From: an uncultured Pseudomonadota bacterium
Lineage (GTDB): Bacteria; Pseudomonadota; Alphaproteobacteria; Acetobacterales; Acetobacteraceae
DNA length: 64,000 nt
Assembly: GCA_963736975.1 (NCBI GenBank)
Contig: CAVTQY010000002.1
Location: 364,949 to 428,948, forward strand
Direction of reading: 5' to 3'
The translations under genes and the position numbers were made by a program. This document shows positions 1 to 64,000 of the stretch, one piece after another (position 1 is the stretch's first letter; every line of letters begins with the position of its first letter). The notes under the pieces were generated by a model. That model did no database searches. It saw nothing but the letters and a program-made list of their open reading frames with translations, and was not told the origin of the DNA.

Positions 1-433
1 AGATGAACTTGCCCAGCAGGTCCTGCAGGCTGACCGCTCCCTGGGTAATGGTGATCGTTTGGCTCGGTTGCAGCATCGCCGTGTCCGCCCCGGGCTGCAC
101 CGACAGGTACTCCCCGCCCAGCAGGCTCTCGCTCGCCACCTCGATGCTGCTGTCCTTCGGCAGTTCGACCCCGTCGCGGATCGTCATTTTCACTACCGCC
201 AGATAGGTCTTCGGATCGATGCTGGCCGCATCCACCGTGCCGATCTTCACCCCGGCGATTTGTACGTCGGAGCCCGCATTCAGCCCGGCGATGCTGCTGA
301 ACCGCGCGTATAGCGGATACCCGCTTCCCACGCTCGACTGGCCGGAATGAGCCACGGCGTAGGCCAGGAATCCAACCGCGACGATAAGGACGACGGCGCC
401 GGTCAGCACCTCAACCAGATTGCGCCGAGCCAT
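1..433 (-). CDS. mlaD: MlaD/Mce-family lipid-asymmetry protein, N-terminal part (C-terminus beyond left edge)
   Basis: Hand translation of the minus strand from ATG 433-431 gives [31 protein letters not shown]...VQIAGVKIGTVDAASIDPKTYLAVVKMTIRDGVELPKDSS (TM anchor plus Mce core). The start shares one base with the stop of the upstream ORF (TGATG). It is absent from the ORF track because it runs off the window. Confidence 0.75.
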   Translation of the reverse strand, partial: MARRNLVEVLTGAVVLIVAVGFLAYAVAHSGQSSVGSGYPLYARFSSIAGLNAGSDVQIAGVKIGTVDAASIDPKTYLAVVKMTIRDGVELPKDSSIEVASESLLGGEYLSVQPGADTAMLQPSQTITITQGAVSLQDLLGKFI

Positions 434-786
434 CAGGCGCCCGGGGTCCAGGCTTCGTAATCGCCCGTCGCCGGAGCCCGCTGGCCTCCCAGGTAATCAT
501 GCCCAGGCGGCCGATAGGCCGCCGGCGTGCCGGTCGGGTTCTCGATATGCGGCTTCTGCCACGGCCGGCGCAGCGATTCTGGCAGCGGCGCGTCCGTGGT
601 GTAGTGCAGCCAGGCATGCCACTCGGGCGGCACTTTCGTCGCCTCCGGCAGCCCCCGATAGGCCACCCAGCGGCGTCCTCGCCGCCCTGGGCGCGGCCGG
701 CGCTCCTCGTAATAGATATTTCCGCCGGCGTCCGCGCCGAGGCGCCGGCCCTTCAGCCAAGTGAACAGTCTGGTACCTATGTTCAT
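433..786 (-). CDS. NDUFA12 (B17.2)-like NADH:ubiquinone oxidoreductase accessory subunit
   Basis: ORF 433..888. The family-typical sequence begins at the internal ATG (M35, nt 786): [28 protein letters not shown]...[13 protein letters not shown]. Confidence 0.8.
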
Positions 787-950
787 GCCGAGGCATATAC
801 GGGCTCCCCGCTGCGAGGTCCACCGGACAGGCGCCGATTCAGAATGTTGTGGGTTCGGCGCCACTGGAGCACAAAATATGCTTTGCACCGCCGCCAGTGC
901 CCACTACGATGCCCGGCATGAAACCAAATCGCGCCTGGCATGGAGTCAGA

Positions 951-2402
951 ATGCGGCGGGCCATGGCGGCCTCCGATCCCGACGCGCCGCGCCAGGCAGT
1001 GACCCTGCCCGCATCATGGGACGATGGGGCCGCCGACGCACTTGCCGCCTTCGCGCCGGAGGCGGGCACCGTTTCGCTTCCAGTTGCGGCTGAAGCGTGG
1101 ATTCGACCGATTGCTCGGCAGGCGCAGCATATCGGCCTGGAGGCTCCCTTAGCCGAGAGGCTGCACCGGCTCCTGCTGCTCCGCCAAGGCGCGCCGACGC
1201 GGTCTGTGTGGCAAGGCAGGGCGGATGATCCCGGCTTTGTCCTCAATCTTGCGGCATTCCACGACAATACGGGCTTCGACGCACCCGCCTTTGCCGAGGC
1301 GGTGGAGACGGCAACGCTCGCGGTGGCGATCGCCGTGCCCAGCGCCACGCGGCTGCGGGTTGGTATGGCCGAGCTTTCCGGCCTTCTGGCCGCGCTCGGG
1401 ATCGGCTACGACACCCCGAGCGCGCGCGATGTTGCACGGGCACTCGCCGCCATCCTGCGCGGCCGCTCCGAAGCGGCCTCCGCCCTGCTGGCCCGCCTGC
1501 TCGGTACCACCGCACCGGCGAGCCCGTGGCCGGCCGCGCCGAGCGCGACGGCGGTGCCGGGGCTTGCCGCGGCCGCCCAGGCAGCCCGCCAGGCAGCGGG
1601 CGCCGGAGGGTTGCGGCACGCTTCACTCACGGCCATCACCATCCCCGGACCAGCCGAAGCGCTGCTGGGCATTGAAACCGGCGGAATCGCACCGGCTTTC
1701 TCTCCGCTCGGTCCTACGGGTCTGTCCCGTACCGCCCGCGCCTCGCTGGTGGCCGGCGGTATCAGCCTGGAGCAAGCTCTCGCCGGACTACTGGCCGGCG
1801 ACAACCCATTTCCGCGCGCGGACCCGGCGGCGCACGCCGCGATGCACGACGCCGTCGCGCCCTTTCTGCATGCCATGCCGCTGCGGCCGGCGGTACTCGT
1901 GCCTCCCGCAAGACAGACGACACCCGCTCGCCGGGAACTGCCGGGCCGGCGCAGCGGCTACACCCAGAAAGCGTCGGTCGGCGGCCACAAGCTCTATCTC
2001 CGTACCGGCGATTATGCCGACGGCACACTCGGCGAGATCTCGCTTGCCCTGCATAAGGAAGGCGCCGCCTTCCGCGGCTTGATGGACAGTTTCTGCGCCG
2101 CGGTCAGCATCGGCCTGCAGCACGGCGTCCCGCTTGCCGGTTTCGTCGAGGCTTTCACTCTCACGCGGTTCGGCCACGCCGGCGCCGTCGAGGGCGACCC
2201 GGCGGTGACCCAGGCCTCCTCGCTGCTGGACTACGTCTTCCGCCACCTCGCCGCTAACTATCTCGGCCGGAACGATATCCCCGAGCCGGCACCCGAAGAG
2301 CCGCCTTCGGAAACCGGGCTTCTGCCGCTCGACTTTCCGGAGGCGTCGGCCGCCGCCCGCCGTCGCAGATTCAAGGTTATTTCGCAACAGGGACGCGGCT
2401 GA
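951..2402 (+). CDS. Orphan protein with class II ribonucleotide reductase (NrdJ) C-terminal-like module (TSCPD-type)
   Basis: ORF 849..2402. The last ~110 aa ([74 protein letters not shown]...[17 protein letters not shown]) resemble the C-terminal module of B12-dependent RNR. The N-terminal ~370 aa are Ala/Pro-rich with no RNR catalytic core. The start is ambiguous (849, 909, 918 or 951). Confidence 0.55.
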
Positions 2403-2453
2403 CCACGGCGCTGGAGTGTCCCGCGGACCCGGTCTAGCTTTGCCTTCTGCCTT

Positions 2454-2556
2454 AGAGCATGATCGCTTCTGGTAGGGCGAAGCGATCATGCTCTGACTCA
2501 CTGTTTGAGAGCGATTCACGCTTTCCGACGTGGCCGCCTCAAGCGGTCACGCTCTA
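2454..2556. repeat. Two-module REP-like intergenic element, copy 1
   Basis: Module A is a perfect 16-bp stem, AGAGCATGATCGCTTC (2454-2469) / GAAGCGATCATGCTCT (2479-2494). Module B (2508-2556) is an inverted repeat, AGAGCG..ATTCACGC...GCGGTCACGCTCT. The same element recurs at 51870-51971, and module B alone at 7527-7576. Confidence 0.85.
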
Positions 2557-2561
2557 AGGAG

Positions 2562-3035
2562 ATGGCGATGGCCAGCCTGATCGACGCGAAACTGGCGGAA
2601 CTCGGCATCACCATTCCCGCCCCCATGGCACCCGTCGCCAATTACGTTCCATACGTCGTGACTGGCCGACTGGTGATGGTTTCGGGCCAGGTGCCGGCAG
2701 TCGATGGGAAAATCACGGTCACCGGCAAGCTTGGCGGTACGGTTTCCATCGAGCAGGGCCAGCAGGCGGCCCAGCGTTGCTTCATCAACGTGCTCGCCCA
2801 CCTGAAGACCGCTTGCGACGGTCGGCTCGACCGGGTGCGCCGGGTCGTTCGGCTCGGCGGCTTCATCGCCTGCACGCCGGAGTTCGACCAACAGGCGCGC
2901 GTCATGAACGGTGCCTCGGATTTAGCAGTGGCGGTGTTCGGCGAAGCCGGCCGGCATGCCCGGACTACTATCGGTGTCGCCGCCTTGCCGCTCGATGTCC
3001 CGGTCGAGGTGGAGGGTCTTTTTGAAATCGATTGA
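2562..3035 (+). CDS. ridA: RidA/YjgF-family reactive-intermediate deaminase
   Basis: ORF 2505..3035, internal ATG 2562 preceded by AAGGAG. Sequence MAMASLIDAKLAELGITIPAP...VVTGRLVMVSGQ...RTTIGVAALPLDVPVEVEGLFEID is typical of YjgF/RidA. Confidence 0.85.
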   Translation: MAMASLIDAKLAELGITIPAPMAPVANYVPYVVTGRLVMVSGQVPAVDGKITVTGKLGGTVSIEQGQQAAQRCFINVLAHLKTACDGRLDRVRRVVRLGGFIACTPEFDQQARVMNGASDLAVAVFGEAGRHARTTIGVAALPLDVPVEVEGLFEID

Positions 3036-3060
3036 AGCCAATGGATAATGCCCGGGGACA

Positions 3061-4218
3061 ATGCCTGACGGATCGGCCGCCCTAACCCTCACGCTGCACA
3101 CCGCGATCGCCGAGATTCCCGCCGCCGAGTGGGATGCTTGCGCCGGCGCGGGCAACCCTTTCGTCAGCCACGCCTTCCTCTCCGCGGTCGAGGACAGCGG
3201 TTCCGCCGGCGCGCGCACCGGCTGGCTGCCGCAACACGCCGTATTGCGCGACGGCGGCGGGCAGATCCTGGCCGTCGCGCCGATGTACGCGAAATCGCAC
3301 AGCTACGGCGAGTACGTCTTCGACCACGGGTGGGCGAATGCGCTGGAACGCGCCAGCGGCGATTATTATCCCAAGCTACAGGTCGCGGTCCCTTTCAGCC
3401 CGGTGCCGGGACCACGGCTCCTGCTGCGTCCTGAAGGCGGGATCGTGCCGGCGGTGCTCGCCGCCGCTTTGGCCCAAGCCTGCCGGGAGCTTAGCCTCTC
3501 GTCCGTGCACGTCACCTTCTGCACCGAGCCCGAGTGGACAGCGCTCGGCGAAGCCGGCTGGCTGCAGCGGTTGGGGATGCAGTTCCATTGGGAGAACGCC
3601 GGCTACACGGGCTTCGAGGACTTCCTCGCTGCCTTGTCCTCGCGCAAGCGCAAAGTCCTCCGGCGCGAGCGCCGCGACGCCAATGCCGCCGGACTCGTCT
3701 TCAAGGAGCTGTCCGGTGCGGACATCACGGAGGCGCACTGGGACGCCTTCTATCGCTTCTACCGCTCCACCGTGGACCGTAAATGGGGCGGCGCGTATCT
3801 GACCCGGCGCTTTTTCTCGTTGGTCGGTGAACGGCTGGGCCAGCAGGTCGTGCTGATGCTGGCGGAGAATGCGGGGAAGCCGGTCGCCGGTGCACTTAAT
3901 CTGGCCGGCCGAGATACGCTGTATGGCCGCAACTGGGGCTGCCGCGGCGATTGGCCGTTCCTGCATTTCGAGCTGTGCTATTACCGCGCGATCGACTGGG
4001 CGATCACCCACGGGCTTCAGCGCGTCGAAGCCGGCGCCCAAGGACGGCACAAAATCCAGCGCGGTTATCTGCCGCGGCCGACCTATTCGGCGCATTGGAT
4101 CACGCATGGCGGGCTGCGCCGGGCTGTCGCCGCCTTTCTGGACAGCGAGCGCCCGCAAGTCCGCGCCGAGATGACCGCGCTCGCCGCGGACTCGCCGTAC
4201 CGGCACGAAGGGGGATAA
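3061..4218 (+). CDS. FemAB-like GNAT N-acetyltransferase family protein (DUF482/COG3146 type)
   Basis: 385-aa ORF. MYAKSHSYGEYVFDHGWANALERASGDYYPKLQVAVPFSPVPGPRLL and ...GAQGRHKIQRGYLPRPTYSAHWI are characteristic of this family. Confidence 0.75.
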   Translation: MPDGSAALTLTLHTAIAEIPAAEWDACAGAGNPFVSHAFLSAVEDSGSAGARTGWLPQHAVLRDGGGQILAVAPMYAKSHSYGEYVFDHGWANALERASGDYYPKLQVAVPFSPVPGPRLLLRPEGGIVPAVLAAALAQACRELSLSSVHVTFCTEPEWTALGEAGWLQRLGMQFHWENAGYTGFEDFLAALSSRKRKVLRRERRDANAAGLVFKELSGADITEAHWDAFYRFYRSTVDRKWGGAYLTRRFFSLVGERLGQQVVLMLAENAGKPVAGALNLAGRDTLYGRNWGCRGDWPFLHFELCYYRAIDWAITHGLQRVEAGAQGRHKIQRGYLPRPTYSAHWITHGGLRRAVAAFLDSERPQVRAEMTALAADSPYRHEGG

Positions 4219-4229
4219 GCGCGCTCAAG

Positions 4230-4291
4230 GGCCGGCGATCACGCCGGCCGGCCGTGACCCCCCTGTGTTCGCTGCCCTGCGACAGCGAACA
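4230..4291. terminator. Two GC-rich hairpins between convergent genes (terminator-like, no T-tract)
   Basis: GGCCGGCG-atca-CGCCGGCC at 4230-4249 and TGTTCGCTG-ccctgcga-CAGCGAACA at 4266-4291, placed between the stops of 3061..4218(+) and 4379..4849(-). Confidence 0.3.
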
Positions 4292-4378
4292 ACGGGGGCC
4301 AGTCCAGAGGCCTTCCGAGTATCCGATTCCCGCGTCGAAGCGTGCGGGGGAGCGCCTCACGCTTCTCTGCGACGGATA

Positions 4379-4849
4379 CTAGAACGCCAACCGCGCTTCC
4401 GACTTGGCGATTGCCGCGTCGAACGCAGCCAGTACCTGCGCGTGCGTCGAGCGGTCGTTCATCTTCTCGACATGGCTATACCCCCGCAGCACCGCTTCAG
4501 TGCGCAACAGGTCCTTCGCTTCCTCGAAGGCCCGCGGGTCGCGCAGCACACGTGCCGCAGCCTGCAGAGCGCCCATGGCGCAGCGACGGCCACGCACCGT
4601 CTCATAGCGGCCCTGCACCCATTTGTCCTCGAGTTCGATCAGTGCCCGCGCGGCGCGCAGCAGTTGGATCGCGGACACGTCGGAGGGAAGGACCGGATCG
4701 CCGGGTGCCAGCGACCACATCGGCACCGCGCGCGCATGCGTCAGCAGCGCGGCGACAGCACTGCGGATGAACGAGCCGAAACCGGTAGGAGCCACCGGCT
4801 CGGCAACGTGGACGGGAGGAACGCGGAACTCGGTTCCATCGAAAGGCAT
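4379..4849 (-). CDS. Hypothetical protein
   Basis: 156-aa ORF with coding-like G/C third positions. The motif EDKWVQGRYETVRGRRCAMGALQAAARVL loosely recalls small phage/actinobacterial DUF proteins. No confident family assignment. Confidence 0.5.
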   Translation of the reverse strand: MPFDGTEFRVPPVHVAEPVAPTGFGSFIRSAVAALLTHARAVPMWSLAPGDPVLPSDVSAIQLLRAARALIELEDKWVQGRYETVRGRRCAMGALQAAARVLRDPRAFEEAKDLLRTEAVLRGYSHVEKMNDRSTHAQVLAAFDAAIAKSEARLAF

Positions 4850-4955
4850 GAGTGATCCCCTTTCGTTGCGAGAGGCGTCAGCCTGAACGCCAGCCCGTGA
4901 ACCTCGTTCAACTCATCTCCTCGTGCCCGGGCCGGCCGGCAGCACGAGGAGCATA

Positions 4956-5738
4956 TCAACGGCCGCGGAACACAGGGCGCCTCTTTTCGGCGAAAGCGGT
5001 GACCGCCTCGCGGTGGTCCTCGCTGAGACCGGTGCGCGCCTGATGCACCGCCTCCATTTCCAGTACCGCCGCCAAAGGCTCCGTCTCGGCGGCATGCAAG
5101 TTGAGTTTCATATAACCATAGGCAAGGCGAGGACCTGCTGCAATGCGCCGGGCAAGCTGCATCGTCTCGTCCATGAGTACCGCATCGTCAGTCAGCTGGT
5201 TGACCAGCCCGATGGACACCGCTGTTTCGGCGTCGATCGTCTCTCCCAGCACATACAACTCACGCGCTTTGGCAGCCCCGACGAGGCGAGTCAGCAGCCA
5301 GGAGCCGCCGAAATCGCCCGAATATCCGATGCCCGAAAACCCTGTGCCAAAACGCGCGGAGCGAGCGGCAACACGGAAATCGCAGGCCATGGCGAGCCCT
5401 AGGCCAGCGCCGACCGCGGGCCCATTCACCATAGCGATGATCACTTTCGGGTGGCTGCGCATCAGCAGCGGCACCTGATGCATACGGCGCAGGCGCTGCA
5501 CACGCTGCTCGAAGGTCTGGTGCGCACGACCTGCCATGTCTTTCACGTCGCCCCCGGCGCAAAAGGCGCGACCGGCGCCGGTCAAAACGATGGCGCCAAC
5601 CGAGGCGTCGTCCGCTAGCCGGGTCAACGCCGCGTACAGCGTCGCCAGCATGTCCGGCGAGAAAGCGTTCAGCCGATCAGGCCGGTTGAGTGTCAACACG
5701 GCGACGCAATCGTCGATCGCTTCGGTCAGGTCGGTCAT
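4956..5738 (-). CDS. Enoyl-CoA hydratase/isomerase (crotonase) family protein
   Basis: 260 aa with LTLNRPDRLNAF...IVLTGAGRAFCAGGDVKDM...KVIIAMVNGPAVGAGLGLAMACDFRVAA, the crotonase oxyanion-hole motifs. Confidence 0.85.
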   Translation of the reverse strand: MTDLTEAIDDCVAVLTLNRPDRLNAFSPDMLATLYAALTRLADDASVGAIVLTGAGRAFCAGGDVKDMAGRAHQTFEQRVQRLRRMHQVPLLMRSHPKVIIAMVNGPAVGAGLGLAMACDFRVAARSARFGTGFSGIGYSGDFGGSWLLTRLVGAAKARELYVLGETIDAETAVSIGLVNQLTDDAVLMDETMQLARRIAAGPRLAYGYMKLNLHAAETEPLAAVLEMEAVHQARTGLSEDHREAVTAFAEKRRPVFRGR

Positions 5739-5825
5739 CGATCCTCCAGCGGGGGACGGTAACCGCCGTTGCTCGGTGCTTCAACCGCTGCGAGAGAACC
5801 CGCAGCACGCCGGACCGGGAAGGCC

Positions 5826-6140
5826 TCAGCGCAAGAGGGTGATGGCTGCGAGGCCGGCGCCATACGAGGCGACAATCGCGGCGACCAATACCCCGAGCAC
5901 GCCCCACATGTAGAGTTTGCTCGGCTTATCGGCGAGTTCCGCACGGAGTTCAGCCACCTCCGCCTTGGTCGCAAGGTGCGGCAGGGTGCTGTCCAGCGTC
6001 GCCAGGATACGGACGAGCATCGGGACGATCTGGCCGAGCACCGACTTCACCTCGCGCATATAGTCCTCCAGCCGGGATACGCGTCGTTCCAGCCCGGGAT
6101 CGTATCGTCCGGGACCGGCAGGTTCAAGGGTATCGGGCAT
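5826..6140 (-). CDS. Small coiled-coil protein with C-terminal transmembrane anchor (hypothetical)
   Basis: 104 aa. A heptad-like region (RVSRLEDYMREVKSVLGQIV...KAEVAELRAELADK) is followed by the hydrophobic tail LYMWGVLGVLVAAIVASYGAGLAAITLL. Confidence 0.45.
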   Translation of the reverse strand: MPDTLEPAGPGRYDPGLERRVSRLEDYMREVKSVLGQIVPMLVRILATLDSTLPHLATKAEVAELRAELADKPSKLYMWGVLGVLVAAIVASYGAGLAAITLLR

Positions 6141-6161
6141 CCGCGGCTCCTTGCCGGTTGC

Positions 6162-6872
6162 CTACCGCGTGGAGGTGAAAGATTGCTCCATGCCGACCTG
6201 TTCCAGGTGGTGCAGCAAGCTGCGCCGCGCCTTCGCGGCGTGGCGCGCAAGCAGGAGCAGCAACGGGAGCTGTCCCGGTTGTCGCGCCAGCGATGCGATG
6301 ATGTGGCCAAGCGCGATCGCGCCACGCGTATCCAGCCCTGCGAGTGCGGCGGGGGGAAGTGGCCGAGAAGCGGGATCACAAATCACGCGCAACACCGCAA
6401 ATGGCAGCCCGCGTTCAGTTGCCGCGACAGCGACGGCACCGCTCTCGAGATCGATCGCCGCACACCCGGTTTGCTGCCACAAGCTCTGTTTTTCATCCGG
6501 GGCTGCGGCGATCCGTTCCGCGCCGAGCACCGTGTCGAGTGTCGGTCCGGCAAACCTGCGACAGAGTCGAGGATCGGTCGGAAACCGATTTCTCCCCACG
6601 AGCACCGCTGCGGGAACGACAATCGTGCCGGCGGGTAACGCTGGATCCAGGCCACCAGCCAAACCGAAGCTCAGCAGTGCGGAGACGCCATCCGCGATCA
6701 GACGAAGCGCTGCGTGACGCGCCCCGGCACTGGTGCCACCGCCGATCGCCACATGACCGAGCCGGCGCGCAAGCCGCGCCTCGGCAGCGAACCCGACGAC
6801 GATACCTACTGCTCCGAATGGTCCGCTCAGCGTGTCACCAGCGTTCCGTGGCGGGTTTCTTCCGGGAGACAC
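6162..6872 (-). CDS. PNP/UDP phosphorylase-family protein, hopanoid-associated HpnG-like
   Basis: GIVVGFAAEARL..., SFGLAGGLDPALPAGTIVV..., AAIDLESGAVAVAATERGLPFAVLRVICDPASRPLPPAAL match the HpnG-type nucleosidase pattern. The start is uncertain because the ORF overlaps the upstream SDR gene by 46 nt. Confidence 0.6.
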   Translation of the reverse strand: MSPGRNPPRNAGDTLSGPFGAVGIVVGFAAEARLARRLGHVAIGGGTSAGARHAALRLIADGVSALLSFGLAGGLDPALPAGTIVVPAAVLVGRNRFPTDPRLCRRFAGPTLDTVLGAERIAAAPDEKQSLWQQTGCAAIDLESGAVAVAATERGLPFAVLRVICDPASRPLPPAALAGLDTRGAIALGHIIASLARQPGQLPLLLLLARHAAKARRSLLHHLEQVGMEQSFTSTR

Positions 6873-7525
6873 AGGGCGGCCAGTGCCGGTGCCACGTCGG
6901 CCGGTTTGGGCAATGCGTCAGGTATCTCGCCGGGATAGGCAGTGCGTCGCAGCCGCGTGGCCACCGGCCCCGGATCGAACAGGTTGACCCGCAGCCGGCT
7001 GTTGGCGACCTCGTCGGCCCAGGTCAACACGAGGTGCTCCAGCGCCGCTTTGCTGGCGCCGTATGCACCCCAATAGGCTTTCGGTGCGCGCGCCCGCGCC
7101 ACGGTTACAAACACCGCTCGCCCGGCTGGCGCAGCCCGCAACAGCGCATCGCAACTCCAAATCAGGCGCCATGCGGCGGTCGTGTTCACGGCCATTGCAT
7201 CGGCCCATTCCTCGGCGGTGAGATGCGCCACCGGCGTCACCCGCCCGAGTGATCCGGCGCCGTGCACTAAAACATCCAGCCGTTGGAAGCGCTGATACAG
7301 GCTCGGGCCGATCGCATCGAGTTGCTCGGCTTGGTGCAGATCGACGGGCAGCAGCGTCGCGGACCCGCCGGCCGCGCGGATCGCATCGTCGGTCTCTTCC
7401 AGCCCGCCGGGCGTACGTGCGGTTATCACCACATGGGCGCCCAGACGGGCGAGCTCGATCGCCGCGGCGGCCCCGATCCCGCGGCTCGCCCCGGTGACCA
7501 GTGCCACACTGCCCTTAAGCCGCAT
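6827..7525 (-). CDS. SDR-family oxidoreductase
   Basis: ORF 6827..7540, start taken at M6 (7525). MRLKGSVALVTGASRGIGAAAAIELARLGAHVVITAR contains the TGxxxGxG Rossmann motif, and ...YGASKAALEHL contains YxxxK. Confidence 0.8.
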   Translation of the reverse strand: MRLKGSVALVTGASRGIGAAAAIELARLGAHVVITARTPGGLEETDDAIRAAGGSATLLPVDLHQAEQLDAIGPSLYQRFQRLDVLVHGAGSLGRVTPVAHLTAEEWADAMAVNTTAAWRLIWSCDALLRAAPAGRAVFVTVARARAPKAYWGAYGASKAALEHLVLTWADEVANSRLRVNLFDPGPVATRLRRTAYPGEIPDALPKPADVAPALAALCLPEETRHGTLVTR

Positions 7526-7526
7526 G

Positions 7527-7576
7527 AGAGCGTGATGCACGCTTTCCGACGTATCCGCCTCCAGCGATCACGCTCT
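7527..7576. repeat. REP-like element, module B only, copy 2
   Basis: AGAGCGTGATGCACGCTTTCCGACGTATCCGCCTCCAGCGATCACGCTCT. It fills the purF-SDR spacer, overlaps the purF stop (7575-7577) and ends 1 nt from the SDR start codon (7525-7523). Confidence 0.85.
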
Positions 7577-9074
7577 AATGCGAGTCGAGGAGGCTGAGCT
7601 GGCGCTCGACGTTGTCGCCCTGATCGGGCCGGGGAATCGGATAATCGCCGGTGAAACAAGCGTCGCAGTAATAGGGCCGCACCGGGTCGCGATCCTGCTT
7701 GCCGAGCGCGCGGTAGAGGCCGTCGAGCGAGATGAACGCCAGGCTGTCCGCGCCGATCTGCTCGGCCATTTCGTCGAGGGAGTAGCACGCCGCCAGCAGC
7801 TGGCCGCGCTCTGGGGTATCGATGCCGTAGAAGCAGGAATGCGTGGTGGGCGGCGAGGAGATGCGCATGTGCACCTCGCCGGCTCCCGCCTGGCGAACCA
7901 TCTCGACGATCTTGCGGCTGGTGGTGCCGCGCACGATCGAATCATCTACCAGCACGACGCGGCGGCCTTCGAGGATGGCGCGATTGGCGGAATGCTTGAG
8001 CTTCACGCCGAGGTTACGGATGTGCTCGGTCGGCTCGATAAAGGTGCGGCCGACATAATGGTTGCGGATGATGCCCAGCTCGAAAGGAATGCCGCTTTCC
8101 ACCGCATAACCCATGGCCGCCGGCACGCCGGAATCGGGCACCGGCACGATCACGTCGGCCGGCACGCCTGACTCGCGGGCCAGCTCCGCGCCGATGCGTT
8201 TGCGCGCATCGTAAACCGGCATGCCCTCCATCACGGAGTCCGGGCGGGCAAAGTAGATATATTCGAACACGCAGAACCGCTCGCGAGCCCGGGTGAACGG
8301 CTTGATGCTACGCACGCCCTGATCGTTGATCACCACGACCTCGCCGGGCTCCACGTCGCGCACGAACTCGGCGCCGACGATGTCGAGCGCGCAACTCTCG
8401 CTGGCCAGCACCCAACCGCCGGTGCCCTCGGAGCCGATCCGTCCCCCGTCGGCGGAGCCGACGATACGGCCAAGAATAAGCGGGCGGACGCCCAGCGGAT
8501 CGCGCACGCCCAGCAGCGCTTCATTGGATAGCGCGACCAGCGAATAGGCGCCGACCACCTGCTTGATCGCGTCGATCAGCCGGTCCGCGACCGTGGAATA
8601 AAGGCTGATCGCGATCAGGTGGATGAACACCTCGGAATCGGTGGTGGACTGAAACAGGCAGCCGCGCCGCACCAGGGACCGGCGCAGGATATGCGCGTTG
8701 GTCAGGTTGCCGTTATGTGCCACCGCGAGGCCGCCGAACTCGAAATCGGCGTAGAGCGGCTGCACGTTGCGCAGGACCGTCGCGCCGGTCGTCGCATAAC
8801 GGTTGTGGCCGATCGCGGACTGCCCCGGCAGGGAGGCGATCACCCGTGCATCGCCGAAATTGTCGCCGACCAGTCCCATGCCTTTGTGCGAGTGGAACCG
8901 CGCCCCGTCGAAACTGACGATCCCGCTCGCCTCCTGCCCGCGGTGCTGCAGGGCGTGCAGACCGAGTGCGGTCACTGCCGCCGCATCGGGCACGCTCCAG
9001 ATGCCGAAGACGCCGCACTCCTCGTGCGGCTTGTCATCGGTCAAATCGTCCGGTTCAGGCGACGCGGGTGGCAT
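7575..9074 (-). CDS. purF: Amidophosphoribosyltransferase
   Basis: ORF 7575..9221, start taken at M50 (9074, GGAGAG upstream). HEECGVFGIW...LQHRGQEASGIV...AIGHNRYATTG...DSGVPAAMGYA...VVLVDDSIVRGTTSRKIV. Confidence 0.95.
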   Translation of the reverse strand: MPPASPEPDDLTDDKPHEECGVFGIWSVPDAAAVTALGLHALQHRGQEASGIVSFDGARFHSHKGMGLVGDNFGDARVIASLPGQSAIGHNRYATTGATVLRNVQPLYADFEFGGLAVAHNGNLTNAHILRRSLVRRGCLFQSTTDSEVFIHLIAISLYSTVADRLIDAIKQVVGAYSLVALSNEALLGVRDPLGVRPLILGRIVGSADGGRIGSEGTGGWVLASESCALDIVGAEFVRDVEPGEVVVINDQGVRSIKPFTRARERFCVFEYIYFARPDSVMEGMPVYDARKRIGAELARESGVPADVIVPVPDSGVPAAMGYAVESGIPFELGIIRNHYVGRTFIEPTEHIRNLGVKLKHSANRAILEGRRVVLVDDSIVRGTTSRKIVEMVRQAGAGEVHMRISSPPTTHSCFYGIDTPERGQLLAACYSLDEMAEQIGADSLAFISLDGLYRALGKQDRDPVRPYYCDACFTGDYPIPRPDQGDNVERQLSLLDSH

Positions 9075-9082
9075 ACGCTCTC

Positions 9083-9667
9083 CTATTCCCGGGCCGGAGG
9101 CTTGCCGAGTGCGCGCCCCTGCGGGGTGGCGCGCAGCAAAGCCTGTTCCGTAGTTGCCCGCCCTTCCGGTGGCGGATAGATCTGGGGCCGGTACCCGGCG
9201 GACAGCCATTTCACGCTCCACATCGCCCCGGCATAAGCGAGCGGCATGGCCCGCGCGTTCAGCACCGGCGCCGGCCAGCGGTCCACCGGAAGCACCATGC
9301 CGACCAATACATAGGCGACCACCACCAGCGCCGCACCCCGTGCAAGCCCGAAGAGCAGACCCAAGCTCCGGTCAAGCCCGCCCAGGGCCGAGCGCCGCAC
9401 TGCCTTGCCGATCGCGTGGCAGATGAACAGCAACACGACCAGAGTGGCGACGAAGATCACGCCGAACGCGACCGGCTGCGCCAGCCCGGGTTGGTTGGCG
9501 AGCCAGTGGTCGAAGGTCGGCAGCACGCGCGGATTGGCCCAGACCGCCACCACCACGGCGCCGATCCAGGCGCCGACCCCGAGCACCTCGCGCACGAAGC
9601 CGCGCATGAACGCCAGCAACCCGGAGATCGCGAGGATCGCCAGGATCACCAGATCAACCCAGGTCAT
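9083..9667 (-). CDS. cvpA: CvpA-family membrane protein (colicin V production protein)
   Basis: ORF 9083..9826, start at M54 (9667). MTWVDLVILAILAISGLLAFMRGFVREVLGVGAWIGA... is multi-TM and sits in the classical cvpA-purF arrangement. Confidence 0.85.
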   Translation of the reverse strand: MTWVDLVILAILAISGLLAFMRGFVREVLGVGAWIGAVVVAVWANPRVLPTFDHWLANQPGLAQPVAFGVIFVATLVVLLFICHAIGKAVRRSALGGLDRSLGLLFGLARGAALVVVAYVLVGMVLPVDRWPAPVLNARAMPLAYAGAMWSVKWLSAGYRPQIYPPPEGRATTEQALLRATPQGRALGKPPARE

Positions 9668-9786
9668 CAACTCGCCGCGGCACGATGCATGGGGTTTATC
9701 GGAGGGAGGGGTGCGGGCCAATCCCCATTCGGGACATAGGCTATACCGCCCGGGCAGTGCTTTCCCTATTACCTTCGGAGGTTGCA

Positions 9787-10395
9787 ATGCCGGAACCCGA
9801 ACGCATCGATCGGCATCGCACGGCACTCATCGCGTACGACGTCTGTCGGCGTGCGCTGACGCCGTCGGATCCCGCTCGAAGATCTGCAATGCGCCCGCTG
9901 CTCGATGCGTGGGTGCGGATGATCGCGCTCGCACGGGCGGCTGGTGTGCCGGTGATCTACACGACGCCGGTCAGCCGCGCCGATGGCGCCGATGTCGTCA
10001 TGCTGCCGACCGATCTATCGGCGGAGACCGGTGTGCCGCCGCTGACGAACGCGATCGAGGGGACCGCCGAGGCCGGTTTCCCCGAGGAGATTGCGCCTCG
10101 GGTTGAGGATTACGTCTTTCTCAAGCGTCGGCCGAGTGCCTTCTATGGGACGGGCGTTGCCGAGCTACTGCAAATGCTGCGGCGCAACACCCTTATCATC
10201 GGCGGTGGCGCCACCAACCGTGGCGTCGAGACGAGTGTCCGCGAGGCTTTCAATCTCGACGTTGCGTGTGTCGTCGTGCGCGAGTGCTGCTGGGGCAGTG
10301 ACGCGGACGCTCATGCGTATAGTCTGGACAAGGCGATGAAGATGTACGCTCGCATCCGGCGGCTGGAGCAAGTCGCGGAGATGCTGGGGGAGTGA
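9787..10395 (+). CDS. Isochorismatase-family cysteine hydrolase
   Basis: ORF 9685..10395, ATG 9787 preceded by GGAGG. ...RTALIAYDVCRR..., VFLKRRPSAFYGTGVAELLQMLRRNTLIIGGGATNRGVETSVREAFNLDVACVVVRECC. Confidence 0.85.
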   Translation: MPEPERIDRHRTALIAYDVCRRALTPSDPARRSAMRPLLDAWVRMIALARAAGVPVIYTTPVSRADGADVVMLPTDLSAETGVPPLTNAIEGTAEAGFPEEIAPRVEDYVFLKRRPSAFYGTGVAELLQMLRRNTLIIGGGATNRGVETSVREAFNLDVACVVVRECCWGSDADAHAYSLDKAMKMYARIRRLEQVAEMLGE

Positions 10396-10566
10396 GATGG
10401 CTGCTGGCCGAGGGCGGCAGTGCGGCGACAAACAGCGGCGGCCCGCGCCCATCATGGGGCGGCATAGGGTTAAGCAGTGGCCCTGCTCCTGATCCGATCC
10501 TGATTAACGACGTCTCAGCACGCGTGTGCTTCCCCTGGGGCGGCATCCCGAAGCGGAACCGCGCCA

Positions 10567-10828
10567 ATGCCGACGTTGAGCACGTTCTATGGTATCGGTG
10601 ATTCAGATGTTCTGGCAGGAACATCCGCCGCCGCACTTCCACGCCTTGTACGCGGAGCACGAGGCATTGATTGACATTCAGACGCTTGACGTCATCGAGG
10701 GAAGCCTGCCCCGCCGTACGCTTACTCTTGTGCGTGAGTGGGCGCGCGTACATCGTGCTGAACTGATGGAGGACTGGAATCTATGCCGGCAGAGGCAGCC
10801 GCCCAAGACGATCGAGCCGCTTCGGTAA
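10567..10828 (+). pseudogene. DUF4160-family gene interrupted by a +1 frameshift near nt 10597
   Basis: ATG 10567 encodes MPTLSTFYGI. After one extra G (~10597) the ORF-track frame (10589..10828) continues VIQMFWQEHPPPHFHALYAEHEALIDIQT... Joined, the sequence matches the canonical DUF4160 N-terminus (MPT.S.FYGI.I.M...EH.PPHFHA.Y.E). Confidence 0.6.
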
Positions 10829-11115
10829 CACCAACCATACGTCCGACTGCTCCGTGGCGGGTGCAGGAGGTGAAGGCGCTACCAGACGACCGCCTGTTCG
10901 TGCGGTTCATCGATGGGCTCAGGGGCATTGTCGATCTTTCCGCGCTCATTGCGTCGCCGAACGCGGGGGTATTCGCGCGCCTGCAGGACCGGAGCTTGTT
11001 CGAGCAGGTTCGGGTAGAAATGGGGGCCGTCGTCTGGCCCGGCGACCTGGATCTTGCCCCCGACGCGATGCACGCCGCGATCAAGAAACACGGGGAGTGG
11101 AGGATTGCTCCCTAG
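10783..11115 (+). CDS. DUF2442-family protein
   Basis: 110 aa. ...WRVQEVKALPDDRLFVRFIDGLRGIVDLSALI...GAVVWPGDLDLAPDAMH is the DUF2442 pattern. GGAGGA lies 9 nt upstream of the ATG. The gene overlaps the DUF4160 3' end by 46 nt. Confidence 0.65.
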   Translation: MPAEAAAQDDRAASVTPTIRPTAPWRVQEVKALPDDRLFVRFIDGLRGIVDLSALIASPNAGVFARLQDRSLFEQVRVEMGAVVWPGDLDLAPDAMHAAIKKHGEWRIAP

Positions 11116-11147
11116 TTAGCCGAGGTTGCGGCGCGGCCCCGTCATCT

Positions 11148-11350
11148 GGCAGCGCCGCCACCTATAGCGGTGTCGAGACGAGCGTGTGCGAGGCGTGCAA
11201 TCTCGACATTGCGTCTGTCGCCGTGAGCGATTTATGTTGCAGAGGCCACACGAACTACACCTACGGCCCCGACGAGGCGATGAAGACGCACGCGCGCATC
11301 CGGCGCCTGGACCAGGCCGCGGCGTGCTGGGGGAATGAGGGTGCTGCTGA
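11148..11350 (+). pseudogene. Diverged duplicate of the 3' end of the isochorismatase-family gene
   Basis: Nucleotides align by eye with 10201-10410. The translation ...GVETSVCEACNLDIASVAVSDLCC...DEAMKTHARIRRLDQAA compares with GVETSVREAFNLDVACVVVRECCW...DKAMKMYARIRRLEQVA. There is no upstream coding part. Confidence 0.7.
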
Positions 11351-11635
11351 TTGGTACAACGACTCGAGCCGCCAAGGTCGACCCCAAACGGTTCAATGCG
11401 CGCCGTCGGTTTTCGACCGTCCCCACCGTGATACACCATCAGCTCCGCCCGCGGTGCCAACGCGGCCATATCCGACCAGGACCATCGACATCGAAACTGT
11501 TGGACATTTGGGGATATCGGCCGAAAAATGTCGGTGCGTGCGGCCGCCGCGCGGCAATCAGCGGCCGCGCTTGACGGGCGCCGCGAATGTCGGCCCTGCC
11601 CGGCCGGCTGCTTCGAGAACGGCGCAGGAGGCGAT

Positions 11636-13290
11636 ATGGATTATCCTTACGACCTCGGCCCTTATTCCCGGACGGTGACCACGGCCTCGGCGGACGCCCA
11701 GCGCTGGTTCGACCGCGGCCTCAACTGGTGCTTCGGTTACCACCATGAGGAGGCGATCGCCTGCTTCCAGAAGGCGCTTGAGGCCGACCCGAACTGCGCC
11801 ATGGCGCACTGGGGCATCGGCTACGCGGCCGGGCCGAACTACAACTTCCCCTGGGAACTGATGGACCCCGCGGGTAAGGCGGTGGCACTCGCGCGCGCCC
11901 ACTCTGCCGCCTGCGCAGCCCTCGCGCTGGCCGGAGGTGCCACCGCGCCGGAACGGGCGCTGATCGGGGCGTTGACCACCCGCTATCCACAGCGCGACCC
12001 CATCGAAGACCAGTCGCCCTGGAACGACGCCTTCGCCGATGCCATGCGCCACGCACACCAAGCGTATCCAGACGACCTCGACTTACGCGCCATATTTGTT
12101 GAAGCGATCCTCAATCGTACGCCCTGGCTCATGTGGGACCTGCGTACCGGCGAGCCCGCGCCCGGCGCCGGCACGCTGGAAGCGCGCGAGGTGCTCGAGT
12201 GCGCCTTCCGCGATCTGCCCGGGGCGATGGACCACCCCGGTCTTCTGCACCTGCATGTGCACCTGATGGAAATGTCACCGCATCCGGAGGTTGCGTTGGT
12301 AACGGGTGACCGACTGCGCGAGATGAGCCCGGACATGGGCCACCTGGTTCACATGCCCACGCACATCGACATTCAGTGCGGCTACTATCGCGACGCGATG
12401 CACTGGAATCATAAAGCGATCGTTGCGGACCGCAAGTTCTATGACCTCGCCGGGCCGATGAATTTCTATTCGGGTACCGGATACATAATTACCATTTCGC
12501 CGCTTACGGGGCTATGTTCCTCGGCCAGTACGCGCCGGCGATCGCGGCCGTTGACGAGCTGATCGCGACCATGCCGGAAGCGTTTCTGCGCATTCCTTCA
12601 CCGCCCATGGCGGATTTTTTCGAAGGATACGTTTCCATCAGGCAGCACGTGCTGGTGCGCTTCGGCAAATGGCGCGAGATCATCGCGCAGGAGTTGCCGG
12701 CCGATCGCGAGCTGTTTTGCAACACCGTGGCGATGATGCACTACGCCAAGGGCGTCGCCCACGCCGCGCTGGGGGAGGTGCAAGCAGCGGAGGCGGAACA
12801 GGCGCTGTTCAGGGACGCCGCGAAACGCGTCCCGAAGTCGCGGCAAATCCACAACGTGTCCTGCGTGCAGCTTCTGGCTGTGGCCGAGGAGATGCTGGCG
12901 GGCGAGATCGCGTATCGGCGAGGCGAGCACGATGCGGCGTTCGCGCGTCTCCGCGCTGCCGTTTCGCTGGAGGATGATCTGCCGTACGACGAGCCGTGGG
13001 GGTGGATGCAGCCGGTCCGCCACGCGCTGGGTGCGCTGCTGCTGGAGCAGGGCCGCCCGGCGGAAGCCGAGGTGGTGTATCGCGAGGATCTTGGGCTTGG
13101 GGGCGCGTTGCCTCGGGCGCAGATCCACCCCGACAATCTGTGGGCTCTGCGCGGGCTGCTCGATTGCCTCGAGCGGCGGGGCGAGACGGCGGAGGCCGCA
13201 CTTATTCGCCAGCGGGTGAAGTTCGCGGCGGCGCGTGCAGATTTGCCGGTATGGGTGTCCTGTTTCTGTGCCGGCGGCATGGCGGCCTGA
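11636..13290 (+). pseudogene. TPR-like helical-repeat protein gene split by a -1 frameshift at ~12472-12475
   Basis: ORFs 11528..12562 (ATG 11636, GGAGG upstream) and 12514..13290 are two halves of one protein. The frame changes inside TCGGGTAC. Reading ...PMNFYS then, in the second frame, YRIHNYHFAAYGAMFLGQYAPAIAAVDE restores a continuous sequence. Confidence 0.65.
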
Positions 13291-13305
13291 GTTCGAGCCG
13301 GATTT

Positions 13306-13644
13306 TCAGATCGTAATGAAGCTCTCGAGCTTGGCGCGAACCTGCCGGGCCACTTCCGGGCTCACCGAACTACCAGCATAACGGATCGGCCTTGCCATTG
13401 TTCGATGCTGCGCACATGGCTGGTCAGAATTTCTCCCACGACCGGCAATCCGGGCGGCAGGACGACGCTGGTCGGAAATGGCCGTATGCGGGACGTAATC
13501 GGACACACCACCGAAAGCCCTGTATTCGCGCTGAACGCCGCGTCGGAGATGACCAGCGCTGGCCGTCGTCCGGCTTGCTCGCGTCCCTTCGTGGGGTCGA
13601 AATCGGTCCAGATCAGGTCCCCCGCCCGCTGGCATATAGCTCAT
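13306..13644 (-). pseudogene. mazF: MazF/PemK-type toxin gene whose core is out of frame (two opposite single-base indels)
   Basis: ATG 13644 overlaps the mazE stop (ATGA). Frame A encodes MSYMPAGG and the C-terminus ARPIRYAGSSVSPEVARQVRAKLESFITI. The canonical core DLIWTDFDPTKGREQAGRRPALVISDAAFSANTGLSVVCPITSRIRPFPTSVVLPPGLPVVGEILTSHVRSIEQW is readable only in another frame, between the C5 run at 13619-13623 and ~13392-13395. Confidence 0.7.
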
Positions 13645-13898
13645 TCGGGAACAATCTCGCGGCCAATATCCGGTCCCCAGTCGTAGGCTCCGGCATATTC
13701 GGCTCGCCAATCTTCGGGCGACTTACCGCGAAACAGCTCCGCGAGCGATATTCGCCTCTCGCTCGGGCGAATGACGACTGCCCCATCCCGCGCCTCGATA
13801 TCGACCCGTTCGCCATCGCGAAGCCTGACTGCATCGGCGATCTCCGCCGGCAGGCGCACCGCCAGGTTATTGCCCCATCTGCCGACCGTAACCTGCAT
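13641..13898 (-). CDS. mazE: AbrB/SpoVT-fold MazE-type antitoxin
   Basis: ORF 13641..13982, start at M29 (13898, GGAG upstream). MQVTVGRWGNNLAVRLPAEIADAVRLRDGERVDIEARDGAVVIRP. Confidence 0.75.
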   Translation of the reverse strand: MQVTVGRWGNNLAVRLPAEIADAVRLRDGERVDIEARDGAVVIRPSERRISLAELFRGKSPEDWRAEYAGAYDWGPDIGREIVPE

Positions 13899-13976
13899 CG
13901 AGCGCTCCAATGGATGGTCTGAGAATATCTGTGGCGCGGACGGCAACAGGCAAGGCCTACCCACCGGCACCCGCTT

Positions 13977-14191
13977 CCTCAAAACCCCCGCACCTGCTCA
14001 ATCGTCCGCGCCTTCAGCTCTGGCGGCTCCTTCCACGGAAACACCGTTACCTCCGCCCGCGGCGCCAATGCCGCCACATCGGTCGATGCCTGCAACGGAT
14101 GCGCTGGCGTATCGTCCGGCATTACCAGCACCGGCGTCTGGCAACCCCGCACGAACTCCCGCGACACGCCGCGGGGATTGATTGCACACAC
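13977..14191 (-). pseudogene. Diverged duplicate of the 3' end of the alpha/beta-hydrolase gene at 18456..19217
   Basis: ORF 13979..14191 translation matches 51 of 62 hand-aligned residues of the C-terminus of the intact hydrolase (VSREF.R.C.TP.LVMPDDTPAHPLQAS.DVAALAPRAEVT..PW..PPELKA.TIEQVR.F). Nucleotides 13977-14172 align with 18488-18683. Confidence 0.8.
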
Positions 14192-14276
14192 GAGCCGAGC
14201 GCCCGAAGCGCCACAGGATTATCTCGCAGGCATTGCGATCTGGTGTAGGATGCGCCGATCGGGGGGATAGAACTGC

Positions 14277-17200
14277 ATGGTTCAGTCCACGCTGCATCTC
14301 GAAGTTGCAGAGTTCCGCGATGCCGATCATTGGCGCTTTGTGCTGAAGGAGGCCGGCGGGGCGTTCCTGGCCGACCACGTCGCCGCGCTCGATCGGGCCG
14401 ATGCCCACTATGCCGCGCTAGTCGATCTGCCGGGCTATCTGCGCATGCATAGCGCACCGGATACCCGTGCGGCTGATGAGCAGCGGCTACTTGTTGAGGT
14501 AGGTAGTTGGATCGGCAAGCAAGTGTTGGGCCGGAGCCTTGCGGAGAAGCTGCTGTCGCGGGTGCCGCCGTCGGTGGTGGTGCGCGTGCTGGTCCCGCCG
14601 ACGGCAGAGCGGCTGCTCGCGTTGCCGCTCGAGATCGCACGGCTGGACGGCGGCGAGCCCCTGTCGGTGCAGGGCGTCAGCTTCGTGTTCGAGACGACCG
14701 GCACGGCGCCGCCACGAGCGGAGCCAGTCGGCGAGCGGCTGCGCATCCTGGCACTATTCAGCCTGCCGCCGGTCGGCAGCCCGCTGAATCTCCGCCGCGA
14801 GCGGCAGATGCTGCGTAATCTGGTACGCCGCTTGGCCGGCGCGGCCGGTCTTGGGGTGGAGTTGCACGTCCTGCAATACGGCGTGACGCGGAAGAGCCTG
14901 CAGGAGGTGCTGGAGCAGGGCGAGGGCTGGGACGTCATCCATTTCTCCGGCCATGGCCAGCCGGGCGCGCTGCTGCTGGAGCGCTCCGATGGCAAGCCGG
15001 ACGAGGTCTCCTCGATCGATCTCGCAAAGCTGCTCCGACAGGCGGGCGGACGGGTGAAACTGGTGACCTTGTCGGCCTGCCTGTCGGCAGCGGCCAGCGT
15101 CGCGCAGACGCTGTCCTGGCTTGGCTTCTCGGAGGGAGAGGCGGCGAAGCGCGACGCCTCGCCGGCTGTAACCACGGAAAAGCAGGACACCAAGGCGGCG
15201 CCGACGGTCGCGCGGGCGCTGACCGAAACGCTCGATTGCGCGGTACTGGCGATGCGCTACGCGGTCGAGGACGAGTTCGCGATGAACCTGGCGCGGGAAC
15301 TCTACGACCGGCTGTTCCGCCAGAAGCAGCCATTGCCGCAGGCGACAAGGCTGGCGCTTGCCAGTGTCGCTGGGGGCGAACGAGGAATCCCCGCCGTGGG
15401 TGCGCTCTCCGCCGCGGCGCCGGCGCTGTTCGGTCCACGTTCTGCGGACCTGATGCTCGTCCCGCCCAAGGGCACGGGGATCGACGCGGATACGTCGCTC
15501 GCTTTCGTGCCGAAGCTGCCGGAGCACTTTGTCGGCCGGGTGTCGGCGATGACGCGCGCGAGCGCGGCGCTCGCCACCGAGAGCAGCCGGAGCGGCGTTC
15601 TGTTCCACGGCATGGCGGGCGCCGGAAAGACCAGCTGTGCGGTCGAGCTCGTTTATCACCACGCCGCCGTTGGCCGGTTCCAGCGCTTTGTCTGGTTCTC
15701 GGCGCCGGAGCAGGGCAAGGACATCGCCCTGGCGCTGCGTGACTTCACACTGGCGCTGGAACGCCAGATCCCCGACCTGGCCATGCTGCAGGTCATCGAC
15801 CGCACCGACGCGTTGCGCGACTGGCTGCCACGGCTGGCTGAGGTGCTGGAGAACAACGCGCTCCTGATCGTGCTGGACAACCTGGAGAGCCTGCTGACCG
15901 AGGCGGGGGTATGGCGGGACGAGCGCTGGGGGTTGCTCGTCGAGGCCCTGCTGACCGCGGGCGGGCTGTCGCGCACGGTGCTGACCAGCCGCACCCGCCC
16001 TGCCGCGCTGCCGGAGTCGACCGAGGTAATCGCGGTGCACGCACTGCCGCGCGACGAGGCGCTGCTGTTGGTGCGCGAGCTGCGCAACCTGCGCCGGTTG
16101 CTCGACGGTGCGAAAGAGACCGGCGTGAGCCAGGAGGCGGGCCGGCAACTGGTGCGCCGGGTGCTGCGCCTGGTGCAAGGCCATCCCAAGCTGATCGAGC
16201 TGGCCGAGGCGCTGGCCGCGGCGCCGGCAAAACTGGCCGCGCAGCTCGACGAAGCCGACAAGGCGCAGACCGCGGGTGCCGGCGAACTCGACGCCTTCTT
16301 CGCCCAAGGCGAGACGCGACTCGGTCCGGCGGAATTTGTGGAGAGCCTGCATGGCTGGACCCGCGGCATCGCCGGCGCACTACCGGAGGCTGCACGCACC
16401 GGCTTCCATTTCCTTTGCGCCCTGGAGGAGGGTGACCGGCAGGGTTGGATCATCGCGGCCAACTGGTCGGACGTGTGGCAGCGCCTTGGCCGCCCGGCGC
16501 CGGCGCCGGATTTTCAAGCGGTGCTCGCCCCGCTCGTCGCGGCAGGGCTGGTCGACAAACAGGCGACCGCCGACCAGGCGGACGAGTTCGAAGTGCTGAT
16601 CCATCCTGGCATCGCCGAGGCCGGCCGCGCCGAGGCTGGCGCGGACCTGCAGGCCGCCGTCGATCACGAGCTCGCCGCGACGTGGAACACGCTGTTTCGG
16701 AACGCTTGGAAGGCGGAGGGCCGTGAGGCCTGGGCCGGCCCAATGATGGTGCGCGCCGGGCTGCACGGCTTCCCGTACTTCGCCCGCCTTGGGCACTGGG
16801 AGTTGGCTGCGGGAATGATGGACAGGGCCGTGCATCTGGACACATCGCCCGGTACGATCGCCGCAGTGCTGCCGCTGCTACAAAAGGTGGTCTCTGCCGC
16901 GACGGGCACCGAGCGGCAGAATGCGGAAAACCGCGGCATCCTCGCCAAGGTTCTCGAACTGGCCGGCCGGACCGGCGAGGCGGAAGGCCTGCTCCGCGAC
17001 CTCATCGCGCAAACTGCCGAGCGGGGTGAGTTTGGGGCCGCCTCTGTAAATTCAGGCACTTTGGCCAAACTGCTCCGGCGCACCGGTCGGGCGCGCGAAG
17101 CCTTACAAGTAATCGAGCGGCAGGCCGAATACACCAAGCAGGCAGGCTACGGGGCATGGACACAGTTAGCCGACGAGGTTCGGCGTCTGCAGATCCGCGT

Positions 17201-18071
17201 CGAGCTTGGCGAACATAGCGATGTGCTCGCGCGCGTGCTGGAGCTGCGCGGGCAGATGCACCAGTTGCCCGATCCGCCCGAGGCGAACGACCGGTCGGTG
17301 ACCACGTGGAATGTGCGTGAGACAATGTTGGATGTCGGGCGCAACGCTGCGGTGGAATCAGGTGAATGGCAGCCAGCCCTTGATCTCAACGCTGAGATTT
17401 TGCAGAGCAGCGTCAACCGCGGCGCCGGGGCTTTTGAACTTGCGCGTGGCCGGTTCAACGATTACGGGCCGCTACTGCGGCTGCAACGTTATGGTGAGGC
17501 CCGCAGCCTTTTGCAGCACTGCCGGGACGTGTTCGAGCAGGAGAACGCCGTGGCGGAGCTCGGGGCGGTGTTCTCTGGCCTTGCGGATCTAGAGGACGAG
17601 CTCGGCCGTAAAGAAGCGGCGGGGCGTTTCGAGCAAACGGCAATTCGCTACGAATATGCTGCGGGAAACCCCAGCAGTATCGCTATCAGCCACTTCAATC
17701 TCGCCAAATACCTGACCAAGGCGGATGGCGATTGGCGCGGCGCGCTCGGACATCGGCTGGCCGCGGCAATGATCAGATGCATCACCGGATCGGCGGGATT
17801 GGAGCAGGCGATCACGGCACTCGCCAGGGATCTTCGCAACGCCGGCGGCCAGGCGAGCGCGGCTCTGCCCGGCGATTTGGCCGCGCTGTATGCGGACGTG
17901 CAGCAAGTCGAAGGCGTGCGCTTCCACGAGTTGATGCAGCGACTGCAGCCGGACGAGGCGGCACTGGAACAGCTCCTGCAAGACATTATCGCCGGTGCGA
18001 AGAAACGGGCCGACGCAAATGACGGTGCATCGCCTGATCGCGGGCCACAGCAGGGGGAGGGGTCACAATGA
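14277..18071 (+). CDS. CHAT (caspase-like) protease - STAND P-loop NTPase - TPR-like repeat protein, 1264 aa
   Basis: The CHAT dyad context is WDVIHFSGHG (His226, nt 14952-14954) and KLVTLSACLS (Cys268, nt 15078-15080). Walker A is VLFHGMAGAGKTS (nt 15609-15632) and Walker B-like is NALLIVLDNLESLL (Asp534). The C-terminal ~450 aa are helical repeats. It is a single uninterrupted ORF with coding-like G/C third positions. Confidence 0.85.
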   Translation: MVQSTLHLEVAEFRDADHWRFVLKEAGGAFLADHVAALDRADAHYAALVDLPGYLRMHSAPDTRAADEQRLLVEVGSWIGKQVLGRSLAEKLLSRVPPSVVVRVLVPPTAERLLALPLEIARLDGGEPLSVQGVSFVFETTGTAPPRAEPVGERLRILALFSLPPVGSPLNLRRERQMLRNLVRRLAGAAGLGVELHVLQYGVTRKSLQEVLEQGEGWDVIHFSGHGQPGALLLERSDGKPDEVSSIDLAKLLRQAGGRVKLVTLSACLSAAASVAQTLSWLGFSEGEAAKRDASPAVTTEKQDTKAAPTVARALTETLDCAVLAMRYAVEDEFAMNLARELYDRLFRQKQPLPQATRLALASVAGGERGIPAVGALSAAAPALFGPRSADLMLVPPKGTGIDADTSLAFVPKLPEHFVGRVSAMTRASAALATESSRSGVLFHGMAGAGKTSCAVELVYHHAAVGRFQRFVWFSAPEQGKDIALALRDFTLALERQIPDLAMLQVIDRTDALRDWLPRLAEVLENNALLIVLDNLESLLTEAGVWRDERWGLLVEALLTAGGLSRTVLTSRTRPAALPESTEVIAVHALPRDEALLLVRELRNLRRLLDGAKETGVSQEAGRQLVRRVLRLVQGHPKLIELAEALAAAPAKLAAQLDEADKAQTAGAGELDAFFAQGETRLGPAEFVESLHGWTRGIAGALPEAARTGFHFLCALEEGDRQGWIIAANWSDVWQRLGRPAPAPDFQAVLAPLVAAGLVDKQATADQADEFEVLIHPGIAEAGRAEAGADLQAAVDHELAATWNTLFRNAWKAEGREAWAGPMMVRAGLHGFPYFARLGHWELAAGMMDRAVHLDTSPGTIAAVLPLLQKVVSAATGTERQNAENRGILAKVLELAGRTGEAEGLLRDLIAQTAERGEFGAASVNSGTLAKLLRRTGRAREALQVIERQAEYTKQAGYGAWTQLADEVRRLQIRVELGEHSDVLARVLELRGQMHQLPDPPEANDRSVTTWNVRETMLDVGRNAAVESGEWQPALDLNAEILQSSVNRGAGAFELARGRFNDYGPLLRLQRYGEARSLLQHCRDVFEQENAVAELGAVFSGLADLEDELGRKEAAGRFEQTAIRYEYAAGNPSSIAISHFNLAKYLTKADGDWRGALGHRLAAAMIRCITGSAGLEQAITALARDLRNAGGQASAALPGDLAALYADVQQVEGVRFHELMQRLQPDEAALEQLLQDIIAGAKKRADANDGASPDRGPQQGEGSQ

Positions 18072-18328
18072 ACCAACCCAACAGCAGCGAGGAGGTCGCA
18101 CGCAGGTCGGCGGCGCGGCTTGTCGATATCGATCCGGGATTACCGGATCAGGTTGAACAGGCGCTCGCGGAAGATCCGCTGTCCCGGCCAGCAGACCGCA
18201 TACTCGACCCGATTTCGCTGGGCGCGCTCATCGCCAGCATCGCCTCGCTGGGCTGGACCATATATCACGACATCAAGAAGGACCGCGGCACGGCCGGGCT
18301 CGATCGGGCGGGAAGACTCGGCGCCTGA
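18068..18328 (+). CDS. Small ORF translationally coupled to the CHAT-STAND gene (hypothetical, one hydrophobic helix)
   Basis: The ATG overlaps the upstream stop (ATGA at 18068-18071). The 86-aa product has an acidic N-half and one uncharged 19-residue stretch, PISLGALIASIASLGWTIY. Third-position G/C is high. A further open, coding-like stretch in another frame runs to 18450. Confidence 0.45.
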   Translation: MNQPNSSEEVARRSAARLVDIDPGLPDQVEQALAEDPLSRPADRILDPISLGALIASIASLGWTIYHDIKKDRGTAGLDRAGRLGA

Positions 18329-18455
18329 CCGAGCAGCTACAGGAATCGGATCTGGAGACCGGACCAGTTCCAACTGATCTTTCGCCAGAGCGGCACGCCC
18401 GGATGATCAGCGTCATTGCTGCGGAGATCGTTGGTTCCGACCCGGTCTAAAGCGC

Positions 18456-19217
18456 TTACCGGGCAACGGCTCTCACCGGCAGCTGCACCCTCAGAAACTC
18501 CCGCACCTGCTCGATCGTCTTGGCCTTCAACTCCGGCGGCTTGGTCCACGGATAGGCCGTCACCTCTGCGCGCGGCGCCAACGCCGCCACGTCCATCGAT
18601 GCCTGCAATGGATGCGCCGGGGTATCATCCGGCATCACCAGCATCGGTGTCTTGCAAGACCGCGCAAACTCCCGCGATACGCTGTAAACAAAATCGGGTC
18701 GTGCGCGGTAAAGATTGTGCAGATAGGCCTCGATCGTTACCATCGCAACATCTGGCCGTCGCGCCAGCAGTTCCGGCGCCCACACATCCCGGCCGGACCG
18801 GTACATCACGTCGGGATCGTCATCCCGATGCCCCACCGTCTGGCACAGCACGCCGGCCACCACGCGATCCGGCGCTCGCTCCATCAGCTTCAGCGCAAAG
18901 CAACCGCCGATGCAGTACCCCATGAAGAAGAACTGCCGGATGCCCAGGTGGTCCATCAGCCCGAGCTGATCATCGGTGAACGCGCCCCACGGGTCGTCAA
19001 CAGCGACAGGCCCCGTGGACTCGCCGCCGTTCGCGTTGCGCTGATCCATCGTGATGCAGCGGAAGTCGTCCTTGAAGACTTCCATCGCATTGAACACGGC
19101 GGTCGGCCAATGGCTGACGCCGGAGTTCAGGCCGCCGCCGGGAGTGACAAGCAGCGGGAAGCCGCTGCCGGTCTCCTCATAGCGGATGCGGACGTCGCCC
19201 TTTTCGTAGAATGGCAT
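18456..19217 (-). CDS. Alpha/beta-fold hydrolase
   Basis: 253 aa. MPFYEKGDVRIRYEETGSGFPLLVTPGGGLNS..., nucleophile-elbow-like FFMGYCIGGCFALK, and C-terminus ...PMLVMPDDTPAHP. Confidence 0.85.
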   Translation of the reverse strand: MPFYEKGDVRIRYEETGSGFPLLVTPGGGLNSGVSHWPTAVFNAMEVFKDDFRCITMDQRNANGGESTGPVAVDDPWGAFTDDQLGLMDHLGIRQFFFMGYCIGGCFALKLMERAPDRVVAGVLCQTVGHRDDDPDVMYRSGRDVWAPELLARRPDVAMVTIEAYLHNLYRARPDFVYSVSREFARSCKTPMLVMPDDTPAHPLQASMDVAALAPRAEVTAYPWTKPPELKAKTIEQVREFLRVQLPVRAVAR

Positions 19218-19304
19218 GGTGTATTTCCCAGGCTGCGGGTTGTGCGTTCTTTGTCATGGCTGGGCTCGGCCCGGCCGTCCACGTTTTCCTTCATGCGGGC
19301 AAGA

Positions 19305-19342
19305 AAGACGTGGATGGCCGGCACGAGGCCGGCCATGACGGT
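19305..19342. repeat. REP-type module left of the GIY-YIG gene
   Basis: AAGACGTGGATGGCCGGCACGAGGCCGGCCATGACGGT. An inverted partner CCGGCCGTCCACGT lies at 19271-19284, and the same motif recurs in reverse (TCCACGTCTT) at 19383-19392. Confidence 0.75.
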
Positions 19343-19422
19343 AAGTGCCGGCGTCCGCCTTCGCCGGGTTGAGGGCCAGCAGTCCACGTCTTCTTCACCA
19401 GTCCCGGCCATTGGGTGTTCGC

Positions 19423-19659
19423 ATGGGCGGATGGGTTTACATCATGACGAACCAGCGCAGTGGAACGCTGTATGTCGGGGTTACGAATGACCTGGTTCGT
19501 CGGGTTTGGGAGCATCGGCAGGGAATCGGAAGCAATTTTGTTCGTCGATATGCCCTGAACAGCTTGGTCTACTTCGAACATCATGAAGACGTAGGCACAG
19601 CAATTCAGCGAGAGACCAGTCTGAAGCGGTGGCCTCGTGCTTGGAAAGTCGCCTCTTGA
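19423..19659 (+). CDS. Small GIY-YIG nuclease-family protein (COG2827 type); conserved C-terminal tail is out of frame to 19709
   Basis: ORF 19345..19659, start at M27. MGGWVYIMTNQRSGTLYVGVTNDLVRRVWEHRQG...LVYFEHHEDVGTAIQRETSLKRWPRAWK. The expected tail QNPEWRDLYPSLLG* is encoded in another frame (19656-19709), implying an indel near 19650-19656. Confidence 0.7.
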   Translation: MGGWVYIMTNQRSGTLYVGVTNDLVRRVWEHRQGIGSNFVRRYALNSLVYFEHHEDVGTAIQRETSLKRWPRAWKVAS

Positions 19660-19740
19660 CTGCTCAGAACCCGGAGTGGCGGGACTTGTACCCGTCGCTG
19701 CTCGGTTGAAGTTCGATTTTGGTGTCATGTGTGCGGTTAA

Positions 19741-19821
19741 AAGACGTGGATGGCCGGGCCAAACCCGGCCATCCACGATAGGGGGCCGGCCACGACGATG
19801 AGGGCGGCCGGCCATGACGGT
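19741..19821. repeat. REP-type module right of the GIY-YIG gene
   Basis: AAGACGTGGATGGCCGGG-ccaaa-CCCGGCCATCCAC forms a 13-bp perfect stem (19746-19776) and is followed by GCGGCCGGCCATGACGGT (19804-19821). It is in the same orientation and has the same end motifs as 19305-19342. Confidence 0.75.
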
Positions 19822-19832
19822 GTACATCGTCC

Positions 19833-20708
19833 TTAATTCGCGGGGGCCAGCTTGTCCTGCGTCTTGGTTTCGAAATCGCCGGCCTCGTGGCGCTCGTGCA
19901 ACTGACTCGATGGGTCGCCGCTGGTGCGATTGACCATCCGCCCGCGCCGCACCGCCGGCCGTGCATGGATCGCATCGGCCCAGCGAATAACGTTCTTATA
20001 CTCCTGCACAGACAGGAACTCGGCGGCCCCGTACTGCCCGAACTTCACCAGCCCGGCGTACCAAGGCCATGCAGCCATATCGGCAATCGTATACACGTCA
20101 CCTGCAAGATACTCATTTTCCGCCAGCCGCTTATCGAGCACATCGAGCAGCCGCTTCGTCTCCATCGCAAACCGGTCGATGGCATATTCGATCTTCGTCG
20201 GCGCATAGGCGTAGAAATGACCAAATCCGCCGCCGAGATACGGCGCGCTGCCCATTTGCCAGAACAGCCATGACAGGCATTCGGCGCGTACAGCGACCTC
20301 GGTCGGCAGAAACGCCCCGAACTTCTCCGCCAGGTACAACAGGATCGCGCCGGACTCGAACAGCCGGATCGGCTTCGGACCGCTGCGGTCCACCAGCGCC
20401 GGGATTTTGGAATTGGGGCTGATCGCGACGAAGCCGCTGCCGAACTGATCGCCCTCGCCGATGCGGATCAGCCAAGCATCATACTCCGCGCCCGCATGCC
20501 CAAGCGCCAACAGCTCCTCCAGCATCACCGTGACCTTCACGCCGTTCGGTGTGCCCTGCGAGTAGAGCTGGAGAGGATGGCGCCCGACCGGCAGTTCTTT
20601 CTCGTGCGTGGGCCCGGAGATCGGGCGGTTGATGTTCGCGAACTGGCCGCCGCTTGGCTTGTTCCATGTCCAAACCTTCGGCGGCATATATTCGGATGAG
20701 TCCGACAT
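19833..20708 (-). CDS. yghU: YghU-type (Nu-class) glutathione S-transferase / GSH-dependent disulfide reductase
   Basis: 291 aa. YMPPKVWTWNKPSGGQFANINRPISGPTHEKELPVGRHPLQLYSQGTPNGVKVTVMLEELL... is near-diagnostic of YghU. Confidence 0.85.
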   Translation of the reverse strand: MSDSSEYMPPKVWTWNKPSGGQFANINRPISGPTHEKELPVGRHPLQLYSQGTPNGVKVTVMLEELLALGHAGAEYDAWLIRIGEGDQFGSGFVAISPNSKIPALVDRSGPKPIRLFESGAILLYLAEKFGAFLPTEVAVRAECLSWLFWQMGSAPYLGGGFGHFYAYAPTKIEYAIDRFAMETKRLLDVLDKRLAENEYLAGDVYTIADMAAWPWYAGLVKFGQYGAAEFLSVQEYKNVIRWADAIHARPAVRRGRMVNRTSGDPSSQLHERHEAGDFETKTQDKLAPAN

Positions 20709-20726
20709 CTTCCAAACTCCAACAGT

Positions 20727-22097
20727 TTACGACCTACAGCCAAACTGCCCCACGAGATCCGCCAGATGCCCGATCTCCTCGAGCCGAAGCCCCTCGGGTG
20801 GCGCCGGCGTGCGCCCGCCGCGCGCCACCCGTCGTGGCAGGCACGCCGTATCGAACCCCAGCTTAGCCGCTTCCTTCAGCCGCGCCTCGGCCTGCGCCAC
20901 CTGCCGGATCTCGCCAGAAAGCCCCACCTCACCGAAATACACCATCCCGGCGCTGGTCGGCCGATCGCCGGCCGCCGAGGCAATCGCGGCGGCCACGGCA
21001 AGGTCGGCCGCCGGCTCATTCACCCGCAGCCCGCCGGCCACGTTCAGATACACATCCGCCGCACCGAGCCGCAGTCCGCAACGCGTCTCCAGCACTGCCA
21101 GCAGCATGGATAACCGCCCGCCATCCCAACCGATCACCTGCCGGCGCGGCGCTCCGCCCGGATTGGGCGCCAGCAGCGCCTGCACCTCCACCAGCACGGG
21201 CCGCGTGCCTTCGATGCCCGCAAACACCGCGCTGCCGGCGATGTTGCCGCGCCGCTCGGCCAGGAACAGCGCCGAGGGGTTCGTCACCTCGGCAAGCCCG
21301 CGCTCGGTCATCTCGAACACGCCGATCTCGTCAGTGGCGCCGAAGCGGTTCTTCACCGCACGCAAGATGCGGAACTGGTGTCCCCGCTCGCCTTCGAAAT
21401 ACAGCACCGCATCGACCATGTGCTCCAGCACGCGCGGTCCGGCGATCGCCCCGTCCTTGGTCACGTGCCCGACCAGCACCAGCGCGAAGCCGCGCGACTT
21501 CGCCAGCCGGATCAGCTCGAACGCGGCGGCTCGCACCTGCGCCACCGTGCCGGGCGCGCTCTCGATCTGATCGAGCCACATCGTCTGGATCGAATCGATC
21601 ACCACCAGCGCCGGCCGGCTCGCCTCGAGGCCGGCGGCGATGTCGCGCAGGTTGATCGCGGCGGCGACGTCGAGCGGCGCCTCCGTCACGCCGAGCCGGC
21701 GGGCGCGCAGCCGGACCTGCTCGATCGACTCCTCGCCGGAGACGTAGAGAACGGGCTGTCCACTGGCGGCGAGCGCGGCGGCCGCCTGCAGCAGCAGGGT
21801 CGATTTGCCGATCCCCGGATCGCCGCCGACCAACACCGCCGAGGCGGGCACGAGGCCGCCACCCAGCACGCGGTCCAGTTCGGCGATCCCGGTGCCGGCG
21901 CGCGGCGGCGGCTCAGCCGTTCCGGCCAGGCGAACGATATCCAACCCGCGAACCGGCCCGCCCCTGGCCGCAGGCCCGGGCCGCGGCGCGTCCTCGACGA
22001 TTGTATTCCAGGCGCCGCAGGCTTCACAGCGTCCGGCCCATTTTGGGCCGACGGCACCGCAGCCCTGACAAACGAAACGAACGGCGGGCTTGGCCAA
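20727..22097 (-). CDS. radA: DNA repair protein RadA/Sms
   Basis: Zn-ribbon FVCQGCGAVGPKWAGRCEACGAWNT, Walker A GGDPGIGKSTLLLQ, KNRFG motif and a Lon-like C-terminus. Confidence 0.95.
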   Translation of the reverse strand: MAKPAVRFVCQGCGAVGPKWAGRCEACGAWNTIVEDAPRPGPAARGGPVRGLDIVRLAGTAEPPPRAGTGIAELDRVLGGGLVPASAVLVGGDPGIGKSTLLLQAAAALAASGQPVLYVSGEESIEQVRLRARRLGVTEAPLDVAAAINLRDIAAGLEASRPALVVIDSIQTMWLDQIESAPGTVAQVRAAAFELIRLAKSRGFALVLVGHVTKDGAIAGPRVLEHMVDAVLYFEGERGHQFRILRAVKNRFGATDEIGVFEMTERGLAEVTNPSALFLAERRGNIAGSAVFAGIEGTRPVLVEVQALLAPNPGGAPRRQVIGWDGGRLSMLLAVLETRCGLRLGAADVYLNVAGGLRVNEPAADLAVAAAIASAAGDRPTSAGMVYFGEVGLSGEIRQVAQAEARLKEAAKLGFDTACLPRRVARGGRTPAPPEGLRLEEIGHLADLVGQFGCRS

Positions 22098-22101
22098 TGC
22101 A

Positions 22102-22626
22102 CTATGGATTCGTGGTCAGAACGGCCTCGCCCCCCGCCGGGTCCTTCGCCGTGCTGACCAGCATGTGCCAGGACCGCCCGGCGGCGGAGGCGGCGTATTC
22201 CCGGTTGTTCAGATCCTTCTGCAAGGGATCCGCGGTATCATCGGTCGCAGTAAAGGTGACGTTCGCCTCGCGCAAACCTTTGTCGAGCGCCGCTATCACC
22301 TGAGACCCCTTCGCCTGGTCGATGACCACCGAGCACGAACCGCTATCCTCAGACACCAGGACAAGGGCGTAGTTGCCGCGCGAGGCGTCATACGCCGCAC
22401 CCGGCATGCCTTCGAGATACTCGTCGGCACGATCGGCCGGCACCTCCGGATAGCCGGCGTGGCTCACCCATGACCGTAGCCCGGTCGAGTCGCCGGCGAA
22501 GCCGACACAACTGGCGAGGAACAGGGACACACCCAGCGTCGTGGGATCAGGCGTCGCGTCGGCAGCTTGCGTCGGCGCTGCAAGCACGATAGCGAGAAAC
22601 GGCAGAATCACACGAATCATGACCAT
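22102..22626 (-). CDS. Secreted hypothetical protein
   Basis: 174 aa with signal peptide MVMIRVILPFLAIVLAAPTQA/AD. No recognisable family. Confidence 0.5.
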   Translation of the reverse strand: MVMIRVILPFLAIVLAAPTQAADATPDPTTLGVSLFLASCVGFAGDSTGLRSWVSHAGYPEVPADRADEYLEGMPGAAYDASRGNYALVLVSEDSGSCSVVIDQAKGSQVIAALDKGLREANVTFTATDDTADPLQKDLNNREYAASAAGRSWHMLVSTAKDPAGGEAVLTTNP

Positions 22627-22659
22627 AGGTTAACCCAGCCTGAGTGACGCGAGCCAGCC

Positions 22660-25476
22660 CTAGTGCGCATCCGCCCAGCTGGCGCCGCGTCCCGTTTCAA
22701 CCACTAGCGGCACTGCCAGTTCGGCTGCAGCCTCCATCGCACGCCTGGCGACCGCCGCAAGCGCCTCCGCCTCATGCTCCGGCGCCTCGAACAACAATTC
22801 GTCATGCACCTGCAGCAGCAGGCGCGAGCGCAGCCCGGCCTCCGCCAGGGCTTTCGGCAAGCGCACCATGGCCCGCTTGATGATGTCGGCAGCACCGCCT
22901 TGCAGCGGTGCGTTGATGGCTTGTCGCTCGGCATAGCCGCGCTTCGCCGGGTTCTTGTCGGCGATCCCCGGCACCCAACAGCGGCGGCCGAAAGCGGTCA
23001 CCACGTAGCCGTTGATCCGCGCCTCCTCCTTGGTACGCTCCATGTAGGCGCGGATGCCGGGATAACGGGCGAAATAGGCATCGATGTAACCGCGCGCCTC
23101 GGCCGGCTGGATGCCGAGCTGACGCGCCAGGCCGAAGGCGCTGATTCCGTAAATGATGCCGAAATTGATCGCCTTGGCGCGCCGACGGGTCATCGGGTCC
23201 ATGCCCGCCATCGGAACGCCGAACACCTCGCTCGCGGTGCGGGCATGGATATCTTCTCCGCGCGCAAAACTTTCGCGCAGCGGCGCGATCTCGGCGACAT
23301 GCGCCAGCAGCCGCAATTCGATTTGCGAGTAATCCGCGCTGACCAGCACATGGCCCGGTTCGGCCACGAAGGCGCGCCTGATCCGCGTACCCTCCTCGGT
23401 GCGGATGGGAATGTTCTGCAGGTTCGGATCGTTGGAGGAAAGCCTCCCCGTGCTGGCTACCGCCATGGCGAAGGAGGTGTGCACCCGCCCGGTGTCGGGG
23501 TTGATCTCGCCGATCAACGCATCGGCATAGGTCGATTTCAGCTTCTGCAACTGCCGCCATTCCAGGATGCGCGCCGGCAGCTCGTGGCCCTGCTCGGCGA
23601 GCGCCTGGAGCACGGAGGCATCGGTGCCCCAGGCACCGGTCTTCATCCGCCGCCCGCCCCCCAGTTTCATCTCATCGAACAGCACCTCGCCCAACTGTTT
23701 GGCGCTGCCAAGGTTGAAAGCATGCCCGGCAAGCCGGTGGATGTCGCGCTCCATGGCCGCCATCCGGGCTTCGAAATCGATCGAGATACGGCCAAGTTCC
23801 GCCGCGTCCACCTTGATGCCGGCACGCTCCATTTCCAGCAGCACGGATACTAACCGCCGCTCGATCTGCTCATAAAGTGCGAGCGCACGGGCAAAGCGCA
23901 GCCGCGGCCGCAGCGCACACCACAGGCGATAGGTGATGTCGGCCTGTTCGGCGGCACAGCCGGTGGCACGGTCGATCGGCACCTGGGCGAAGGGCAGCCG
24001 GTTGCGCCCCGTGCCGGTGACCTCGTCATAAGCGAGCGGCGTATGGCCGAGATGAAGCCGCGCCAGCTCGTCCAGCGCATGGCCGTGCAAACCGGCTTCC
24101 TGCGCGTAGGAGATCAACGTGACGTCATCGGTCGGGGAGGCCATCGGAAACCCGGCCCGGCCCATCACCAACAGGTCGAACTTGGCGTCCGGATAGACTT
24201 TCAGAACCCCGGGGTCGGTCAGCAGCGGACCGAGCAATGCGATCGCCTCGGCAACCGGCATCTGCGCGGTTATGCCCTCATGCCGCAGCGGCACGTAGCA
24301 GGCCCAGCCGGCCGCCGTCGCCAGCGAGAGTCCCAGCAGCGCGGCGCGCAACGCATCGCCTCCGTCGGTCTCGACGTGGATGGCGAGCACGCCTTCTTTC
24401 CGCGCCGCCGCCGCCCAGCGGGCCAGCGCGGTGGCATCAGTGACAGTTTCGTACGGGCCGAATCCGCTCGGCGCCTCCGACGGCGTGCCCGGGCGCGGGC
24501 GGGCAAGCAGACCCAGCTCGGCCTGCGCGGGACCGGCCGGGGCCCGGGAGCGGGCCGGGGCGGCCGGTTCCGGCGCGGATTCGCCGGCCTCCAGCCCCAT
24601 TCGCACCAGCACGCTGCGGAAACCCTGCTTCGAAAGCCACGCCGCGAGCTTCGGCCGGTCGATGGGACACGCGCAGAGCCGGTCCAAGGGCACGGGAAGC
24701 GGCGTATCGTCCCGCAGCGTCACCAGCTCGCGCGAGAGCCGGGCCGAGGCCGCGTGCTCGATCAGCGAGTCGCGTCGCTTCCCCGGCTTCATCGCGACCG
24801 CCGCCGCCAGCACCCCCTCCAAGTCGCCGAATTCGTTCACCAGCTCGGCGGCGCGCTTCGGCCCGATACCCGGGATGCCGGGCACATTGTCGGTGCTGTC
24901 CCCGATCAGCGCCTGCACATCAACCATTTTCTCCGGCCTCACGCCGAAGCGCTCCATCACCTCGGCCGGGCCGATCGGCTTCTGCCTGATCGGGTCGAGC
25001 ATCTCCACGCCCGGCCGGATGAGCTGCATCAGGTCCTTGTCGGAGGAGACGATCGTCACCTGCCCGCCGGCCCGCTCGGCCTCGCGGGCATAGGCGGCGA
25101 TCAGGTCGTCGGCCTCCCAGTCGGCGAGCTCGACCGCTGGGACGCAAAAGGCGTCGGTCGCCTCGCGCACCAGCGCGAATTGCGGGAGAAGGTCGTCGGG
25201 CGGCGGCGGCCGATGCGCCTTGTAGTCCTCATAGAGCCGATTGCGGAACGTCGTCCGCCCGGCATCGAAAATCACTGAGATATGCGTGCCGACATGCTCG
25301 CGCAGCAGCTTCGCCAGCATGTTGGTGAAGCCGAACACCGCGTTCACCGGCACTCCGTCCGGGCGCGTCATCGGCGGCAGCGCGTGGAAGGCGCGGAAGA
25401 TGAAGCCCGATCCGTCGATCAGGATGAGGTGGAGTAGCCGCTCCTCTGTCGCCGTCTCGGCCGGAACGGCGAGCAA
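22660..25476 (-). CDS. polA: DNA polymerase I
   Basis: 938 aa with a 5'-3' exonuclease N-terminus (LILIDGSGFIFRAFHALP), a 3'-5' exo region and pol motifs (SADYSQIELRLLAH, RRRAKAINFGIIYG, QVHDELLFE). Confidence 0.95.
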   Translation of the reverse strand: MLAVPAETATEERLLHLILIDGSGFIFRAFHALPPMTRPDGVPVNAVFGFTNMLAKLLREHVGTHISVIFDAGRTTFRNRLYEDYKAHRPPPPDDLLPQFALVREATDAFCVPAVELADWEADDLIAAYAREAERAGGQVTIVSSDKDLMQLIRPGVEMLDPIRQKPIGPAEVMERFGVRPEKMVDVQALIGDSTDNVPGIPGIGPKRAAELVNEFGDLEGVLAAAVAMKPGKRRDSLIEHAASARLSRELVTLRDDTPLPVPLDRLCACPIDRPKLAAWLSKQGFRSVLVRMGLEAGESAPEPAAPARSRAPAGPAQAELGLLARPRPGTPSEAPSGFGPYETVTDATALARWAAAARKEGVLAIHVETDGGDALRAALLGLSLATAAGWACYVPLRHEGITAQMPVAEAIALLGPLLTDPGVLKVYPDAKFDLLVMGRAGFPMASPTDDVTLISYAQEAGLHGHALDELARLHLGHTPLAYDEVTGTGRNRLPFAQVPIDRATGCAAEQADITYRLWCALRPRLRFARALALYEQIERRLVSVLLEMERAGIKVDAAELGRISIDFEARMAAMERDIHRLAGHAFNLGSAKQLGEVLFDEMKLGGGRRMKTGAWGTDASVLQALAEQGHELPARILEWRQLQKLKSTYADALIGEINPDTGRVHTSFAMAVASTGRLSSNDPNLQNIPIRTEEGTRIRRAFVAEPGHVLVSADYSQIELRLLAHVAEIAPLRESFARGEDIHARTASEVFGVPMAGMDPMTRRRAKAINFGIIYGISAFGLARQLGIQPAEARGYIDAYFARYPGIRAYMERTKEEARINGYVVTAFGRRCWVPGIADKNPAKRGYAERQAINAPLQGGAADIIKRAMVRLPKALAEAGLRSRLLLQVHDELLFEAPEHEAEALAAVARRAMEAAAELAVPLVVETGRGASWADAH

Positions 25477-25477
25477 A

Positions 25478-25675
25478 TCAGTGTCCGCTGGCGTGGCCGG
25501 CCCCTTCGTTCAGGATGTAGAGTCGCGAGCAATACGGGCACATCACCTGCTGGTGCTCGATAAACAGGAACACGCGGGGATGGCCGAGCGCACCCTCGCC
25601 GCCATCACAGGCGACGGTCCGCTGGTCGACATGAATGGTTTCGGTGGGCGTCGGCGCGGGGGCGGCGTCCAGCAT
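25478..25675 (-). CDS. zf-CHCC zinc-finger domain protein
   Basis: 65 aa. VACDGGEGALGHPRVFLFIEHQQVMCPYCSRLY is a small zinc-ribbon protein common in alphaproteobacteria. Its stop is 2 nt from the polA start. Confidence 0.6.
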   Translation of the reverse strand: MLDAAPAPTPTETIHVDQRTVACDGGEGALGHPRVFLFIEHQQVMCPYCSRLYILNEGAGHASGH

Positions 25676-25746
25676 GGCGGTTTCTCTGGCGATAACGTCG
25701 GCGCGATGATAGCCATGGCGCCCGTGCTTGCAACTGTCCGCTTGTC

Positions 25747-26724
25747 ATGCGCCGGCGCCTCGCCGCCCTGATCCTGCTCCTGCCGCTGCTGGGCGGCTGT
25801 GTCGCGCGTTTTGCTCCCGAGGGTCCGATCGTCGAGGCCCCCGCCGAGCGGGCCAACGCCTTCATCATGCCGGACGGCACGCGGCTGCCCTACCGGATCT
25901 GGAAACCGGCCGGCCCGCCGCTGGCGATCGTGCTCGCCCTGCACGGCATGAACGACAGCCGGGATGCCTGGGAGGTTCCGGCCGCCGCCTTCACCGGCGC
26001 CGGGATCGAGATCATCGCGCCGGACCAGCGCGGCTTCGGCGCCACCGCGGCGCGGGGCTACTGGCCGGGAACCGCCACGCTGGTCAGCGACGCGCGCACC
26101 ATGGCGCTGCTCGTCCATGCGCAAAACCCGCACGCAAAGCTGATCATGATGGGCGAGAGCATGGGCGCGGCGGTGCTGATCTGTCTTGCCGCCTCGCCTG
26201 ATCCGCCGCCGGTGGACGGCTATGTGCTGGTCTCCCCCGCGGTCTGGGGGCGCTCGCAGATGAACCTGTTCGAGCGGGTGGGGCTTTGGCTGATGGCGAC
26301 CACGCTGCCCGGCTTCACCGCGACGGGCGAGTTCCTGCACATCGAAGCGAGCAATAACCTTGCCGCAATCGAACGTCTGTCCGCCGATCCGCTGACCATC
26401 CACCACACCCGGTTCGACACGGTGAAGGGGCTGGTCGATCTGATGAGCACGGCGCTGGCAGATGCACCGTATATGCGGAGGCCGGTGCTGTTCCTTTACG
26501 GCGGGAAAGACGAGCTGATCCCCAAGCACGCCGCGCGGGCGGCCTGGCGTGCGCTGCCGCCCGGGGCGCGCATCGCCTACTACCCTCAGGATTACCATCT
26601 GATGCTGCGCGATATCGGCCGGGCGGTGCCGATCGACGATATTCTGACCTGGATCGCCAATCCGGCGGCACCGTTGCCCTCGGGTGCCGGGGAGACGGCG
26701 CGGACCTGGCTGGCGCTGCAATAG
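25747..26724 (+). CDS. Lipoprotein alpha/beta hydrolase (lysophospholipase/monoacylglycerol-lipase-like)
   Basis: Lipobox LLPLLGGC and nucleophile elbow IMMGESMGAAV. The HG motif LALHGMNDS is typical of the lysophospholipase family. Confidence 0.8.
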   Translation: MRRRLAALILLLPLLGGCVARFAPEGPIVEAPAERANAFIMPDGTRLPYRIWKPAGPPLAIVLALHGMNDSRDAWEVPAAAFTGAGIEIIAPDQRGFGATAARGYWPGTATLVSDARTMALLVHAQNPHAKLIMMGESMGAAVLICLAASPDPPPVDGYVLVSPAVWGRSQMNLFERVGLWLMATTLPGFTATGEFLHIEASNNLAAIERLSADPLTIHHTRFDTVKGLVDLMSTALADAPYMRRPVLFLYGGKDELIPKHAARAAWRALPPGARIAYYPQDYHLMLRDIGRAVPIDDILTWIANPAAPLPSGAGETARTWLALQ

Positions 26725-26769
26725 GGAGGCGGCTTCCGTCGCCGGCGGTTTGCCGCTATGAGATGCGCA

Positions 26770-26846
26770 GGACCCGTAGCTCAGTTGGATAGAGCGTCGC
26801 CCTCCGAAGGCGAAGGTCGCACGTTCGAGTCGTGTCGGGTCCGCCA
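26770..26846 (+). tRNA. tRNA-Arg (anticodon CCG)
   Basis: Hand-folded cloverleaf: GGACCCG-TA-GCTC-AGTTGGATA-GAGC-G-TCGCC-CTCCGAA-GGCGA-AGGTC-GCACG-TTCGAGT-CGTGT-CGGGTCC-G-CCA. 77 nt with an encoded CCA. Confidence 0.9.
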
Positions 26847-26938
26847 GCTTCGCGACGCCCCCCGAAAGCGGGCCGGTCCCTCAATATGCGCCAGAGCCTA
26901 TCATTCCCGCATTTCCCATCCAATGCGGGCTTGGTCGG

Positions 26939-28903
26939 TTGGATGCGCCCGAGGCAAATCACATGCACTCCGACACACTGATCCGTCTGTTTTATCGTCA
27001 CTTTCTTGGGCGCTCGCCGGATCCGCCGGGGTTTGCGTCTTTCATGAATCACCTCGAGCAGGGCACGGATCTGCGCGAAATCATCCGTATGTTCGTGGAG
27101 AGCGAGGAATACCACCGGCGCGAAGCCGCACTCGTCCCGCAGGTAATCGATTTCTCGCCGCTGCAGCACCGTCCGATCGTCATCGTCGATGTGGGAGCGC
27201 AGAAGCTCGAGGGCGAGGACCACATCTACACGCCCATTCTGACCTCAGGGCTGGATTGGCGTTGCATCGGTTTTGAGCCTTTGAAGCACCGGCTGGCGAG
27301 TCGCCGCGAAGCAGAGCCGGACCCGCGGATACGGCTTCTGGACGCGTTCATCGGCGATGGATCGGCGCGCACGTTTTACACGAACAACGAGGACGCCACC
27401 TCCTCGCTATTGCCCCTTGCGCTGGAAACTAATGCCGCCTTCACCGGACTTCGCCAGCTTCGGTCGGTGAAGACCACAGAAGTCGAAACTTCTCGCCTGG
27501 ATGACATTCTCGCCCACGAACCGCACATCGACCTGCTGAAGCTGGATATCCAGGGGTTCGAGCTCGAGGCGCTGCGTGGTGCGAAGGACACCCTGCGCCG
27601 GACGAATCTCATCCATTGCGAGGTTTCCTTTTTCCCCATGTACATTGGCTCCGCGCTGTTCGCTGATATCGATCGCTTCCTGCGGGAACAGGGCTTTGAG
27701 TTCCTCGATTTTGTGCATCTGTCCCGCTATGCTTACGCTGATCTCGATCCGGGTGAAGACCGGCTGATTTGGGGCGATGCGGTCTTTTTCCGAAAACTTG
27801 CGGCTGGCCCGAGCGAAGTCGAGGCGGCCTTTGCTCAAGCGGCGTTAGCAACCCTGATTTTCGGCAAATACGGCTTCGCTTCGCACGTCGCCCGAACCGC
27901 TGGAACCGCGGCGCTCGCGGCGTTGTTCGAACGTTCCCCGGCCGACAGCCCCGCGCCCAGCGGAACCCAGCCCAGTGCGCCCGCGAGCCAAAGCCTCGAG
28001 ACGCTTTCTCTCGATCCCCTCGTGCGCGACCCGCGCTTTCGCATTGAAATGACCGCAAGCTGCCGGGATTGCGACAGCATACCAAAGGTGGCGAACGCGG
28101 GAGCGATCCTCGACAGCAGCGGCCGCCGGGCCCAGGTCATGCACAACGGTGTTCTTGTGGTGGCGGGCGGCTATCATGGCGAGTGGATGGCCGAAGTGAT
28201 TAGCAGGCTGCGCGGCCATCACGAGCCGCAGGAGGAACTGGTTTTTCACACCGTTCTCGCGCACATCCCGCTTGAAGCTACGATGATCGAGCTGGGTGGC
28301 TTCTGGTCCTACTACTCGCTCTGGTTCCTGCAACAGGCGCCCTCAATGCGGCGGGCAGTCGTGCTTGAGCCCGATGCGGCTCACCTCCTCATAGGCCGCG
28401 CCAATGCCGAGCTGAACAGCCGCGATCTGACGTTCGTGCACGCTAGTGCCGGCATAGGCTCCCTCCCGCCGCAGCCTTTCCAGACTGAATTGTCCGGGAC
28501 CGCTCTGGTCCCGCAGACCTGCGTGGAGGATCTGATGTCCCATGCCGGCCTCGATGTTCTGGATGTCCTGCATTGCGATACGCAGGGTGCTGAAATCGAC
28601 GTCATCCGCTCATGTGAAGACCTGTTTCGGCAGCACCGGATACGCTTCTGCCTAATATCGACGCATCATATGTCGATTAGCGGGGATCCACTCACGCATC
28701 AGCGTTGTCTCGCCCTGCTTCGCCATTACGGCGGCCGCATTCTGGCCGAGCATGATGTCCATGAGAGCTTCAGTGGTGATGGGCTGATTGCCGCATATTT
28801 CGGCGAGGAACCACTCGACTGGCAAGAGCCGGCGATCAGTCGCAATCGCTATTCCACCAGCCTGTTCGCGAACCCGCTGTTTGATCTCGCAGCTTTGGTA
28901 TAA
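26939..28903 (+). CDS. DUF4214-like N-terminal domain fused to two FkbM-type SAM methyltransferase modules
   Basis: 654 aa. The N-terminus LIRLFYRHFLGRSPDPPGFASFMNHLEQG is DUF4214-like. FkbM-like module 1 is IVIVDVGAQKLEGE...IDLLKLDIQGFELEALRG. Module 2 is MIELGGFWSYYSLWF...LDVLHCDTQGAEIDVIRS. An alternative start lies at 26963. Confidence 0.7.
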   Translation: MDAPEANHMHSDTLIRLFYRHFLGRSPDPPGFASFMNHLEQGTDLREIIRMFVESEEYHRREAALVPQVIDFSPLQHRPIVIVDVGAQKLEGEDHIYTPILTSGLDWRCIGFEPLKHRLASRREAEPDPRIRLLDAFIGDGSARTFYTNNEDATSSLLPLALETNAAFTGLRQLRSVKTTEVETSRLDDILAHEPHIDLLKLDIQGFELEALRGAKDTLRRTNLIHCEVSFFPMYIGSALFADIDRFLREQGFEFLDFVHLSRYAYADLDPGEDRLIWGDAVFFRKLAAGPSEVEAAFAQAALATLIFGKYGFASHVARTAGTAALAALFERSPADSPAPSGTQPSAPASQSLETLSLDPLVRDPRFRIEMTASCRDCDSIPKVANAGAILDSSGRRAQVMHNGVLVVAGGYHGEWMAEVISRLRGHHEPQEELVFHTVLAHIPLEATMIELGGFWSYYSLWFLQQAPSMRRAVVLEPDAAHLLIGRANAELNSRDLTFVHASAGIGSLPPQPFQTELSGTALVPQTCVEDLMSHAGLDVLDVLHCDTQGAEIDVIRSCEDLFRQHRIRFCLISTHHMSISGDPLTHQRCLALLRHYGGRILAEHDVHESFSGDGLIAAYFGEEPLDWQEPAISRNRYSTSLFANPLFDLAALV

Positions 28904-28984
28904 CATCGCCGCCCATCGGCAGAGCGGCGTCACACTGGACGCTCGCGGAAGCCGGTTATGCGGTGCGTCAACAAAGGACAGACC

Positions 28985-31231
28985 ATGTCGGCATGGATGC
29001 CAGCGTTATTCGCGCGTGCACTGCTGCGCGCAATTCCGATGTTCATCATCGCCTGCACCGGCGCGGCAGCGGCGCCATCCTTCACCGAGGCATCCGTACC
29101 CCCGGCAAAGCTGCCGGCCATCTCAGGCACTATGCTGACAGTCAGCCCCGGCGGCCAGTACCCCGATCTCGCTTCCGCATACGCCGCGTCGAAGCCGGGC
29201 GATACGATCATCATCGCCCCCGGCAGCTACACAGGCGGTCAGGCAGCCCGAAATGCGGATGTAACAATCCGCCATGACCTCACGATCAAGTGCCAGCCAG
29301 GCGCAGTTTTCGACAACCCGGCAACGACGATCGACCCAAAGAACCTGAAGGCGGCGAATGTCGCCAAGGGCTATCTCGTTATCGGGAACCAGCGCAATCT
29401 TCCCTTCACGCCCGACGTCCTGATCGATGGCTGCACGTTCCAACATGCTATCAGCTTCAGCTATAACGGCGCCGGCATCCGCTACCAATCGGGCAACCTG
29501 ACCGTGCGGAACTCGACCTTCCGCGACAACCAGATGCATATCCTCGCACCACCCACGGTGACCGGCAGCGGCAACATAACGCTTGAAAAGGATACCTTCC
29601 TCACCGGTGCGTTTGCGGCGACGGGCCTCGGACACGCCCTTTACATCGGCACCGTCAAGTATTTCACCATCGCGAACAGCAAGGTGATCGGCGTCTACGA
29701 CGGCCACGGCGTGAAAACCCGCGCCGCCAACAACCTGATCAAGGACAACACGATCGGCGACGGGCCGGGCGAGGACGGCCAGATGAGTTATCAGATCGAG
29801 GCAGCGGAGAACGGCAACACGATCGCGGAGGGCAACACGTTGGAGAAGGGCCCGCATGCGACGAACTCGGCCTTCATCCAGACCGGAACCCTGGATGGCG
29901 TCGCCTGGCCCGACACCACGATCATCATCAGGAGCAACACCTTCATCGACGACCATGACGGCGAAGGGGCAAACGCCACGGGCCCGATCAGGGCATTGTG
30001 GAATATTTCCCTGACCCATGTGCAGATGACGGGCAACAAGTTCGTCAACATGGCCAGGAGCTTCGATCAGGACGGCAAGAACTGGGCGCTGCAAGGCACC
30101 GTAGATTTCACCGGGAACGTGGACGGAAACCGCAGACCGATTCCCGACGCGCACCTTGTCGGCTACAATTATTCGTGGCGAACCGTGGATTACAGTTCCT
30201 CAACCGGTCCGGTGACCTACACCACGCCGCCCGGCCCTCCTATGACCGTGATCGGCGGCGCTGGCAAGCTCACCTTCAACAATCAGGGCCGCAACTGGAC
30301 GGTGATTTCCGGACCGGGCGGACTCTCGGTGGCCGATACAGGCGGTCGGCTGCGCGTGATCACCGCCGCGGGGTCCAAAAGTATCCTGTCGTTGCTCGGG
30401 TCCTCGCGCTACTCGGGATACGGCGATGACACCGTGACATTCGCCGGCAGAAGCAACGGAACCGGCCCCCGTCCCGGGGGGAACCAGATCTATGGCACGG
30501 CCGCGATCAGCGAGCCGGTCGATTTCGGCCTGGCTGCTTACGCCGTCACTGGTGCCGCGACGATCCACATGGCCGGCGGCACGCGGCACTTCCTGGGCGA
30601 GGTATATCCCGGCGGTTCAATGTCTGTTTCCGGGCCGCTCGGCCCGTCGCTTTCGGTCGGCGAACAGGGCGGTTCGCTCAGCCTCGACGTAACGCAAGCG
30701 GATACCGGCACCGAAAGTATCGCCGACCTGCGCGGCGGCTGCATGTCGGTTCTCCGGGGAGGCAAAGCGGACAACCCGATCACCATCACCGTGATGCCAA
30801 TGGAAGGCGCGGATCTGGCGACCTTCAACCCATCCCCGCGCGGGTTCAGCACCGCACCTGCCATATCCCTTCGTCGTGGCAGCTATCTTATCCACAACTT
30901 CGATCAGCACCTGATCGTGAACGTGTCGAGCGGCGATCAGAGCATCGCTGTTTCCAATGGAGGCAACGAGGCGGTGCCGCGGGAGCGCGCCGTGACGGAA
31001 TTCCGGGTTGATGCCACGGCGAACACCGGCACGACGATGATCACCGCTTTCGCCGGGGGCGGTGCCCGGTTCGCTGATGGTCGATGGGGCAAGGTCACCA
31101 CGTTCCGTCTCAGTTTCTCCGGCTTTACCGGCAACCCCATCGCGGCCGGAGCCGAGACAGGGCCGGATCTGAGGCTCACACTGATCAACGGCAAGACGAT
31201 CGTATTGAAGAACACGCGGGCCGGATCGTAG
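28985..31231 (+). CDS. Secreted right-handed parallel beta-helix repeat protein (pectate-lyase-fold, glycan-active?)
   Basis: ORF 28958..31231 with a signal-like MSAWMPALFARALLRAIPMFIIACTGAAAAPS. Repeated N-rich rungs (GNLTVRNSTFRDNQMHI, NNLIKDNTIGDG, GNTIAEGNTLEKG, IIIRSNTFIDD) are typical of the beta-helix fold. The C-terminal ~350 aa are Gly/Ser/Thr-rich. Confidence 0.7.
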   Translation: MSAWMPALFARALLRAIPMFIIACTGAAAAPSFTEASVPPAKLPAISGTMLTVSPGGQYPDLASAYAASKPGDTIIIAPGSYTGGQAARNADVTIRHDLTIKCQPGAVFDNPATTIDPKNLKAANVAKGYLVIGNQRNLPFTPDVLIDGCTFQHAISFSYNGAGIRYQSGNLTVRNSTFRDNQMHILAPPTVTGSGNITLEKDTFLTGAFAATGLGHALYIGTVKYFTIANSKVIGVYDGHGVKTRAANNLIKDNTIGDGPGEDGQMSYQIEAAENGNTIAEGNTLEKGPHATNSAFIQTGTLDGVAWPDTTIIIRSNTFIDDHDGEGANATGPIRALWNISLTHVQMTGNKFVNMARSFDQDGKNWALQGTVDFTGNVDGNRRPIPDAHLVGYNYSWRTVDYSSSTGPVTYTTPPGPPMTVIGGAGKLTFNNQGRNWTVISGPGGLSVADTGGRLRVITAAGSKSILSLLGSSRYSGYGDDTVTFAGRSNGTGPRPGGNQIYGTAAISEPVDFGLAAYAVTGAATIHMAGGTRHFLGEVYPGGSMSVSGPLGPSLSVGEQGGSLSLDVTQADTGTESIADLRGGCMSVLRGGKADNPITITVMPMEGADLATFNPSPRGFSTAPAISLRRGSYLIHNFDQHLIVNVSSGDQSIAVSNGGNEAVPRERAVTEFRVDATANTGTTMITAFAGGGARFADGRWGKVTTFRLSFSGFTGNPIAAGAETGPDLRLTLINGKTIVLKNTRAGS

Positions 31232-31237
31232 GGTTTG

Positions 31238-32470
31238 TCACGTCGGCCGGACATGCTCCGGCAGAAAGCCGAGCCCGACCAGCCGGGCTGCCAGCCCACG
31301 CAGCGCCGGCACGTTCTGCATCAGCCGCAGCGCGAGCGGCACGGTTGGGGTCGTGTCCGCCGCCAGCACACGGCGGATCACCCGGTTCTGCAGCAGGATC
31401 TGCAATCGCTGCGTCAGCCGCGTCGGTGTCTCCCGCCGGCGCTGCACGGCCTTTAATGTTTCATGCGAAACATGGCCGGCCCGCAGAGCGGGGATCAGGA
31501 TATTGGCTGCCGCGACCGCATCCTGTATCGCCAGGTTGATGCCCACGCCGCCGATCGGCGACATGGCGTGCGCGGCATCGCCGATCAGCAACAGACCGGG
31601 GCGGTGCCATTCGCGCACGCGGTTCACCGCCACGGTCAGCAGCTTCACATCGTCCCAACTGTTGATCTCATCGACGCGATCGGCAAAAGCCGGCACCAGC
31701 CTCGCGATCTCGGCGCGAAACGCCGGCAGGCCCCTTGCATGTATGTCATCCACCGCACCTTTGGCGATCACGAATGCGCATTGCCAGTAATCGCCGCGGT
31801 CGATCGTGATAAAGATCCGCCCGGCGGTGACACGACCCAGTGAAACCTGCGGATCGTCGTTGCGGCGCGGCAGCCGTAGCCATAACACGTCCATCGGTGC
31901 GCCGAGATCGAGCACCCGGAACCCTCCGGCCTCGCGCAAGGTTGAGTGTCGCCCATCGGCCGCGACCACCAGTTCCGCGCTGATCTCCAGCTCACGGTCC
32001 GGCCCGCGGGCACGCAACCCACGCACGCAGCCAGCCGCTTCGATCAGACCCGTCGCCTCTGTCTGCATCAACAAGCGGAAGCTTGGGTAGGCTTTCGCGC
32101 GACTGGCCAGGAAGTCGAGGAAATCCCATTGCGGCATGAGAGCGATGAAGCCGCAGCGCGTCGGCAGATGGGTGAAATCGGCAACCTCCAACACGGTATC
32201 GCCGATCTGCGCGCCGAGCGTTCGTGCCTTGGCGTGCGGGAGCTTCAGCAGGTCGTCGAGCATGCCGAGCTCATGCATGACCTGCAGCGTCGAGGGATGA
32301 ATCGTGTCGCCGCGGAAGTCGCGCAGGAAATCGGCGTGCTTTTCCAGCACGGTCACATCGATACCGGCGCGAGCGAGCAGCAGCCCCAGCATCATGCCGG
32401 CAGGGCCGCCGCCGGCGATGCAGCAACGGGTGGATAGAGCGGCCATCGGGCGAGAGCTTAGCACCGGCAC
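31238..32470 (-). CDS. FAD-dependent monooxygenase/oxidoreductase
   Basis: Dinucleotide-binding motif CCIAGGGPAGMMLGLLLARAGIDVTVLEK, plus LLIGDAAHAMSPIGGVGINLAIQDA (GD motif). Confidence 0.8.
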   Translation of the reverse strand: MPVLSSRPMAALSTRCCIAGGGPAGMMLGLLLARAGIDVTVLEKHADFLRDFRGDTIHPSTLQVMHELGMLDDLLKLPHAKARTLGAQIGDTVLEVADFTHLPTRCGFIALMPQWDFLDFLASRAKAYPSFRLLMQTEATGLIEAAGCVRGLRARGPDRELEISAELVVAADGRHSTLREAGGFRVLDLGAPMDVLWLRLPRRNDDPQVSLGRVTAGRIFITIDRGDYWQCAFVIAKGAVDDIHARGLPAFRAEIARLVPAFADRVDEINSWDDVKLLTVAVNRVREWHRPGLLLIGDAAHAMSPIGGVGINLAIQDAVAAANILIPALRAGHVSHETLKAVQRRRETPTRLTQRLQILLQNRVIRRVLAADTTPTVPLALRLMQNVPALRGLAARLVGLGFLPEHVRPT

Positions 32471-32493
32471 GGGAAGAATGGAGGGGCGTTTTC

Positions 32494-32805
32494 TTACCTC
32501 GTGACACTGCGCAGGAAGGACCGATCCTCGTTCAGGATGCAGCCCGAGGCATCGACGCGGCGAGCCGTCTCGGCGGCGGCGGGATCGGCGGCGAGCTTCT
32601 CCCGATACCGTTCATAGCAAGCGAGGTCGGGAAAATCGATGAGGCCCAGCGCGATGTTGGTCGGGCCGGCGAATTTGGTCGGCAGGTAGTAGTGCGCGGA
32701 GGTGCCGCCGCAGCGCTCGATATGGGCGGGCAAAGCTCGAGCATACGCGTCGAAATCGGCCATTTTGTTGATATCCAGCGTGTAGCGGATGCAGAGGGTG
32801 AACAT
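32494..32805 (-). CDS. NIPSNAP-family protein
   Basis: 103 aa. MFTLCIRYTLDINKMADFDAYARALPAHIERCGG... is a ferredoxin-like dimeric alpha-beta barrel pattern. Confidence 0.7.
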   Translation of the reverse strand: MFTLCIRYTLDINKMADFDAYARALPAHIERCGGTSAHYYLPTKFAGPTNIALGLIDFPDLACYERYREKLAADPAAAETARRVDASGCILNEDRSFLRSVTR

Positions 32806-32902
32806 GCGCTTCTCCCGATCGTTGTGACCGCAGGGAGATGATCCGGGGAGCGGGTCCGGTCGAGTGCGAACGCTTCGGCGCTGACCGAAGCGAGGGAGGC
32901 CT

Positions 32903-33196
32903 AGTGCGCAGTATCAGGGCACGGTGCAGTCCGCCAAGGCGGCGATCGCCACCGACCAGCTCAACATAGCGTACTGCCACATCGTCTCCCCGATTGATGG
33001 GGCGCGTCGGCCTGCGTCTGGTGGATCCCGGCAATTATGTGCAGACCAGCAACACCGCGGGGATCGCCGTCGTCACCCAGTTGCAGCCGATGTCACCTCG
33101 AAGACGCTGCCGCTGATCCAGGTGGAGGATCTCGGTGATACAAGGCTGGCGCAGAAGATATCGCAGCCGCCCGGCGTGGGGCTGGTCAGCATGGGC
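32903..33196 (+). pseudogene. Fused remnants of an RND efflux operon (MdtA-like membrane-fusion fragment + MdtB-like permease fragment)
   Basis: QYQGTVQSAKAAIATDQLNIAYCHIVSPIDG, then (frameshift in the GGGG run at ~32998-33001) RVGLRLVDPGNYVQTSNTAGIAVVTQLQPM, is the centre of an MFP. It is directly joined to IQVEDLGDTRLAQKISQPPGVGLVSMG, which recalls from memory an N-proximal periplasmic-loop segment of MdtB-type RND permeases (not aligned to a reference). Both fragments lack starts and ends. Confidence 0.55.
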
Positions 33197-33420
33197 TCGA
33201 TATCGACGGCCTACGCACCACGCCTGACAATGCCAATGTGGATGATCCGAAGGGCAGCGTCTACGGAGTTGGCTTCGAGCGGGAGGCCCGTGCGGGTGGC
33301 GTAGCGGCGTTCGATGTTCTCGATGTGTTTCACGTGAAACGTTCGTAAATAAACAGTAAACGAGGCGCTGGTATAAGGGCTCGTGCGCCGGTCCGATTAT
33401 CTGGGCGTAGCTGCCGCGAG

Positions 33421-33548
33421 GTTGTACAACAAGGCGTTTCGGGGCGATGCGCGTTGTACAACGGGGCATTTTGGGGCGCCGTCGGTTGTACAACAGGGCT
33501 TTTTGGGGCATGGCCAGTTGCACAACAGGGCTAAAATCGGGTGCGCCA
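33421..33548. repeat. Four tandem 32-bp iteron-like repeats, each starting with the 10-bp palindrome GTTGTACAAC
   Basis: The units start at 33421, 33453, 33485 and 33517, an exact 32-bp register. They read GTTGTACAACAAGGCGTTTCGGGGCGATGCGC / GTTGTACAACGGGGCATTTTGGGGCGCCGTCG / GTTGTACAACAGGGCTTTTTGGGGCATGGCCA / GTTGCACAACAGGGCTAAAATCGGGTGCGCCA. Confidence 0.9.
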
Positions 33549-33617
33549 GATGTACGTTTGGACGGCTGATCGTCTCGGATTTGAGCTAAGAGTTAGGCAC
33601 CGCTAAATTTTTGGGGA

Positions 33618-36072
33618 ATGCCGATGTCGCCCGAGGGTTGGGAGCGGGGTAGGTCGGGCATTTACGTGTGGATAAGAATTGAGAGGTGGCCATTGTGCCC
33701 ATCGGCGACGGGTCGAGGACCGGGGGGCCTCGCTGCATGGCGGGCCATTCGGCGGCATCAATGCCTCTTTCCTCGAGTCCGGTCAAAGGTCGACTCCAGG
33801 CACAAGCTCGCCGAGACCGACCGGACAGGCGCGGCAAAACTTGTCGCGGAGTTTCACGCCCGGCTTTGCGGCGTGCGCGTGTTGATCCGGCCTGCGGGAC
33901 GGGGAATTTTCTGTATGTGACGCTGGAGCTGATGAAGCGGCTGGAAGGGGAGGTGCTTGATCTGCTGGTTGATCTGTCGCCGGGCGAAGGCGATCGGTTA
34001 TCGCTGAGCGGGGCGAGCGTTGATCCGCACCAGTTTCTTGGATTGGAGAAGAATCCGCGCGCTGTGCCTGTGGCAGAGCTTGTGTTGTGGATCGGCTGGT
34101 TGCAATGGCATTTCCGGACGCGCGGCAAGGCTCCGCCGGCGGAGCCGATCATGCATGACTTCCATAATATCCAGGAACGGGACGCGCTGCTGGCTTATAC
34201 GGATGAGGTGCCTGAACGCAACGCACGGGGCGATCCGATGACGCGTTGGGATGGCCGCACCTTCAAGCTGCATCCGATCACCGGGGAGGAAGTGCCGGAC
34301 GAAACGGCCAGGGTTCTGACGTTGCGGCCGGTGGGGGCGATGGCTCAGAGTTGGCCGGCAGCCGATTTTGTCGTCGGCAATCCGCCGTTCATCGCCGGCA
34401 AGGATTTGCGGACGGAGCTTGGCGAGGGCTACACGAAGGCTCTGTGGGGGGCATATCCGGACGTGCCGCGTTCGGCCGACCTCGTCATGTTCTTCTGGTG
34501 GAAAGCGGCGGAGCTGGCGCGAACCAGCGATCTGCCGCGGCGGTTCGGCCTCATCGGGTCCAACAGCATCCGGCAGACCTTCTCGCGCCGCGTCATGGCG
34601 GCGGCGCTGGAGGGCAAGCGCCGGCTGCATCTGGTGTTCGCCATTCCGGACCATCCGTGGGCGGACGGCGCCGGGGCGGCTGCGGTTCGGATCGCGATGA
34701 CGGTGGCTGAGCGATCGATCTCGGCGAAGCGGACCGGCCGGCTCGCCACGGTGACTGCGGAGCGAGCGGTAAAGGAGGGTGCGCCCGAGGTCGAGTTGGC
34801 GATGCGCGAGGGGGTGATCAACGCTGACCTGACGGTGGGGACGGATGTAACCTCGGCGCGGCCGCTGAGGGCGAACGAGGGGCTGTGTTGTCCCGGCGTA
34901 AAGCTGCATGGTGCAGGATTTATCGTCTCTCCCGCAACTGCACGCGGGCTGGGGTTGGGACGGATTGCAGGGTTGGAGCGGCATATCCGGCCTTATCTGA
35001 ACGGGCGCGATCTGACGCAGAGAAGCCGCGGGCAGATGGTGATTGATCTTTTCGGGCTCACGGAAGATGAGGTGCGGCAGCGGTTTCCGGCGGTGTACCA
35101 GCACGTCCTGCTGCGGGTTAAGCCAGAGAGGGATCAGAACAACCGGCCCAGTTATCGCGACGCGTGGTGGGTATTCGGCGAGCCGAGGCGGGAGCTGAGG
35201 CCTGGTTACGTGGCCTGCGACGTTATACCGCTACTGTGGAAACCGCGAAGCACAGGCCGTTTGTGTTTTTGCCGGCTGAGACAATTGCTGACAACATGCT
35301 GGTCTGTTTCGCCAGCGATGACGCATTGCATCTGGGTGTTTTGTCGTCGAGGTTCCATGTTGTTTGGGCGCTCGCGGCCGGTGGTCGGCAGGGCGTAGGC
35401 AACGATCCTCGATACAATAAGACACGTTGCTTTGATCCATTCCCTTTCCCATTTCCCACCCATTCGCAGGCGGAGAAGATTCGGGTCGCTGCCGAGGAGC
35501 TGGACACACATCGGAAGGCTCGACTGTCCGCCCATCCTGAGCTCACCCTGACTTCCCTTTATAATGTGCTCGTTGCTTTACGCGCCGGCGCCCCACTCTC
35601 GCCGGCGGAGCGCGACATCCATGATGCGGGGCAGGTGTCGATCCTGCGTGAGTTGCATGATCGGCTGGATGCAGCCGTTGCCGCTGCGTATGGTTGGCCG
35701 GTTGACTTGAACGACAGCGAGGTCCTCACACGACTTGTGACGTTGAATGCGGAGCGCCGAGCCGAGGAAGAGGCCGGGCTCGTTCGCTGGCTTCGGCGCG
35801 AGTATCAGGCTCCGGAGGAGACTGGCAGGCGTGCGACGCAGAGCAGCCTTGTCATCGAAGAAACGACCGTCGTGGAGGCGCTTCCCTGGCCGAAGCGGAT
35901 ACCCGACCAGTATGTCACTCTGCGTGCGGCACTTGCTGGGCATCCGGCGACGCCGACCGAGCTGACCCGCCGCTTCGTTCGGGCGCCGCGTACCCGCATG
36001 AAGGAGATGCTGGAGGCGCTGGTCGCCATGGGGCAGGCTCGGCAGGTCGGCGACGGGCGGTATGTGAGTTGA
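33618..36072 (+). pseudogene. Decayed MmeI-like (type IIL/IIG-like) N6-adenine DNA methyltransferase, 5'-truncated and frameshifted
   Basis: Motif I is split by a missing G at 33884: ...AEFHARLCGVRVL (frame of ORF 33618) / DPACGTGNFLYVTLE (ORF 33686). Motif IV is FVVGNPPFIAG. A second frameshift at ~35198-35203 joins ...WWVFGEPRRELR to LRGLRRYTATVETAKHRPFVFL...LGVLSSRFHVVW...CFDPFPFP (ORF 35164..36072). Only ~90 codons lie upstream of motif I, versus several hundred in full-length relatives. Confidence 0.7.
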
Positions 36073-36109
36073 TGACGGGCACCCTCACCCGGTTCGCTTT
36101 GCGAACCGA

Positions 36110-36131
36110 CCTCTCCCGCGAGCGGGAGAGG
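36110..36131. repeat. GC-rich REP hairpin (CTCCCGC...GGGAG family)
   Basis: CCTCTCCCGC-GA-GCGGGAGAGG. Related hairpins lie at 41193-41215 and 56630-46. Confidence 0.5.
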
Positions 36132-36387
36132 TGACGCTGCTCTCCGAGCTTACTCAGAGGCAACGGCGGCGGATTGAAGGGCAGTTCCGGGTCGAGATCG
36201 GTCGCCGCAGATGGCCGCTGGTGTAATACCAGCCCGCGGAAATGTTGACCCTCCTGGGTCATTGCGGCGGAAGCCGGGAACCCAGGCGAGAGGCGCCGAA
36301 TTCCATGGAGCAGCCTGGGTGCCGGCTTTCGCCGGCATGACGAAGGAAGCGTCGGCGGTTTCGCGGGCGTATAAGTGCTTGGAAAGG

Positions 36388-36463
36388 TGGCTCCCGGAGT
36401 AGGACTCGAACCTACGACCCAGCGGTTAACAGCCGCTTGCTCTACCGACTGAGCTATCCGGGA
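36388..36463 (-). tRNA. tRNA-Asn (anticodon GTT)
   Basis: The reverse complement folds as TCCCGGA-TA-GCTC-AGTCGGTA-GAGC-A-AGCGG-CTGTTAA-CCGCT-GGGTC-GTAGG-TTCGAGT-CCTAC-TCCGGGA-G-CCA. 76 nt. Confidence 0.9.
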
Positions 36464-36557
36464 CCAGCGCGTGCCCCTATCTAGCGAGGCGGCCCCTCGG
36501 AAGCAAACCACTGAGGTGCCGTGGCCCCTCGGGCTTACCTGGTGTTAGGATACGCTG

Positions 36558-36992
36558 GTGCTCAAAACGCTGACCCGTCTGCACACGCCGGACCTTCTGC
36601 ATGTGCTCGCCTCCATGGGGCATGGCGACGATATCGCCATCGTGGATGCGCATTTCCCGGCGGTGGCGTTGGCCCGAAGGCTGGTGCGGCTGGATGGGGC
36701 GGACCTGCCGGAGGTGGTGGATGCCTGCCTCGCGCTGATGCCGCTCGATGATTTCGTCGATGCGCCGGCGCGGCGGATGGAGGTGGTAGGCAAGCCGGAT
36801 GAAATTCCGGACGTGCAGCGGCTGTGCCAGGCGGTGATCGACAAGCGCGAAGGCCGTCCGGTGCGGCTGGTGGGCACGGAGCGGCACGCCTTCTATGCCG
36901 ATGCTCGGGCGGCCTTCGCGATCGTGCTGACCGGCGAGTTGCGGCCGTATGGCTGCCTGTTGCTCAAAAAGGGCGTGGCGCTGCCGGCATGA
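36558..36992 (+). CDS. RbsD/FucU-family sugar mutarotase/pyranase
   Basis: 144 aa (GTG start). LHTPDLLHVLASMGHGDDIAIVDAHFP...FAIVLTGELRPYGCLLLKKGV is typical of FucU/RbsD. Confidence 0.8.
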   Translation: MLKTLTRLHTPDLLHVLASMGHGDDIAIVDAHFPAVALARRLVRLDGADLPEVVDACLALMPLDDFVDAPARRMEVVGKPDEIPDVQRLCQAVIDKREGRPVRLVGTERHAFYADARAAFAIVLTGELRPYGCLLLKKGVALPA

Positions 36993-37960
36993 GTGGGGAA
37001 GGGCGCCTGCGGGTCGGCATCCAGGCGATTCACCGGCAGGCCGAGCCTTCCAGCCTACCATGGCGGCCGGCGATTGATGAGCTGGTAGCGCTGGTCGAGC
37101 TGGTCGATCGGTCAGGCTACGACTTGCTGTGGGTCGGTGACCATGTGTCCTTCGCCGTGCCCATGCTCGATCCGTTGCTGCAGTTGGCGCAGGCGGCCGT
37201 GGTCAGCCGGCGGCTGACCCTGGGCACCGCGGTCTATCTGCTGCCGCTGCGGCATCCGGCGCCGGTGGCGAAACAGGTGTCGACGCTCGACCACCTGACC
37301 GAAGGACGGCTGATCTTCGGGGTGGGGGTGGGCGGGGAGTTTCCGCAGGAATATGCGGCGTGCGGCGTTCCGCTGCAGGAGCGGGGCGCCCGTCTGACCG
37401 AGGCGCTCGGGCTGTTGCGGCGGTTCTGGAGCGGCGAGCCGGTGAGCCATGCCGGGCGGTTTTACGGCCCGTTCAGCGATGTGAGCATGCAGCCGCCGGC
37501 GCGGCAGCCCGGTGGACCGCCGATCTGGCTGGGCGGCCGCTCCGAGGCGGCGCTTCGACGTGCGGGGCGGATGGGCGACGGCTATCTGTCGTATGTGGTT
37601 ACGCCTGAGATGTACGGGGCTGCGCTCGGCACGATCTGGACCGAGGCGGAAGCGGTCGGGCGCAGCCTGGACGGGTTCGGCACCGGGCACCTGCTGTTCA
37701 CGCGGCTGGATGCAACCTATGAGGCCGCGCTGGACGCGGCGACCGCCACGCTTTCGGTCCGCTACGCGATGGATTTTCGTCGGGCGGCGGAGCGGTACTG
37801 CGCGCTTGGCCCTCCGGCTGCCGTGGCGGAACGCATCCGTGCTTTCCATGCCGCCGGGGTGCGGCATGTGATCCTGGACTTGCTCGGGCCGTATCAGGAG
37901 CGCGAGCGGCAGGTCGCCTGGTTCGCCGCCGAGGTGATGCCGCTGCTTCAGGACCTGTAG
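36989..37960 (+). CDS. LLM-class (luciferase-like) flavin-dependent oxidoreductase
   Basis: ORF 36824..37960. ATG 36989 overlaps the upstream stop (ATGA). LLWVGDHVSF...LTLGTAVYLLPLRHPAPVAKQVSTLDHLTEGRLIFGVGVGGE. Confidence 0.8.
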   Translation: MSGEGRLRVGIQAIHRQAEPSSLPWRPAIDELVALVELVDRSGYDLLWVGDHVSFAVPMLDPLLQLAQAAVVSRRLTLGTAVYLLPLRHPAPVAKQVSTLDHLTEGRLIFGVGVGGEFPQEYAACGVPLQERGARLTEALGLLRRFWSGEPVSHAGRFYGPFSDVSMQPPARQPGGPPIWLGGRSEAALRRAGRMGDGYLSYVVTPEMYGAALGTIWTEAEAVGRSLDGFGTGHLLFTRLDATYEAALDAATATLSVRYAMDFRRAAERYCALGPPAAVAERIRAFHAAGVRHVILDLLGPYQERERQVAWFAAEVMPLLQDL

Positions 37961-39054
37961 AGGGCGAGCGCGTTTTCCAGGAAGAATTTCCGACGTTTCT
38001 CTTCCGGCACCGGCAATGGCAGCGCGAGCGCCGGATCGTCATAGTCCCAGTGCGGATAGTCGGTCGCGAACAGCAAACGGTCCCAGCCGATCCAATCGAG
38101 CACGTCCAGCAGGTGCTCACGCGGCTGCGGTTCTTCCATCGGCTGCGTGGTCCACCAGACTTGCTGGCGCATGGCCTCGGACGGGGCACGATGCAGATGC
38201 GGGGTTTCAACTTTCAGGCGACGCCATAATCTGTCCAGCCGCCAGCCGAGTGAAGGCACCCAGCCGAAGCCGGACTCGATCAGCACCAGTTTGAAATCCG
38301 GGAGGCGATCGAAGACGCCCTCGATCAGCATGCTGGTCAGGAAGGATTGGCAGGACTGGGCGTGGCCGACCATGTCCTCGATGTAGAAAGAGGGCCAGCC
38401 GCTGCCGCTGACCGGCCAGCCGCCGAAGCCGAATGCGTGCACGCCGATCGGCAGACCGGCGGCGGCGGCCGCTTCGTAGAATTTCCAGTAGCGCTTCTGG
38501 CCGGGCGGCTCGGCGGTGCGGTTGAGCATCAGCACCTGGGCGAAGCGGGAATCGCCGGCATAGCGTTCGAGCTCGGCGATTGCGGCCTCGGTGTCCTCGA
38601 AGGGTACGACGATGGAGCCCTTGAGGCGCGGCTCCGGTGACAACCATTCCGCGATCAGCCATTCATTCATGGCGTGACAGACTGCGTTGCCAAACTCGCG
38701 GTTTTGGAAACTTTGGCCGTTCTCGCCGGTGGCGTTGAGGATGCCGAGCTGCGTGTTGTTGGCATCCAGAAGCTGCGCGCGCAGGAAGTTCAAATCGCTG
38801 CCGGGGCGGCCGTTTGGCGGCCAGGCATCGCGGCGCGAGGCTTGCGGCTGGCCTTTCGGATACGCCGGGCCGCCCTGGTAGGCCTGGCGCAGCCGGGCGC
38901 CGAATGTGGCGTAGTGCTCCTGCCAGCGCTTCGGCAGATAGGGAGCGAGATCGCCGTTGCCGTTGCGCCCCGGATGGATGTCGCCGTCGGCCGTTGCGAG
39001 CTTGGAGACATTCGCCGTCTGCGGGGTCGGGCGGTCGGAGATGTGCACGTTCAT
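37948..39054 (-). CDS. Amidohydrolase_2 (ACMSD/lactonase-type) family protein
   Basis: 368 aa. ...ADGDIHPG..., ...LLFATDYPHWDYDDP is a TIM-barrel metal-dependent hydrolase signature. Confidence 0.8.
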   Translation of the reverse strand: MNVHISDRPTPQTANVSKLATADGDIHPGRNGNGDLAPYLPKRWQEHYATFGARLRQAYQGGPAYPKGQPQASRRDAWPPNGRPGSDLNFLRAQLLDANNTQLGILNATGENGQSFQNREFGNAVCHAMNEWLIAEWLSPEPRLKGSIVVPFEDTEAAIAELERYAGDSRFAQVLMLNRTAEPPGQKRYWKFYEAAAAAGLPIGVHAFGFGGWPVSGSGWPSFYIEDMVGHAQSCQSFLTSMLIEGVFDRLPDFKLVLIESGFGWVPSLGWRLDRLWRRLKVETPHLHRAPSEAMRQQVWWTTQPMEEPQPREHLLDVLDWIGWDRLLFATDYPHWDYDDPALALPLPVPEEKRRKFFLENALALYRS

Positions 39055-40121
39055 CGGACGGTCTCCGTCAGGCGCGCATAGGTCGCACGCGGATTGTCTA
39101 TCATGATCTTGCGGGTGAGTTCTGGCGAGAGGCCGGGAGGCAGGGCAGCCTCGCCGTCGAACTGCCAGTGCGGGTAGTCGGTCGAGAACAGCAACATCTC
39201 GTCGCTGCCGAGATGCTCGATCAGGCGCTCGACCACTGAGGCGTCGTCCGGGGCGTCGAAAGGTTGGAGGGTCAGGCGCACATTCTCGCGCACGATCTCG
39301 CTGGGGGCGCGGTCCACCCAGGGGATTTCCAGCCGAAGGCCACGCCAGAATTTGGTGAGGCGCCAGAGATGCGCCGGTAGCCAGGTGACGCCGGATTCGA
39401 TCAGCACGACGCGAAGGCCGGGGAATTTGGTGAATACGCCCTCGCAGACCAGGCTGGAGAGCGCGGCCTGAAACGCGGTCGCCTGGGCGGCGTAATCCTC
39501 GGTGAAGTAGGTGGGCCAGCCGACCGGAGTGACGGGGTGGCGATAGGCGCTGCCGGCGTGGATACCGATCGGCAGGCCGTGTTTCTGGGCGGCGGCGTAG
39601 ATCGGCCAGTACTGGCGTTTGCCGAGCGGGGCGTCGCCCATCACCAGCAACAGCACCTGCACGAAGCGATGATCCGGAGCGACGCGTTCGATTTCATCCA
39701 CTGCCAGTTCGGAGTTCTGCGTGGGCACGACGATGGAGGCGCGCAGCCGCGGTTCGCGATCCAGCCATTCGCGCGCGATCCAATCGTTCACCGCTCGGGC
39801 GAAGCCGGCGCCCATATCCTCGCTGAACAGCAACTGCACGCCATAGAGACAGTTGCAGATGGCATGAGCGGTGCCGAACGCATCGAGCGCATGGCGGCGC
39901 AGCAAGTCGAGGTCGGAGCCGGGCTTACCGGAGGCGGGCCGCCACTCGGGCCGTGAGGACAGCGGTGCATTCACCGGATAGGCGATGGACTCGAGGTCGT
40001 GCAGACCGCGCTGCACGACGGAATCACGCCAGTGATCGGCGAGATAGGGCAGCAGCGTCTTCAGCCCCGGCACGGCTGGGTGGATGTCGCAGTCGATGCC
40101 GCCGGGCGGCAGTGTGCTCAT
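39051..40121 (-). CDS. Amidohydrolase_2 family protein (paralogue of the downstream gene)
   Basis: 356 aa. GIDCDIHPAVPG..., ...LLFSTDYPHWQFDGE. Its stop overlaps the start of 37948..39054 (ATGA). Confidence 0.8.
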   Translation of the reverse strand: MSTLPPGGIDCDIHPAVPGLKTLLPYLADHWRDSVVQRGLHDLESIAYPVNAPLSSRPEWRPASGKPGSDLDLLRRHALDAFGTAHAICNCLYGVQLLFSEDMGAGFARAVNDWIAREWLDREPRLRASIVVPTQNSELAVDEIERVAPDHRFVQVLLLVMGDAPLGKRQYWPIYAAAQKHGLPIGIHAGSAYRHPVTPVGWPTYFTEDYAAQATAFQAALSSLVCEGVFTKFPGLRVVLIESGVTWLPAHLWRLTKFWRGLRLEIPWVDRAPSEIVRENVRLTLQPFDAPDDASVVERLIEHLGSDEMLLFSTDYPHWQFDGEAALPPGLSPELTRKIMIDNPRATYARLTETVR

Positions 40122-40204
40122 GGATCACCTCGTCCCGGCTGCCTCGACCGGATATGGAGCGGATGATAGCCTGACTCCGGGCCAGGACGAAGCCGGGAGG
40201 AGCC

Positions 40205-41077
40205 ATGCTGACAGGGGCACAGATCGAGCAGTACAACGAGGTCGGCGCGATCGTGGTTCCGGACGTGCTGGGGCCGGACGAGGTCATGCAGCTTCGACGC
40301 GTCACGGACGACTTCGTCGAGAATGCGCGCGGCCTTACGGGTCATACGGATATCTACGACCTGGAGGACAGCCACAGCGCCGATCAGCCGCGGGTGCGGC
40401 GCATCAAGGCGCCGCATCTGCATCATGAGGTGTATGCGAGGCTGGCGCGCCATCATGGCATTGTCGCCGTACTGCGGGACTTATGGGGACCGGACATTCG
40501 CTTCGATACCGCCAAGCTGAACATGAAATCGGCGGGGTTCGGGGCGGCTGTGGAGTGGCACCAGGATTGGGCGTTCTATCCGCACACAAACGACGACCTC
40601 GCCGCGGTCGGCGTGATGATGGATGATATGCAGATGGAAAACGGTCCGCTGCTGATTGTCCCGGGCAGCCATCGCGGACCGGTGTTCGATCATCACGCGG
40701 ACGGCGTGTTTTGCGGCGCGATGGATCCGACGCGGGGCGAGTGCGACTACGCCGCCGCGGTGCCGCTGACCGGGCGGGCGGGGTCGATCACCGTGCATCA
40801 CGTGCGCGCGGTGCATGGGTCGGCGCCGAACACCTCGGAGCGTGACCGGCGGCTGTTGCTGTTCCAGTTCCGGGCCGCTGATGCGTGGCCGTTGCTGGGA
40901 TTCCCGGCGGGCATCGAGGCGTTCGATGCGTTGATGGTTGCGGGAGAGCCGACCTTGTCGCCGCGGCTGGCGCCTGTGCCGGTGCGCCTGCCGTTGCCGC
41001 CGGCGGCGAAGCAGGGGTCGATCTACGAGAACCAGAAAGGGTTGCGCGCGCGGTATTTTGTGAAAGCGGCAGAGTAG
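40205..41077 (+). CDS. Phytanoyl-CoA dioxygenase (PhyH)-family Fe(II)/2-oxoglutarate oxygenase
   Basis: 290 aa. MLTGAQIEQYNEVGAIVVPDVL..., VEWHQDWAFYPHTNDD (HxD), ...GSITVHHVRAVHGSAPN. Confidence 0.8.
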   Translation: MLTGAQIEQYNEVGAIVVPDVLGPDEVMQLRRVTDDFVENARGLTGHTDIYDLEDSHSADQPRVRRIKAPHLHHEVYARLARHHGIVAVLRDLWGPDIRFDTAKLNMKSAGFGAAVEWHQDWAFYPHTNDDLAAVGVMMDDMQMENGPLLIVPGSHRGPVFDHHADGVFCGAMDPTRGECDYAAAVPLTGRAGSITVHHVRAVHGSAPNTSERDRRLLLFQFRAADAWPLLGFPAGIEAFDALMVAGEPTLSPRLAPVPVRLPLPPAAKQGSIYENQKGLRARYFVKAAE

Positions 41078-41192
41078 CGGGCATGAGCGACAGGACGCCG
41101 CAACCGGTCGAGCCGCTGTTCGACCGCACCCGCCCGCTGGTGGGGACGGGCCGCCTGATCCGCTAGTGTATCACGCATCAACACTCCCGCTG

Positions 41193-41215
41193 CCCCCTCC
41201 CGCAAGGGGAGGGGG
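41193..41215. repeat. GC-rich REP hairpin (CCCCCTCCCGCAAGGGGAGGGGG)
   Basis: A stem of about 9-10 bp with a short central GCAA-type loop lies in the phyH-dehydratase spacer. A near-identical core CCTCCCGCAAGGGGAGG lies at 56630-56646. Confidence 0.6.
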
Positions 41216-41250
41216 TTGATGGCGGTTGCATTTGAAGAGGAACGCCCAGC

Positions 41251-42426
41251 ATGCAAATCAGCGCCATCCGTCCCCTTACGGTACATGCCGGCGATCGCAA
41301 CTGGATCTTCGTGCGCGTGGAGACCGATCAACCCGGTCTTTATGGCTGGGGGGAGGCCACGCTGGAATGGAAGACGCGTGCCGTGGTCGGCTGCATCGAG
41401 GATTTCGCCCCGATGCTGACTGGGCGCGATCCGCGCGACATCCCCTGGCTGCATGAGCGGATGATCAAGCATAGTTTCTGGCCGCTCGGGGTAATCGGGC
41501 TGACGGCGGTCAGCGCCATCGAGCAGGCGCTGTGGGACATCCTGGGCAAGGATTGGGGCAAGCCGGTCTGGCAGTTGCTCGGCGGTCGCGCGCGCGAGCG
41601 GGTGCGCGTCTATGCGCATATCACCAACTCCAAGCAGAATTTGCATGCGCGGCCGGTGGATCCGGAGGCTTATGCCGACGGGGCGCGGGAGATGGTGGAG
41701 AAGGGTTACAATGCGCTGAAATGCGGTCCGGCGCCCTATACGCATTATGCAACCGACCGGGATGGCGTTCGCCGGATGGAGCGGCTGGCGATCAAGCTGC
41801 GGGACGCCGTGGGGCCGGATGTGGATCTGCTGTTCGATTTTCACGGCCGGGCCACCACGATCGGTGCGGCGGTCGCCTACACCAAGGCGCTGGCCGCGTG
41901 CGACCCGATGTTCGTGGAGGAACCCGTGCAGCCGGGTGACCCGGAGTTGATGCAGGTGGTGGCGGATCGCAGCAATGTGCCACTGGCGGCGGGTGAGCGG
42001 CTACTGACCTTGCCGGAGTTCCAGGCGCTGGCGGACCGGCGGGCGGTAAGTTTCTTTCAGCCCGATCTCTGCCATTGCGGCGGGTTCACGGTGGGGCAGC
42101 AGATCGCGGCGGTGGGCGCGGCGGCGCAGATCGGCATCGCGCCGCACAACCCGATGGGGCCGATCGCCTCGGTGGTCGGGCTGCATTTCGCCATTGCGAC
42201 ACCGAATTTCGTCATCCTGGAGCAGTTGTCGGACCGGGTCGCGCATTTCTCGGCGGTTGCGGATGTGCCGATCCGGATGAAGGACGGCTATTGGGAGATA
42301 CCCGACCGCCCCGGCCTTGGCGTGGAGATCGACATGGTGGAAGCTGCGAAGCATCCATTCGAGCAGGAAGCGATTGCCGCGCGGTCTGCTGTCCATAGGC
42401 CGGACGGTTCCATAACGCACTGGTAG
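41251..42426 (+). CDS. Enolase-superfamily acid-sugar dehydratase (galactonate-dehydratase-like)
   Basis: 391 aa. [29 protein letters not shown]...[27 protein letters not shown]...DLLFDFHGR...FVEEP. Confidence 0.8.
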   Translation: [391 protein letters not shown]

Positions 42427-42428
42427 AG

Positions 42429-43220
42429 GTGTTCATGGTGACAGGCGCAAATCGGCCGTTGACGGTTGATCTCAGCGGGCTGCGGGTTGCGATTACCGCC
42501 GGAGCGAACGGCATCGGCAAGGCGATGGCGGATAGTTTCACTGCTTGCGGAGCCAGTGTTTTCGTTTGCGACATCGACGAAGCGGCGCTGGCTGTCTGCA
42601 CGCATCCTCGGATGCGGGCCGATGCGGGGGTGAGTGCCGATTGCGAGGCGTTCATTGATGCGGCGGCGGCACGGCTCGGCGGGCTGGATGTGCTGGTGAA
42701 CAATGCCGGCATCGCCGGACCGACCGCGCGGGTGGAGGATGTCACGCCCGAGGCGCTGGACGCGACATTGCGGATCGATCTGGCGAGCATGTTCCATTGC
42801 TCGAGGCGGGCGATTCCACACATTCGCCGCGCGGGAGGTGGGGCGATTATCAATTTGTCCTCGGCTGCCGGACGCTTCGGTTTCCCGCTGCGGGCGCCGT
42901 ATTCGGCGGCGAAATGGGGGGTGATCGGTTTCACCAAGTCGCTGTCGATCGAGTTGGGGCCGGACGGCGTCCGGGTGAATGCAATTTTGCCTGGGCCGGT
43001 GGATGGGCCGCGCATCCGCGCGGTGATCAAGGCCAAGGCGGATGCTGCCGGTATCTCGGACAATGAGATGACGGAGCGCACGGTTGGCACAACCAGCCTG
43101 CGGTGTTTTGTCACCCAGCAGGATATTGCGAATATGGCGCTGTATCTGGCGAGCCCGTTCGGCGCGACAATCAGTGGCCAGGCGATCAGTGTCGATGCGG
43201 ACATGCAGACGACGATGTGA
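42429..43220 (+). CDS. SDR-family oxidoreductase
   Basis: 263 aa. VAITAGANGIGKAMA, NNAG, YSAAKWGV (YxxxK). It starts 2 nt after the dehydratase stop. Confidence 0.8.
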   Translation: MFMVTGANRPLTVDLSGLRVAITAGANGIGKAMADSFTACGASVFVCDIDEAALAVCTHPRMRADAGVSADCEAFIDAAAARLGGLDVLVNNAGIAGPTARVEDVTPEALDATLRIDLASMFHCSRRAIPHIRRAGGGAIINLSSAAGRFGFPLRAPYSAAKWGVIGFTKSLSIELGPDGVRVNAILPGPVDGPRIRAVIKAKADAAGISDNEMTERTVGTTSLRCFVTQQDIANMALYLASPFGATISGQAISVDADMQTTM

Positions 43221-43395
43221 CTGCGCGGGTGCGTGCAGTACACCTGGATCGCCACGCCGCCGCAATCGGCAGCGGCTCGCGATGACGTGGAGCCCGAACG
43301 CGATAACAGTTGACAGCCGCAGCGGCCGGGCCTAAGCGCCATGCCGGGTCACGCCCCCCCACCGGGGCGCTTCTCTTCTGCAAGGGAGAGCCGTC

Positions 43396-44565
43396 ATGGC
43401 AGTCGCCGCGCGTCCGGACTTGCGTCCGGCAAATCCCAATTTTTCCTCCGGCCCGTGCGCCAAGCGTCCCGGCTTTTCGCTGGAGGCGCTGGGTGGCGCG
43501 TTGCTGGCGCGCAGCCATCGCGCCGGACCGCTCAAGGCGCGACTTGCGGAGGTGATCGACCGGTCGCGGGCCATCCTGGGCATGCCGGCTGATTGGCGGC
43601 TGGCGATCGTGCCGGCCTCCGACACCGGCGCGGTGGAGATGGCGCTGTGGTCCCTGCTGGGCGCGCGCGGCGTGGATGTGCTTGCCTTCGAAAGCTTCTC
43701 CGAGGGCTGGGCCGCCGATGTGGTCAAGCAACTGAAGCTGCCCGACGCGCGGGTGCTGTCGGCGCCGTACGGGGGGCTGCCGGATCTTGCCGCGGTCGAT
43801 TTCAGCCGGGACCTCGTTTTCACCTGGAACGGCACGACGTCGGGTGTGCGGATGCCGCACGGCGCGTGGATACCGGCCGAGCGCGAGGGGTTGGTGGTTT
43901 GCGACGCCACCTCGGCGGCGTTCGCGATGGCGCTGCCGTGGGACAGGCTCGATGTCGTCACCTGGTCCTGGCAAAAGGTGCTGGGCGGCGAGGCGGCGCA
44001 CGGGATGCTGGCGCTTTCGCCCCGCGCGGCGGCTCGGCTGGAGAGTTACCAACCGGCCTGGCCGCTGCCGAAGATCTTCCGCCTGACCAAAGGCGGCAAA
44101 CTGATCGAGGGCATCTTCAAAGGCGAAACGATCAACACGCCTTCCATGCTGTGCGTGGAAGATGCGCTGGACGGGCTGCGCTGGGCGGAGGCGATCGGTG
44201 GACTGCCGGCGCTGATCGCGCGCAGCGAGGCCAACCTCGCTGCCGTCGCGGATTGGGTCGCGCGCACGCCTTGGGTTGATTTCCTCGCCGAAGACCCGGC
44301 GACGCGTTCCTGCACATCGATTTGCCTGAAGTTCACCGCGCTGGCGGCCACCGACCAAGCGCAGGCGGCGAAGCGGTTGGTTGCGCTGCTGGAGCGCGAA
44401 GGCGTCGCATTCGATATCGGCGCTTATCGCGATGCGCCGCCGGGCTTGCGTATCTGGGGCGGCGCCACGGTGGAAACCGCCGACATCGTCGCCCTGCTGC
44501 CTTGGCTGGACTGGGCTTACGCGCAGCTCGCCGCCGAACATGCGCCGGCGCGAGCCGCGGAGTAG
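43396..44565 (+). CDS. serC: Phosphoserine aminotransferase (long alphaproteobacterial form)
   Basis: 389 aa. [19 protein letters not shown]..., [16 protein letters not shown], and the position upstream of serA. Confidence 0.9.
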
Positions 44566-44569
44566 GCCG

Positions 44570-46156
44570 ATGCCGAAAGTCCTGATCAGCGATAAGCTTT
44601 CCCCCGCCGCGGTGGAGATTTTCCGCAATCGCGGCATCGAGGCCGATGTAAAGCACGGCCTCTCGCCCGCCGAGTTGCGCGCGGTCATCGCACCATATGA
44701 CGGGCTGGCTATCCGTTCCGCCACGAAGGTTACGCGTGAATTGTTGGATGCGGCGCGGAGCCTGAAAGTGGTCGGCCGCGCCGGGATCGGCGTTGATAAT
44801 GTCGATGTGAAATCGGCGACGGCGCGCGGTGTGGTGGTGATGAATACGCCGCACGGCAATACGATCACGACGGCCGAACACGCGATCGCCATGATGTTTG
44901 CGCTGGCTCGGCAAATTCCCGAAGCGTCGGCTTCTACGAAAGCGGGGAGGTGGGAGAAGAACCGCTTTCTCGGCGTGGAGCTGGCCGGCAAGACGCTCGG
45001 GCTGATCGGCTGCGGCAATATCGGCTCGATCGTCGCCGATCGTGCGATCGGGCTGCGGATGCGGGTGATCGCCTACGATCCGTTCCTGTCGGAAAAAAGA
45101 GCGCTCGATCTCGGCGTGGAGAAAGTGGAACTGGAGGCGCTGTTGCAGCGCGCGGACATCATCACGCTGCACACGCCGCTGACTGAGGCGACGCGCAATA
45201 TTGTCTCGCGCGAGGCGATTGCGCAGACAAGGCGCGGTGTACGCATCATCAACTGCGCGCGCGGCGGGCTGGTCGATGAAGCGGCATTGGCGGAGGCGAT
45301 CAGGTCGGGTCATGTCGCCGGGGCCGCCCTGGATGTATTCGAGACCGAGCCGGCAACCGACAGTCCGCTGTTCGGGCTGGAGAACGTGGTGTGCACGCCG
45401 CATCTCGGCGCCGCGACGACCGAGGCGCAGGAGAATGTGGCGCTGCAGGTCGCCGAGCAGATGAGCGATTTCCTGTTGAGCGGGGCGGTGGCGAACGCGA
45501 TCAACATGCCGTCGGTTTCGGCTGAAGAGGCGCCGCGCATCACGCCCTATATGGCGCTTTGCCGGCATCTCGGGGCTTTTGCCGGGCAATTGACGCACGC
45601 GCGCGAGGGGGTGATCCGGCGAGCCGTGATCGAATACGAGGGGCACGCGGCCGAGCTCAACCATCGACCGCTGACGGCGGCCGTGCTCGCCGGGCTGTTG
45701 GCGCCGGTGATGGAAGGGGTGAACATGGTCAATGCGCCGACAGCAGCGCATGAGCGCGGCATCGATGTTGCCGAAACGGTGCACGATCGGCCGAGCGAGT
45801 ATCAGACACTGGTGCGGGTGACGATCGAGGCGGATCGGCTGACGCGCTCGGTTGCCGGGACATTGTTCGCCGGCGCGCGCCCGCGGATTGTTGAGATCAA
45901 GGGCATTCGCGTGGAGGCCGATTTCGCCTCGCACATGCTGTATGTGACCAACCAGGACAAGCCGGGTTTTATCGGCCGGTTCGGGGCGACTCTGGCGGGG
46001 GCGGGGATCAATATCGCGACCTTCCATCTCGGCCGGGCGGAGCCGGGCGGGGACGCGATCTGCCTGGTTTCGGTCGATGAGCCGGTGCCGGAGGATGTGC
46101 TGGCGATGGTGCGCACGCTGCCGCTGGTGGTGCAGGCGACGGGGTTGTCGTTTTAG
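44570..46156 (+). CDS. serA: D-3-phosphoglycerate dehydrogenase
   Basis: ORF 44381..46156, start at M64. MPKVLISDKLSPAAVEIF..., GLIGCGNIGSIVA (NAD fold), C-terminal ACT-like YVTNQDKPGFIGRFGATLAGAGINIATFHLGR. Confidence 0.95.
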   Translation: MPKVLISDKLSPAAVEIFRNRGIEADVKHGLSPAELRAVIAPYDGLAIRSATKVTRELLDAARSLKVVGRAGIGVDNVDVKSATARGVVVMNTPHGNTITTAEHAIAMMFALARQIPEASASTKAGRWEKNRFLGVELAGKTLGLIGCGNIGSIVADRAIGLRMRVIAYDPFLSEKRALDLGVEKVELEALLQRADIITLHTPLTEATRNIVSREAIAQTRRGVRIINCARGGLVDEAALAEAIRSGHVAGAALDVFETEPATDSPLFGLENVVCTPHLGAATTEAQENVALQVAEQMSDFLLSGAVANAINMPSVSAEEAPRITPYMALCRHLGAFAGQLTHAREGVIRRAVIEYEGHAAELNHRPLTAAVLAGLLAPVMEGVNMVNAPTAAHERGIDVAETVHDRPSEYQTLVRVTIEADRLTRSVAGTLFAGARPRIVEIKGIRVEADFASHMLYVTNQDKPGFIGRFGATLAGAGINIATFHLGRAEPGGDAICLVSVDEPVPEDVLAMVRTLPLVVQATGLSF

Positions 46157-46583
46157 GGAGATAATACCAGCCTCGTCTGGTGGCGGCTTTGGGCGGAGAG
46201 CCGACGTTGCCACCCGGCCGCCTCTACCAGACGCGATGACCGGTTTCAGGCAGCGGCGGCCGATCAGGGCCGCCAACCTTCACTTACCGACCCAACAACT
46301 CAGCGAAGCGCCACCGCTTCTCAGCGGCAGCCCGGCGCGCCGGTTTACGCCGCATCCCACCCGGAGTCGCGTTGTAATGCGCATTAGCGGCGGGCGGTGT
46401 GACTGGCCATGTAGCTGAGAGATCGCATGGTGGTGAGCCTTTCATGGTCCGGCAGAGTGCGTATGCGGGGGGCACGATGGAGCACTGACACAAAGCACCA
46501 AGGTCCCCCTGGTGCTCTAACAGTGCGAGATTCGTCTCCTATGAGCGACCAACCCAATGGCTTCTCGAACCTTCTCCGTCAAA

Positions 46584-46856
46584 TCAGTCCTGCCACGGAT
46601 TACGATAATTCGGATCTTGCTGCTGCCGACTCTTGACATAGTCTTGTTGGTTCTGCATTGCTTTCTGGCTCATTTGGTGCTTGTTCCATTCATGTCCAGC
46701 AATGCACCCCCCGATGGCCCCGAGCACGCCATGACCCGCCATATGACCCGCCAAGGCTCCCGCAGCGCCGCCAGATAGGCAGCCGATAGCGTTCGCTGAG
46801 GGGCTCGCCGCTGTGAGGCCCAAAACTGCTGCCGCAGCGATAAGTGCATATCGCAT
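46584..46856 (-). CDS. Small secreted glycine-zipper protein (hypothetical)
   Basis: ORF 46584..46883, start at M10. Signal MRYALIAAAAVLGLTAASPSANA, then GCLSGGAAGALAGHMAGHGVLGAIGGCIAGH. It lies in a visibly AT-richer stretch. Confidence 0.5.
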   Translation of the reverse strand: MRYALIAAAAVLGLTAASPSANAIGCLSGGAAGALAGHMAGHGVLGAIGGCIAGHEWNKHQMSQKAMQNQQDYVKSRQQQDPNYRNPWQD

Positions 46857-46872
46857 CGATAATCCCTCCATC

Positions 46873-47262
46873 TCACTTAGCATACGCTTGCTTGTGGAAC
46901 ACCATCACATCATTTTTGCTGGAAACGAGCCGCAGCACCTTCCCGCCCTGCTCCAACGTGTATTTGTCTTCCTCGACCTGGGCAGCGCCGTGCTCCTCAG
47001 TCGTTTTCGATTTCACCGGGGTGAAAACGAGCGTTCCGGTTGTGGCATTGGCTTTTTTCTGTTCGTAGGAGCCCGCCATCTCAGCCACGAGCTTGTTGCT
47101 CTGCACCGTCTGGCTGGTCCAATAACCATCCGCCAGCACGTCCATGGCAATGATCACGTTGTGACCGAGATTGGCTTCCCATTGTCCAGAAATACTTTCA
47201 TCCGCCATCGCTAGCATGGGCGTGAACGCGATGACGGCGGCGAGAAGTGCACGGCGATGCAT
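46873..47262 (-). CDS. Small secreted hypothetical protein
   Basis: 129 aa with signal MHRRALLAAVIAFTPMLAMA. No family recognised. AT-richer codon usage than the neighbours. Confidence 0.5.
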   Translation of the reverse strand: MHRRALLAAVIAFTPMLAMADESISGQWEANLGHNVIIAMDVLADGYWTSQTVQSNKLVAEMAGSYEQKKANATTGTLVFTPVKSKTTEEHGAAQVEEDKYTLEQGGKVLRLVSSKNDVMVFHKQAYAK

Positions 47263-47606
47263 GAACTTACGCTCCTGCTGTTTCTACCGACGGAAAGAGC
47301 GCCAGAACGGCGGCTAACCCTTGCCGACGAACCCAAACTATCTCTCCGTCAAGGCGACTGCAAAAGCCGAGCAGGGTCCTTCCCCTTGGCCTCATGCTGG
47401 GATGATCGAAGCCCGGCGAGGTCAGCAGCGCTCACTACAGGATCGCTGATCTGGTCGAGGATGACAAGGCGGCAGGTCGCTACCGCAGCAAAATCACTGG
47501 CTTGGGGGCTGCATAAGTCCCGGTGCGAATGACCGCAAAGGGTCGAGACCGGTCATCGGAAACCGGCCGCTGGTATAAAAGCGACTGAGCGAAGCCCCAT
47601 TCGTGG

Positions 47607-48944
47607 TCAGTCGGAGACGAAGCGCTCCAACCAGTGAATCGTGTAAGCGCCCGCGCCAAACCCGGGATCGGCAGCAATGCGCTGATGCAGCGGGATCGTG
47701 GTCTTGATCCCCACCACGACGAACTCGTCCAGGGCGCGGCGCAGCCTGGCGATCGCATCCGCGCGGGTCGGCGCGTGCACGATCAGCTTGGCCACAAGGC
47801 TGTCGTAATAGGGCGGCACCTGACAGCCGGCATAGAGCGCCGAATCGACACGCACCCCAAGCCCGCCCGGCGCGTGGAACATCGACACCCGGCCTGGCGA
47901 GGGAGCGAATGTCTCCGGGTCCTCGGCGGTGATCCGGCACTCGATCGCATGGCCGGAAAAGCCGATATCGGCCTGCGTGTAGCCGAGCCGGTCGCCGGCG
48001 GCGATGCGGATCTGTTCACGGACAAAGTCGATGCCGCAGACCATTTCGGTGACCGGGTGTTCGACCTGCAGCCTTGTGTTCATCTCGATGAAAGCGAACT
48101 GCCCGTCCTGGTAGAGGAATTCCAGCGTCCCGGCATTGCGGTAGCCGATCCGCGCCAGCGCCGCGGTCACGGTGCCACCGATGCGAGAGCGCTCATCGGC
48201 TGACAAGGCGGGCGATCCCGCCTCCTCCAGCAGCTTCTGGTGTCGGCGTTGCAGGCTGCAGTCGCGCTCGCCGAAATGCACGACGGCGCCATGTGCGTCG
48301 GCCAGCACCTGCACCTCGATGTGGCGCGGGCGATCGAGATATTTCTCGAGATAGACGGCGTCGCTGCCGAATGCCGCACGCGCCTCGGCCCGCGCGGTTT
48401 GCAGCGCCTCGGCCAGCTCATCCGGTCGGCGTGCCACTTTCATGCCGCGTCCGCCGCCGCCCGCCGCAGCCTTGACCAGCACGGGGTAGCCGACGCGGCC
48501 GGCTGCCTGCCGCGCCGCGGCGGCATCCGTGACCTCGTCGGCGGAGCCGGGGACCAGCGGCACGCCGAGGCCGGCCATCGCCGATTTGGCTGCGATCTTG
48601 TTGCCCATCATGCGGATATGCTCGGGCGAGGGGCCGATGAAGGTCAGCCCGTGCGCCTCCACCATCTCGGCGAAAGCCGCGTTTTCCGACAAAAATCCAT
48701 AACCCGGGTGGATGGCATCCGCGCCGGTGATGCTGGCGGCCGAGAGGATCGATGGGATGTTGAGGTAACTGTCTTTCGCCGGCGGCGGGCCGATGCAGAC
48801 GCTTTCATCGGCGAGGCGCACATGCATGGCTTCGGCATCCGCGGTGGAATGCACCGCGACGGTCGGGATGCCCAGCTCGCGGCAGGCGCGTTGGATGCGC
48901 AGGGCGATCTCGCCGCGATTGGCGATCAGGATCTTCTGAAACAA
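47607..48944 (-). CDS. accC: Acetyl-CoA carboxylase, biotin carboxylase subunit
   Basis: [26 protein letters not shown]..., ATP-grasp [23 protein letters not shown]. Confidence 0.95.
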
Positions 48945-48948
48945 GCGG

Positions 48949-49398
48949 CTATTCCAGGATCATCAGCACCTCGCCGTATTCGACCGGGGTGCCGTTGCTG
49001 ACCAGGATGCGGGCGAGGGTGCCGGATTTCGGGGCCTTGATCTGGTTGAAGGTCTTCATGGCCTCGATCAGCAGCAAGGTCTGTCCGGCGGTGACCGTCT
49101 GGCCCAATGTCACGAAGGGCGGTGCGCCGGGTTCGGCGGCCAGATAGACCACGCCGACCATGGGGCTGGTGATCGCACCGGGATGTGCTGCTTCTTCGGG
49201 GACGGCGGCCGGCGACGGTTCGACAGCCGGCGCCGCGGCCATCCGCGGCGAGGCGGGCGGTTCTGTCGCTGTGCCCGGGGCGCGCGCCACGCGGATGCGG
49301 TAGTCCTTCTCGGCGATCTCGATCTCGGTTAGGCCGGTTTCGTGCAGGATGTCGGCGAGGGCGCGAATAGCGTCGGGGTCGAGGGGGACGCGCGTCAT
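48949..49398 (-). CDS. accB: Acetyl-CoA carboxylase, biotin carboxyl carrier protein
   Basis: ORF 48949..49929, start at M178 (49398). Pro/Ala linker and the biotinyl motif [16 protein letters not shown]. Confidence 0.9.
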
Positions 49399-49853
49399 CC
49401 GCCTTGCTCCAGGATCTCCGCCATGGCGGAGAGGGCGAGGGAATAACCCCGGATGCCGAGCCCGCATATCACCCCCACAGCAGCCTTGGAGACGAAGGAG
49501 TGCTGCCGGAACTCCTCGCGCCGATGAATATTGGTGACGTGGACCTCGATGACGGGCAGCTCGACCGCCAGCAAGGCGTCCATCAACGCGATCGAGGTGG
49601 TGGTGTAGCCGGCCGGGTTGATCACGATCCCCTGTGCCCGGCCGCGGCACTCCTGCACCCAGGACACCAGCTCGCCTTCGCCGTTGGTCTGGCGGAAGTC
49701 GATGGCGAGCCCCAGGCTCTCGCCGGTTTCGGCGCAGAGCTGCTCCACGTCGTCGAGTGTGGCCGAGCCGTAGAGATGCGGCTGACGCAGGCCGAGCATG
49801 TTCATGTTCGGGCCGTTCAACACGGCGATCAGCGGCAGCGGCATATCCGACAT
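49395..49853 (-). CDS. aroQ: Type II 3-dehydroquinate dehydratase
   Basis: ORF 49395..49916, start at M22. IAVLNGPNMNMLGLRQPHLYG..., INPAGYTTTSIALMDAL, VEVHVTNIHRRE. Its stop overlaps the accB start (ATGA). Confidence 0.9.
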   Translation of the reverse strand: MSDMPLPLIAVLNGPNMNMLGLRQPHLYGSATLDDVEQLCAETGESLGLAIDFRQTNGEGELVSWVQECRGRAQGIVINPAGYTTTSIALMDALLAVELPVIEVHVTNIHRREEFRQHSFVSKAAVGVICGLGIRGYSLALSAMAEILEQGG

Positions 49854-49927
49854 CGGCTTCGCGCCTAGCATGGCGGCGGAGGTTGGTCCATGCGACTGTA
49901 CCGGGTCGATCGGCACGGAAGGGTGGC

Positions 49928-50809
49928 ATGGTCCAGGTTCCGCAGCAGCAGATTCCCGGCGTGTATCACCGCCGGATCGGCGACATCGTGGTGACCGCGC
50001 TCGCCGACGGCTATCTGGACGGCACGGTCGAGGTGTTGCGCAACATCGATCATTCGGAGGCCGCCGGGATGCTGACCGCGGCGTTCCGTCCGGGCCGGCG
50101 GACCTCGGTGAACTGTTTTGCGGTGTATTCCGCCGGGCGGTTGGCGCTGATCGAGACCGGCTCCGGCAATTACCTGCAGCCGACCGCGGGGAAGCTGCGG
50201 GCCAACCTGGCGGTGGCGGGGATCAATCCAGCGGATATCGAGCGCGTGTTGCTGACGCATATGCATCCGGACCACTCGGCGGGGTTAACTGACCCGGCGA
50301 TCGGGCGGGCGCTGTTCCCCAATGCCGAGCTGGTGGTGCACGCGAATGAGCCGCGCCATTGGGATGACGACGCGGCCAAGGCGCGAGCGAGCGAGCGGGC
50401 GAAGAAACTCTATTTTGAGGCGGCGCGCGAGCAGATTGCGCCCTATCGGGACCGGTTGCGGACCTTCGATGCGGGCGGAGAGGTTTTTCCGGGGGTTATC
50501 GCCGTGCCGCTGATCGGGCATACGCCGGGGCACACGGGATATCTGATCGCCTCGGGCGGGGAGTCGCTGCTTGTTTGGGGCGATATTATCCACGTGCCGG
50601 AAATTCAGGTGCCCCGGCCGGAGGTGACGATCGAGTTCGACACCGACCCGGAGGCCGCGGCAGCCACGCGGCGACGCACGTTCGACATGGTGGCGACGGA
50701 CAAGCTGCTGATCGCCGGGATGCATGTGCATTACCCGGGCTTCGCGCATGTGGTCCGCAGCGGGAGCAGCTACGCGCTGGTGCCGGAGCCTTGGGTGCAC
50801 GCGTTCTGA
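49928..50809 (+). CDS. MBL-fold metallo-hydrolase
   Basis: ORF 49634..50809, start at M99. HxHxDH motif LLTHMHPDHSAG and later GHTPGHTGY. Confidence 0.8.
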   Translation: MVQVPQQQIPGVYHRRIGDIVVTALADGYLDGTVEVLRNIDHSEAAGMLTAAFRPGRRTSVNCFAVYSAGRLALIETGSGNYLQPTAGKLRANLAVAGINPADIERVLLTHMHPDHSAGLTDPAIGRALFPNAELVVHANEPRHWDDDAAKARASERAKKLYFEAAREQIAPYRDRLRTFDAGGEVFPGVIAVPLIGHTPGHTGYLIASGGESLLVWGDIIHVPEIQVPRPEVTIEFDTDPEAAAATRRRTFDMVATDKLLIAGMHVHYPGFAHVVRSGSSYALVPEPWVHAF

Positions 50810-50901
50810 GCGGATAGGCCAAGGGCGGCGACTTGAACCCAGCCCTCACTCGGCGCGCCTATTACGGGACCTGCCCGATCGGTACGGCTGGACGGGCTGA
50901 A

Positions 50902-50917
50902 TGCTACGTTATAACGT
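50902..50917. promoter_or_regulatory. Putative Zur box upstream of the metal ABC importer
   Basis: TGCTACGTTATAACGT contains the perfect 12-bp palindrome ACGTTATAACGT (50906-50917), 34 nt upstream of ATG 50951. A 13/16-identical sequence lies upstream of zur (55025-55040). Confidence 0.45.
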
Positions 50918-50950
50918 CTTGACGTTCATTCTCTGGTCCGGGGAAGCCGA

Positions 50951-51871
50951 ATGAAGCAGCTCTTGGCTGTGGCAGCGCTCGCGGCCTTGTTGAGCGCTGG
51001 TCCGATCGGTCAGGCGGGCGCCGAAATATCGGGGATGATCAACGCCGTCGGCGTGGAAAACGAATATGCCGACGTTATCGCGCAAATTGGCGGCAAGTAT
51101 GTGCAGATGACGGCGATTGAAACAGATCCCAACACCGATCCGCATACGTTCGAGGCCAGCCCGAAAGTCGCGGCACAGATCGCCTCCGCTGAGCTGATCG
51201 TGAAGAACGGAGTCGGCTACGACTCATGGGCAGACAAAATCATATCGGCTGCGCCAAAGGCCGATCGCAAAGTTATTGATGTCCAACAGTTGCTGGGAAT
51301 GCCCGACAGCACCCCGAACCCGCATCTGTGGTATGATCCGAAGACGATGCCGACCCTCGCGAAGGCCATCGCGGCCGACCTCTCCGCCCTGCAGCCGGTA
51401 AACGCCGCGTATTTCCAGGCGAACATGCAAAAATTCAACTCCTCGCTCCAACCCTGGACGGCGGCGATCGCATCCTTCAAAACGCAGTACGGGAACACAC
51501 TGATCGCGGTGACCGAGCCGGTCGCCGACTACCTGCTGGCGGCCATGGGGTTCAACATAGCCACCCCCTTGGGCCTGCAGGCCGCGATCATGAACGGCAC
51601 GGACCCTTCTCCTCAGGATGTCACGACACAGAACGACCTGTTCAAAAACCACAAGGTGAAGGTGTTCGCCTATAACCAGCAGGTCACAGATACCTTGACT
51701 CAGTCTTTCCTCGATCTGGCGAAGAAGAACGGGGTTCCGGTTGTCGGCGTGTATGAGACGATGCCGACGCCCGGCTACAACTACCAATCGTGGATGATGG
51801 CGGAGGTCGCCGCTCTTCGGAAGGCCGTCGCTGAAAAGGTGTCCACCGTGACGCTTGAGGCGGGACACTAG
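50951..51871 (+). CDS. Metal (Zn/Mn) ABC transporter substrate-binding protein, TroA/ZnuA family
   Basis: Signal MKQLLAVAALAALLSAGPIGQAGA, then ...VGVENEYADVIAQIGG..., DPHTFEASP, NPHLWYDP. Confidence 0.85.
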   Translation: MKQLLAVAALAALLSAGPIGQAGAEISGMINAVGVENEYADVIAQIGGKYVQMTAIETDPNTDPHTFEASPKVAAQIASAELIVKNGVGYDSWADKIISAAPKADRKVIDVQQLLGMPDSTPNPHLWYDPKTMPTLAKAIAADLSALQPVNAAYFQANMQKFNSSLQPWTAAIASFKTQYGNTLIAVTEPVADYLLAAMGFNIATPLGLQAAIMNGTDPSPQDVTTQNDLFKNHKVKVFAYNQQVTDTLTQSFLDLAKKNGVPVVGVYETMPTPGYNYQSWMMAEVAALRKAVAEKVSTVTLEAGH

Positions 51872-51971
51872 AGCATGATCGCTTCTGGCAGGCGAAGCGA
51901 TGATGCTCTAGCTCTTTGTTTAGAGCGTGATTCACGCGTTCCGACGTGTCCGCCTCAAGCGATCACGCTCT
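51870..51971. repeat. Two-module REP-like intergenic element, copy 3
   Basis: Module A is AGAGCATGATCGCTTC (51870-51885) / GAAGCGATGATGCTCT (51894-51909). Module B is AGAGCGTGATTCACGCGTTCCGACGTGTCCGCCTCAAGCGATCACGCTCT (51922-51971). It starts inside the stop codon of the SBP gene and ends 1 nt before ATG 51973. Confidence 0.85.
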
Positions 51972-51972
51972 A

Positions 51973-52797
51973 ATGCCCACGGGCGCCGGGAGCGAGGTCC
52001 TCGCTGTCCGTCAGGTGAGCGTCTCGCTTTCCGGACGCAGGATTCTACAGGACATGAATTTCGCGTTGGAGCCGGGCGAGTTCTGCGGTCTTATCGGCGC
52101 CAATGGATCGGGAAAAACGACGCTGCTGCGGACCATCCTTGGCTTCATCAAGCCCAGCCGCGGCAGCATCGCAATCGGGAGTGGCAGGCCGGCCTCGGTC
52201 GGCTACGTGCCGCAGAAGTTTACCCTCGATCCCTACATGCCGATGCGCGCGCGAGATCTTGTGGCACTCGGGTTCGATGGTCACCGGCTTGGCATTCCGC
52301 TTCCGTCGAGAGAGCGTGGGCGGAAGGTGGACGAGATGCTGGCTGCGGTCGAAGCGGCGGATTTCGCCGACCAGCGCATCGGGGCTTTATCCGGTGGGCA
52401 GCAACAGCGGGTGCTGATTGCGCACGCGCTGATCCGGCGTCCGCGCCTGCTTCTGTTGGACGAACCACTCGCCAACCTGGATATAAGAAGCATCGCCGCG
52501 ATCGTTGCGCTCTTGCGGCGCGTTTCCAGCGACTATCGGGTGACCGTCCTGCTCTCCGCCCATGACATGAACCCGCTGCTCGCGGCCATGGACCGGATCA
52601 TCTATCTGGCCAATGGGCGGGCTGCGAGCGGTCCTACCGACGACGTGGTTCGCACTGAGGTGCTGAGCAAGTTGTTCGGCTACCATATCGACGTCATCCG
52701 GGTTCATGGCCGGATCCTGGTGATCGCCGCCGACGCAGAGGACAGCATAGAAGCTGCGGTCGAGCGGCACCCCGAGCACGTGGCCCAGGTTCCATGA
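51973..52797 (+). CDS. Metal ABC transporter ATP-binding protein (TroB/ZnuC-like)
   Basis: ORF 51946..52797, ATG at M10. Walker A GANGSGKTTLL, signature LSGGQQQRV, Walker B LLLLDEP. Confidence 0.85.
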   Translation: MPTGAGSEVLAVRQVSVSLSGRRILQDMNFALEPGEFCGLIGANGSGKTTLLRTILGFIKPSRGSIAIGSGRPASVGYVPQKFTLDPYMPMRARDLVALGFDGHRLGIPLPSRERGRKVDEMLAAVEAADFADQRIGALSGGQQQRVLIAHALIRRPRLLLLDEPLANLDIRSIAAIVALLRRVSSDYRVTVLLSAHDMNPLLAAMDRIIYLANGRAASGPTDDVVRTEVLSKLFGYHIDVIRVHGRILVIAADAEDSIEAAVERHPEHVAQVP

Positions 52798-52804
52798 TCG
52801 CTTG

Positions 52805-53708
52805 ATGTCGCTTTTTTCGATCATCTTCGAGCCGGGCTTCTTCACGAGTGAGCCGGTACCGTACAGCCGCGGTGATCGGCGGAGCGGCGGCCATCGTGTC
52901 CGGAGTTGTCGGCGTCTTCACCGTCATAAGGGGCCAGTCCTTCGCCGGTCACACCCTGGCCGATGTAAGCAGTGCGGGAGGGGCGGCTTCGTACCTTCTT
53001 GGGATAAACCCATTGCTCGGGTTTCTGAGCATGGGTGTGATGGCGGCTTGCAGTATGGAACTTATCCGCGTGCATCTTGCCCGCGAGCGCGATCTTGTGA
53101 CGGGCGTCGTGACGGGGGCCGGGCTCGGGCTTGCGGCCTTGTTTCTCTACTGGGACGTCACGTCGAGCAGCACCACCGGAGCCGCGGTAGCGGTGATGTT
53201 CGGGTCTATGTTTGCGATTCCGCCTTCGATCATTCTGCCTGCCCTGGCGGTGGGTTGCGGTGCGCTCCTGGCGATGACCCTGCTGTACCGACCGTTGTTG
53301 TTGAGCTCGCTCGATCCGGATCTTGCTGCCGTGCGCGGGGTGCCGGTTCGGCTGGTTGGATTGTTGCATCTGATCGTGCTGGCGCTGGCCGTTGCCCTTT
53401 CAGCAATCACCGTCGGTGCCATTCTCTCCACGGCGTTGCTGATCGGCCCCGCTGCTATCGCGCTGCATATCGCCAGGCGACCCGGATCCGCCATCTGCCT
53501 TGCGGCCGCTATTGGCGTCACAACGACCTGGGGCGGGATCCTTATAGCCTATGACAGCTTCAACTGGACGTCTGGGCACGGCTGGCCGGTGAGCTTCTGC
53601 ATCGTCGCCCTGATTTTCATCTGCTACATTGGTGCCGGCTGGCCGAAACCTGGGCAGGCACGCCGGGTACCGCGCATTGCCCCGCGTTATGTCCGGCCTG
53701 CCGAGTAA
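52805..53708 (+). CDS. Metal ABC transporter permease 1 (TroC/ZnuB-like); conserved N-terminus lies in a different frame
   Basis: ORF 52848..53708 (GTG) carries the permease body (AAIVSGVVGVFTVIRGQSFAGHTLADV...). The family-typical N-terminus MSLFSIIFEPGFFTSEPV is encoded from ATG 52805 in the frame of ORF 52802. The frames meet at ~52859. Confidence 0.7.
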
Positions 53709-53713
53709 GGCTG

Positions 53714-54508
53714 ATGTTTTCCAGTTTCATGGTCAACACCTGGATCGCGGCCACCATCGTTGCCGCGGTCGCCGGGGTGGTCGGCTTCTTCGTCGTTATT
53801 CGGGGGGCGGCCTTCGCCGCTCATGCCCTTCCGCTCGGCAGCTTTCCCGGCGCGGCCGCAGCCAGCTTGCTGGGTATCAACCCGCTCATTGGCCTGCTGG
53901 TGTTCTCCGGGCTGGGCGTGATCGGGATCAGCCAACTCGGACGGCGAGGCCGGCAAGAGGTCGCGACGGCGCTATCGCTCGTCACGCTGCTTGGACTGGG
54001 CGCGCTGTTCCTGAGCATGAGCAGCGAGTACTCCCAGGCGACCTTCGCGCTGCTTTTCGGCGAGGTGCTGGGGGTCAGCCGCAGCGAACTAGCGCCAGTG
54101 CCGGCGCTTAGCGCCGTCGGTATGGGCCTGACAGCGATGCTGTTCCGCCCGCTGCTGCTGAGTTCCGTCTCGCCTGAGCTGGGACAAGCCAGGGGCATTT
54201 CGGCTGCCCGGATGGAGCTGCTGTTTCTGACGATTGTGGCACTCGCAACTTCTATGGCGTTGCCGGTTGTCGGGGCGCTCCTGGTCTTTTCCCTGATGGT
54301 GGGCCCTGCCTCTGCCGCGCGCGCACTCGCGGACCAACCGCTGCGCGCGATGCTGCTCTCGGGCGCCTTATCCGTCCTGACGGTCTGGGTAGCGATCGCC
54401 CTGTCCTTTGTCTCGAACTGGCCAATCGGTTTTTTTGTCGGCAGCTTGAGTGCTGGCGCCTACGGGGTCGGGAGGATGTGGACGTGGGCGGCGTTTGCTC
54501 GGTTTTGA
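53714..54508 (+). CDS. Metal ABC transporter permease 2 (TroD/ZnuB-like)
   Basis: 264 aa, multi-TM. MFSSFMVNTWIAATIVAAVAGVVGFFVVIRGAAFAAHALP... Confidence 0.85.
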   Translation: MFSSFMVNTWIAATIVAAVAGVVGFFVVIRGAAFAAHALPLGSFPGAAAASLLGINPLIGLLVFSGLGVIGISQLGRRGRQEVATALSLVTLLGLGALFLSMSSEYSQATFALLFGEVLGVSRSELAPVPALSAVGMGLTAMLFRPLLLSSVSPELGQARGISAARMELLFLTIVALATSMALPVVGALLVFSLMVGPASAARALADQPLRAMLLSGALSVLTVWVAIALSFVSNWPIGFFVGSLSAGAYGVGRMWTWAAFARF

Positions 54509-54533
54509 GTATTGGAAACGGCGGTGTGCAGGC

Positions 54534-54995
54534 TCAGGCTGGCCGGGAGCAGGCAGCGCATGTGCCGTCGAGCTCCACCATGGTGTGGTCGGGATGAAAG
54601 CCTTCGCGCTCCGCGGCGTGTTCAAGCGCCTTCGAGACAGCGCGATCCTCGATTTCGGCCACCGTGCCGCATGTCCGGCAGATCAGTAATTGCACCGCAT
54701 GGCGGTGATTGCCGGCCTCGGTGCAGGGGATAAACGCATTCAGGCGCTCGACCTTGTGGATCAACCGTTGCTCCATCAGGAAATCGAGCGCGCGATAGAT
54801 CGTCGGTGGCACAGCACCTTTGCGGGTCTGCTTGAGCTGGTCCAGGAGCTCATACGCGATCGAGGGCCCCTCAGCCTCCAGGATCAGGCGCAGGACATCA
54901 CGGCGAAGATCAGTGAACCGGGCGCCCTGTTGGGAGCAAGCCTGTGCCGCTGTCTCCAGTTGGGCCTTGATGGCGCGCTGCTTTCTTTGTTTCAT
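54534..54995 (-). CDS. zur: Fur-family zinc uptake regulator
   Basis: 153 aa. FTDLRRDVLRLILEAEGPSIAYELLDQL...TIYRALDFLMEQRLIHKVE, with metal sites HAVQLLICRTCGTV and GTCAACS. It is convergent with the importer operon. Confidence 0.8.
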   Translation of the reverse strand: MKQRKQRAIKAQLETAAQACSQQGARFTDLRRDVLRLILEAEGPSIAYELLDQLKQTRKGAVPPTIYRALDFLMEQRLIHKVERLNAFIPCTEAGNHRHAVQLLICRTCGTVAEIEDRAVSKALEHAAEREGFHPDHTMVELDGTCAACSRPA

Positions 54996-55024
54996 CGATC
55001 AACCTCTGGCCGGGCGTCCAGGAG

Positions 55025-55040
55025 TGCTACGATATAGCGT
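55025..55040. promoter_or_regulatory. Second Zur-box-like sequence, upstream of zur
   Basis: TGCTACGATATAGCGT matches TGCTACGTTATAACGT (50902-50917) at 13 of 16 positions. It lies 30 nt upstream of the zur start (54995) in the zur/GST divergent spacer. Confidence 0.35.
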
Positions 55041-55263
55041 GGTGCATAGGCTTGCCAGCAGAGGCTTCGTGGCATGATGATGGGCTGGCGACCGTATCGC
55101 CTACCGGCTGCACGTTCGGCGGCTCCTTCGCTTATGCGGTCAATTCGCTCGAGCTGCAGATCGCCACCGACGAGGGCGGTGCGCCTGGGGTATGGGCTCT
55201 TTGGCTGGGTTTGGGCGGTCGCGGCACGGCAGCCTGGCCGTTTCAAATGATACAGAGGTCGTG

Positions 55264-55896
55264 ATGCAGCTTTATGGCATGCGGATGTCAGGCAATTGTT
55301 GGAAGGCGGCGCAGATATTGCGTTTGACCGGATATCAGTTCGAATGGATCGAGACCGACAGCAATGCCGGCGCGACGCGCGCGCCGGACTTCCTGAAGAT
55401 CAATCCCATAGGCAAAGTGCCGGCCATCGTCATGGACGACGGCACCGTTCTGGTGGAAAGCAACGCAATCCTATTGCATTTTGCCGAAGGATCTTCCTGG
55501 CTGCCACCGCCGGGACTGAACCGTACGCGCGTGCATGAATGGCTGTTCTTCGAGCAATACAGCCATGAACCATATATCGCGGTTGCCCGTAATATCATGG
55601 CTTGGCTGCGACAGGCGCATCTGTATCAGGATCGCCTGGTGGAATGCGCCAAACGCGGTGCGTACGCGCTTGACGTCATGGAGCGACGGCTCGACGGACA
55701 TTCCTGGCTCGACGGCGAGGCGCCGTCGATCGCCGATCTGGCGCTGTTCGCCTATACGCACCGTGCGGATGAGGGAGGTTTCGATCTCAAGCAGTGGCCT
55801 GCCGTGCTTGGCTGGGTGGAGCGGGTGGCCGCGCTCCCCGGCATGGCTACCCTGCCGCGTCCTCCCGACTGGGCTGCAACCGCAACGACATGGTAA
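55264..55896 (+). CDS. Glutathione S-transferase
   Basis: ORF 55192..55896, start at M25. MQLYGMRMSGNCWKAAQILRLTG...INPIGKVPAIVMDDGTVLVESNAILLHFA. Confidence 0.8.
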   Translation: MQLYGMRMSGNCWKAAQILRLTGYQFEWIETDSNAGATRAPDFLKINPIGKVPAIVMDDGTVLVESNAILLHFAEGSSWLPPPGLNRTRVHEWLFFEQYSHEPYIAVARNIMAWLRQAHLYQDRLVECAKRGAYALDVMERRLDGHSWLDGEAPSIADLALFAYTHRADEGGFDLKQWPAVLGWVERVAALPGMATLPRPPDWAATATTW

Positions 55897-56506
55897 GCCG
55901 ATTCAGTTCCTCCAGAAACGACCTCGCCGCGATGCCCGGCGGCCACGGTTCCCAGGGCCGCATCTCCGCCGGGCGCGGCGTCGGGTCGCGGGTCAGCGGC
56001 TTCGCCGCGATGCCGAGACTGCCGCGGACCTCGGCAGCCGACCAGCCCACCACATGCACGGCCTCGCTGGCAGCAGCCAGCCGGTCCGCTCGTTTATGCA
56101 GTGCCTGTTCTTCTGCGCTCCAGGCCGGCAGGGCGTAGCGGCGCCAGATCGCCGCACGCAGCCGCTCGGCAAGAGCGGCGAAACCGTCGCCGAGAAACGG
56201 CTTGATCGGGGAGATCGCATCGAAGCCGAGCAAACCCTCATCGGCGTCGTGCAGCAGCTCCCGCAACGCCTGCGGCGGCGATAGCCGTGCACGCTCCTGG
56301 CGGCGCAGGGCGAGCACGGTCAGGCTGTGCTGTGCCACCGACAACGGCAGCGGCCAGCCGGAATGCCCGCCCCAGCGATAGGTGCGGGCCAAGCCGAGCG
56401 CGAGATCCTGGTCTTCCCAGTCGAACGGTGTCGGGTCGAGCAGGTCCAGGCGTTTGCCGGAGGGCAGCAGCACCCAGGCGCGCGGCGCGTCGTCCCGGCG
56501 CGTCAC
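55847..56506 (-). CDS. HD-domain phosphohydrolase-like protein
   Basis: 219 aa. ...YRWGGHSGWPLPLSVAQHSLTVLAL...ELLHDADEGLLGFD contains an H...HD...D pattern. It overlaps the GST gene 3' end by 50 nt (convergent). Confidence 0.55.
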   Translation of the reverse strand: MTRRDDAPRAWVLLPSGKRLDLLDPTPFDWEDQDLALGLARTYRWGGHSGWPLPLSVAQHSLTVLALRRQERARLSPPQALRELLHDADEGLLGFDAISPIKPFLGDGFAALAERLRAAIWRRYALPAWSAEEQALHKRADRLAAASEAVHVVGWSAAEVRGSLGIAAKPLTRDPTPRPAEMRPWEPWPPGIAARSFLEELNRLTMSLRLQPSREDAAG

Positions 56507-56629
56507 GGCGGCAGGAGCGGCGGCTTGGGGGCGCGGCTCGGGGGCAGACCGAACGTGGCGGCAGCCGTGAGGGAGACGACGCGGAGGGGCGGTGCTTCTT
56601 GATCGGCCGCCGCCCCCTCCCGCTGACCG

Positions 56630-56646
56630 CCTCCCGCAAGGGGAGG
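56630..56646. repeat. GC-rich REP hairpin (CCTCCCGCAAGGGGAGG)
   Basis: Same core as 41193-41215. It lies just downstream of the CDF transporter stop and has no T-tract. Confidence 0.6.
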
Positions 56647-56663
56647 GGGAAGAAGGGCGGTGC

Positions 56664-57551
56664 TCATAGGACGGGGACGCCTTGTTGCTTGGCCTTGGCT
56701 TCCGGCTCGACGTGGATGGTGATCAGCAGATGCGCCATTTCGGCCCTCAGCGTCTCTTCTATCCGGTCGCAGATCGAGTGCGACTCCGCGACTGTCATTG
56801 TTCCGGGTACGACGAGATGGAATTCGAGGAAGCTGACTTTGCCGGCGTAGCGCATGCGCAGATCATGGGCCTCCAGAGCGCCGGCGGCGCTTTGCGCGAC
56901 CAGCTCGCGAATGCGGGCCACCACATCCGCCGGCGGCGCCGCGTCCATCAGCCCGCCCACTGAGCCGGAGATGGTGGTCATGCCAGACCACAGGACATAG
57001 ACGCCGGCCAGCGCGGCAATCGCCGGATCCAGCAGCAGCACGCCGGTGCGCGCCGCCACGGCGACGCCGACGATGATCCCCGTGGCGGTGATCGCGTCGG
57101 CGAGCAAGTGGCGCCCGTCGGCGGCGAGGGCCGGCGAACTGAGGCGATCGCCGCGGCGGATCAGCCAATACCCCCAGCCGGCGTTCAGCACCGTGCCGAC
57201 GGCATTGAACGCAATGCCGGCGAAGGGTGCGGTGAGCGGCCGCGGGGCACGGAAATCCAGCCAAGCCTGGTCGAAGATCGAGAGCGCGGCGACGACGATG
57301 AGCGCGCCTGTCACGACCGCGGCGAAGAACTCCGCCTTGTCGTGACCGTACGGGTGGTTGGCGTCGGCCGGCACCGCGGCGAGCCGGACCGCGAACAGCG
57401 CGATGGCGGCGGATGCGACGTTGACCGTCGTTTCCAGCGCGTCCGAGTAGAGCGCGGCGCTGCCGGTTATGCGCCATGCGGCGACCTTGAGCGCCAGCAC
57501 CACACAGCCGATGACAATGCTGCCGACGGCGATCCGCTCTGTCCGGCTCAC
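56664..57551 (-). CDS. Cation diffusion facilitator (CDF) family metal efflux transporter
   Basis: 295 aa with six TM segments. ALYSDALETTVNV..., HPYGHDKAEF, HLLADAITATGIIVG, and a C-terminal cytoplasmic domain. Confidence 0.85.
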   Translation of the reverse strand: MSRTERIAVGSIVIGCVVLALKVAAWRITGSAALYSDALETTVNVASAAIALFAVRLAAVPADANHPYGHDKAEFFAAVVTGALIVVAALSIFDQAWLDFRAPRPLTAPFAGIAFNAVGTVLNAGWGYWLIRRGDRLSSPALAADGRHLLADAITATGIIVGVAVAARTGVLLLDPAIAALAGVYVLWSGMTTISGSVGGLMDAAPPADVVARIRELVAQSAAGALEAHDLRMRYAGKVSFLEFHLVVPGTMTVAESHSICDRIEETLRAEMAHLLITIHVEPEAKAKQQGVPVL

Positions 57552-57568
57552 GCCCCCTCCGGCCGGCT

Positions 57569-58858
57569 TTATGCTTCGAACGGGTCGCGCACCAGGATCG
57601 TGTCATCCCGCTCGGGGCTGGTGGATACCAGCGTGACCGGCGCCTCCACCAGTTCCTCGATCCGGCGCACGTATTTCACGGCCTGGGCAGGCAGCGCGGC
57701 CCAGGAGCGGGCACCGCGGGTCGAGCCGCTCCAGCCCTCCATCGTTTCGTAGTCAGGGACCACGTCCGCTTGGGCGCCGGGGGAAGCGGGCATCCTGCGA
57801 AGCTGCTCGCCACCGATGCGATATCCGGTGCAGATTTTCAGCTCCGGCAGACCATCGAGCACGTCGAGTTTGGTGAGCGCGAGGCCGTGGATGCCGCCCA
57901 CCTTGACAGCCTGGCGGACCAGCACGGCATCGAACCAGCCGCAGCGGCGGCGGCGGCCGGTGACGGTGCCAAACTCGTGGCCGCGGTCGCCGAGCAACTG
58001 GCCGGTGGCGTCGGCCAGCTCGGTGGGGAAGGGGCCGGCGCCGACGCGGGTGGAGTAGGCCTTGGCGATGCCCAGCACAAAGCCGACGACGCCCGGCCCG
58101 ACGCCCGCGCCGGCGGCGGCGGTGGCGGCTACCGTGTTGCTGCTTGTCACGTACGGATAGGTGCCGTGATCGACGTCCAGCATGACCGCCTGCGCGCCTT
58201 CGAACAGGATTCGGGTGCCGGCGCGGCGGGCTTCGTCCAGCCGTTCCCAGACCGGCTCGGCATAGGGCAGCACGCGCGGGGCCAGCGCCAGCAACTGTGC
58301 CTGCAACGCCGGCTTTTCGAACACCGGCGCGCCCAGGCCGGCCAACAGCGTGTTATGGTGCAGCAGCAGCTCGTCGAGCTTGGCGGCGATCGTCGCCGGC
58401 TCGGCAAGATCGGCGAGGCGGATGGCGCGACGCGCCACCTTGTCTTCATACGCGGGGCCGATGCCCCGGCCGGTGGTTCCGATCCGCCGCTCCCCGCGCG
58501 CCGCTTCCCGCGCGCGATCGAGTGCGGGATGCAGCGGCAGGATCAGGGCGGCGTTCTCGGCGATGCGCAGGCTATCGGGCGTCACGGTCAGGCCCTGCGC
58601 CCGCACGCGGTCGATTTCCGCCAGCAGCGCTTCGGGATCGACCACCACGCCGTTGCCGATGATGCCGAGCTTGCCGCGCACCAGGCCGGCGGGCAGCAGC
58701 GAGAGTTTGTAGGTCTGGTTGCCGACGACCAGCGTGTGGCCGGCATTATGGCCGCCCTGGAAGCGCACGACGATCTCGGCGCGGCTGGCGAGCCAGTCCA
58801 CCACCTTCCCTTTGCCCTCGTCGCCCCATTGGGCGCCGATCACCGCGACATTCGCCAT
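57569..58858 (-). CDS. purA: Adenylosuccinate synthase
   Basis: [23 protein letters not shown]..., [28 protein letters not shown]. Confidence 0.95.
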
Positions 58859-58861
58859 CGC

Positions 58862-60010
58862 TCAGTCTCCGAGGGGGATTGCCCGACCGTCGCACAGGAT
58901 ATGCGTGCAGCCGAGCCGACGGGCCTCCGCCGCCGCGTCGGTTTCGCCGTCCTCCAGCGACGCTACTGTGGCGTAGCCCTGGCAGCGGAACTGGGCTGCC
59001 GCCGCCGCGGTATCCGCCGGTAGATAAAGCGTCGGACGGGGCGCGCGGGGCGGGGCGGCGCGCAGGACCGCATCCGGATAGAGAGTGAGCCCGGTTGCCG
59101 GTTCGGTCTCGCCGCACAGATAGCGCCCGCCGCGGCCCAGCTCCTCATGACGGCCGGGCGCGAAGATCGTGATCGCCACCCCGGTGTGGTAGCGCAGGCC
59201 GCGGAACTCCACTGGATCAATGGTCAGGCGCAGCGCCGGCGCGCGCGCGCGGATGGCCGCCACGGTTTCCGCGAGCCGGTCGGCGAGGTCACGGGCGGTA
59301 GTGGGGAGGCGCGCGGACTGCAGCGCGGCGAGGGCGCGGTCGGCGGCGCCGGCGGCGAGCAACAGCCCGGTCAGTGTTGGCGCGAGCGCGCCGCCATGCC
59401 GGGCCACCGCCGCCGCGTCCTTGCGGTCGAGCGCGCGGGCGAGGGCAGCCCGGTCGGCGCCATCGACCCCGGCGTCGTCGAGCAGGGCGGGCGCCAGCGT
59501 CGGCAAAGTGAGATCGAAGCTGACGCGGGTGAGGCCAACGGCGGCGAGCGCCTCGGCGCCCACCAGCACGATCTCGGCATCCGCCGTCGGGGAGGCGCTG
59601 CCGATCAGCTCGATGCCGGCCTGCGCGATCTGGCGGTCCGGGGCGATCTGGCTGCCGCGCACGCGCAGGCATTGGCCGGCATAGGCGAGGCGCAGCGGGC
59701 GGGGTGCATTGGCGAGCCGCGTGGTGGCGATGCGCGCCACCTGCGGGGTGGTGTCGGCGCGCAGCCCCATCATGCGCTGGCTGTCCGGGTCCATGAGGCG
59801 GAAGGTCTGTTCCGCCACCGCCGCCCCGGATCCGGCGAGGAGGCTGTCCTCGAATTCCAGCAGCGGCGGCTTGACGCGCTGATAGCCGTGCCGGGCGAAT
59901 ACCTCCATCAGCGCCTCGACGGCGGCCGCTTCGGTCTCGGCGTCGGGCGGCAGCAAGTCACGCAGGCCGGCGGGCAGCAGCGCCGGGTGGTTGGAGGTGT
60001 CGTCGGTCAT
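58862..60010 (-). CDS. hisZ: ATP phosphoribosyltransferase regulatory subunit
   Basis: ORF 58862..60313, start at M102. LLPAGLRDLLPPDAETEAAAVEALMEVFARHGYQRVKPPLLEF...FRLMDPDSQRMMGLRADTTPQVAR (HisRS-like). Confidence 0.85.
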   Translation of the reverse strand: MTDDTSNHPALLPAGLRDLLPPDAETEAAAVEALMEVFARHGYQRVKPPLLEFEDSLLAGSGAAVAEQTFRLMDPDSQRMMGLRADTTPQVARIATTRLANAPRPLRLAYAGQCLRVRGSQIAPDRQIAQAGIELIGSASPTADAEIVLVGAEALAAVGLTRVSFDLTLPTLAPALLDDAGVDGADRAALARALDRKDAAAVARHGGALAPTLTGLLLAAGAADRALAALQSARLPTTARDLADRLAETVAAIRARAPALRLTIDPVEFRGLRYHTGVAITIFAPGRHEELGRGGRYLCGETEPATGLTLYPDAVLRAAPPRAPRPTLYLPADTAAAAAQFRCQGYATVASLEDGETDAAAEARRLGCTHILCDGRAIPLGD

Positions 60011-60121
60011 ACGAGGGGGCTGGTACCAGCTATGCGGGCGAAGGCAAGGATGACGGCAACGGAATGTTAACGGATGGTGGGATAAGGTCGCGCGGGGCGG
60101 TGTGACTTGGCACGGTGGTGA

Positions 60122-60502
60122 ATGGACGACTGGCCGAAGGAGTCTGATGGGCAGGGCACGCTGCGGGTGCCGTTCCTGTGGGTGCCGGACGGGGCGCCGG
60201 AGCCGGTCGAGTGGCTGGCAGCGCATCCCGATTATATCCGGCTGCGGGCGCGGTATGTGCCACGGGAGCGGGGTGTTGCACGGGTGGGGCTGGTGCGTGA
60301 TCAGCTCGCGCAAAGCGGGATCGGGCAGGGGATGATCCGGCCGGACGGACGTCGGTGGTTCCCGCCTTCGCCTGATATTGATCGGTCGGGATATTTTCAG
60401 AAGAGTCCGGTCGCAGCGTTTCTACAGGCGAATGAGGCGTTCGGGCATTTCGACCGCAGCACAGCGAAGGTCGGGGTACGAACGCCACGACAATCTATCT
60501 GA
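60122..60502 (+). CDS. Hypothetical protein
   Basis: 126-aa ORF with strongly G/C-biased third positions. No family recognised. Confidence 0.4.
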   Translation: MDDWPKESDGQGTLRVPFLWVPDGAPEPVEWLAAHPDYIRLRARYVPRERGVARVGLVRDQLAQSGIGQGMIRPDGRRWFPPSPDIDRSGYFQKSPVAAFLQANEAFGHFDRSTAKVGVRTPRQSI

Positions 60503-60522
60503 CCATATACCGGCTCTCCGCC

Positions 60523-61776
60523 TCAACCAAACACATGCTCCAACAGAAATTCGTTTCGAAACTTCCCGGCTGGATCGAACCTGTCTGCCAAAGCCCGGAA
60601 ATCCGCCAGCCGATCATACAAGCGGCCGATCTGCCCAGCACCAGCATGCATCAGCTTGCCCCAATGCGGCCGCGCCCCAAGCGGCAGCAGCATCGCCTCG
60701 ATCTCGGCGGTGATCGCCGCCACGGCATCGGGCTCACGCTTCCAGGTGAAATAAATCGCGACCGTGTCCTGGCCATAGGACGGGCTGAGCCAAAGATCAT
60801 CCGCCGCCATGCTGCGTATCTCGCTCAGATACAGATGCCGGTCGATGCGATCCGCGATTGCCCGCAACCCGCCCAGCGCGGTCGTGGCGTGCGCGCGCGG
60901 AACCATATACTCGCTTTGTATCTGCTCGACCGGGCCCGGTTCCAACTCCACGGTGAAATGGCATAGGTGCTCGGACCACGGGCCGGCGATGCCGAACGGC
61001 GTGAGGCCCTCGGCCGCATCGTCCGGACCGGTGGCGCTCGCATACGGCGCCGGCGTCGCACCGAAATGTGCCGCCGTGACCACCGAAGGGCCGCCATCCA
61101 CCAAGCGCGTCTTCAGCCATAATCGGTCGATGTCACGGCTCGACCATTTCGTCATCAGGCTGACGCTGTAGGCCGCCGACATGATGTCTTGCAGGTTCGC
61201 CAGCGCGGCATCCCAGGACAAGCCGATGAAGGCATCCTGGCGCAAGTCGAAACTCGGCTGAATATCCAGCGTAACACGGGTCACCACACCGAAGGCGCCC
61301 AGCCCCACCACCATCCCGTCGAAGCCCTCATCGCCCCGCCGGACCTCGACCAGGTCGCCGCCGGCCGTGACCATCTGAAAACCCGCTACCGCGGTAGCGA
61401 GATTGCCGTGTTTGTCGCCCGAACCATGCGTCCCGGTCGCGATGGCGCCGGCAAGCGAGATATGCGGGAGCGATCCCATATTGTGCAGCGCCCAGCCCTG
61501 CGATTGCAGATACCGCGCAAGCGCCCCGTAGCGCGTGCCCGCGCCGGCCGCGACAGTCCGCCGCACAGGATCGATGACGAACCCGGCGGGCAATGCGCCG
61601 AGATCGACCAGATCGCCGGCCGAATCAGCGATGCCGTTGAATGAATGACGGGTCCCCAGAGCGCGAACCCGCACGGATCGCTCGATCGCGCGGCGCAACT
61701 CGTCGATCGAAGCGGGACGATGAATGCGTTGGGCTTTGTAGGCGTAGCTGTGCGACCAGTTATACTCGCCAGTCAT
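60523..61776 (-). CDS. FAD-linked oxidase of the D-arabinono-1,4-lactone/alditol oxidase type
   Basis: ORF 60523..61821, start at M16. NWSHSYAYKAQRIHRPASIDEL..., VRALGTRHSFNGIAD, SLPHISLAGAIATGTHGSG, C-terminal ...ARPHWGKLMH. Confidence 0.8.
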   Translation of the reverse strand: MTGEYNWSHSYAYKAQRIHRPASIDELRRAIERSVRVRALGTRHSFNGIADSAGDLVDLGALPAGFVIDPVRRTVAAGAGTRYGALARYLQSQGWALHNMGSLPHISLAGAIATGTHGSGDKHGNLATAVAGFQMVTAGGDLVEVRRGDEGFDGMVVGLGAFGVVTRVTLDIQPSFDLRQDAFIGLSWDAALANLQDIMSAAYSVSLMTKWSSRDIDRLWLKTRLVDGGPSVVTAAHFGATPAPYASATGPDDAAEGLTPFGIAGPWSEHLCHFTVELEPGPVEQIQSEYMVPRAHATTALGGLRAIADRIDRHLYLSEIRSMAADDLWLSPSYGQDTVAIYFTWKREPDAVAAITAEIEAMLLPLGARPHWGKLMHAGAGQIGRLYDRLADFRALADRFDPAGKFRNEFLLEHVFG

Positions 61777-62957
61777 CCGTCCTGACCGATTCGGAACGCG
61801 TTGACGCAGATGCTGAGCCATACTTCCAGCGAAAGCGCGTGCGCGTCTTCATAGGGCGCGAAACGGTCTATATGTCCGCGCAGCAGCCCCGGCATCAGCC
61901 GGTCCACCGTGCCCGGCGCATGATCCGCGTCGCCGGGCACGACCCACAGCAGGGTATTCGACCCGTAGCGGTTCAGCTCCGCGTGCAGCGGCAGCACGTC
62001 CTGCTCCGCAAGCGGCGCGTTGCGCTTGCAGACAAAGATTTTCTCTCCGGTCTGAAGATCTTCCAAAAGCTTGCGCTGTAGGAAGCCGAGCCGGCGCGCC
62101 TGCTGTGTCAGCAACCCGTCGTGATCAACATCGCCTTCGTATAGGAATGTGTGGAACACCAACGAATACTGGCGGTCGCGGATCACGTATTCACGCCTCG
62201 TCCCCGCGGCTACCCAGAATTCGAGGTTGCGGACATCGCCCAGCCCTTCGAAGCCGCGCTGCAGCCCCCAGATCAGCCGGTGCAGCTCCAAATTGGAAAA
62301 TCGCAGCAGGCCCTGCGGCTCCGCACCGCATCGGCGCTGCACCAGGCCGAACTCGCAGTTATCCCCCAGGCTCTCGAATTTCAGCATGAACTCGGCGGCG
62401 GGCAGGCCAATCAGTTTCCCGACATCTGCTGCGATCACGCCCTTCCAGGCCTCCAGCCGCTTCGGCGCCAGGTCCCCAACCAGCCGCGACAGCCGAAGAT
62501 TGCGGAAATTCACCGCCAGCCGGCGATCGTCGCGGTCATGCCCGAAGTCGGACGGCCGTGAGGCGTCCGGGTGCTCGAAGACCAACCGGACCGGACCACG
62601 GCCGGCGAACAGGCTGGCGGGAATGCGAAATCCTAGATTTGCCGGCGCGGTCAGCGTGCTCCGGCCGACGAGCGTGCCGCGAGCGAATACGCTGAGACGC
62701 TGGTGGGGAAGCTCCGGGGCTTGAAGATAGGGCGCGACGTCGAGTTCCAGGACGCAATCGCTCTCCGCGCCAGGGTTCTCGATCCAGAGCTCGCTCCACT
62801 CATTGACGGTCCAACGAAAGCCCGGCTCGTTTCCCGACCATCCGGCGCCGAGGTAATGAGTGTCATCCCCACCGGACCCAAAGGTGATGCGCAGCAGCGC
62901 CTCGGCGTTGGCCGGGGCGTGCGCCGTGGTTTGACCAGTTGTCGCTTCAGTGTCCAT
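61773..62957 (-). CDS. Conserved-looking hypothetical two-domain protein
   Basis: 394 aa. The N-half is YLGAGWSGNEPGFRWTVNEWSELWI...LELDVAPY...QRLSVFARGTLVG (beta-sandwich-like). The C-half is FESLGDNCEFGLVQRRCGAEPQGLLRFSNL. Its stop overlaps the oxidase start (ATGA). Confidence 0.55.
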   Translation of the reverse strand: MDTEATTGQTTAHAPANAEALLRITFGSGGDDTHYLGAGWSGNEPGFRWTVNEWSELWIENPGAESDCVLELDVAPYLQAPELPHQRLSVFARGTLVGRSTLTAPANLGFRIPASLFAGRGPVRLVFEHPDASRPSDFGHDRDDRRLAVNFRNLRLSRLVGDLAPKRLEAWKGVIAADVGKLIGLPAAEFMLKFESLGDNCEFGLVQRRCGAEPQGLLRFSNLELHRLIWGLQRGFEGLGDVRNLEFWVAAGTRREYVIRDRQYSLVFHTFLYEGDVDHDGLLTQQARRLGFLQRKLLEDLQTGEKIFVCKRNAPLAEQDVLPLHAELNRYGSNTLLWVVPGDADHAPGTVDRLMPGLLRGHIDRFAPYEDAHALSLEVWLSICVNAFRIGQDG

Positions 62958-63043
62958 TCAGCTCCTGCGTTGCGACAAATTCAATTCCTGTGGCGAGTAA
63001 CACGAGCAACGCGAACGCGGGAAGGCAACTGCGCGTGTGTGGA

Positions 63044-64000
63044 TCATTCCGCCGGAACTACAATCGGCGGTCGTTTCCCGGCCAACCGTTCCAGCGCCAG
63101 ATAAACAACCGGGGTGGTGTAGAGCGTCAGCATCTGCGAGACGATGAGGCCGCCGACGATGGCGATGCCGAGCGGCCGCCGCAGTTCCGCGCCGGTGCCG
63201 AAGGACAGCGCCAGCGGCATGGCGCCCAGCAGCGCGGCCAACGTCGTCATCAGGATCGGCCGGAAGCGCTCCATGCAGGCGTCGCGGATCGCCTCGGCCG
63301 GTGGAAGGCCGCGGTTCCGCTCCGCTTCCAGCGCGAAATCGACGATCATGATGCCGTTCTTCTTTACGATTCCCATCAGCAGGACGATCGCGATCATCCC
63401 CATGATGTCGAGCGGCTCGCCGGTGATCAGAAGTGCGAGCAAGGCACCCGCTCCGGCGGAGGGCAGCGTGGAAAGGATGGTCAGCGGGTGCAGCAGGCTC
63501 TCATACAGTACCCCCAGCACGATATAGATCGCGATCAAAGCGGCGGCGATCAGCAGCGGCTCCGACTGCACCGTCTGTTGCAGCCATTTCGCGTTGCCGG
63601 CAAACTCGGTGTGGACGTCGGCGGGCATGTGCAGCTCGTCCGCGGCTTTCTGCACCGCCGCCTCGGCATCGCCGAGCGCCATGCCGGGCGCCAGGTTGAA
63701 ACTCAGTGTGGCGGCGGGGAACTGACCCTGATGGCGCACGGCCAGCGGCGCGTCGCCGCGTTCGAAATGCGCCACCGCCGACAGCGGCACCTGCGTCCCG
63801 GCAGTGGAACCGACGTAAACCCGATCCAGCATGGCAGGGCTGGTTTGCAGCGCCGGGTCGGTTTCGACCACAACCTTGTACTGGTTGCGTTGAGTATAAA
63901 TGGTCGAGACCTGGCGCTGCGCGAAGGCATTGTTCAGCGCATTGTCGATGTCCGTTGTCCTGACCCCAAGCCGGGCAGCGGCGGCGCGATCGATCACCAC
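63044..64000 (-). CDS. RND efflux permease (AcrB/MdtC family), C-terminal part; N-terminus beyond right edge
   Basis: ...NAFAQRQVSTIYTQRNQYKVVVE..., TM10-12 region LLIAAALIAIYIVLGVLYESLLHPLTILSTLPSAGAGALLAL..., VKKNGIMIVDFALEAER. Confidence 0.9.
   Translation of the reverse strand: MVIDRAAAARLGVRTTDIDNALNNAFAQRQVSTIYTQRNQYKVVVETDPALQTSPAMLDRVYVGSTAGTQVPLSAVAHFERGDAPLAVRHQGQFPAATLSFNLAPGMALGDAEAAVQKAADELHMPADVHTEFAGNAKWLQQTVQSEPLLIAAALIAIYIVLGVLYESLLHPLTILSTLPSAGAGALLALLITGEPLDIMGMIAIVLLMGIVKKNGIMIVDFALEAERNRGLPPAEAIRDACMERFRPILMTTLAALLGAMPLALSFGTGAELRRPLGIAIVGGLIVSQMLTLYTTPVVYLALERLAGKRPPIVVPAE

Follow-up and report, generated by a model that had tools for sequence, protein, structure and literature searches.

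Phased direct repeats with dyad cores make up F sopC and iteron arrays, and REP/BIME elements are found in tens to hundreds of copies per genome. A further type of palindromic site is bound by the YefM/Phd antitoxins. The E. coli yefM-yoeB operator contains a long (L) repeat, TCATTGTACAATGA, with the core TTGTACAA, plus a short TGTACA repeat (PMC1802561). In the crystal structure of S. aureus YefM-YoeB on DNA, each YefM dimer reads TTGTACA via Arg10-Gln11 and Tyr6-Ser7, and mutations in the GTAC box abolish YefM binding (PMC7544224). Recognition of the GTAC box by YefM dimers was shown in both E. coli (PMC1802561) and S. aureus (PMC7544224). For E. coli YefM, both R10 and R31 proved essential (PMC4803016).

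An array of palindromes with the same core was examined in the window, the whole stretch of 64,000 nucleotides (64 kb) analysed in this study. Its anatomy and surroundings are described first, then its copies in other genomes, and finally the protein family that may bind it.

A phased array in a decayed island

The first-pass annotation had reported four repeats at an exact 32-bp period. A palindrome scan confirmed them, with GTTGTACAAC at 33421, 33453 and 33485 and the variant GTTGCACAAC at 33517, all on the forward strand. The first palindrome (P1, 33421-33430) has the core TTGTACAA with its GTAC box. It is followed by spacer 1 (AAGGCGTTTCGGGGCGATGCGC, 33431-33452), which carries the mid-spacer motif TTTCGGGGC at 33437-33445; the centre of this motif is 16 bp from the centre of either adjacent palindrome. 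P2 (33453-33462) and P3 (33485-33494) precede spacer 2 (33463-33484) and spacer 3 (33495-33516), each with a copy of TTTTGGGGC, at 33469-33477 and 33501-33509 respectively. In P4 (33517-33526) a T to C change converts the GTAC core to GCAC, and spacer 4 (AGGGCTAAAATCGGGTGCGCCA, 33527-33548) is degenerate. The motif said to follow each palindrome was recovered as (T)TTTGGGGC in units 1-3, in the forms TTTCGGGGC, TTTTGGGGC and TTTTGGGGC, but not in the degenerate unit 4. A terminal variant site, GATGTACGTT (P5, 33549-33558), lies exactly in phase with P1-P4 and is a new fifth site of the array; this 10-mer gave 1 match against 0.04 expected. P1-P3 and the terminal P5 are intact in the window, and the GTAC core of P4 is lost. 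Because changes in the GTAC box abolish YefM binding (PMC7544224), P4 is probably inactive and dead as a binding site.

The array was the top-scoring tandem repeat of the window using Tandem Repeats Finder (period 32, 3.5 copies, score 118). With up to one mismatch allowed, the palindrome had 4 matches in 64 kb compared with 0.39 expected. All 4 were inside the array, and 0/100 shuffles reached that number. Scanning with a profile of the 32-bp unit produced no further copies in the window. The array is non-coding, as originally stated: its period cannot be divided by 3, and none of the ORFs that overlap it has a family match. A CRISPR array was considered and rejected: the 22-bp intervals are homologous to each other and share a conserved motif, and no cas domains were identified in the Pfam scans. 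A second phased GTAC pair was observed elsewhere in the window, at 10716/10748. It was not accepted as an array, as it lies in apparent coding sequence without the TGTACA palindrome and looks like chance.

The array is located in a decayed island between tRNA-Arg (26770-26846) and tRNA-Asn (36388-36463). Pfam matches among the ORFs from 26.9 to 36.1 kb were an FkbM methyltransferase (MTase), a β-helix protein, an FAD monooxygenase and MmeI remnants. Elsewhere the window contains ordinary chromosomal genes, namely purF, cvpA, radA, polA, serA, accC, aroQ, znuABC, purA and hisZ. Pseudogene fragments of an RND efflux operon (~32930-33200) lie on the strand opposite to a 40-codon minus-strand ORF. 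This ORF overlaps the 14-bp palindrome discussed below, adjoins the RND-pump fragments, has no family match and is probably spurious. The downstream methyltransferase described as decayed in the first-pass annotation was identified by Pfam scan as a truncated MmeI-type restriction-modification gene (33686-36072, forward strand), with an MTase domain at 33686-35398 and a frameshifted TRD at 35164-36072.

The array ends ~130 bp upstream of the GTG at 33686 and is on the same strand, so it could be the local operator of the MmeI-type gene. That reading is extremely improbable. The gene is a truncated, frameshifted remnant, no promoter-like site was found between 33000 and 34000, and identical elements adjoin unrelated genes in relatives. 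As it sits between pseudogenes, the array probably has no remaining regulatory target. There is no toxin gene beside it, no Phd-like ORF was found near it in the window, and the TetR-Phd fusion gene described below is absent from the window.

The 14-bp palindrome next to the array proved to be real. With its flanks it forms TGTTTCACGTGAAACG (33326-33341, no strand assigned), which in a motif scan agreed at 15/16 positions with the canonical ParB-binding parS, using the reference sequence of ParB work (PMC7053999); 0.07 matches were expected at up to 3 mismatches. This 16-mer is a neighbour of the array and lies outside the repeat family, and the array palindrome GTTGTACAAC is no parS. Judged by motif, the nearby centromere-type sequence is the 14-bp palindrome, mentioned in the first-pass annotation solely for the GTG start inside it, and not the repeat array. 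The motif scan also identified a perfect DnaA-box 9-mer, TTATCCACA, at 33667-33675 on the reverse strand, and a box with 1 mismatch lies at 33237. The window has two perfect TTATCCACA boxes, at 30888 and 33667. The A+T maximum near the array is only 65% over 40 bp.

These features raise the possibility that the array is part of an origin-proximal or partition region, where it would act with the adjacent parS and DnaA boxes. The parS at 33326 and the location of both perfect DnaA boxes of the window fit such a role, as does a switch in the sign of GC skew at about 32-33.5 kb, from about -0.03 and -0.04 on the left to +0.17 and +0.08 on the right, a pattern that holds for third codon positions and for genes of either strand. 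Nevertheless, we consider it improbable. There is no dnaA, parAB, gidAB or hemE gene in the 64 kb and there are no CtrA sites, relaxed DnaA-like boxes cluster no more than background, and no convincing AT-rich unwinding element is apparent. No parS lies close to the family arrays of other loci. ECH abuts LLM in L073 and L074, whereas the two are 31 kb apart in the window. Since gene order differs from that of relatives exactly at the skew switch, the switch may be a rearrangement junction; the breakpoint relative to L073 and L074 was not located, the intergenic DNA being too diverged. The parS and the strand-asymmetry switch in the source genome deserve attention in their own right.

A small family of dispersed chromosomal elements

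One genome from each of 185,579 species was scanned for two palindromes 20-24 bp apart (periods of 30-34 bp), which generated 44 loci. Ten loci, from three Acetobacteraceae MAGs, carry a unit of the window's type with the consensus GTTGTACAAC-GGRGC-N-GTTTGGGGC-GCNNNN. Between 1 and 5 arrays were detected per Acetobacteraceae MAG, compared with one in the 64-kb window. The three MAGs carry the ~106-bp element at no fewer than 6-7 independent chromosomal loci, and orthologous loci are common to different species (L004/L041, L002/L016 and L030/L034/L019). In almost all Acetobacteraceae copies the number of palindromes is exactly four, at a 32-bp period, which argues for a discrete ~106-bp element and not an open-ended repeat. 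At loci with callable flanking genes the element starts ~4-20 bp past the stop codon of a gene, and in all determinable cases the G-rich strand is the sense strand of that upstream gene. The upstream genes are unrelated housekeeping genes, including those for a DegT aminotransferase, prephenate dehydrogenase and an M20 peptidase, among others. A regulon of the arrays was therefore rejected, as the genes upstream of the relatives' copies are functionally unrelated. The array in the window is one copy of a small family of conserved, dispersed, phased chromosomal elements.

The species-genome scan also identified a second array family in Shimia sediminis, at ~26 loci, with the palindrome and 32-bp period of the Acetobacteraceae arrays. 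In the 18 loci analysed, the Shimia element (CCATGTTGTACAACATGG) has mosaic spacers unrelated to the Acetobacteraceae spacers and occurs in both orientations. By intergenic region, 7 Shimia arrays were convergent, 7 tandem and 1 divergent, and no Phd-like ORF was found near the 18 loci. Three further loci were judged to be separate operator-type cases rather than family members. The pair at L001 lies in a divergent promoter region, with no Phd-like ORF found nearby, and the arrays at L015 and L021 have a 16-bp period. Among JGI metagenome contigs the two-unit pattern had 0 matches, and the one-unit pattern had 7 single chance matches and no arrays. Viral contigs contained no family member; their palindrome pairs were NVVQQ-coding repeats in a phage gene or irregular phage operator clusters.

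The distribution in relatives bears on the proposal of the first-pass annotation that the repeats may be what is left of the origin, iterons or centromere of a mobile element. A plasmid or ICE once located between tRNA-Arg and tRNA-Asn could have left such a relic. The island between the two tRNA genes is decayed and contains RND-pump fragments along with the MmeI remnant. F sopC and iteron arrays are similarly built of phased direct repeats with dyad cores, and within 250 bp there are a parS, a perfect DnaA box and a 40-bp stretch with a locally higher A+T content. Against the proposal, relatives have the element at several unrelated chromosomal loci, at least 6-7 ordinary loci in all, and wherever flanking genes were callable it follows unrelated housekeeping genes. 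No parS or perfect DnaA box occurs in any relative's array locus examined, and no Rep/Par genes were seen among the annotated genes flanking homologous arrays. None of 72,556 plasmids and none of 50,697 phages matched the array and its flanks (33300-33700) by blastn, and viral contigs had only the unrelated uses of the palindrome described above. The island has no rep, par or integrase gene; Pfam identified no Rep initiator gene among the ORFs from 26.9 to 36.1 kb, and the 64-kb window has no parA/parB genes. A mobile-element relic is very improbable on these grounds.

The aligned units and orthologous arrays were then compared position by position. In 30 aligned units, palindrome positions 3-10 are invariant and T18-C25 (TTTGGGGC) nearly so, while the rest is variable. 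The centre of TTTGGGGC lies 16 bp from both neighbouring palindrome centres. Between orthologous arrays of different species, differences occupy 3/182 positions of the palindromes plus TTTGGGGC, compared with 32/104 (31%) in the remainder of the spacers (Fisher p=6e-13). For third codon positions of the adjacent gene the figure is 36/200 (p=3e-8 versus the motifs). Strong purifying selection thus acts on the palindromes between species. Every spacer is exactly 22 bp in the Acetobacteraceae and Shimia families, though the scan admitted 20-24 bp, and the spacings in other lineages are 30-33 or 42-43 bp, equivalent to 3 or 4 helical turns. A fixed length of fast-evolving spacers and spacings of 3-4 turns are predicted by a helical-phase constraint on duplex DNA. 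An RNA loop would need neither strict spacer length nor 3-4-turn spacing.

This last point is relevant to another explanation, that the array is a REP/BIME-like extragenic repeat, selfish or structural DNA with no Phd-type binder, whose effects, if it has any, would be exerted as RNA or as single strands. Neighbouring palindromes would pair as 10-bp stems with 22-nt loops and stabilise or terminate upstream transcripts. Consistent with this idea, the copies are dispersed and extragenic, they begin ~4-20 bp past a stop codon with the G-rich strand as the sense strand of the upstream gene (all determinable cases), and the Shimia family is mosaic in build, with 7 convergent, 7 tandem and 1 divergent region. 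The predicted fold pairs P1 with P2 and P3 with P4, with modest z-scores of -2.1 on the sense and -3.0 on the antisense strand. However, in nine copies a compensatory change was seen in 0/20 stem pairs, and all seven deviating cells break pairing. The loop keeps an invariant length while its sequence diverges by 31%, the copies are few (1 to 5 arrays detected per MAG, one in 64 kb), and they are kept at orthologous loci across species under purifying selection. There is no Rfam match; at E up to 1, Rfam returned only the tRNA and a chance miRNA match. No RAYT-type gene (Y1 transposase) was present among the scanned window ORFs, and the linkage of arrays to TetR-Phd genes, described below, is left unexplained. 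We regard a REP/BIME-like repeat as unlikely. The first-pass annotation had stated that a dispersed generic REP, present hundreds of times without phasing, would speak against its proposal. The unit is indeed dispersed, but it is apparently low in copy number, its phasing is kept and its palindromes are conserved. Three related candidates were rejected: a structured non-coding RNA (no Rfam family and no covariation in the palindrome stems), a G-quadruplex (one conserved G4 tract per unit only, the first tract often being GGAGC or GAGGC) and a CsrA-type GGA motif (the position is R and not conserved).

TetR-Phd proteins and the arrays beside their genes

The TTGTACAA core of P1-P3 and the GTAC core of P5 match the Phd/YefM-type operator palindrome. 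The core of the array is identical in sequence to a defined Phd/YefM recognition site. Selection on the palindromes, exact phasing and the documented recognition core favour the other suggestion made in the first-pass annotation, a phased multi-site protein-loading or operator-like array whose binder is encoded elsewhere.

At L019, L030 and L034 the ORF that ends ~20 bp before P1 encodes a TetR-like protein with a C-terminal Phd-like domain, of which the first sign was a weak Phd/YefM match at the C-terminus. The protein is conserved and ~260 aa long, with a TetR-like body and the end ...LQVAESHVVRKRFSTVMDVVEAGGEVVVTRRGKRVAKVVGVG*. A database search returned only 21 relatives. A profile search of 1.84 billion representatives identified 38 clusters at E up to 1e-30, and about half include the C-terminal domain. 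PF02604 matched 17/19 members, several of which were above the TIGR01552 cut-off. When the family profile was compared with structures, TetR matched over positions 22-205, and positions 237-275 matched residues 2-40 of P1 Phd (4zlx, 3hs2, 3hry) with E about 4e-5. The AlphaFold (AF2) model has a mean pLDDT of 87.6 and a β-α-α-β-β C-terminus. Equivalents of Arg10 and Arg31 are conserved in the Phd-like domain of the family. Some members have weak NCBIfam matches to RefZ. Literature searches found no description of the TetR-Phd architecture or of such arrays, and those with GTTGTACAAC returned only primers and unrelated uses.

The DNA around six further family members was then examined; identities are given relative to the L030 protein. 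L076 (58% identity) has four GTAC-core sites at 43, 43 and 30 bp, beginning 8 bp after the stop codon. L077 (46%) has GTGTACAC twice, 31 bp apart, after the stop, and a second array copy next to a duplicated gene fragment at a distance of 2.4 kb. In L081 (44%), two copies of CGGTACCG at a 33-bp spacing lie 16 bp past the stop. The arrays of L079 (48%; GTTGTACAAG, CTTGTACAAC and GATGTACGTT at 42 and 31 bp) and L080 (48%; two sites 30 bp apart) are upstream. L078 (42%) has no GTAC-core array. Phased GTAC arrays lie within 300 bp of the TetR-Phd gene in 6/7 lineages. The 600-bp flanks of six lineages contained 10 phased GTAC pairs, with at least one in 5/6 lineages, compared with 0.016 expected per flank. 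The expectation is based on 4 phased GTAC pairs in 150 kb of background, two of which are the window's own array and one the L077 duplicate. Arrays of the GTAC-core type are linked to TetR-Phd genes.

The GTAC flanks change with the residues aligned to YefM Tyr6/Ser7. SH and TS accompany TT-GTAC-AA, CS accompanies TG-GTAC-AA, CR accompanies GT-GTAC-AC and YG accompanies CG-GTAC-CG. This suggests covariation of residue and flank, in five or six lineages only. P5 of the window, GATGTACGTT, is the terminal site of the gene-adjacent arrays of L076 and L079, in the same position and orientation; elsewhere among the 81 loci examined it was found once only, in an unrelated viral contig. The fusion gene is present in 3/3 MAGs with dispersed arrays. 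Kinship of the dispersed-array leaders with the 3' end of the TetR-Phd gene was considered and discarded, as the homology was no better than that of shuffles.

Most of the gene-adjacent arrays follow the stop codon, an unusual place for an autoregulatory operator. L077, L078, L079 and L081 have GAAC-N7-GAAC shortly before the start codon, where L076 has an N8 variant. GAAC-N7-GAAC is the alphaproteobacterial LexA box (PMC4211646, PMC9578287).

Proposed mechanism and comparison with known systems

Our preferred reading, to which we assign a probability of roughly 55%, is that the window holds an orphan multi-site loading array, now partly decayed, for a TetR-Phd-type protein that would bind it in trans. 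In the proposed mechanism, the TTGTACAA palindrome would bind a dimer of a Phd/YefM-fold domain, which would recognise the GTAC box through residues of the Arg10 and Arg31 type. The 32-bp spacing, or three helical turns, would place all dimers on one face of the helix and make cooperative binding possible. The likely cognate binder is the rare TetR-type regulator with the C-terminal Phd-like domain, acting in trans, although another Phd/YefM-fold protein could also be envisaged, again with its dimers on one helix face. More speculatively, the TetR part and the Phd part could each dimerise, allowing the protein to chain along the array, and the mid-spacer TTTGGGGC might be used by a pair of TetR helix-turn-helix motifs or in DNA bending. 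The LexA box on most genes of the family hints at loading after DNA damage; an SOS-linked function of the array system is speculative.

Taken further, these elements could belong to an undescribed Acetobacteraceae system, in which a DNA-damage-inducible TetR protein with a domesticated Phd/YefM domain polymerises on dispersed phased GTAC arrays via its two dimer interfaces. The resulting complexes of fixed size at gene ends might serve as roadblocks, insulators or nucleoid/division signals in the SOS response. We put this forward tentatively, as a possible but doubtful extension of the loading-array reading. If it is true, an antitoxin DNA-binding domain was recruited away from toxin control into a TetR-type regulator, probably under LexA. 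The Phd/YefM fold would then have a new use, and alphaproteobacteria, for which, to our knowledge, no SlmA- or Noc-like systems are known, would have a new kind of site set dispersed over the chromosome. The Shimia sediminis family, with the same palindrome and period, would then indicate that the principle is more widespread. For annotation, the lesson is that iteron-like tandem repeats inside a decayed island are not always the trace of a former plasmid.

Compared with plasmid centromeres and iteron origins, such as the 43-bp repeats of F sopC, the array is likewise made of tandem phased direct repeats with a dyad core of the dimer-binding type. Unlike them, it has several chromosomal copies, no adjacent Rep/Par genes and no counterpart in plasmid and phage collections. 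REP/BIME and pneumococcal BOX elements are also palindromic, dispersed, extragenic and modular, mostly at gene 3' ends, and the array family shows the same extragenic position with a preference for gene 3' ends. A further likeness is an association with one particular protein-coding gene, comparable to that of REPs with the RAYT genes they flank. The differences are the apparently low copy number, the exact three-helical-turn phasing, the conservation of positions across species under purifying selection and the lack of any RAYT gene seen here. The REP-type palindrome is an imperfect hairpin of 20-40 nt, whereas that of the array is a perfect 10 bp, too short for a stable hairpin.

The sites of the TetR- and ParB-family nucleoid proteins (SlmA SBS, RefZ RBM and Noc NBS) resemble the arrays in being few, specific and outside promoters, and the likeness would extend to reading by a TetR-family protein. 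Those site sets are single palindromes, whereas here each site is an array, and the candidate binder has a second, antitoxin-type DNA-binding domain.

The YefM/Phd operators of the yefM-yoeB and axe-txe promoters share with the array an identical 8-bp core, TTGTACAA, with the GTAC box. They are recognised by dimers that read several neighbouring sites cooperatively, as we would expect for the array, and residues equivalent to Arg10 and Arg31 of the antitoxins are retained in the Phd-like domain of the linked family. The operators consist of a pair of promoter sites at a spacing of 12 bp, whereas the array has four or five sites 32 bp apart, outside any toxin-antitoxin promoter and without a toxin gene, and its copies are dispersed after housekeeping genes where the flanks could be called. 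In a YefM/Phd antitoxin the DNA-binding domain is N-terminal to a toxin-binding tail, whereas here a TetR regulator carries the Phd-like domain at its C-terminus.

Skew, DnaA boxes and gene order around the array

GC skew, profiled over positions 1-64000 of the window, switched from negative to positive at ~32000-33600. The switch was seen too at third codon positions and in genes of both strands, with values of ~-0.03 and -0.04 to the left and +0.17 and +0.08 to the right. The block at 33.6-46 kb had an exceptionally strong positive skew (+0.13 to +0.33). The window contains only two perfect copies of the DnaA-box 9-mer TTATCCACA, at 30888-30896 on the plus strand and 33667-33675 on the minus strand, and these bracket the switch. 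A box with one mismatch was found at 33237, and relaxed DnaA boxes showed no clustering in the window. The switch is either an origin-like change of polarity or a rearrangement junction.

Gene order was compared with the loci of two relatives, L073 and L074. The enoyl-CoA hydratase gene immediately adjoins the luciferase-like monooxygenase gene in both relatives, whereas in the window the two genes (4956-5738 and 36989-37960) are separated by 31 kb containing purF, cvpA, radA, polA, both tRNAs and the island. This separation is a lineage-specific rearrangement.

Decayed DNA and other genes of the window

The sequence TGTTTCACGTGAAACG at 33326-33341 matches 15/16 positions of the canonical parS site bound by ParB. 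It lies in decayed non-coding DNA, with the array 80 bp downstream. A second, weaker match (14/16) at 31457-31472 falls within a FAD monooxygenase gene. Short plus-strand fragments of an RND efflux operon occupy ~32930-33200, where the C-terminus of the membrane-fusion protein is followed in a different frame by an N-terminal piece of the pump. Immediately downstream is the 40-codon minus-strand ORF (33211-33333) pointed out in the first-pass annotation, which had no family match. The decayed MmeI-family (type IIL-like) restriction-modification gene beside the array, at 33686-35398 and 35164-36072, is without the N-terminal nuclease part, and its MTase domain and TRD are in different frames.

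Farther away, genes for two TPR proteins (11528-13290) precede one at 14277-18071 whose 1264-aa product combines a CHAT protease domain with an NB-ARC (STAND NTPase) domain. Local skew is positive across this block, possibly a defence or cell-death module of NLR-like type. A small gene pair at 10560-11115, whose last member is a DUF2442 protein (10783-11115), is possibly a toxin-antitoxin-like module. It includes a pair of GTAC sites 32 bp apart (10716/10748) that lack the palindrome and look like a chance occurrence.

LexA boxes and a duplicated array at TetR-Phd loci

In four loci of further family members (L077, L078, L079 and L081), the TetR-Phd fusion gene is immediately preceded by the alphaproteobacterial LexA box, GAAC-N7-GAAC, ~10-30 bp upstream of position 4001. 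In L076 the same box has N8 spacing. No such box was seen upstream of the gene in the L019/L030/L034 group of Acetobacteraceae MAG loci. The LexA box directly upstream suggests that the fusion genes are under SOS control. L077 also carries a duplicated fragment of the TetR-Phd gene at 7310-7410, comprising the start of the Phd domain (RLKVDCRQARARLRE), followed by GTGTACAC and GTACAC spaced 31 bp. This arrangement demonstrates that duplication of the gene's 3' part can take the array with it.

The same core in other genomes

Shimia sediminis (L003-L043) has a second dispersed family with a palindrome and 32-bp period identical to those of the array. Analysis covered 18 of its ~26 loci. Each element has 2-3 palindromes and lies chiefly between convergent or tandem genes. 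The spacers are mosaics of WTTTTTT, WTGGAGAGTC and WTGGTCA arms in both orientations. A Phd-like gene was not found in the fetched Shimia loci.

In low-GC phages and prophages (viral contigs L046-L065 plus L020, L022 and L040), GTTGTACAAC is repeated at 30-33 bp within a coding region that specifies repeated NVVQQ, apparently in a small terminase-like gene. These repeats are unrelated to the array's repeat family. Three copies of CGTTGTACAAC with a 16-bp period were found in one Kofleriaceae and one Acidobacteriota genome (L015, 5639-5680; L021, 10-51); in L021 the sites are 3 kb from an ordinary Phd-like ORF. Both look like separate operator-type arrays with the same core as the array.
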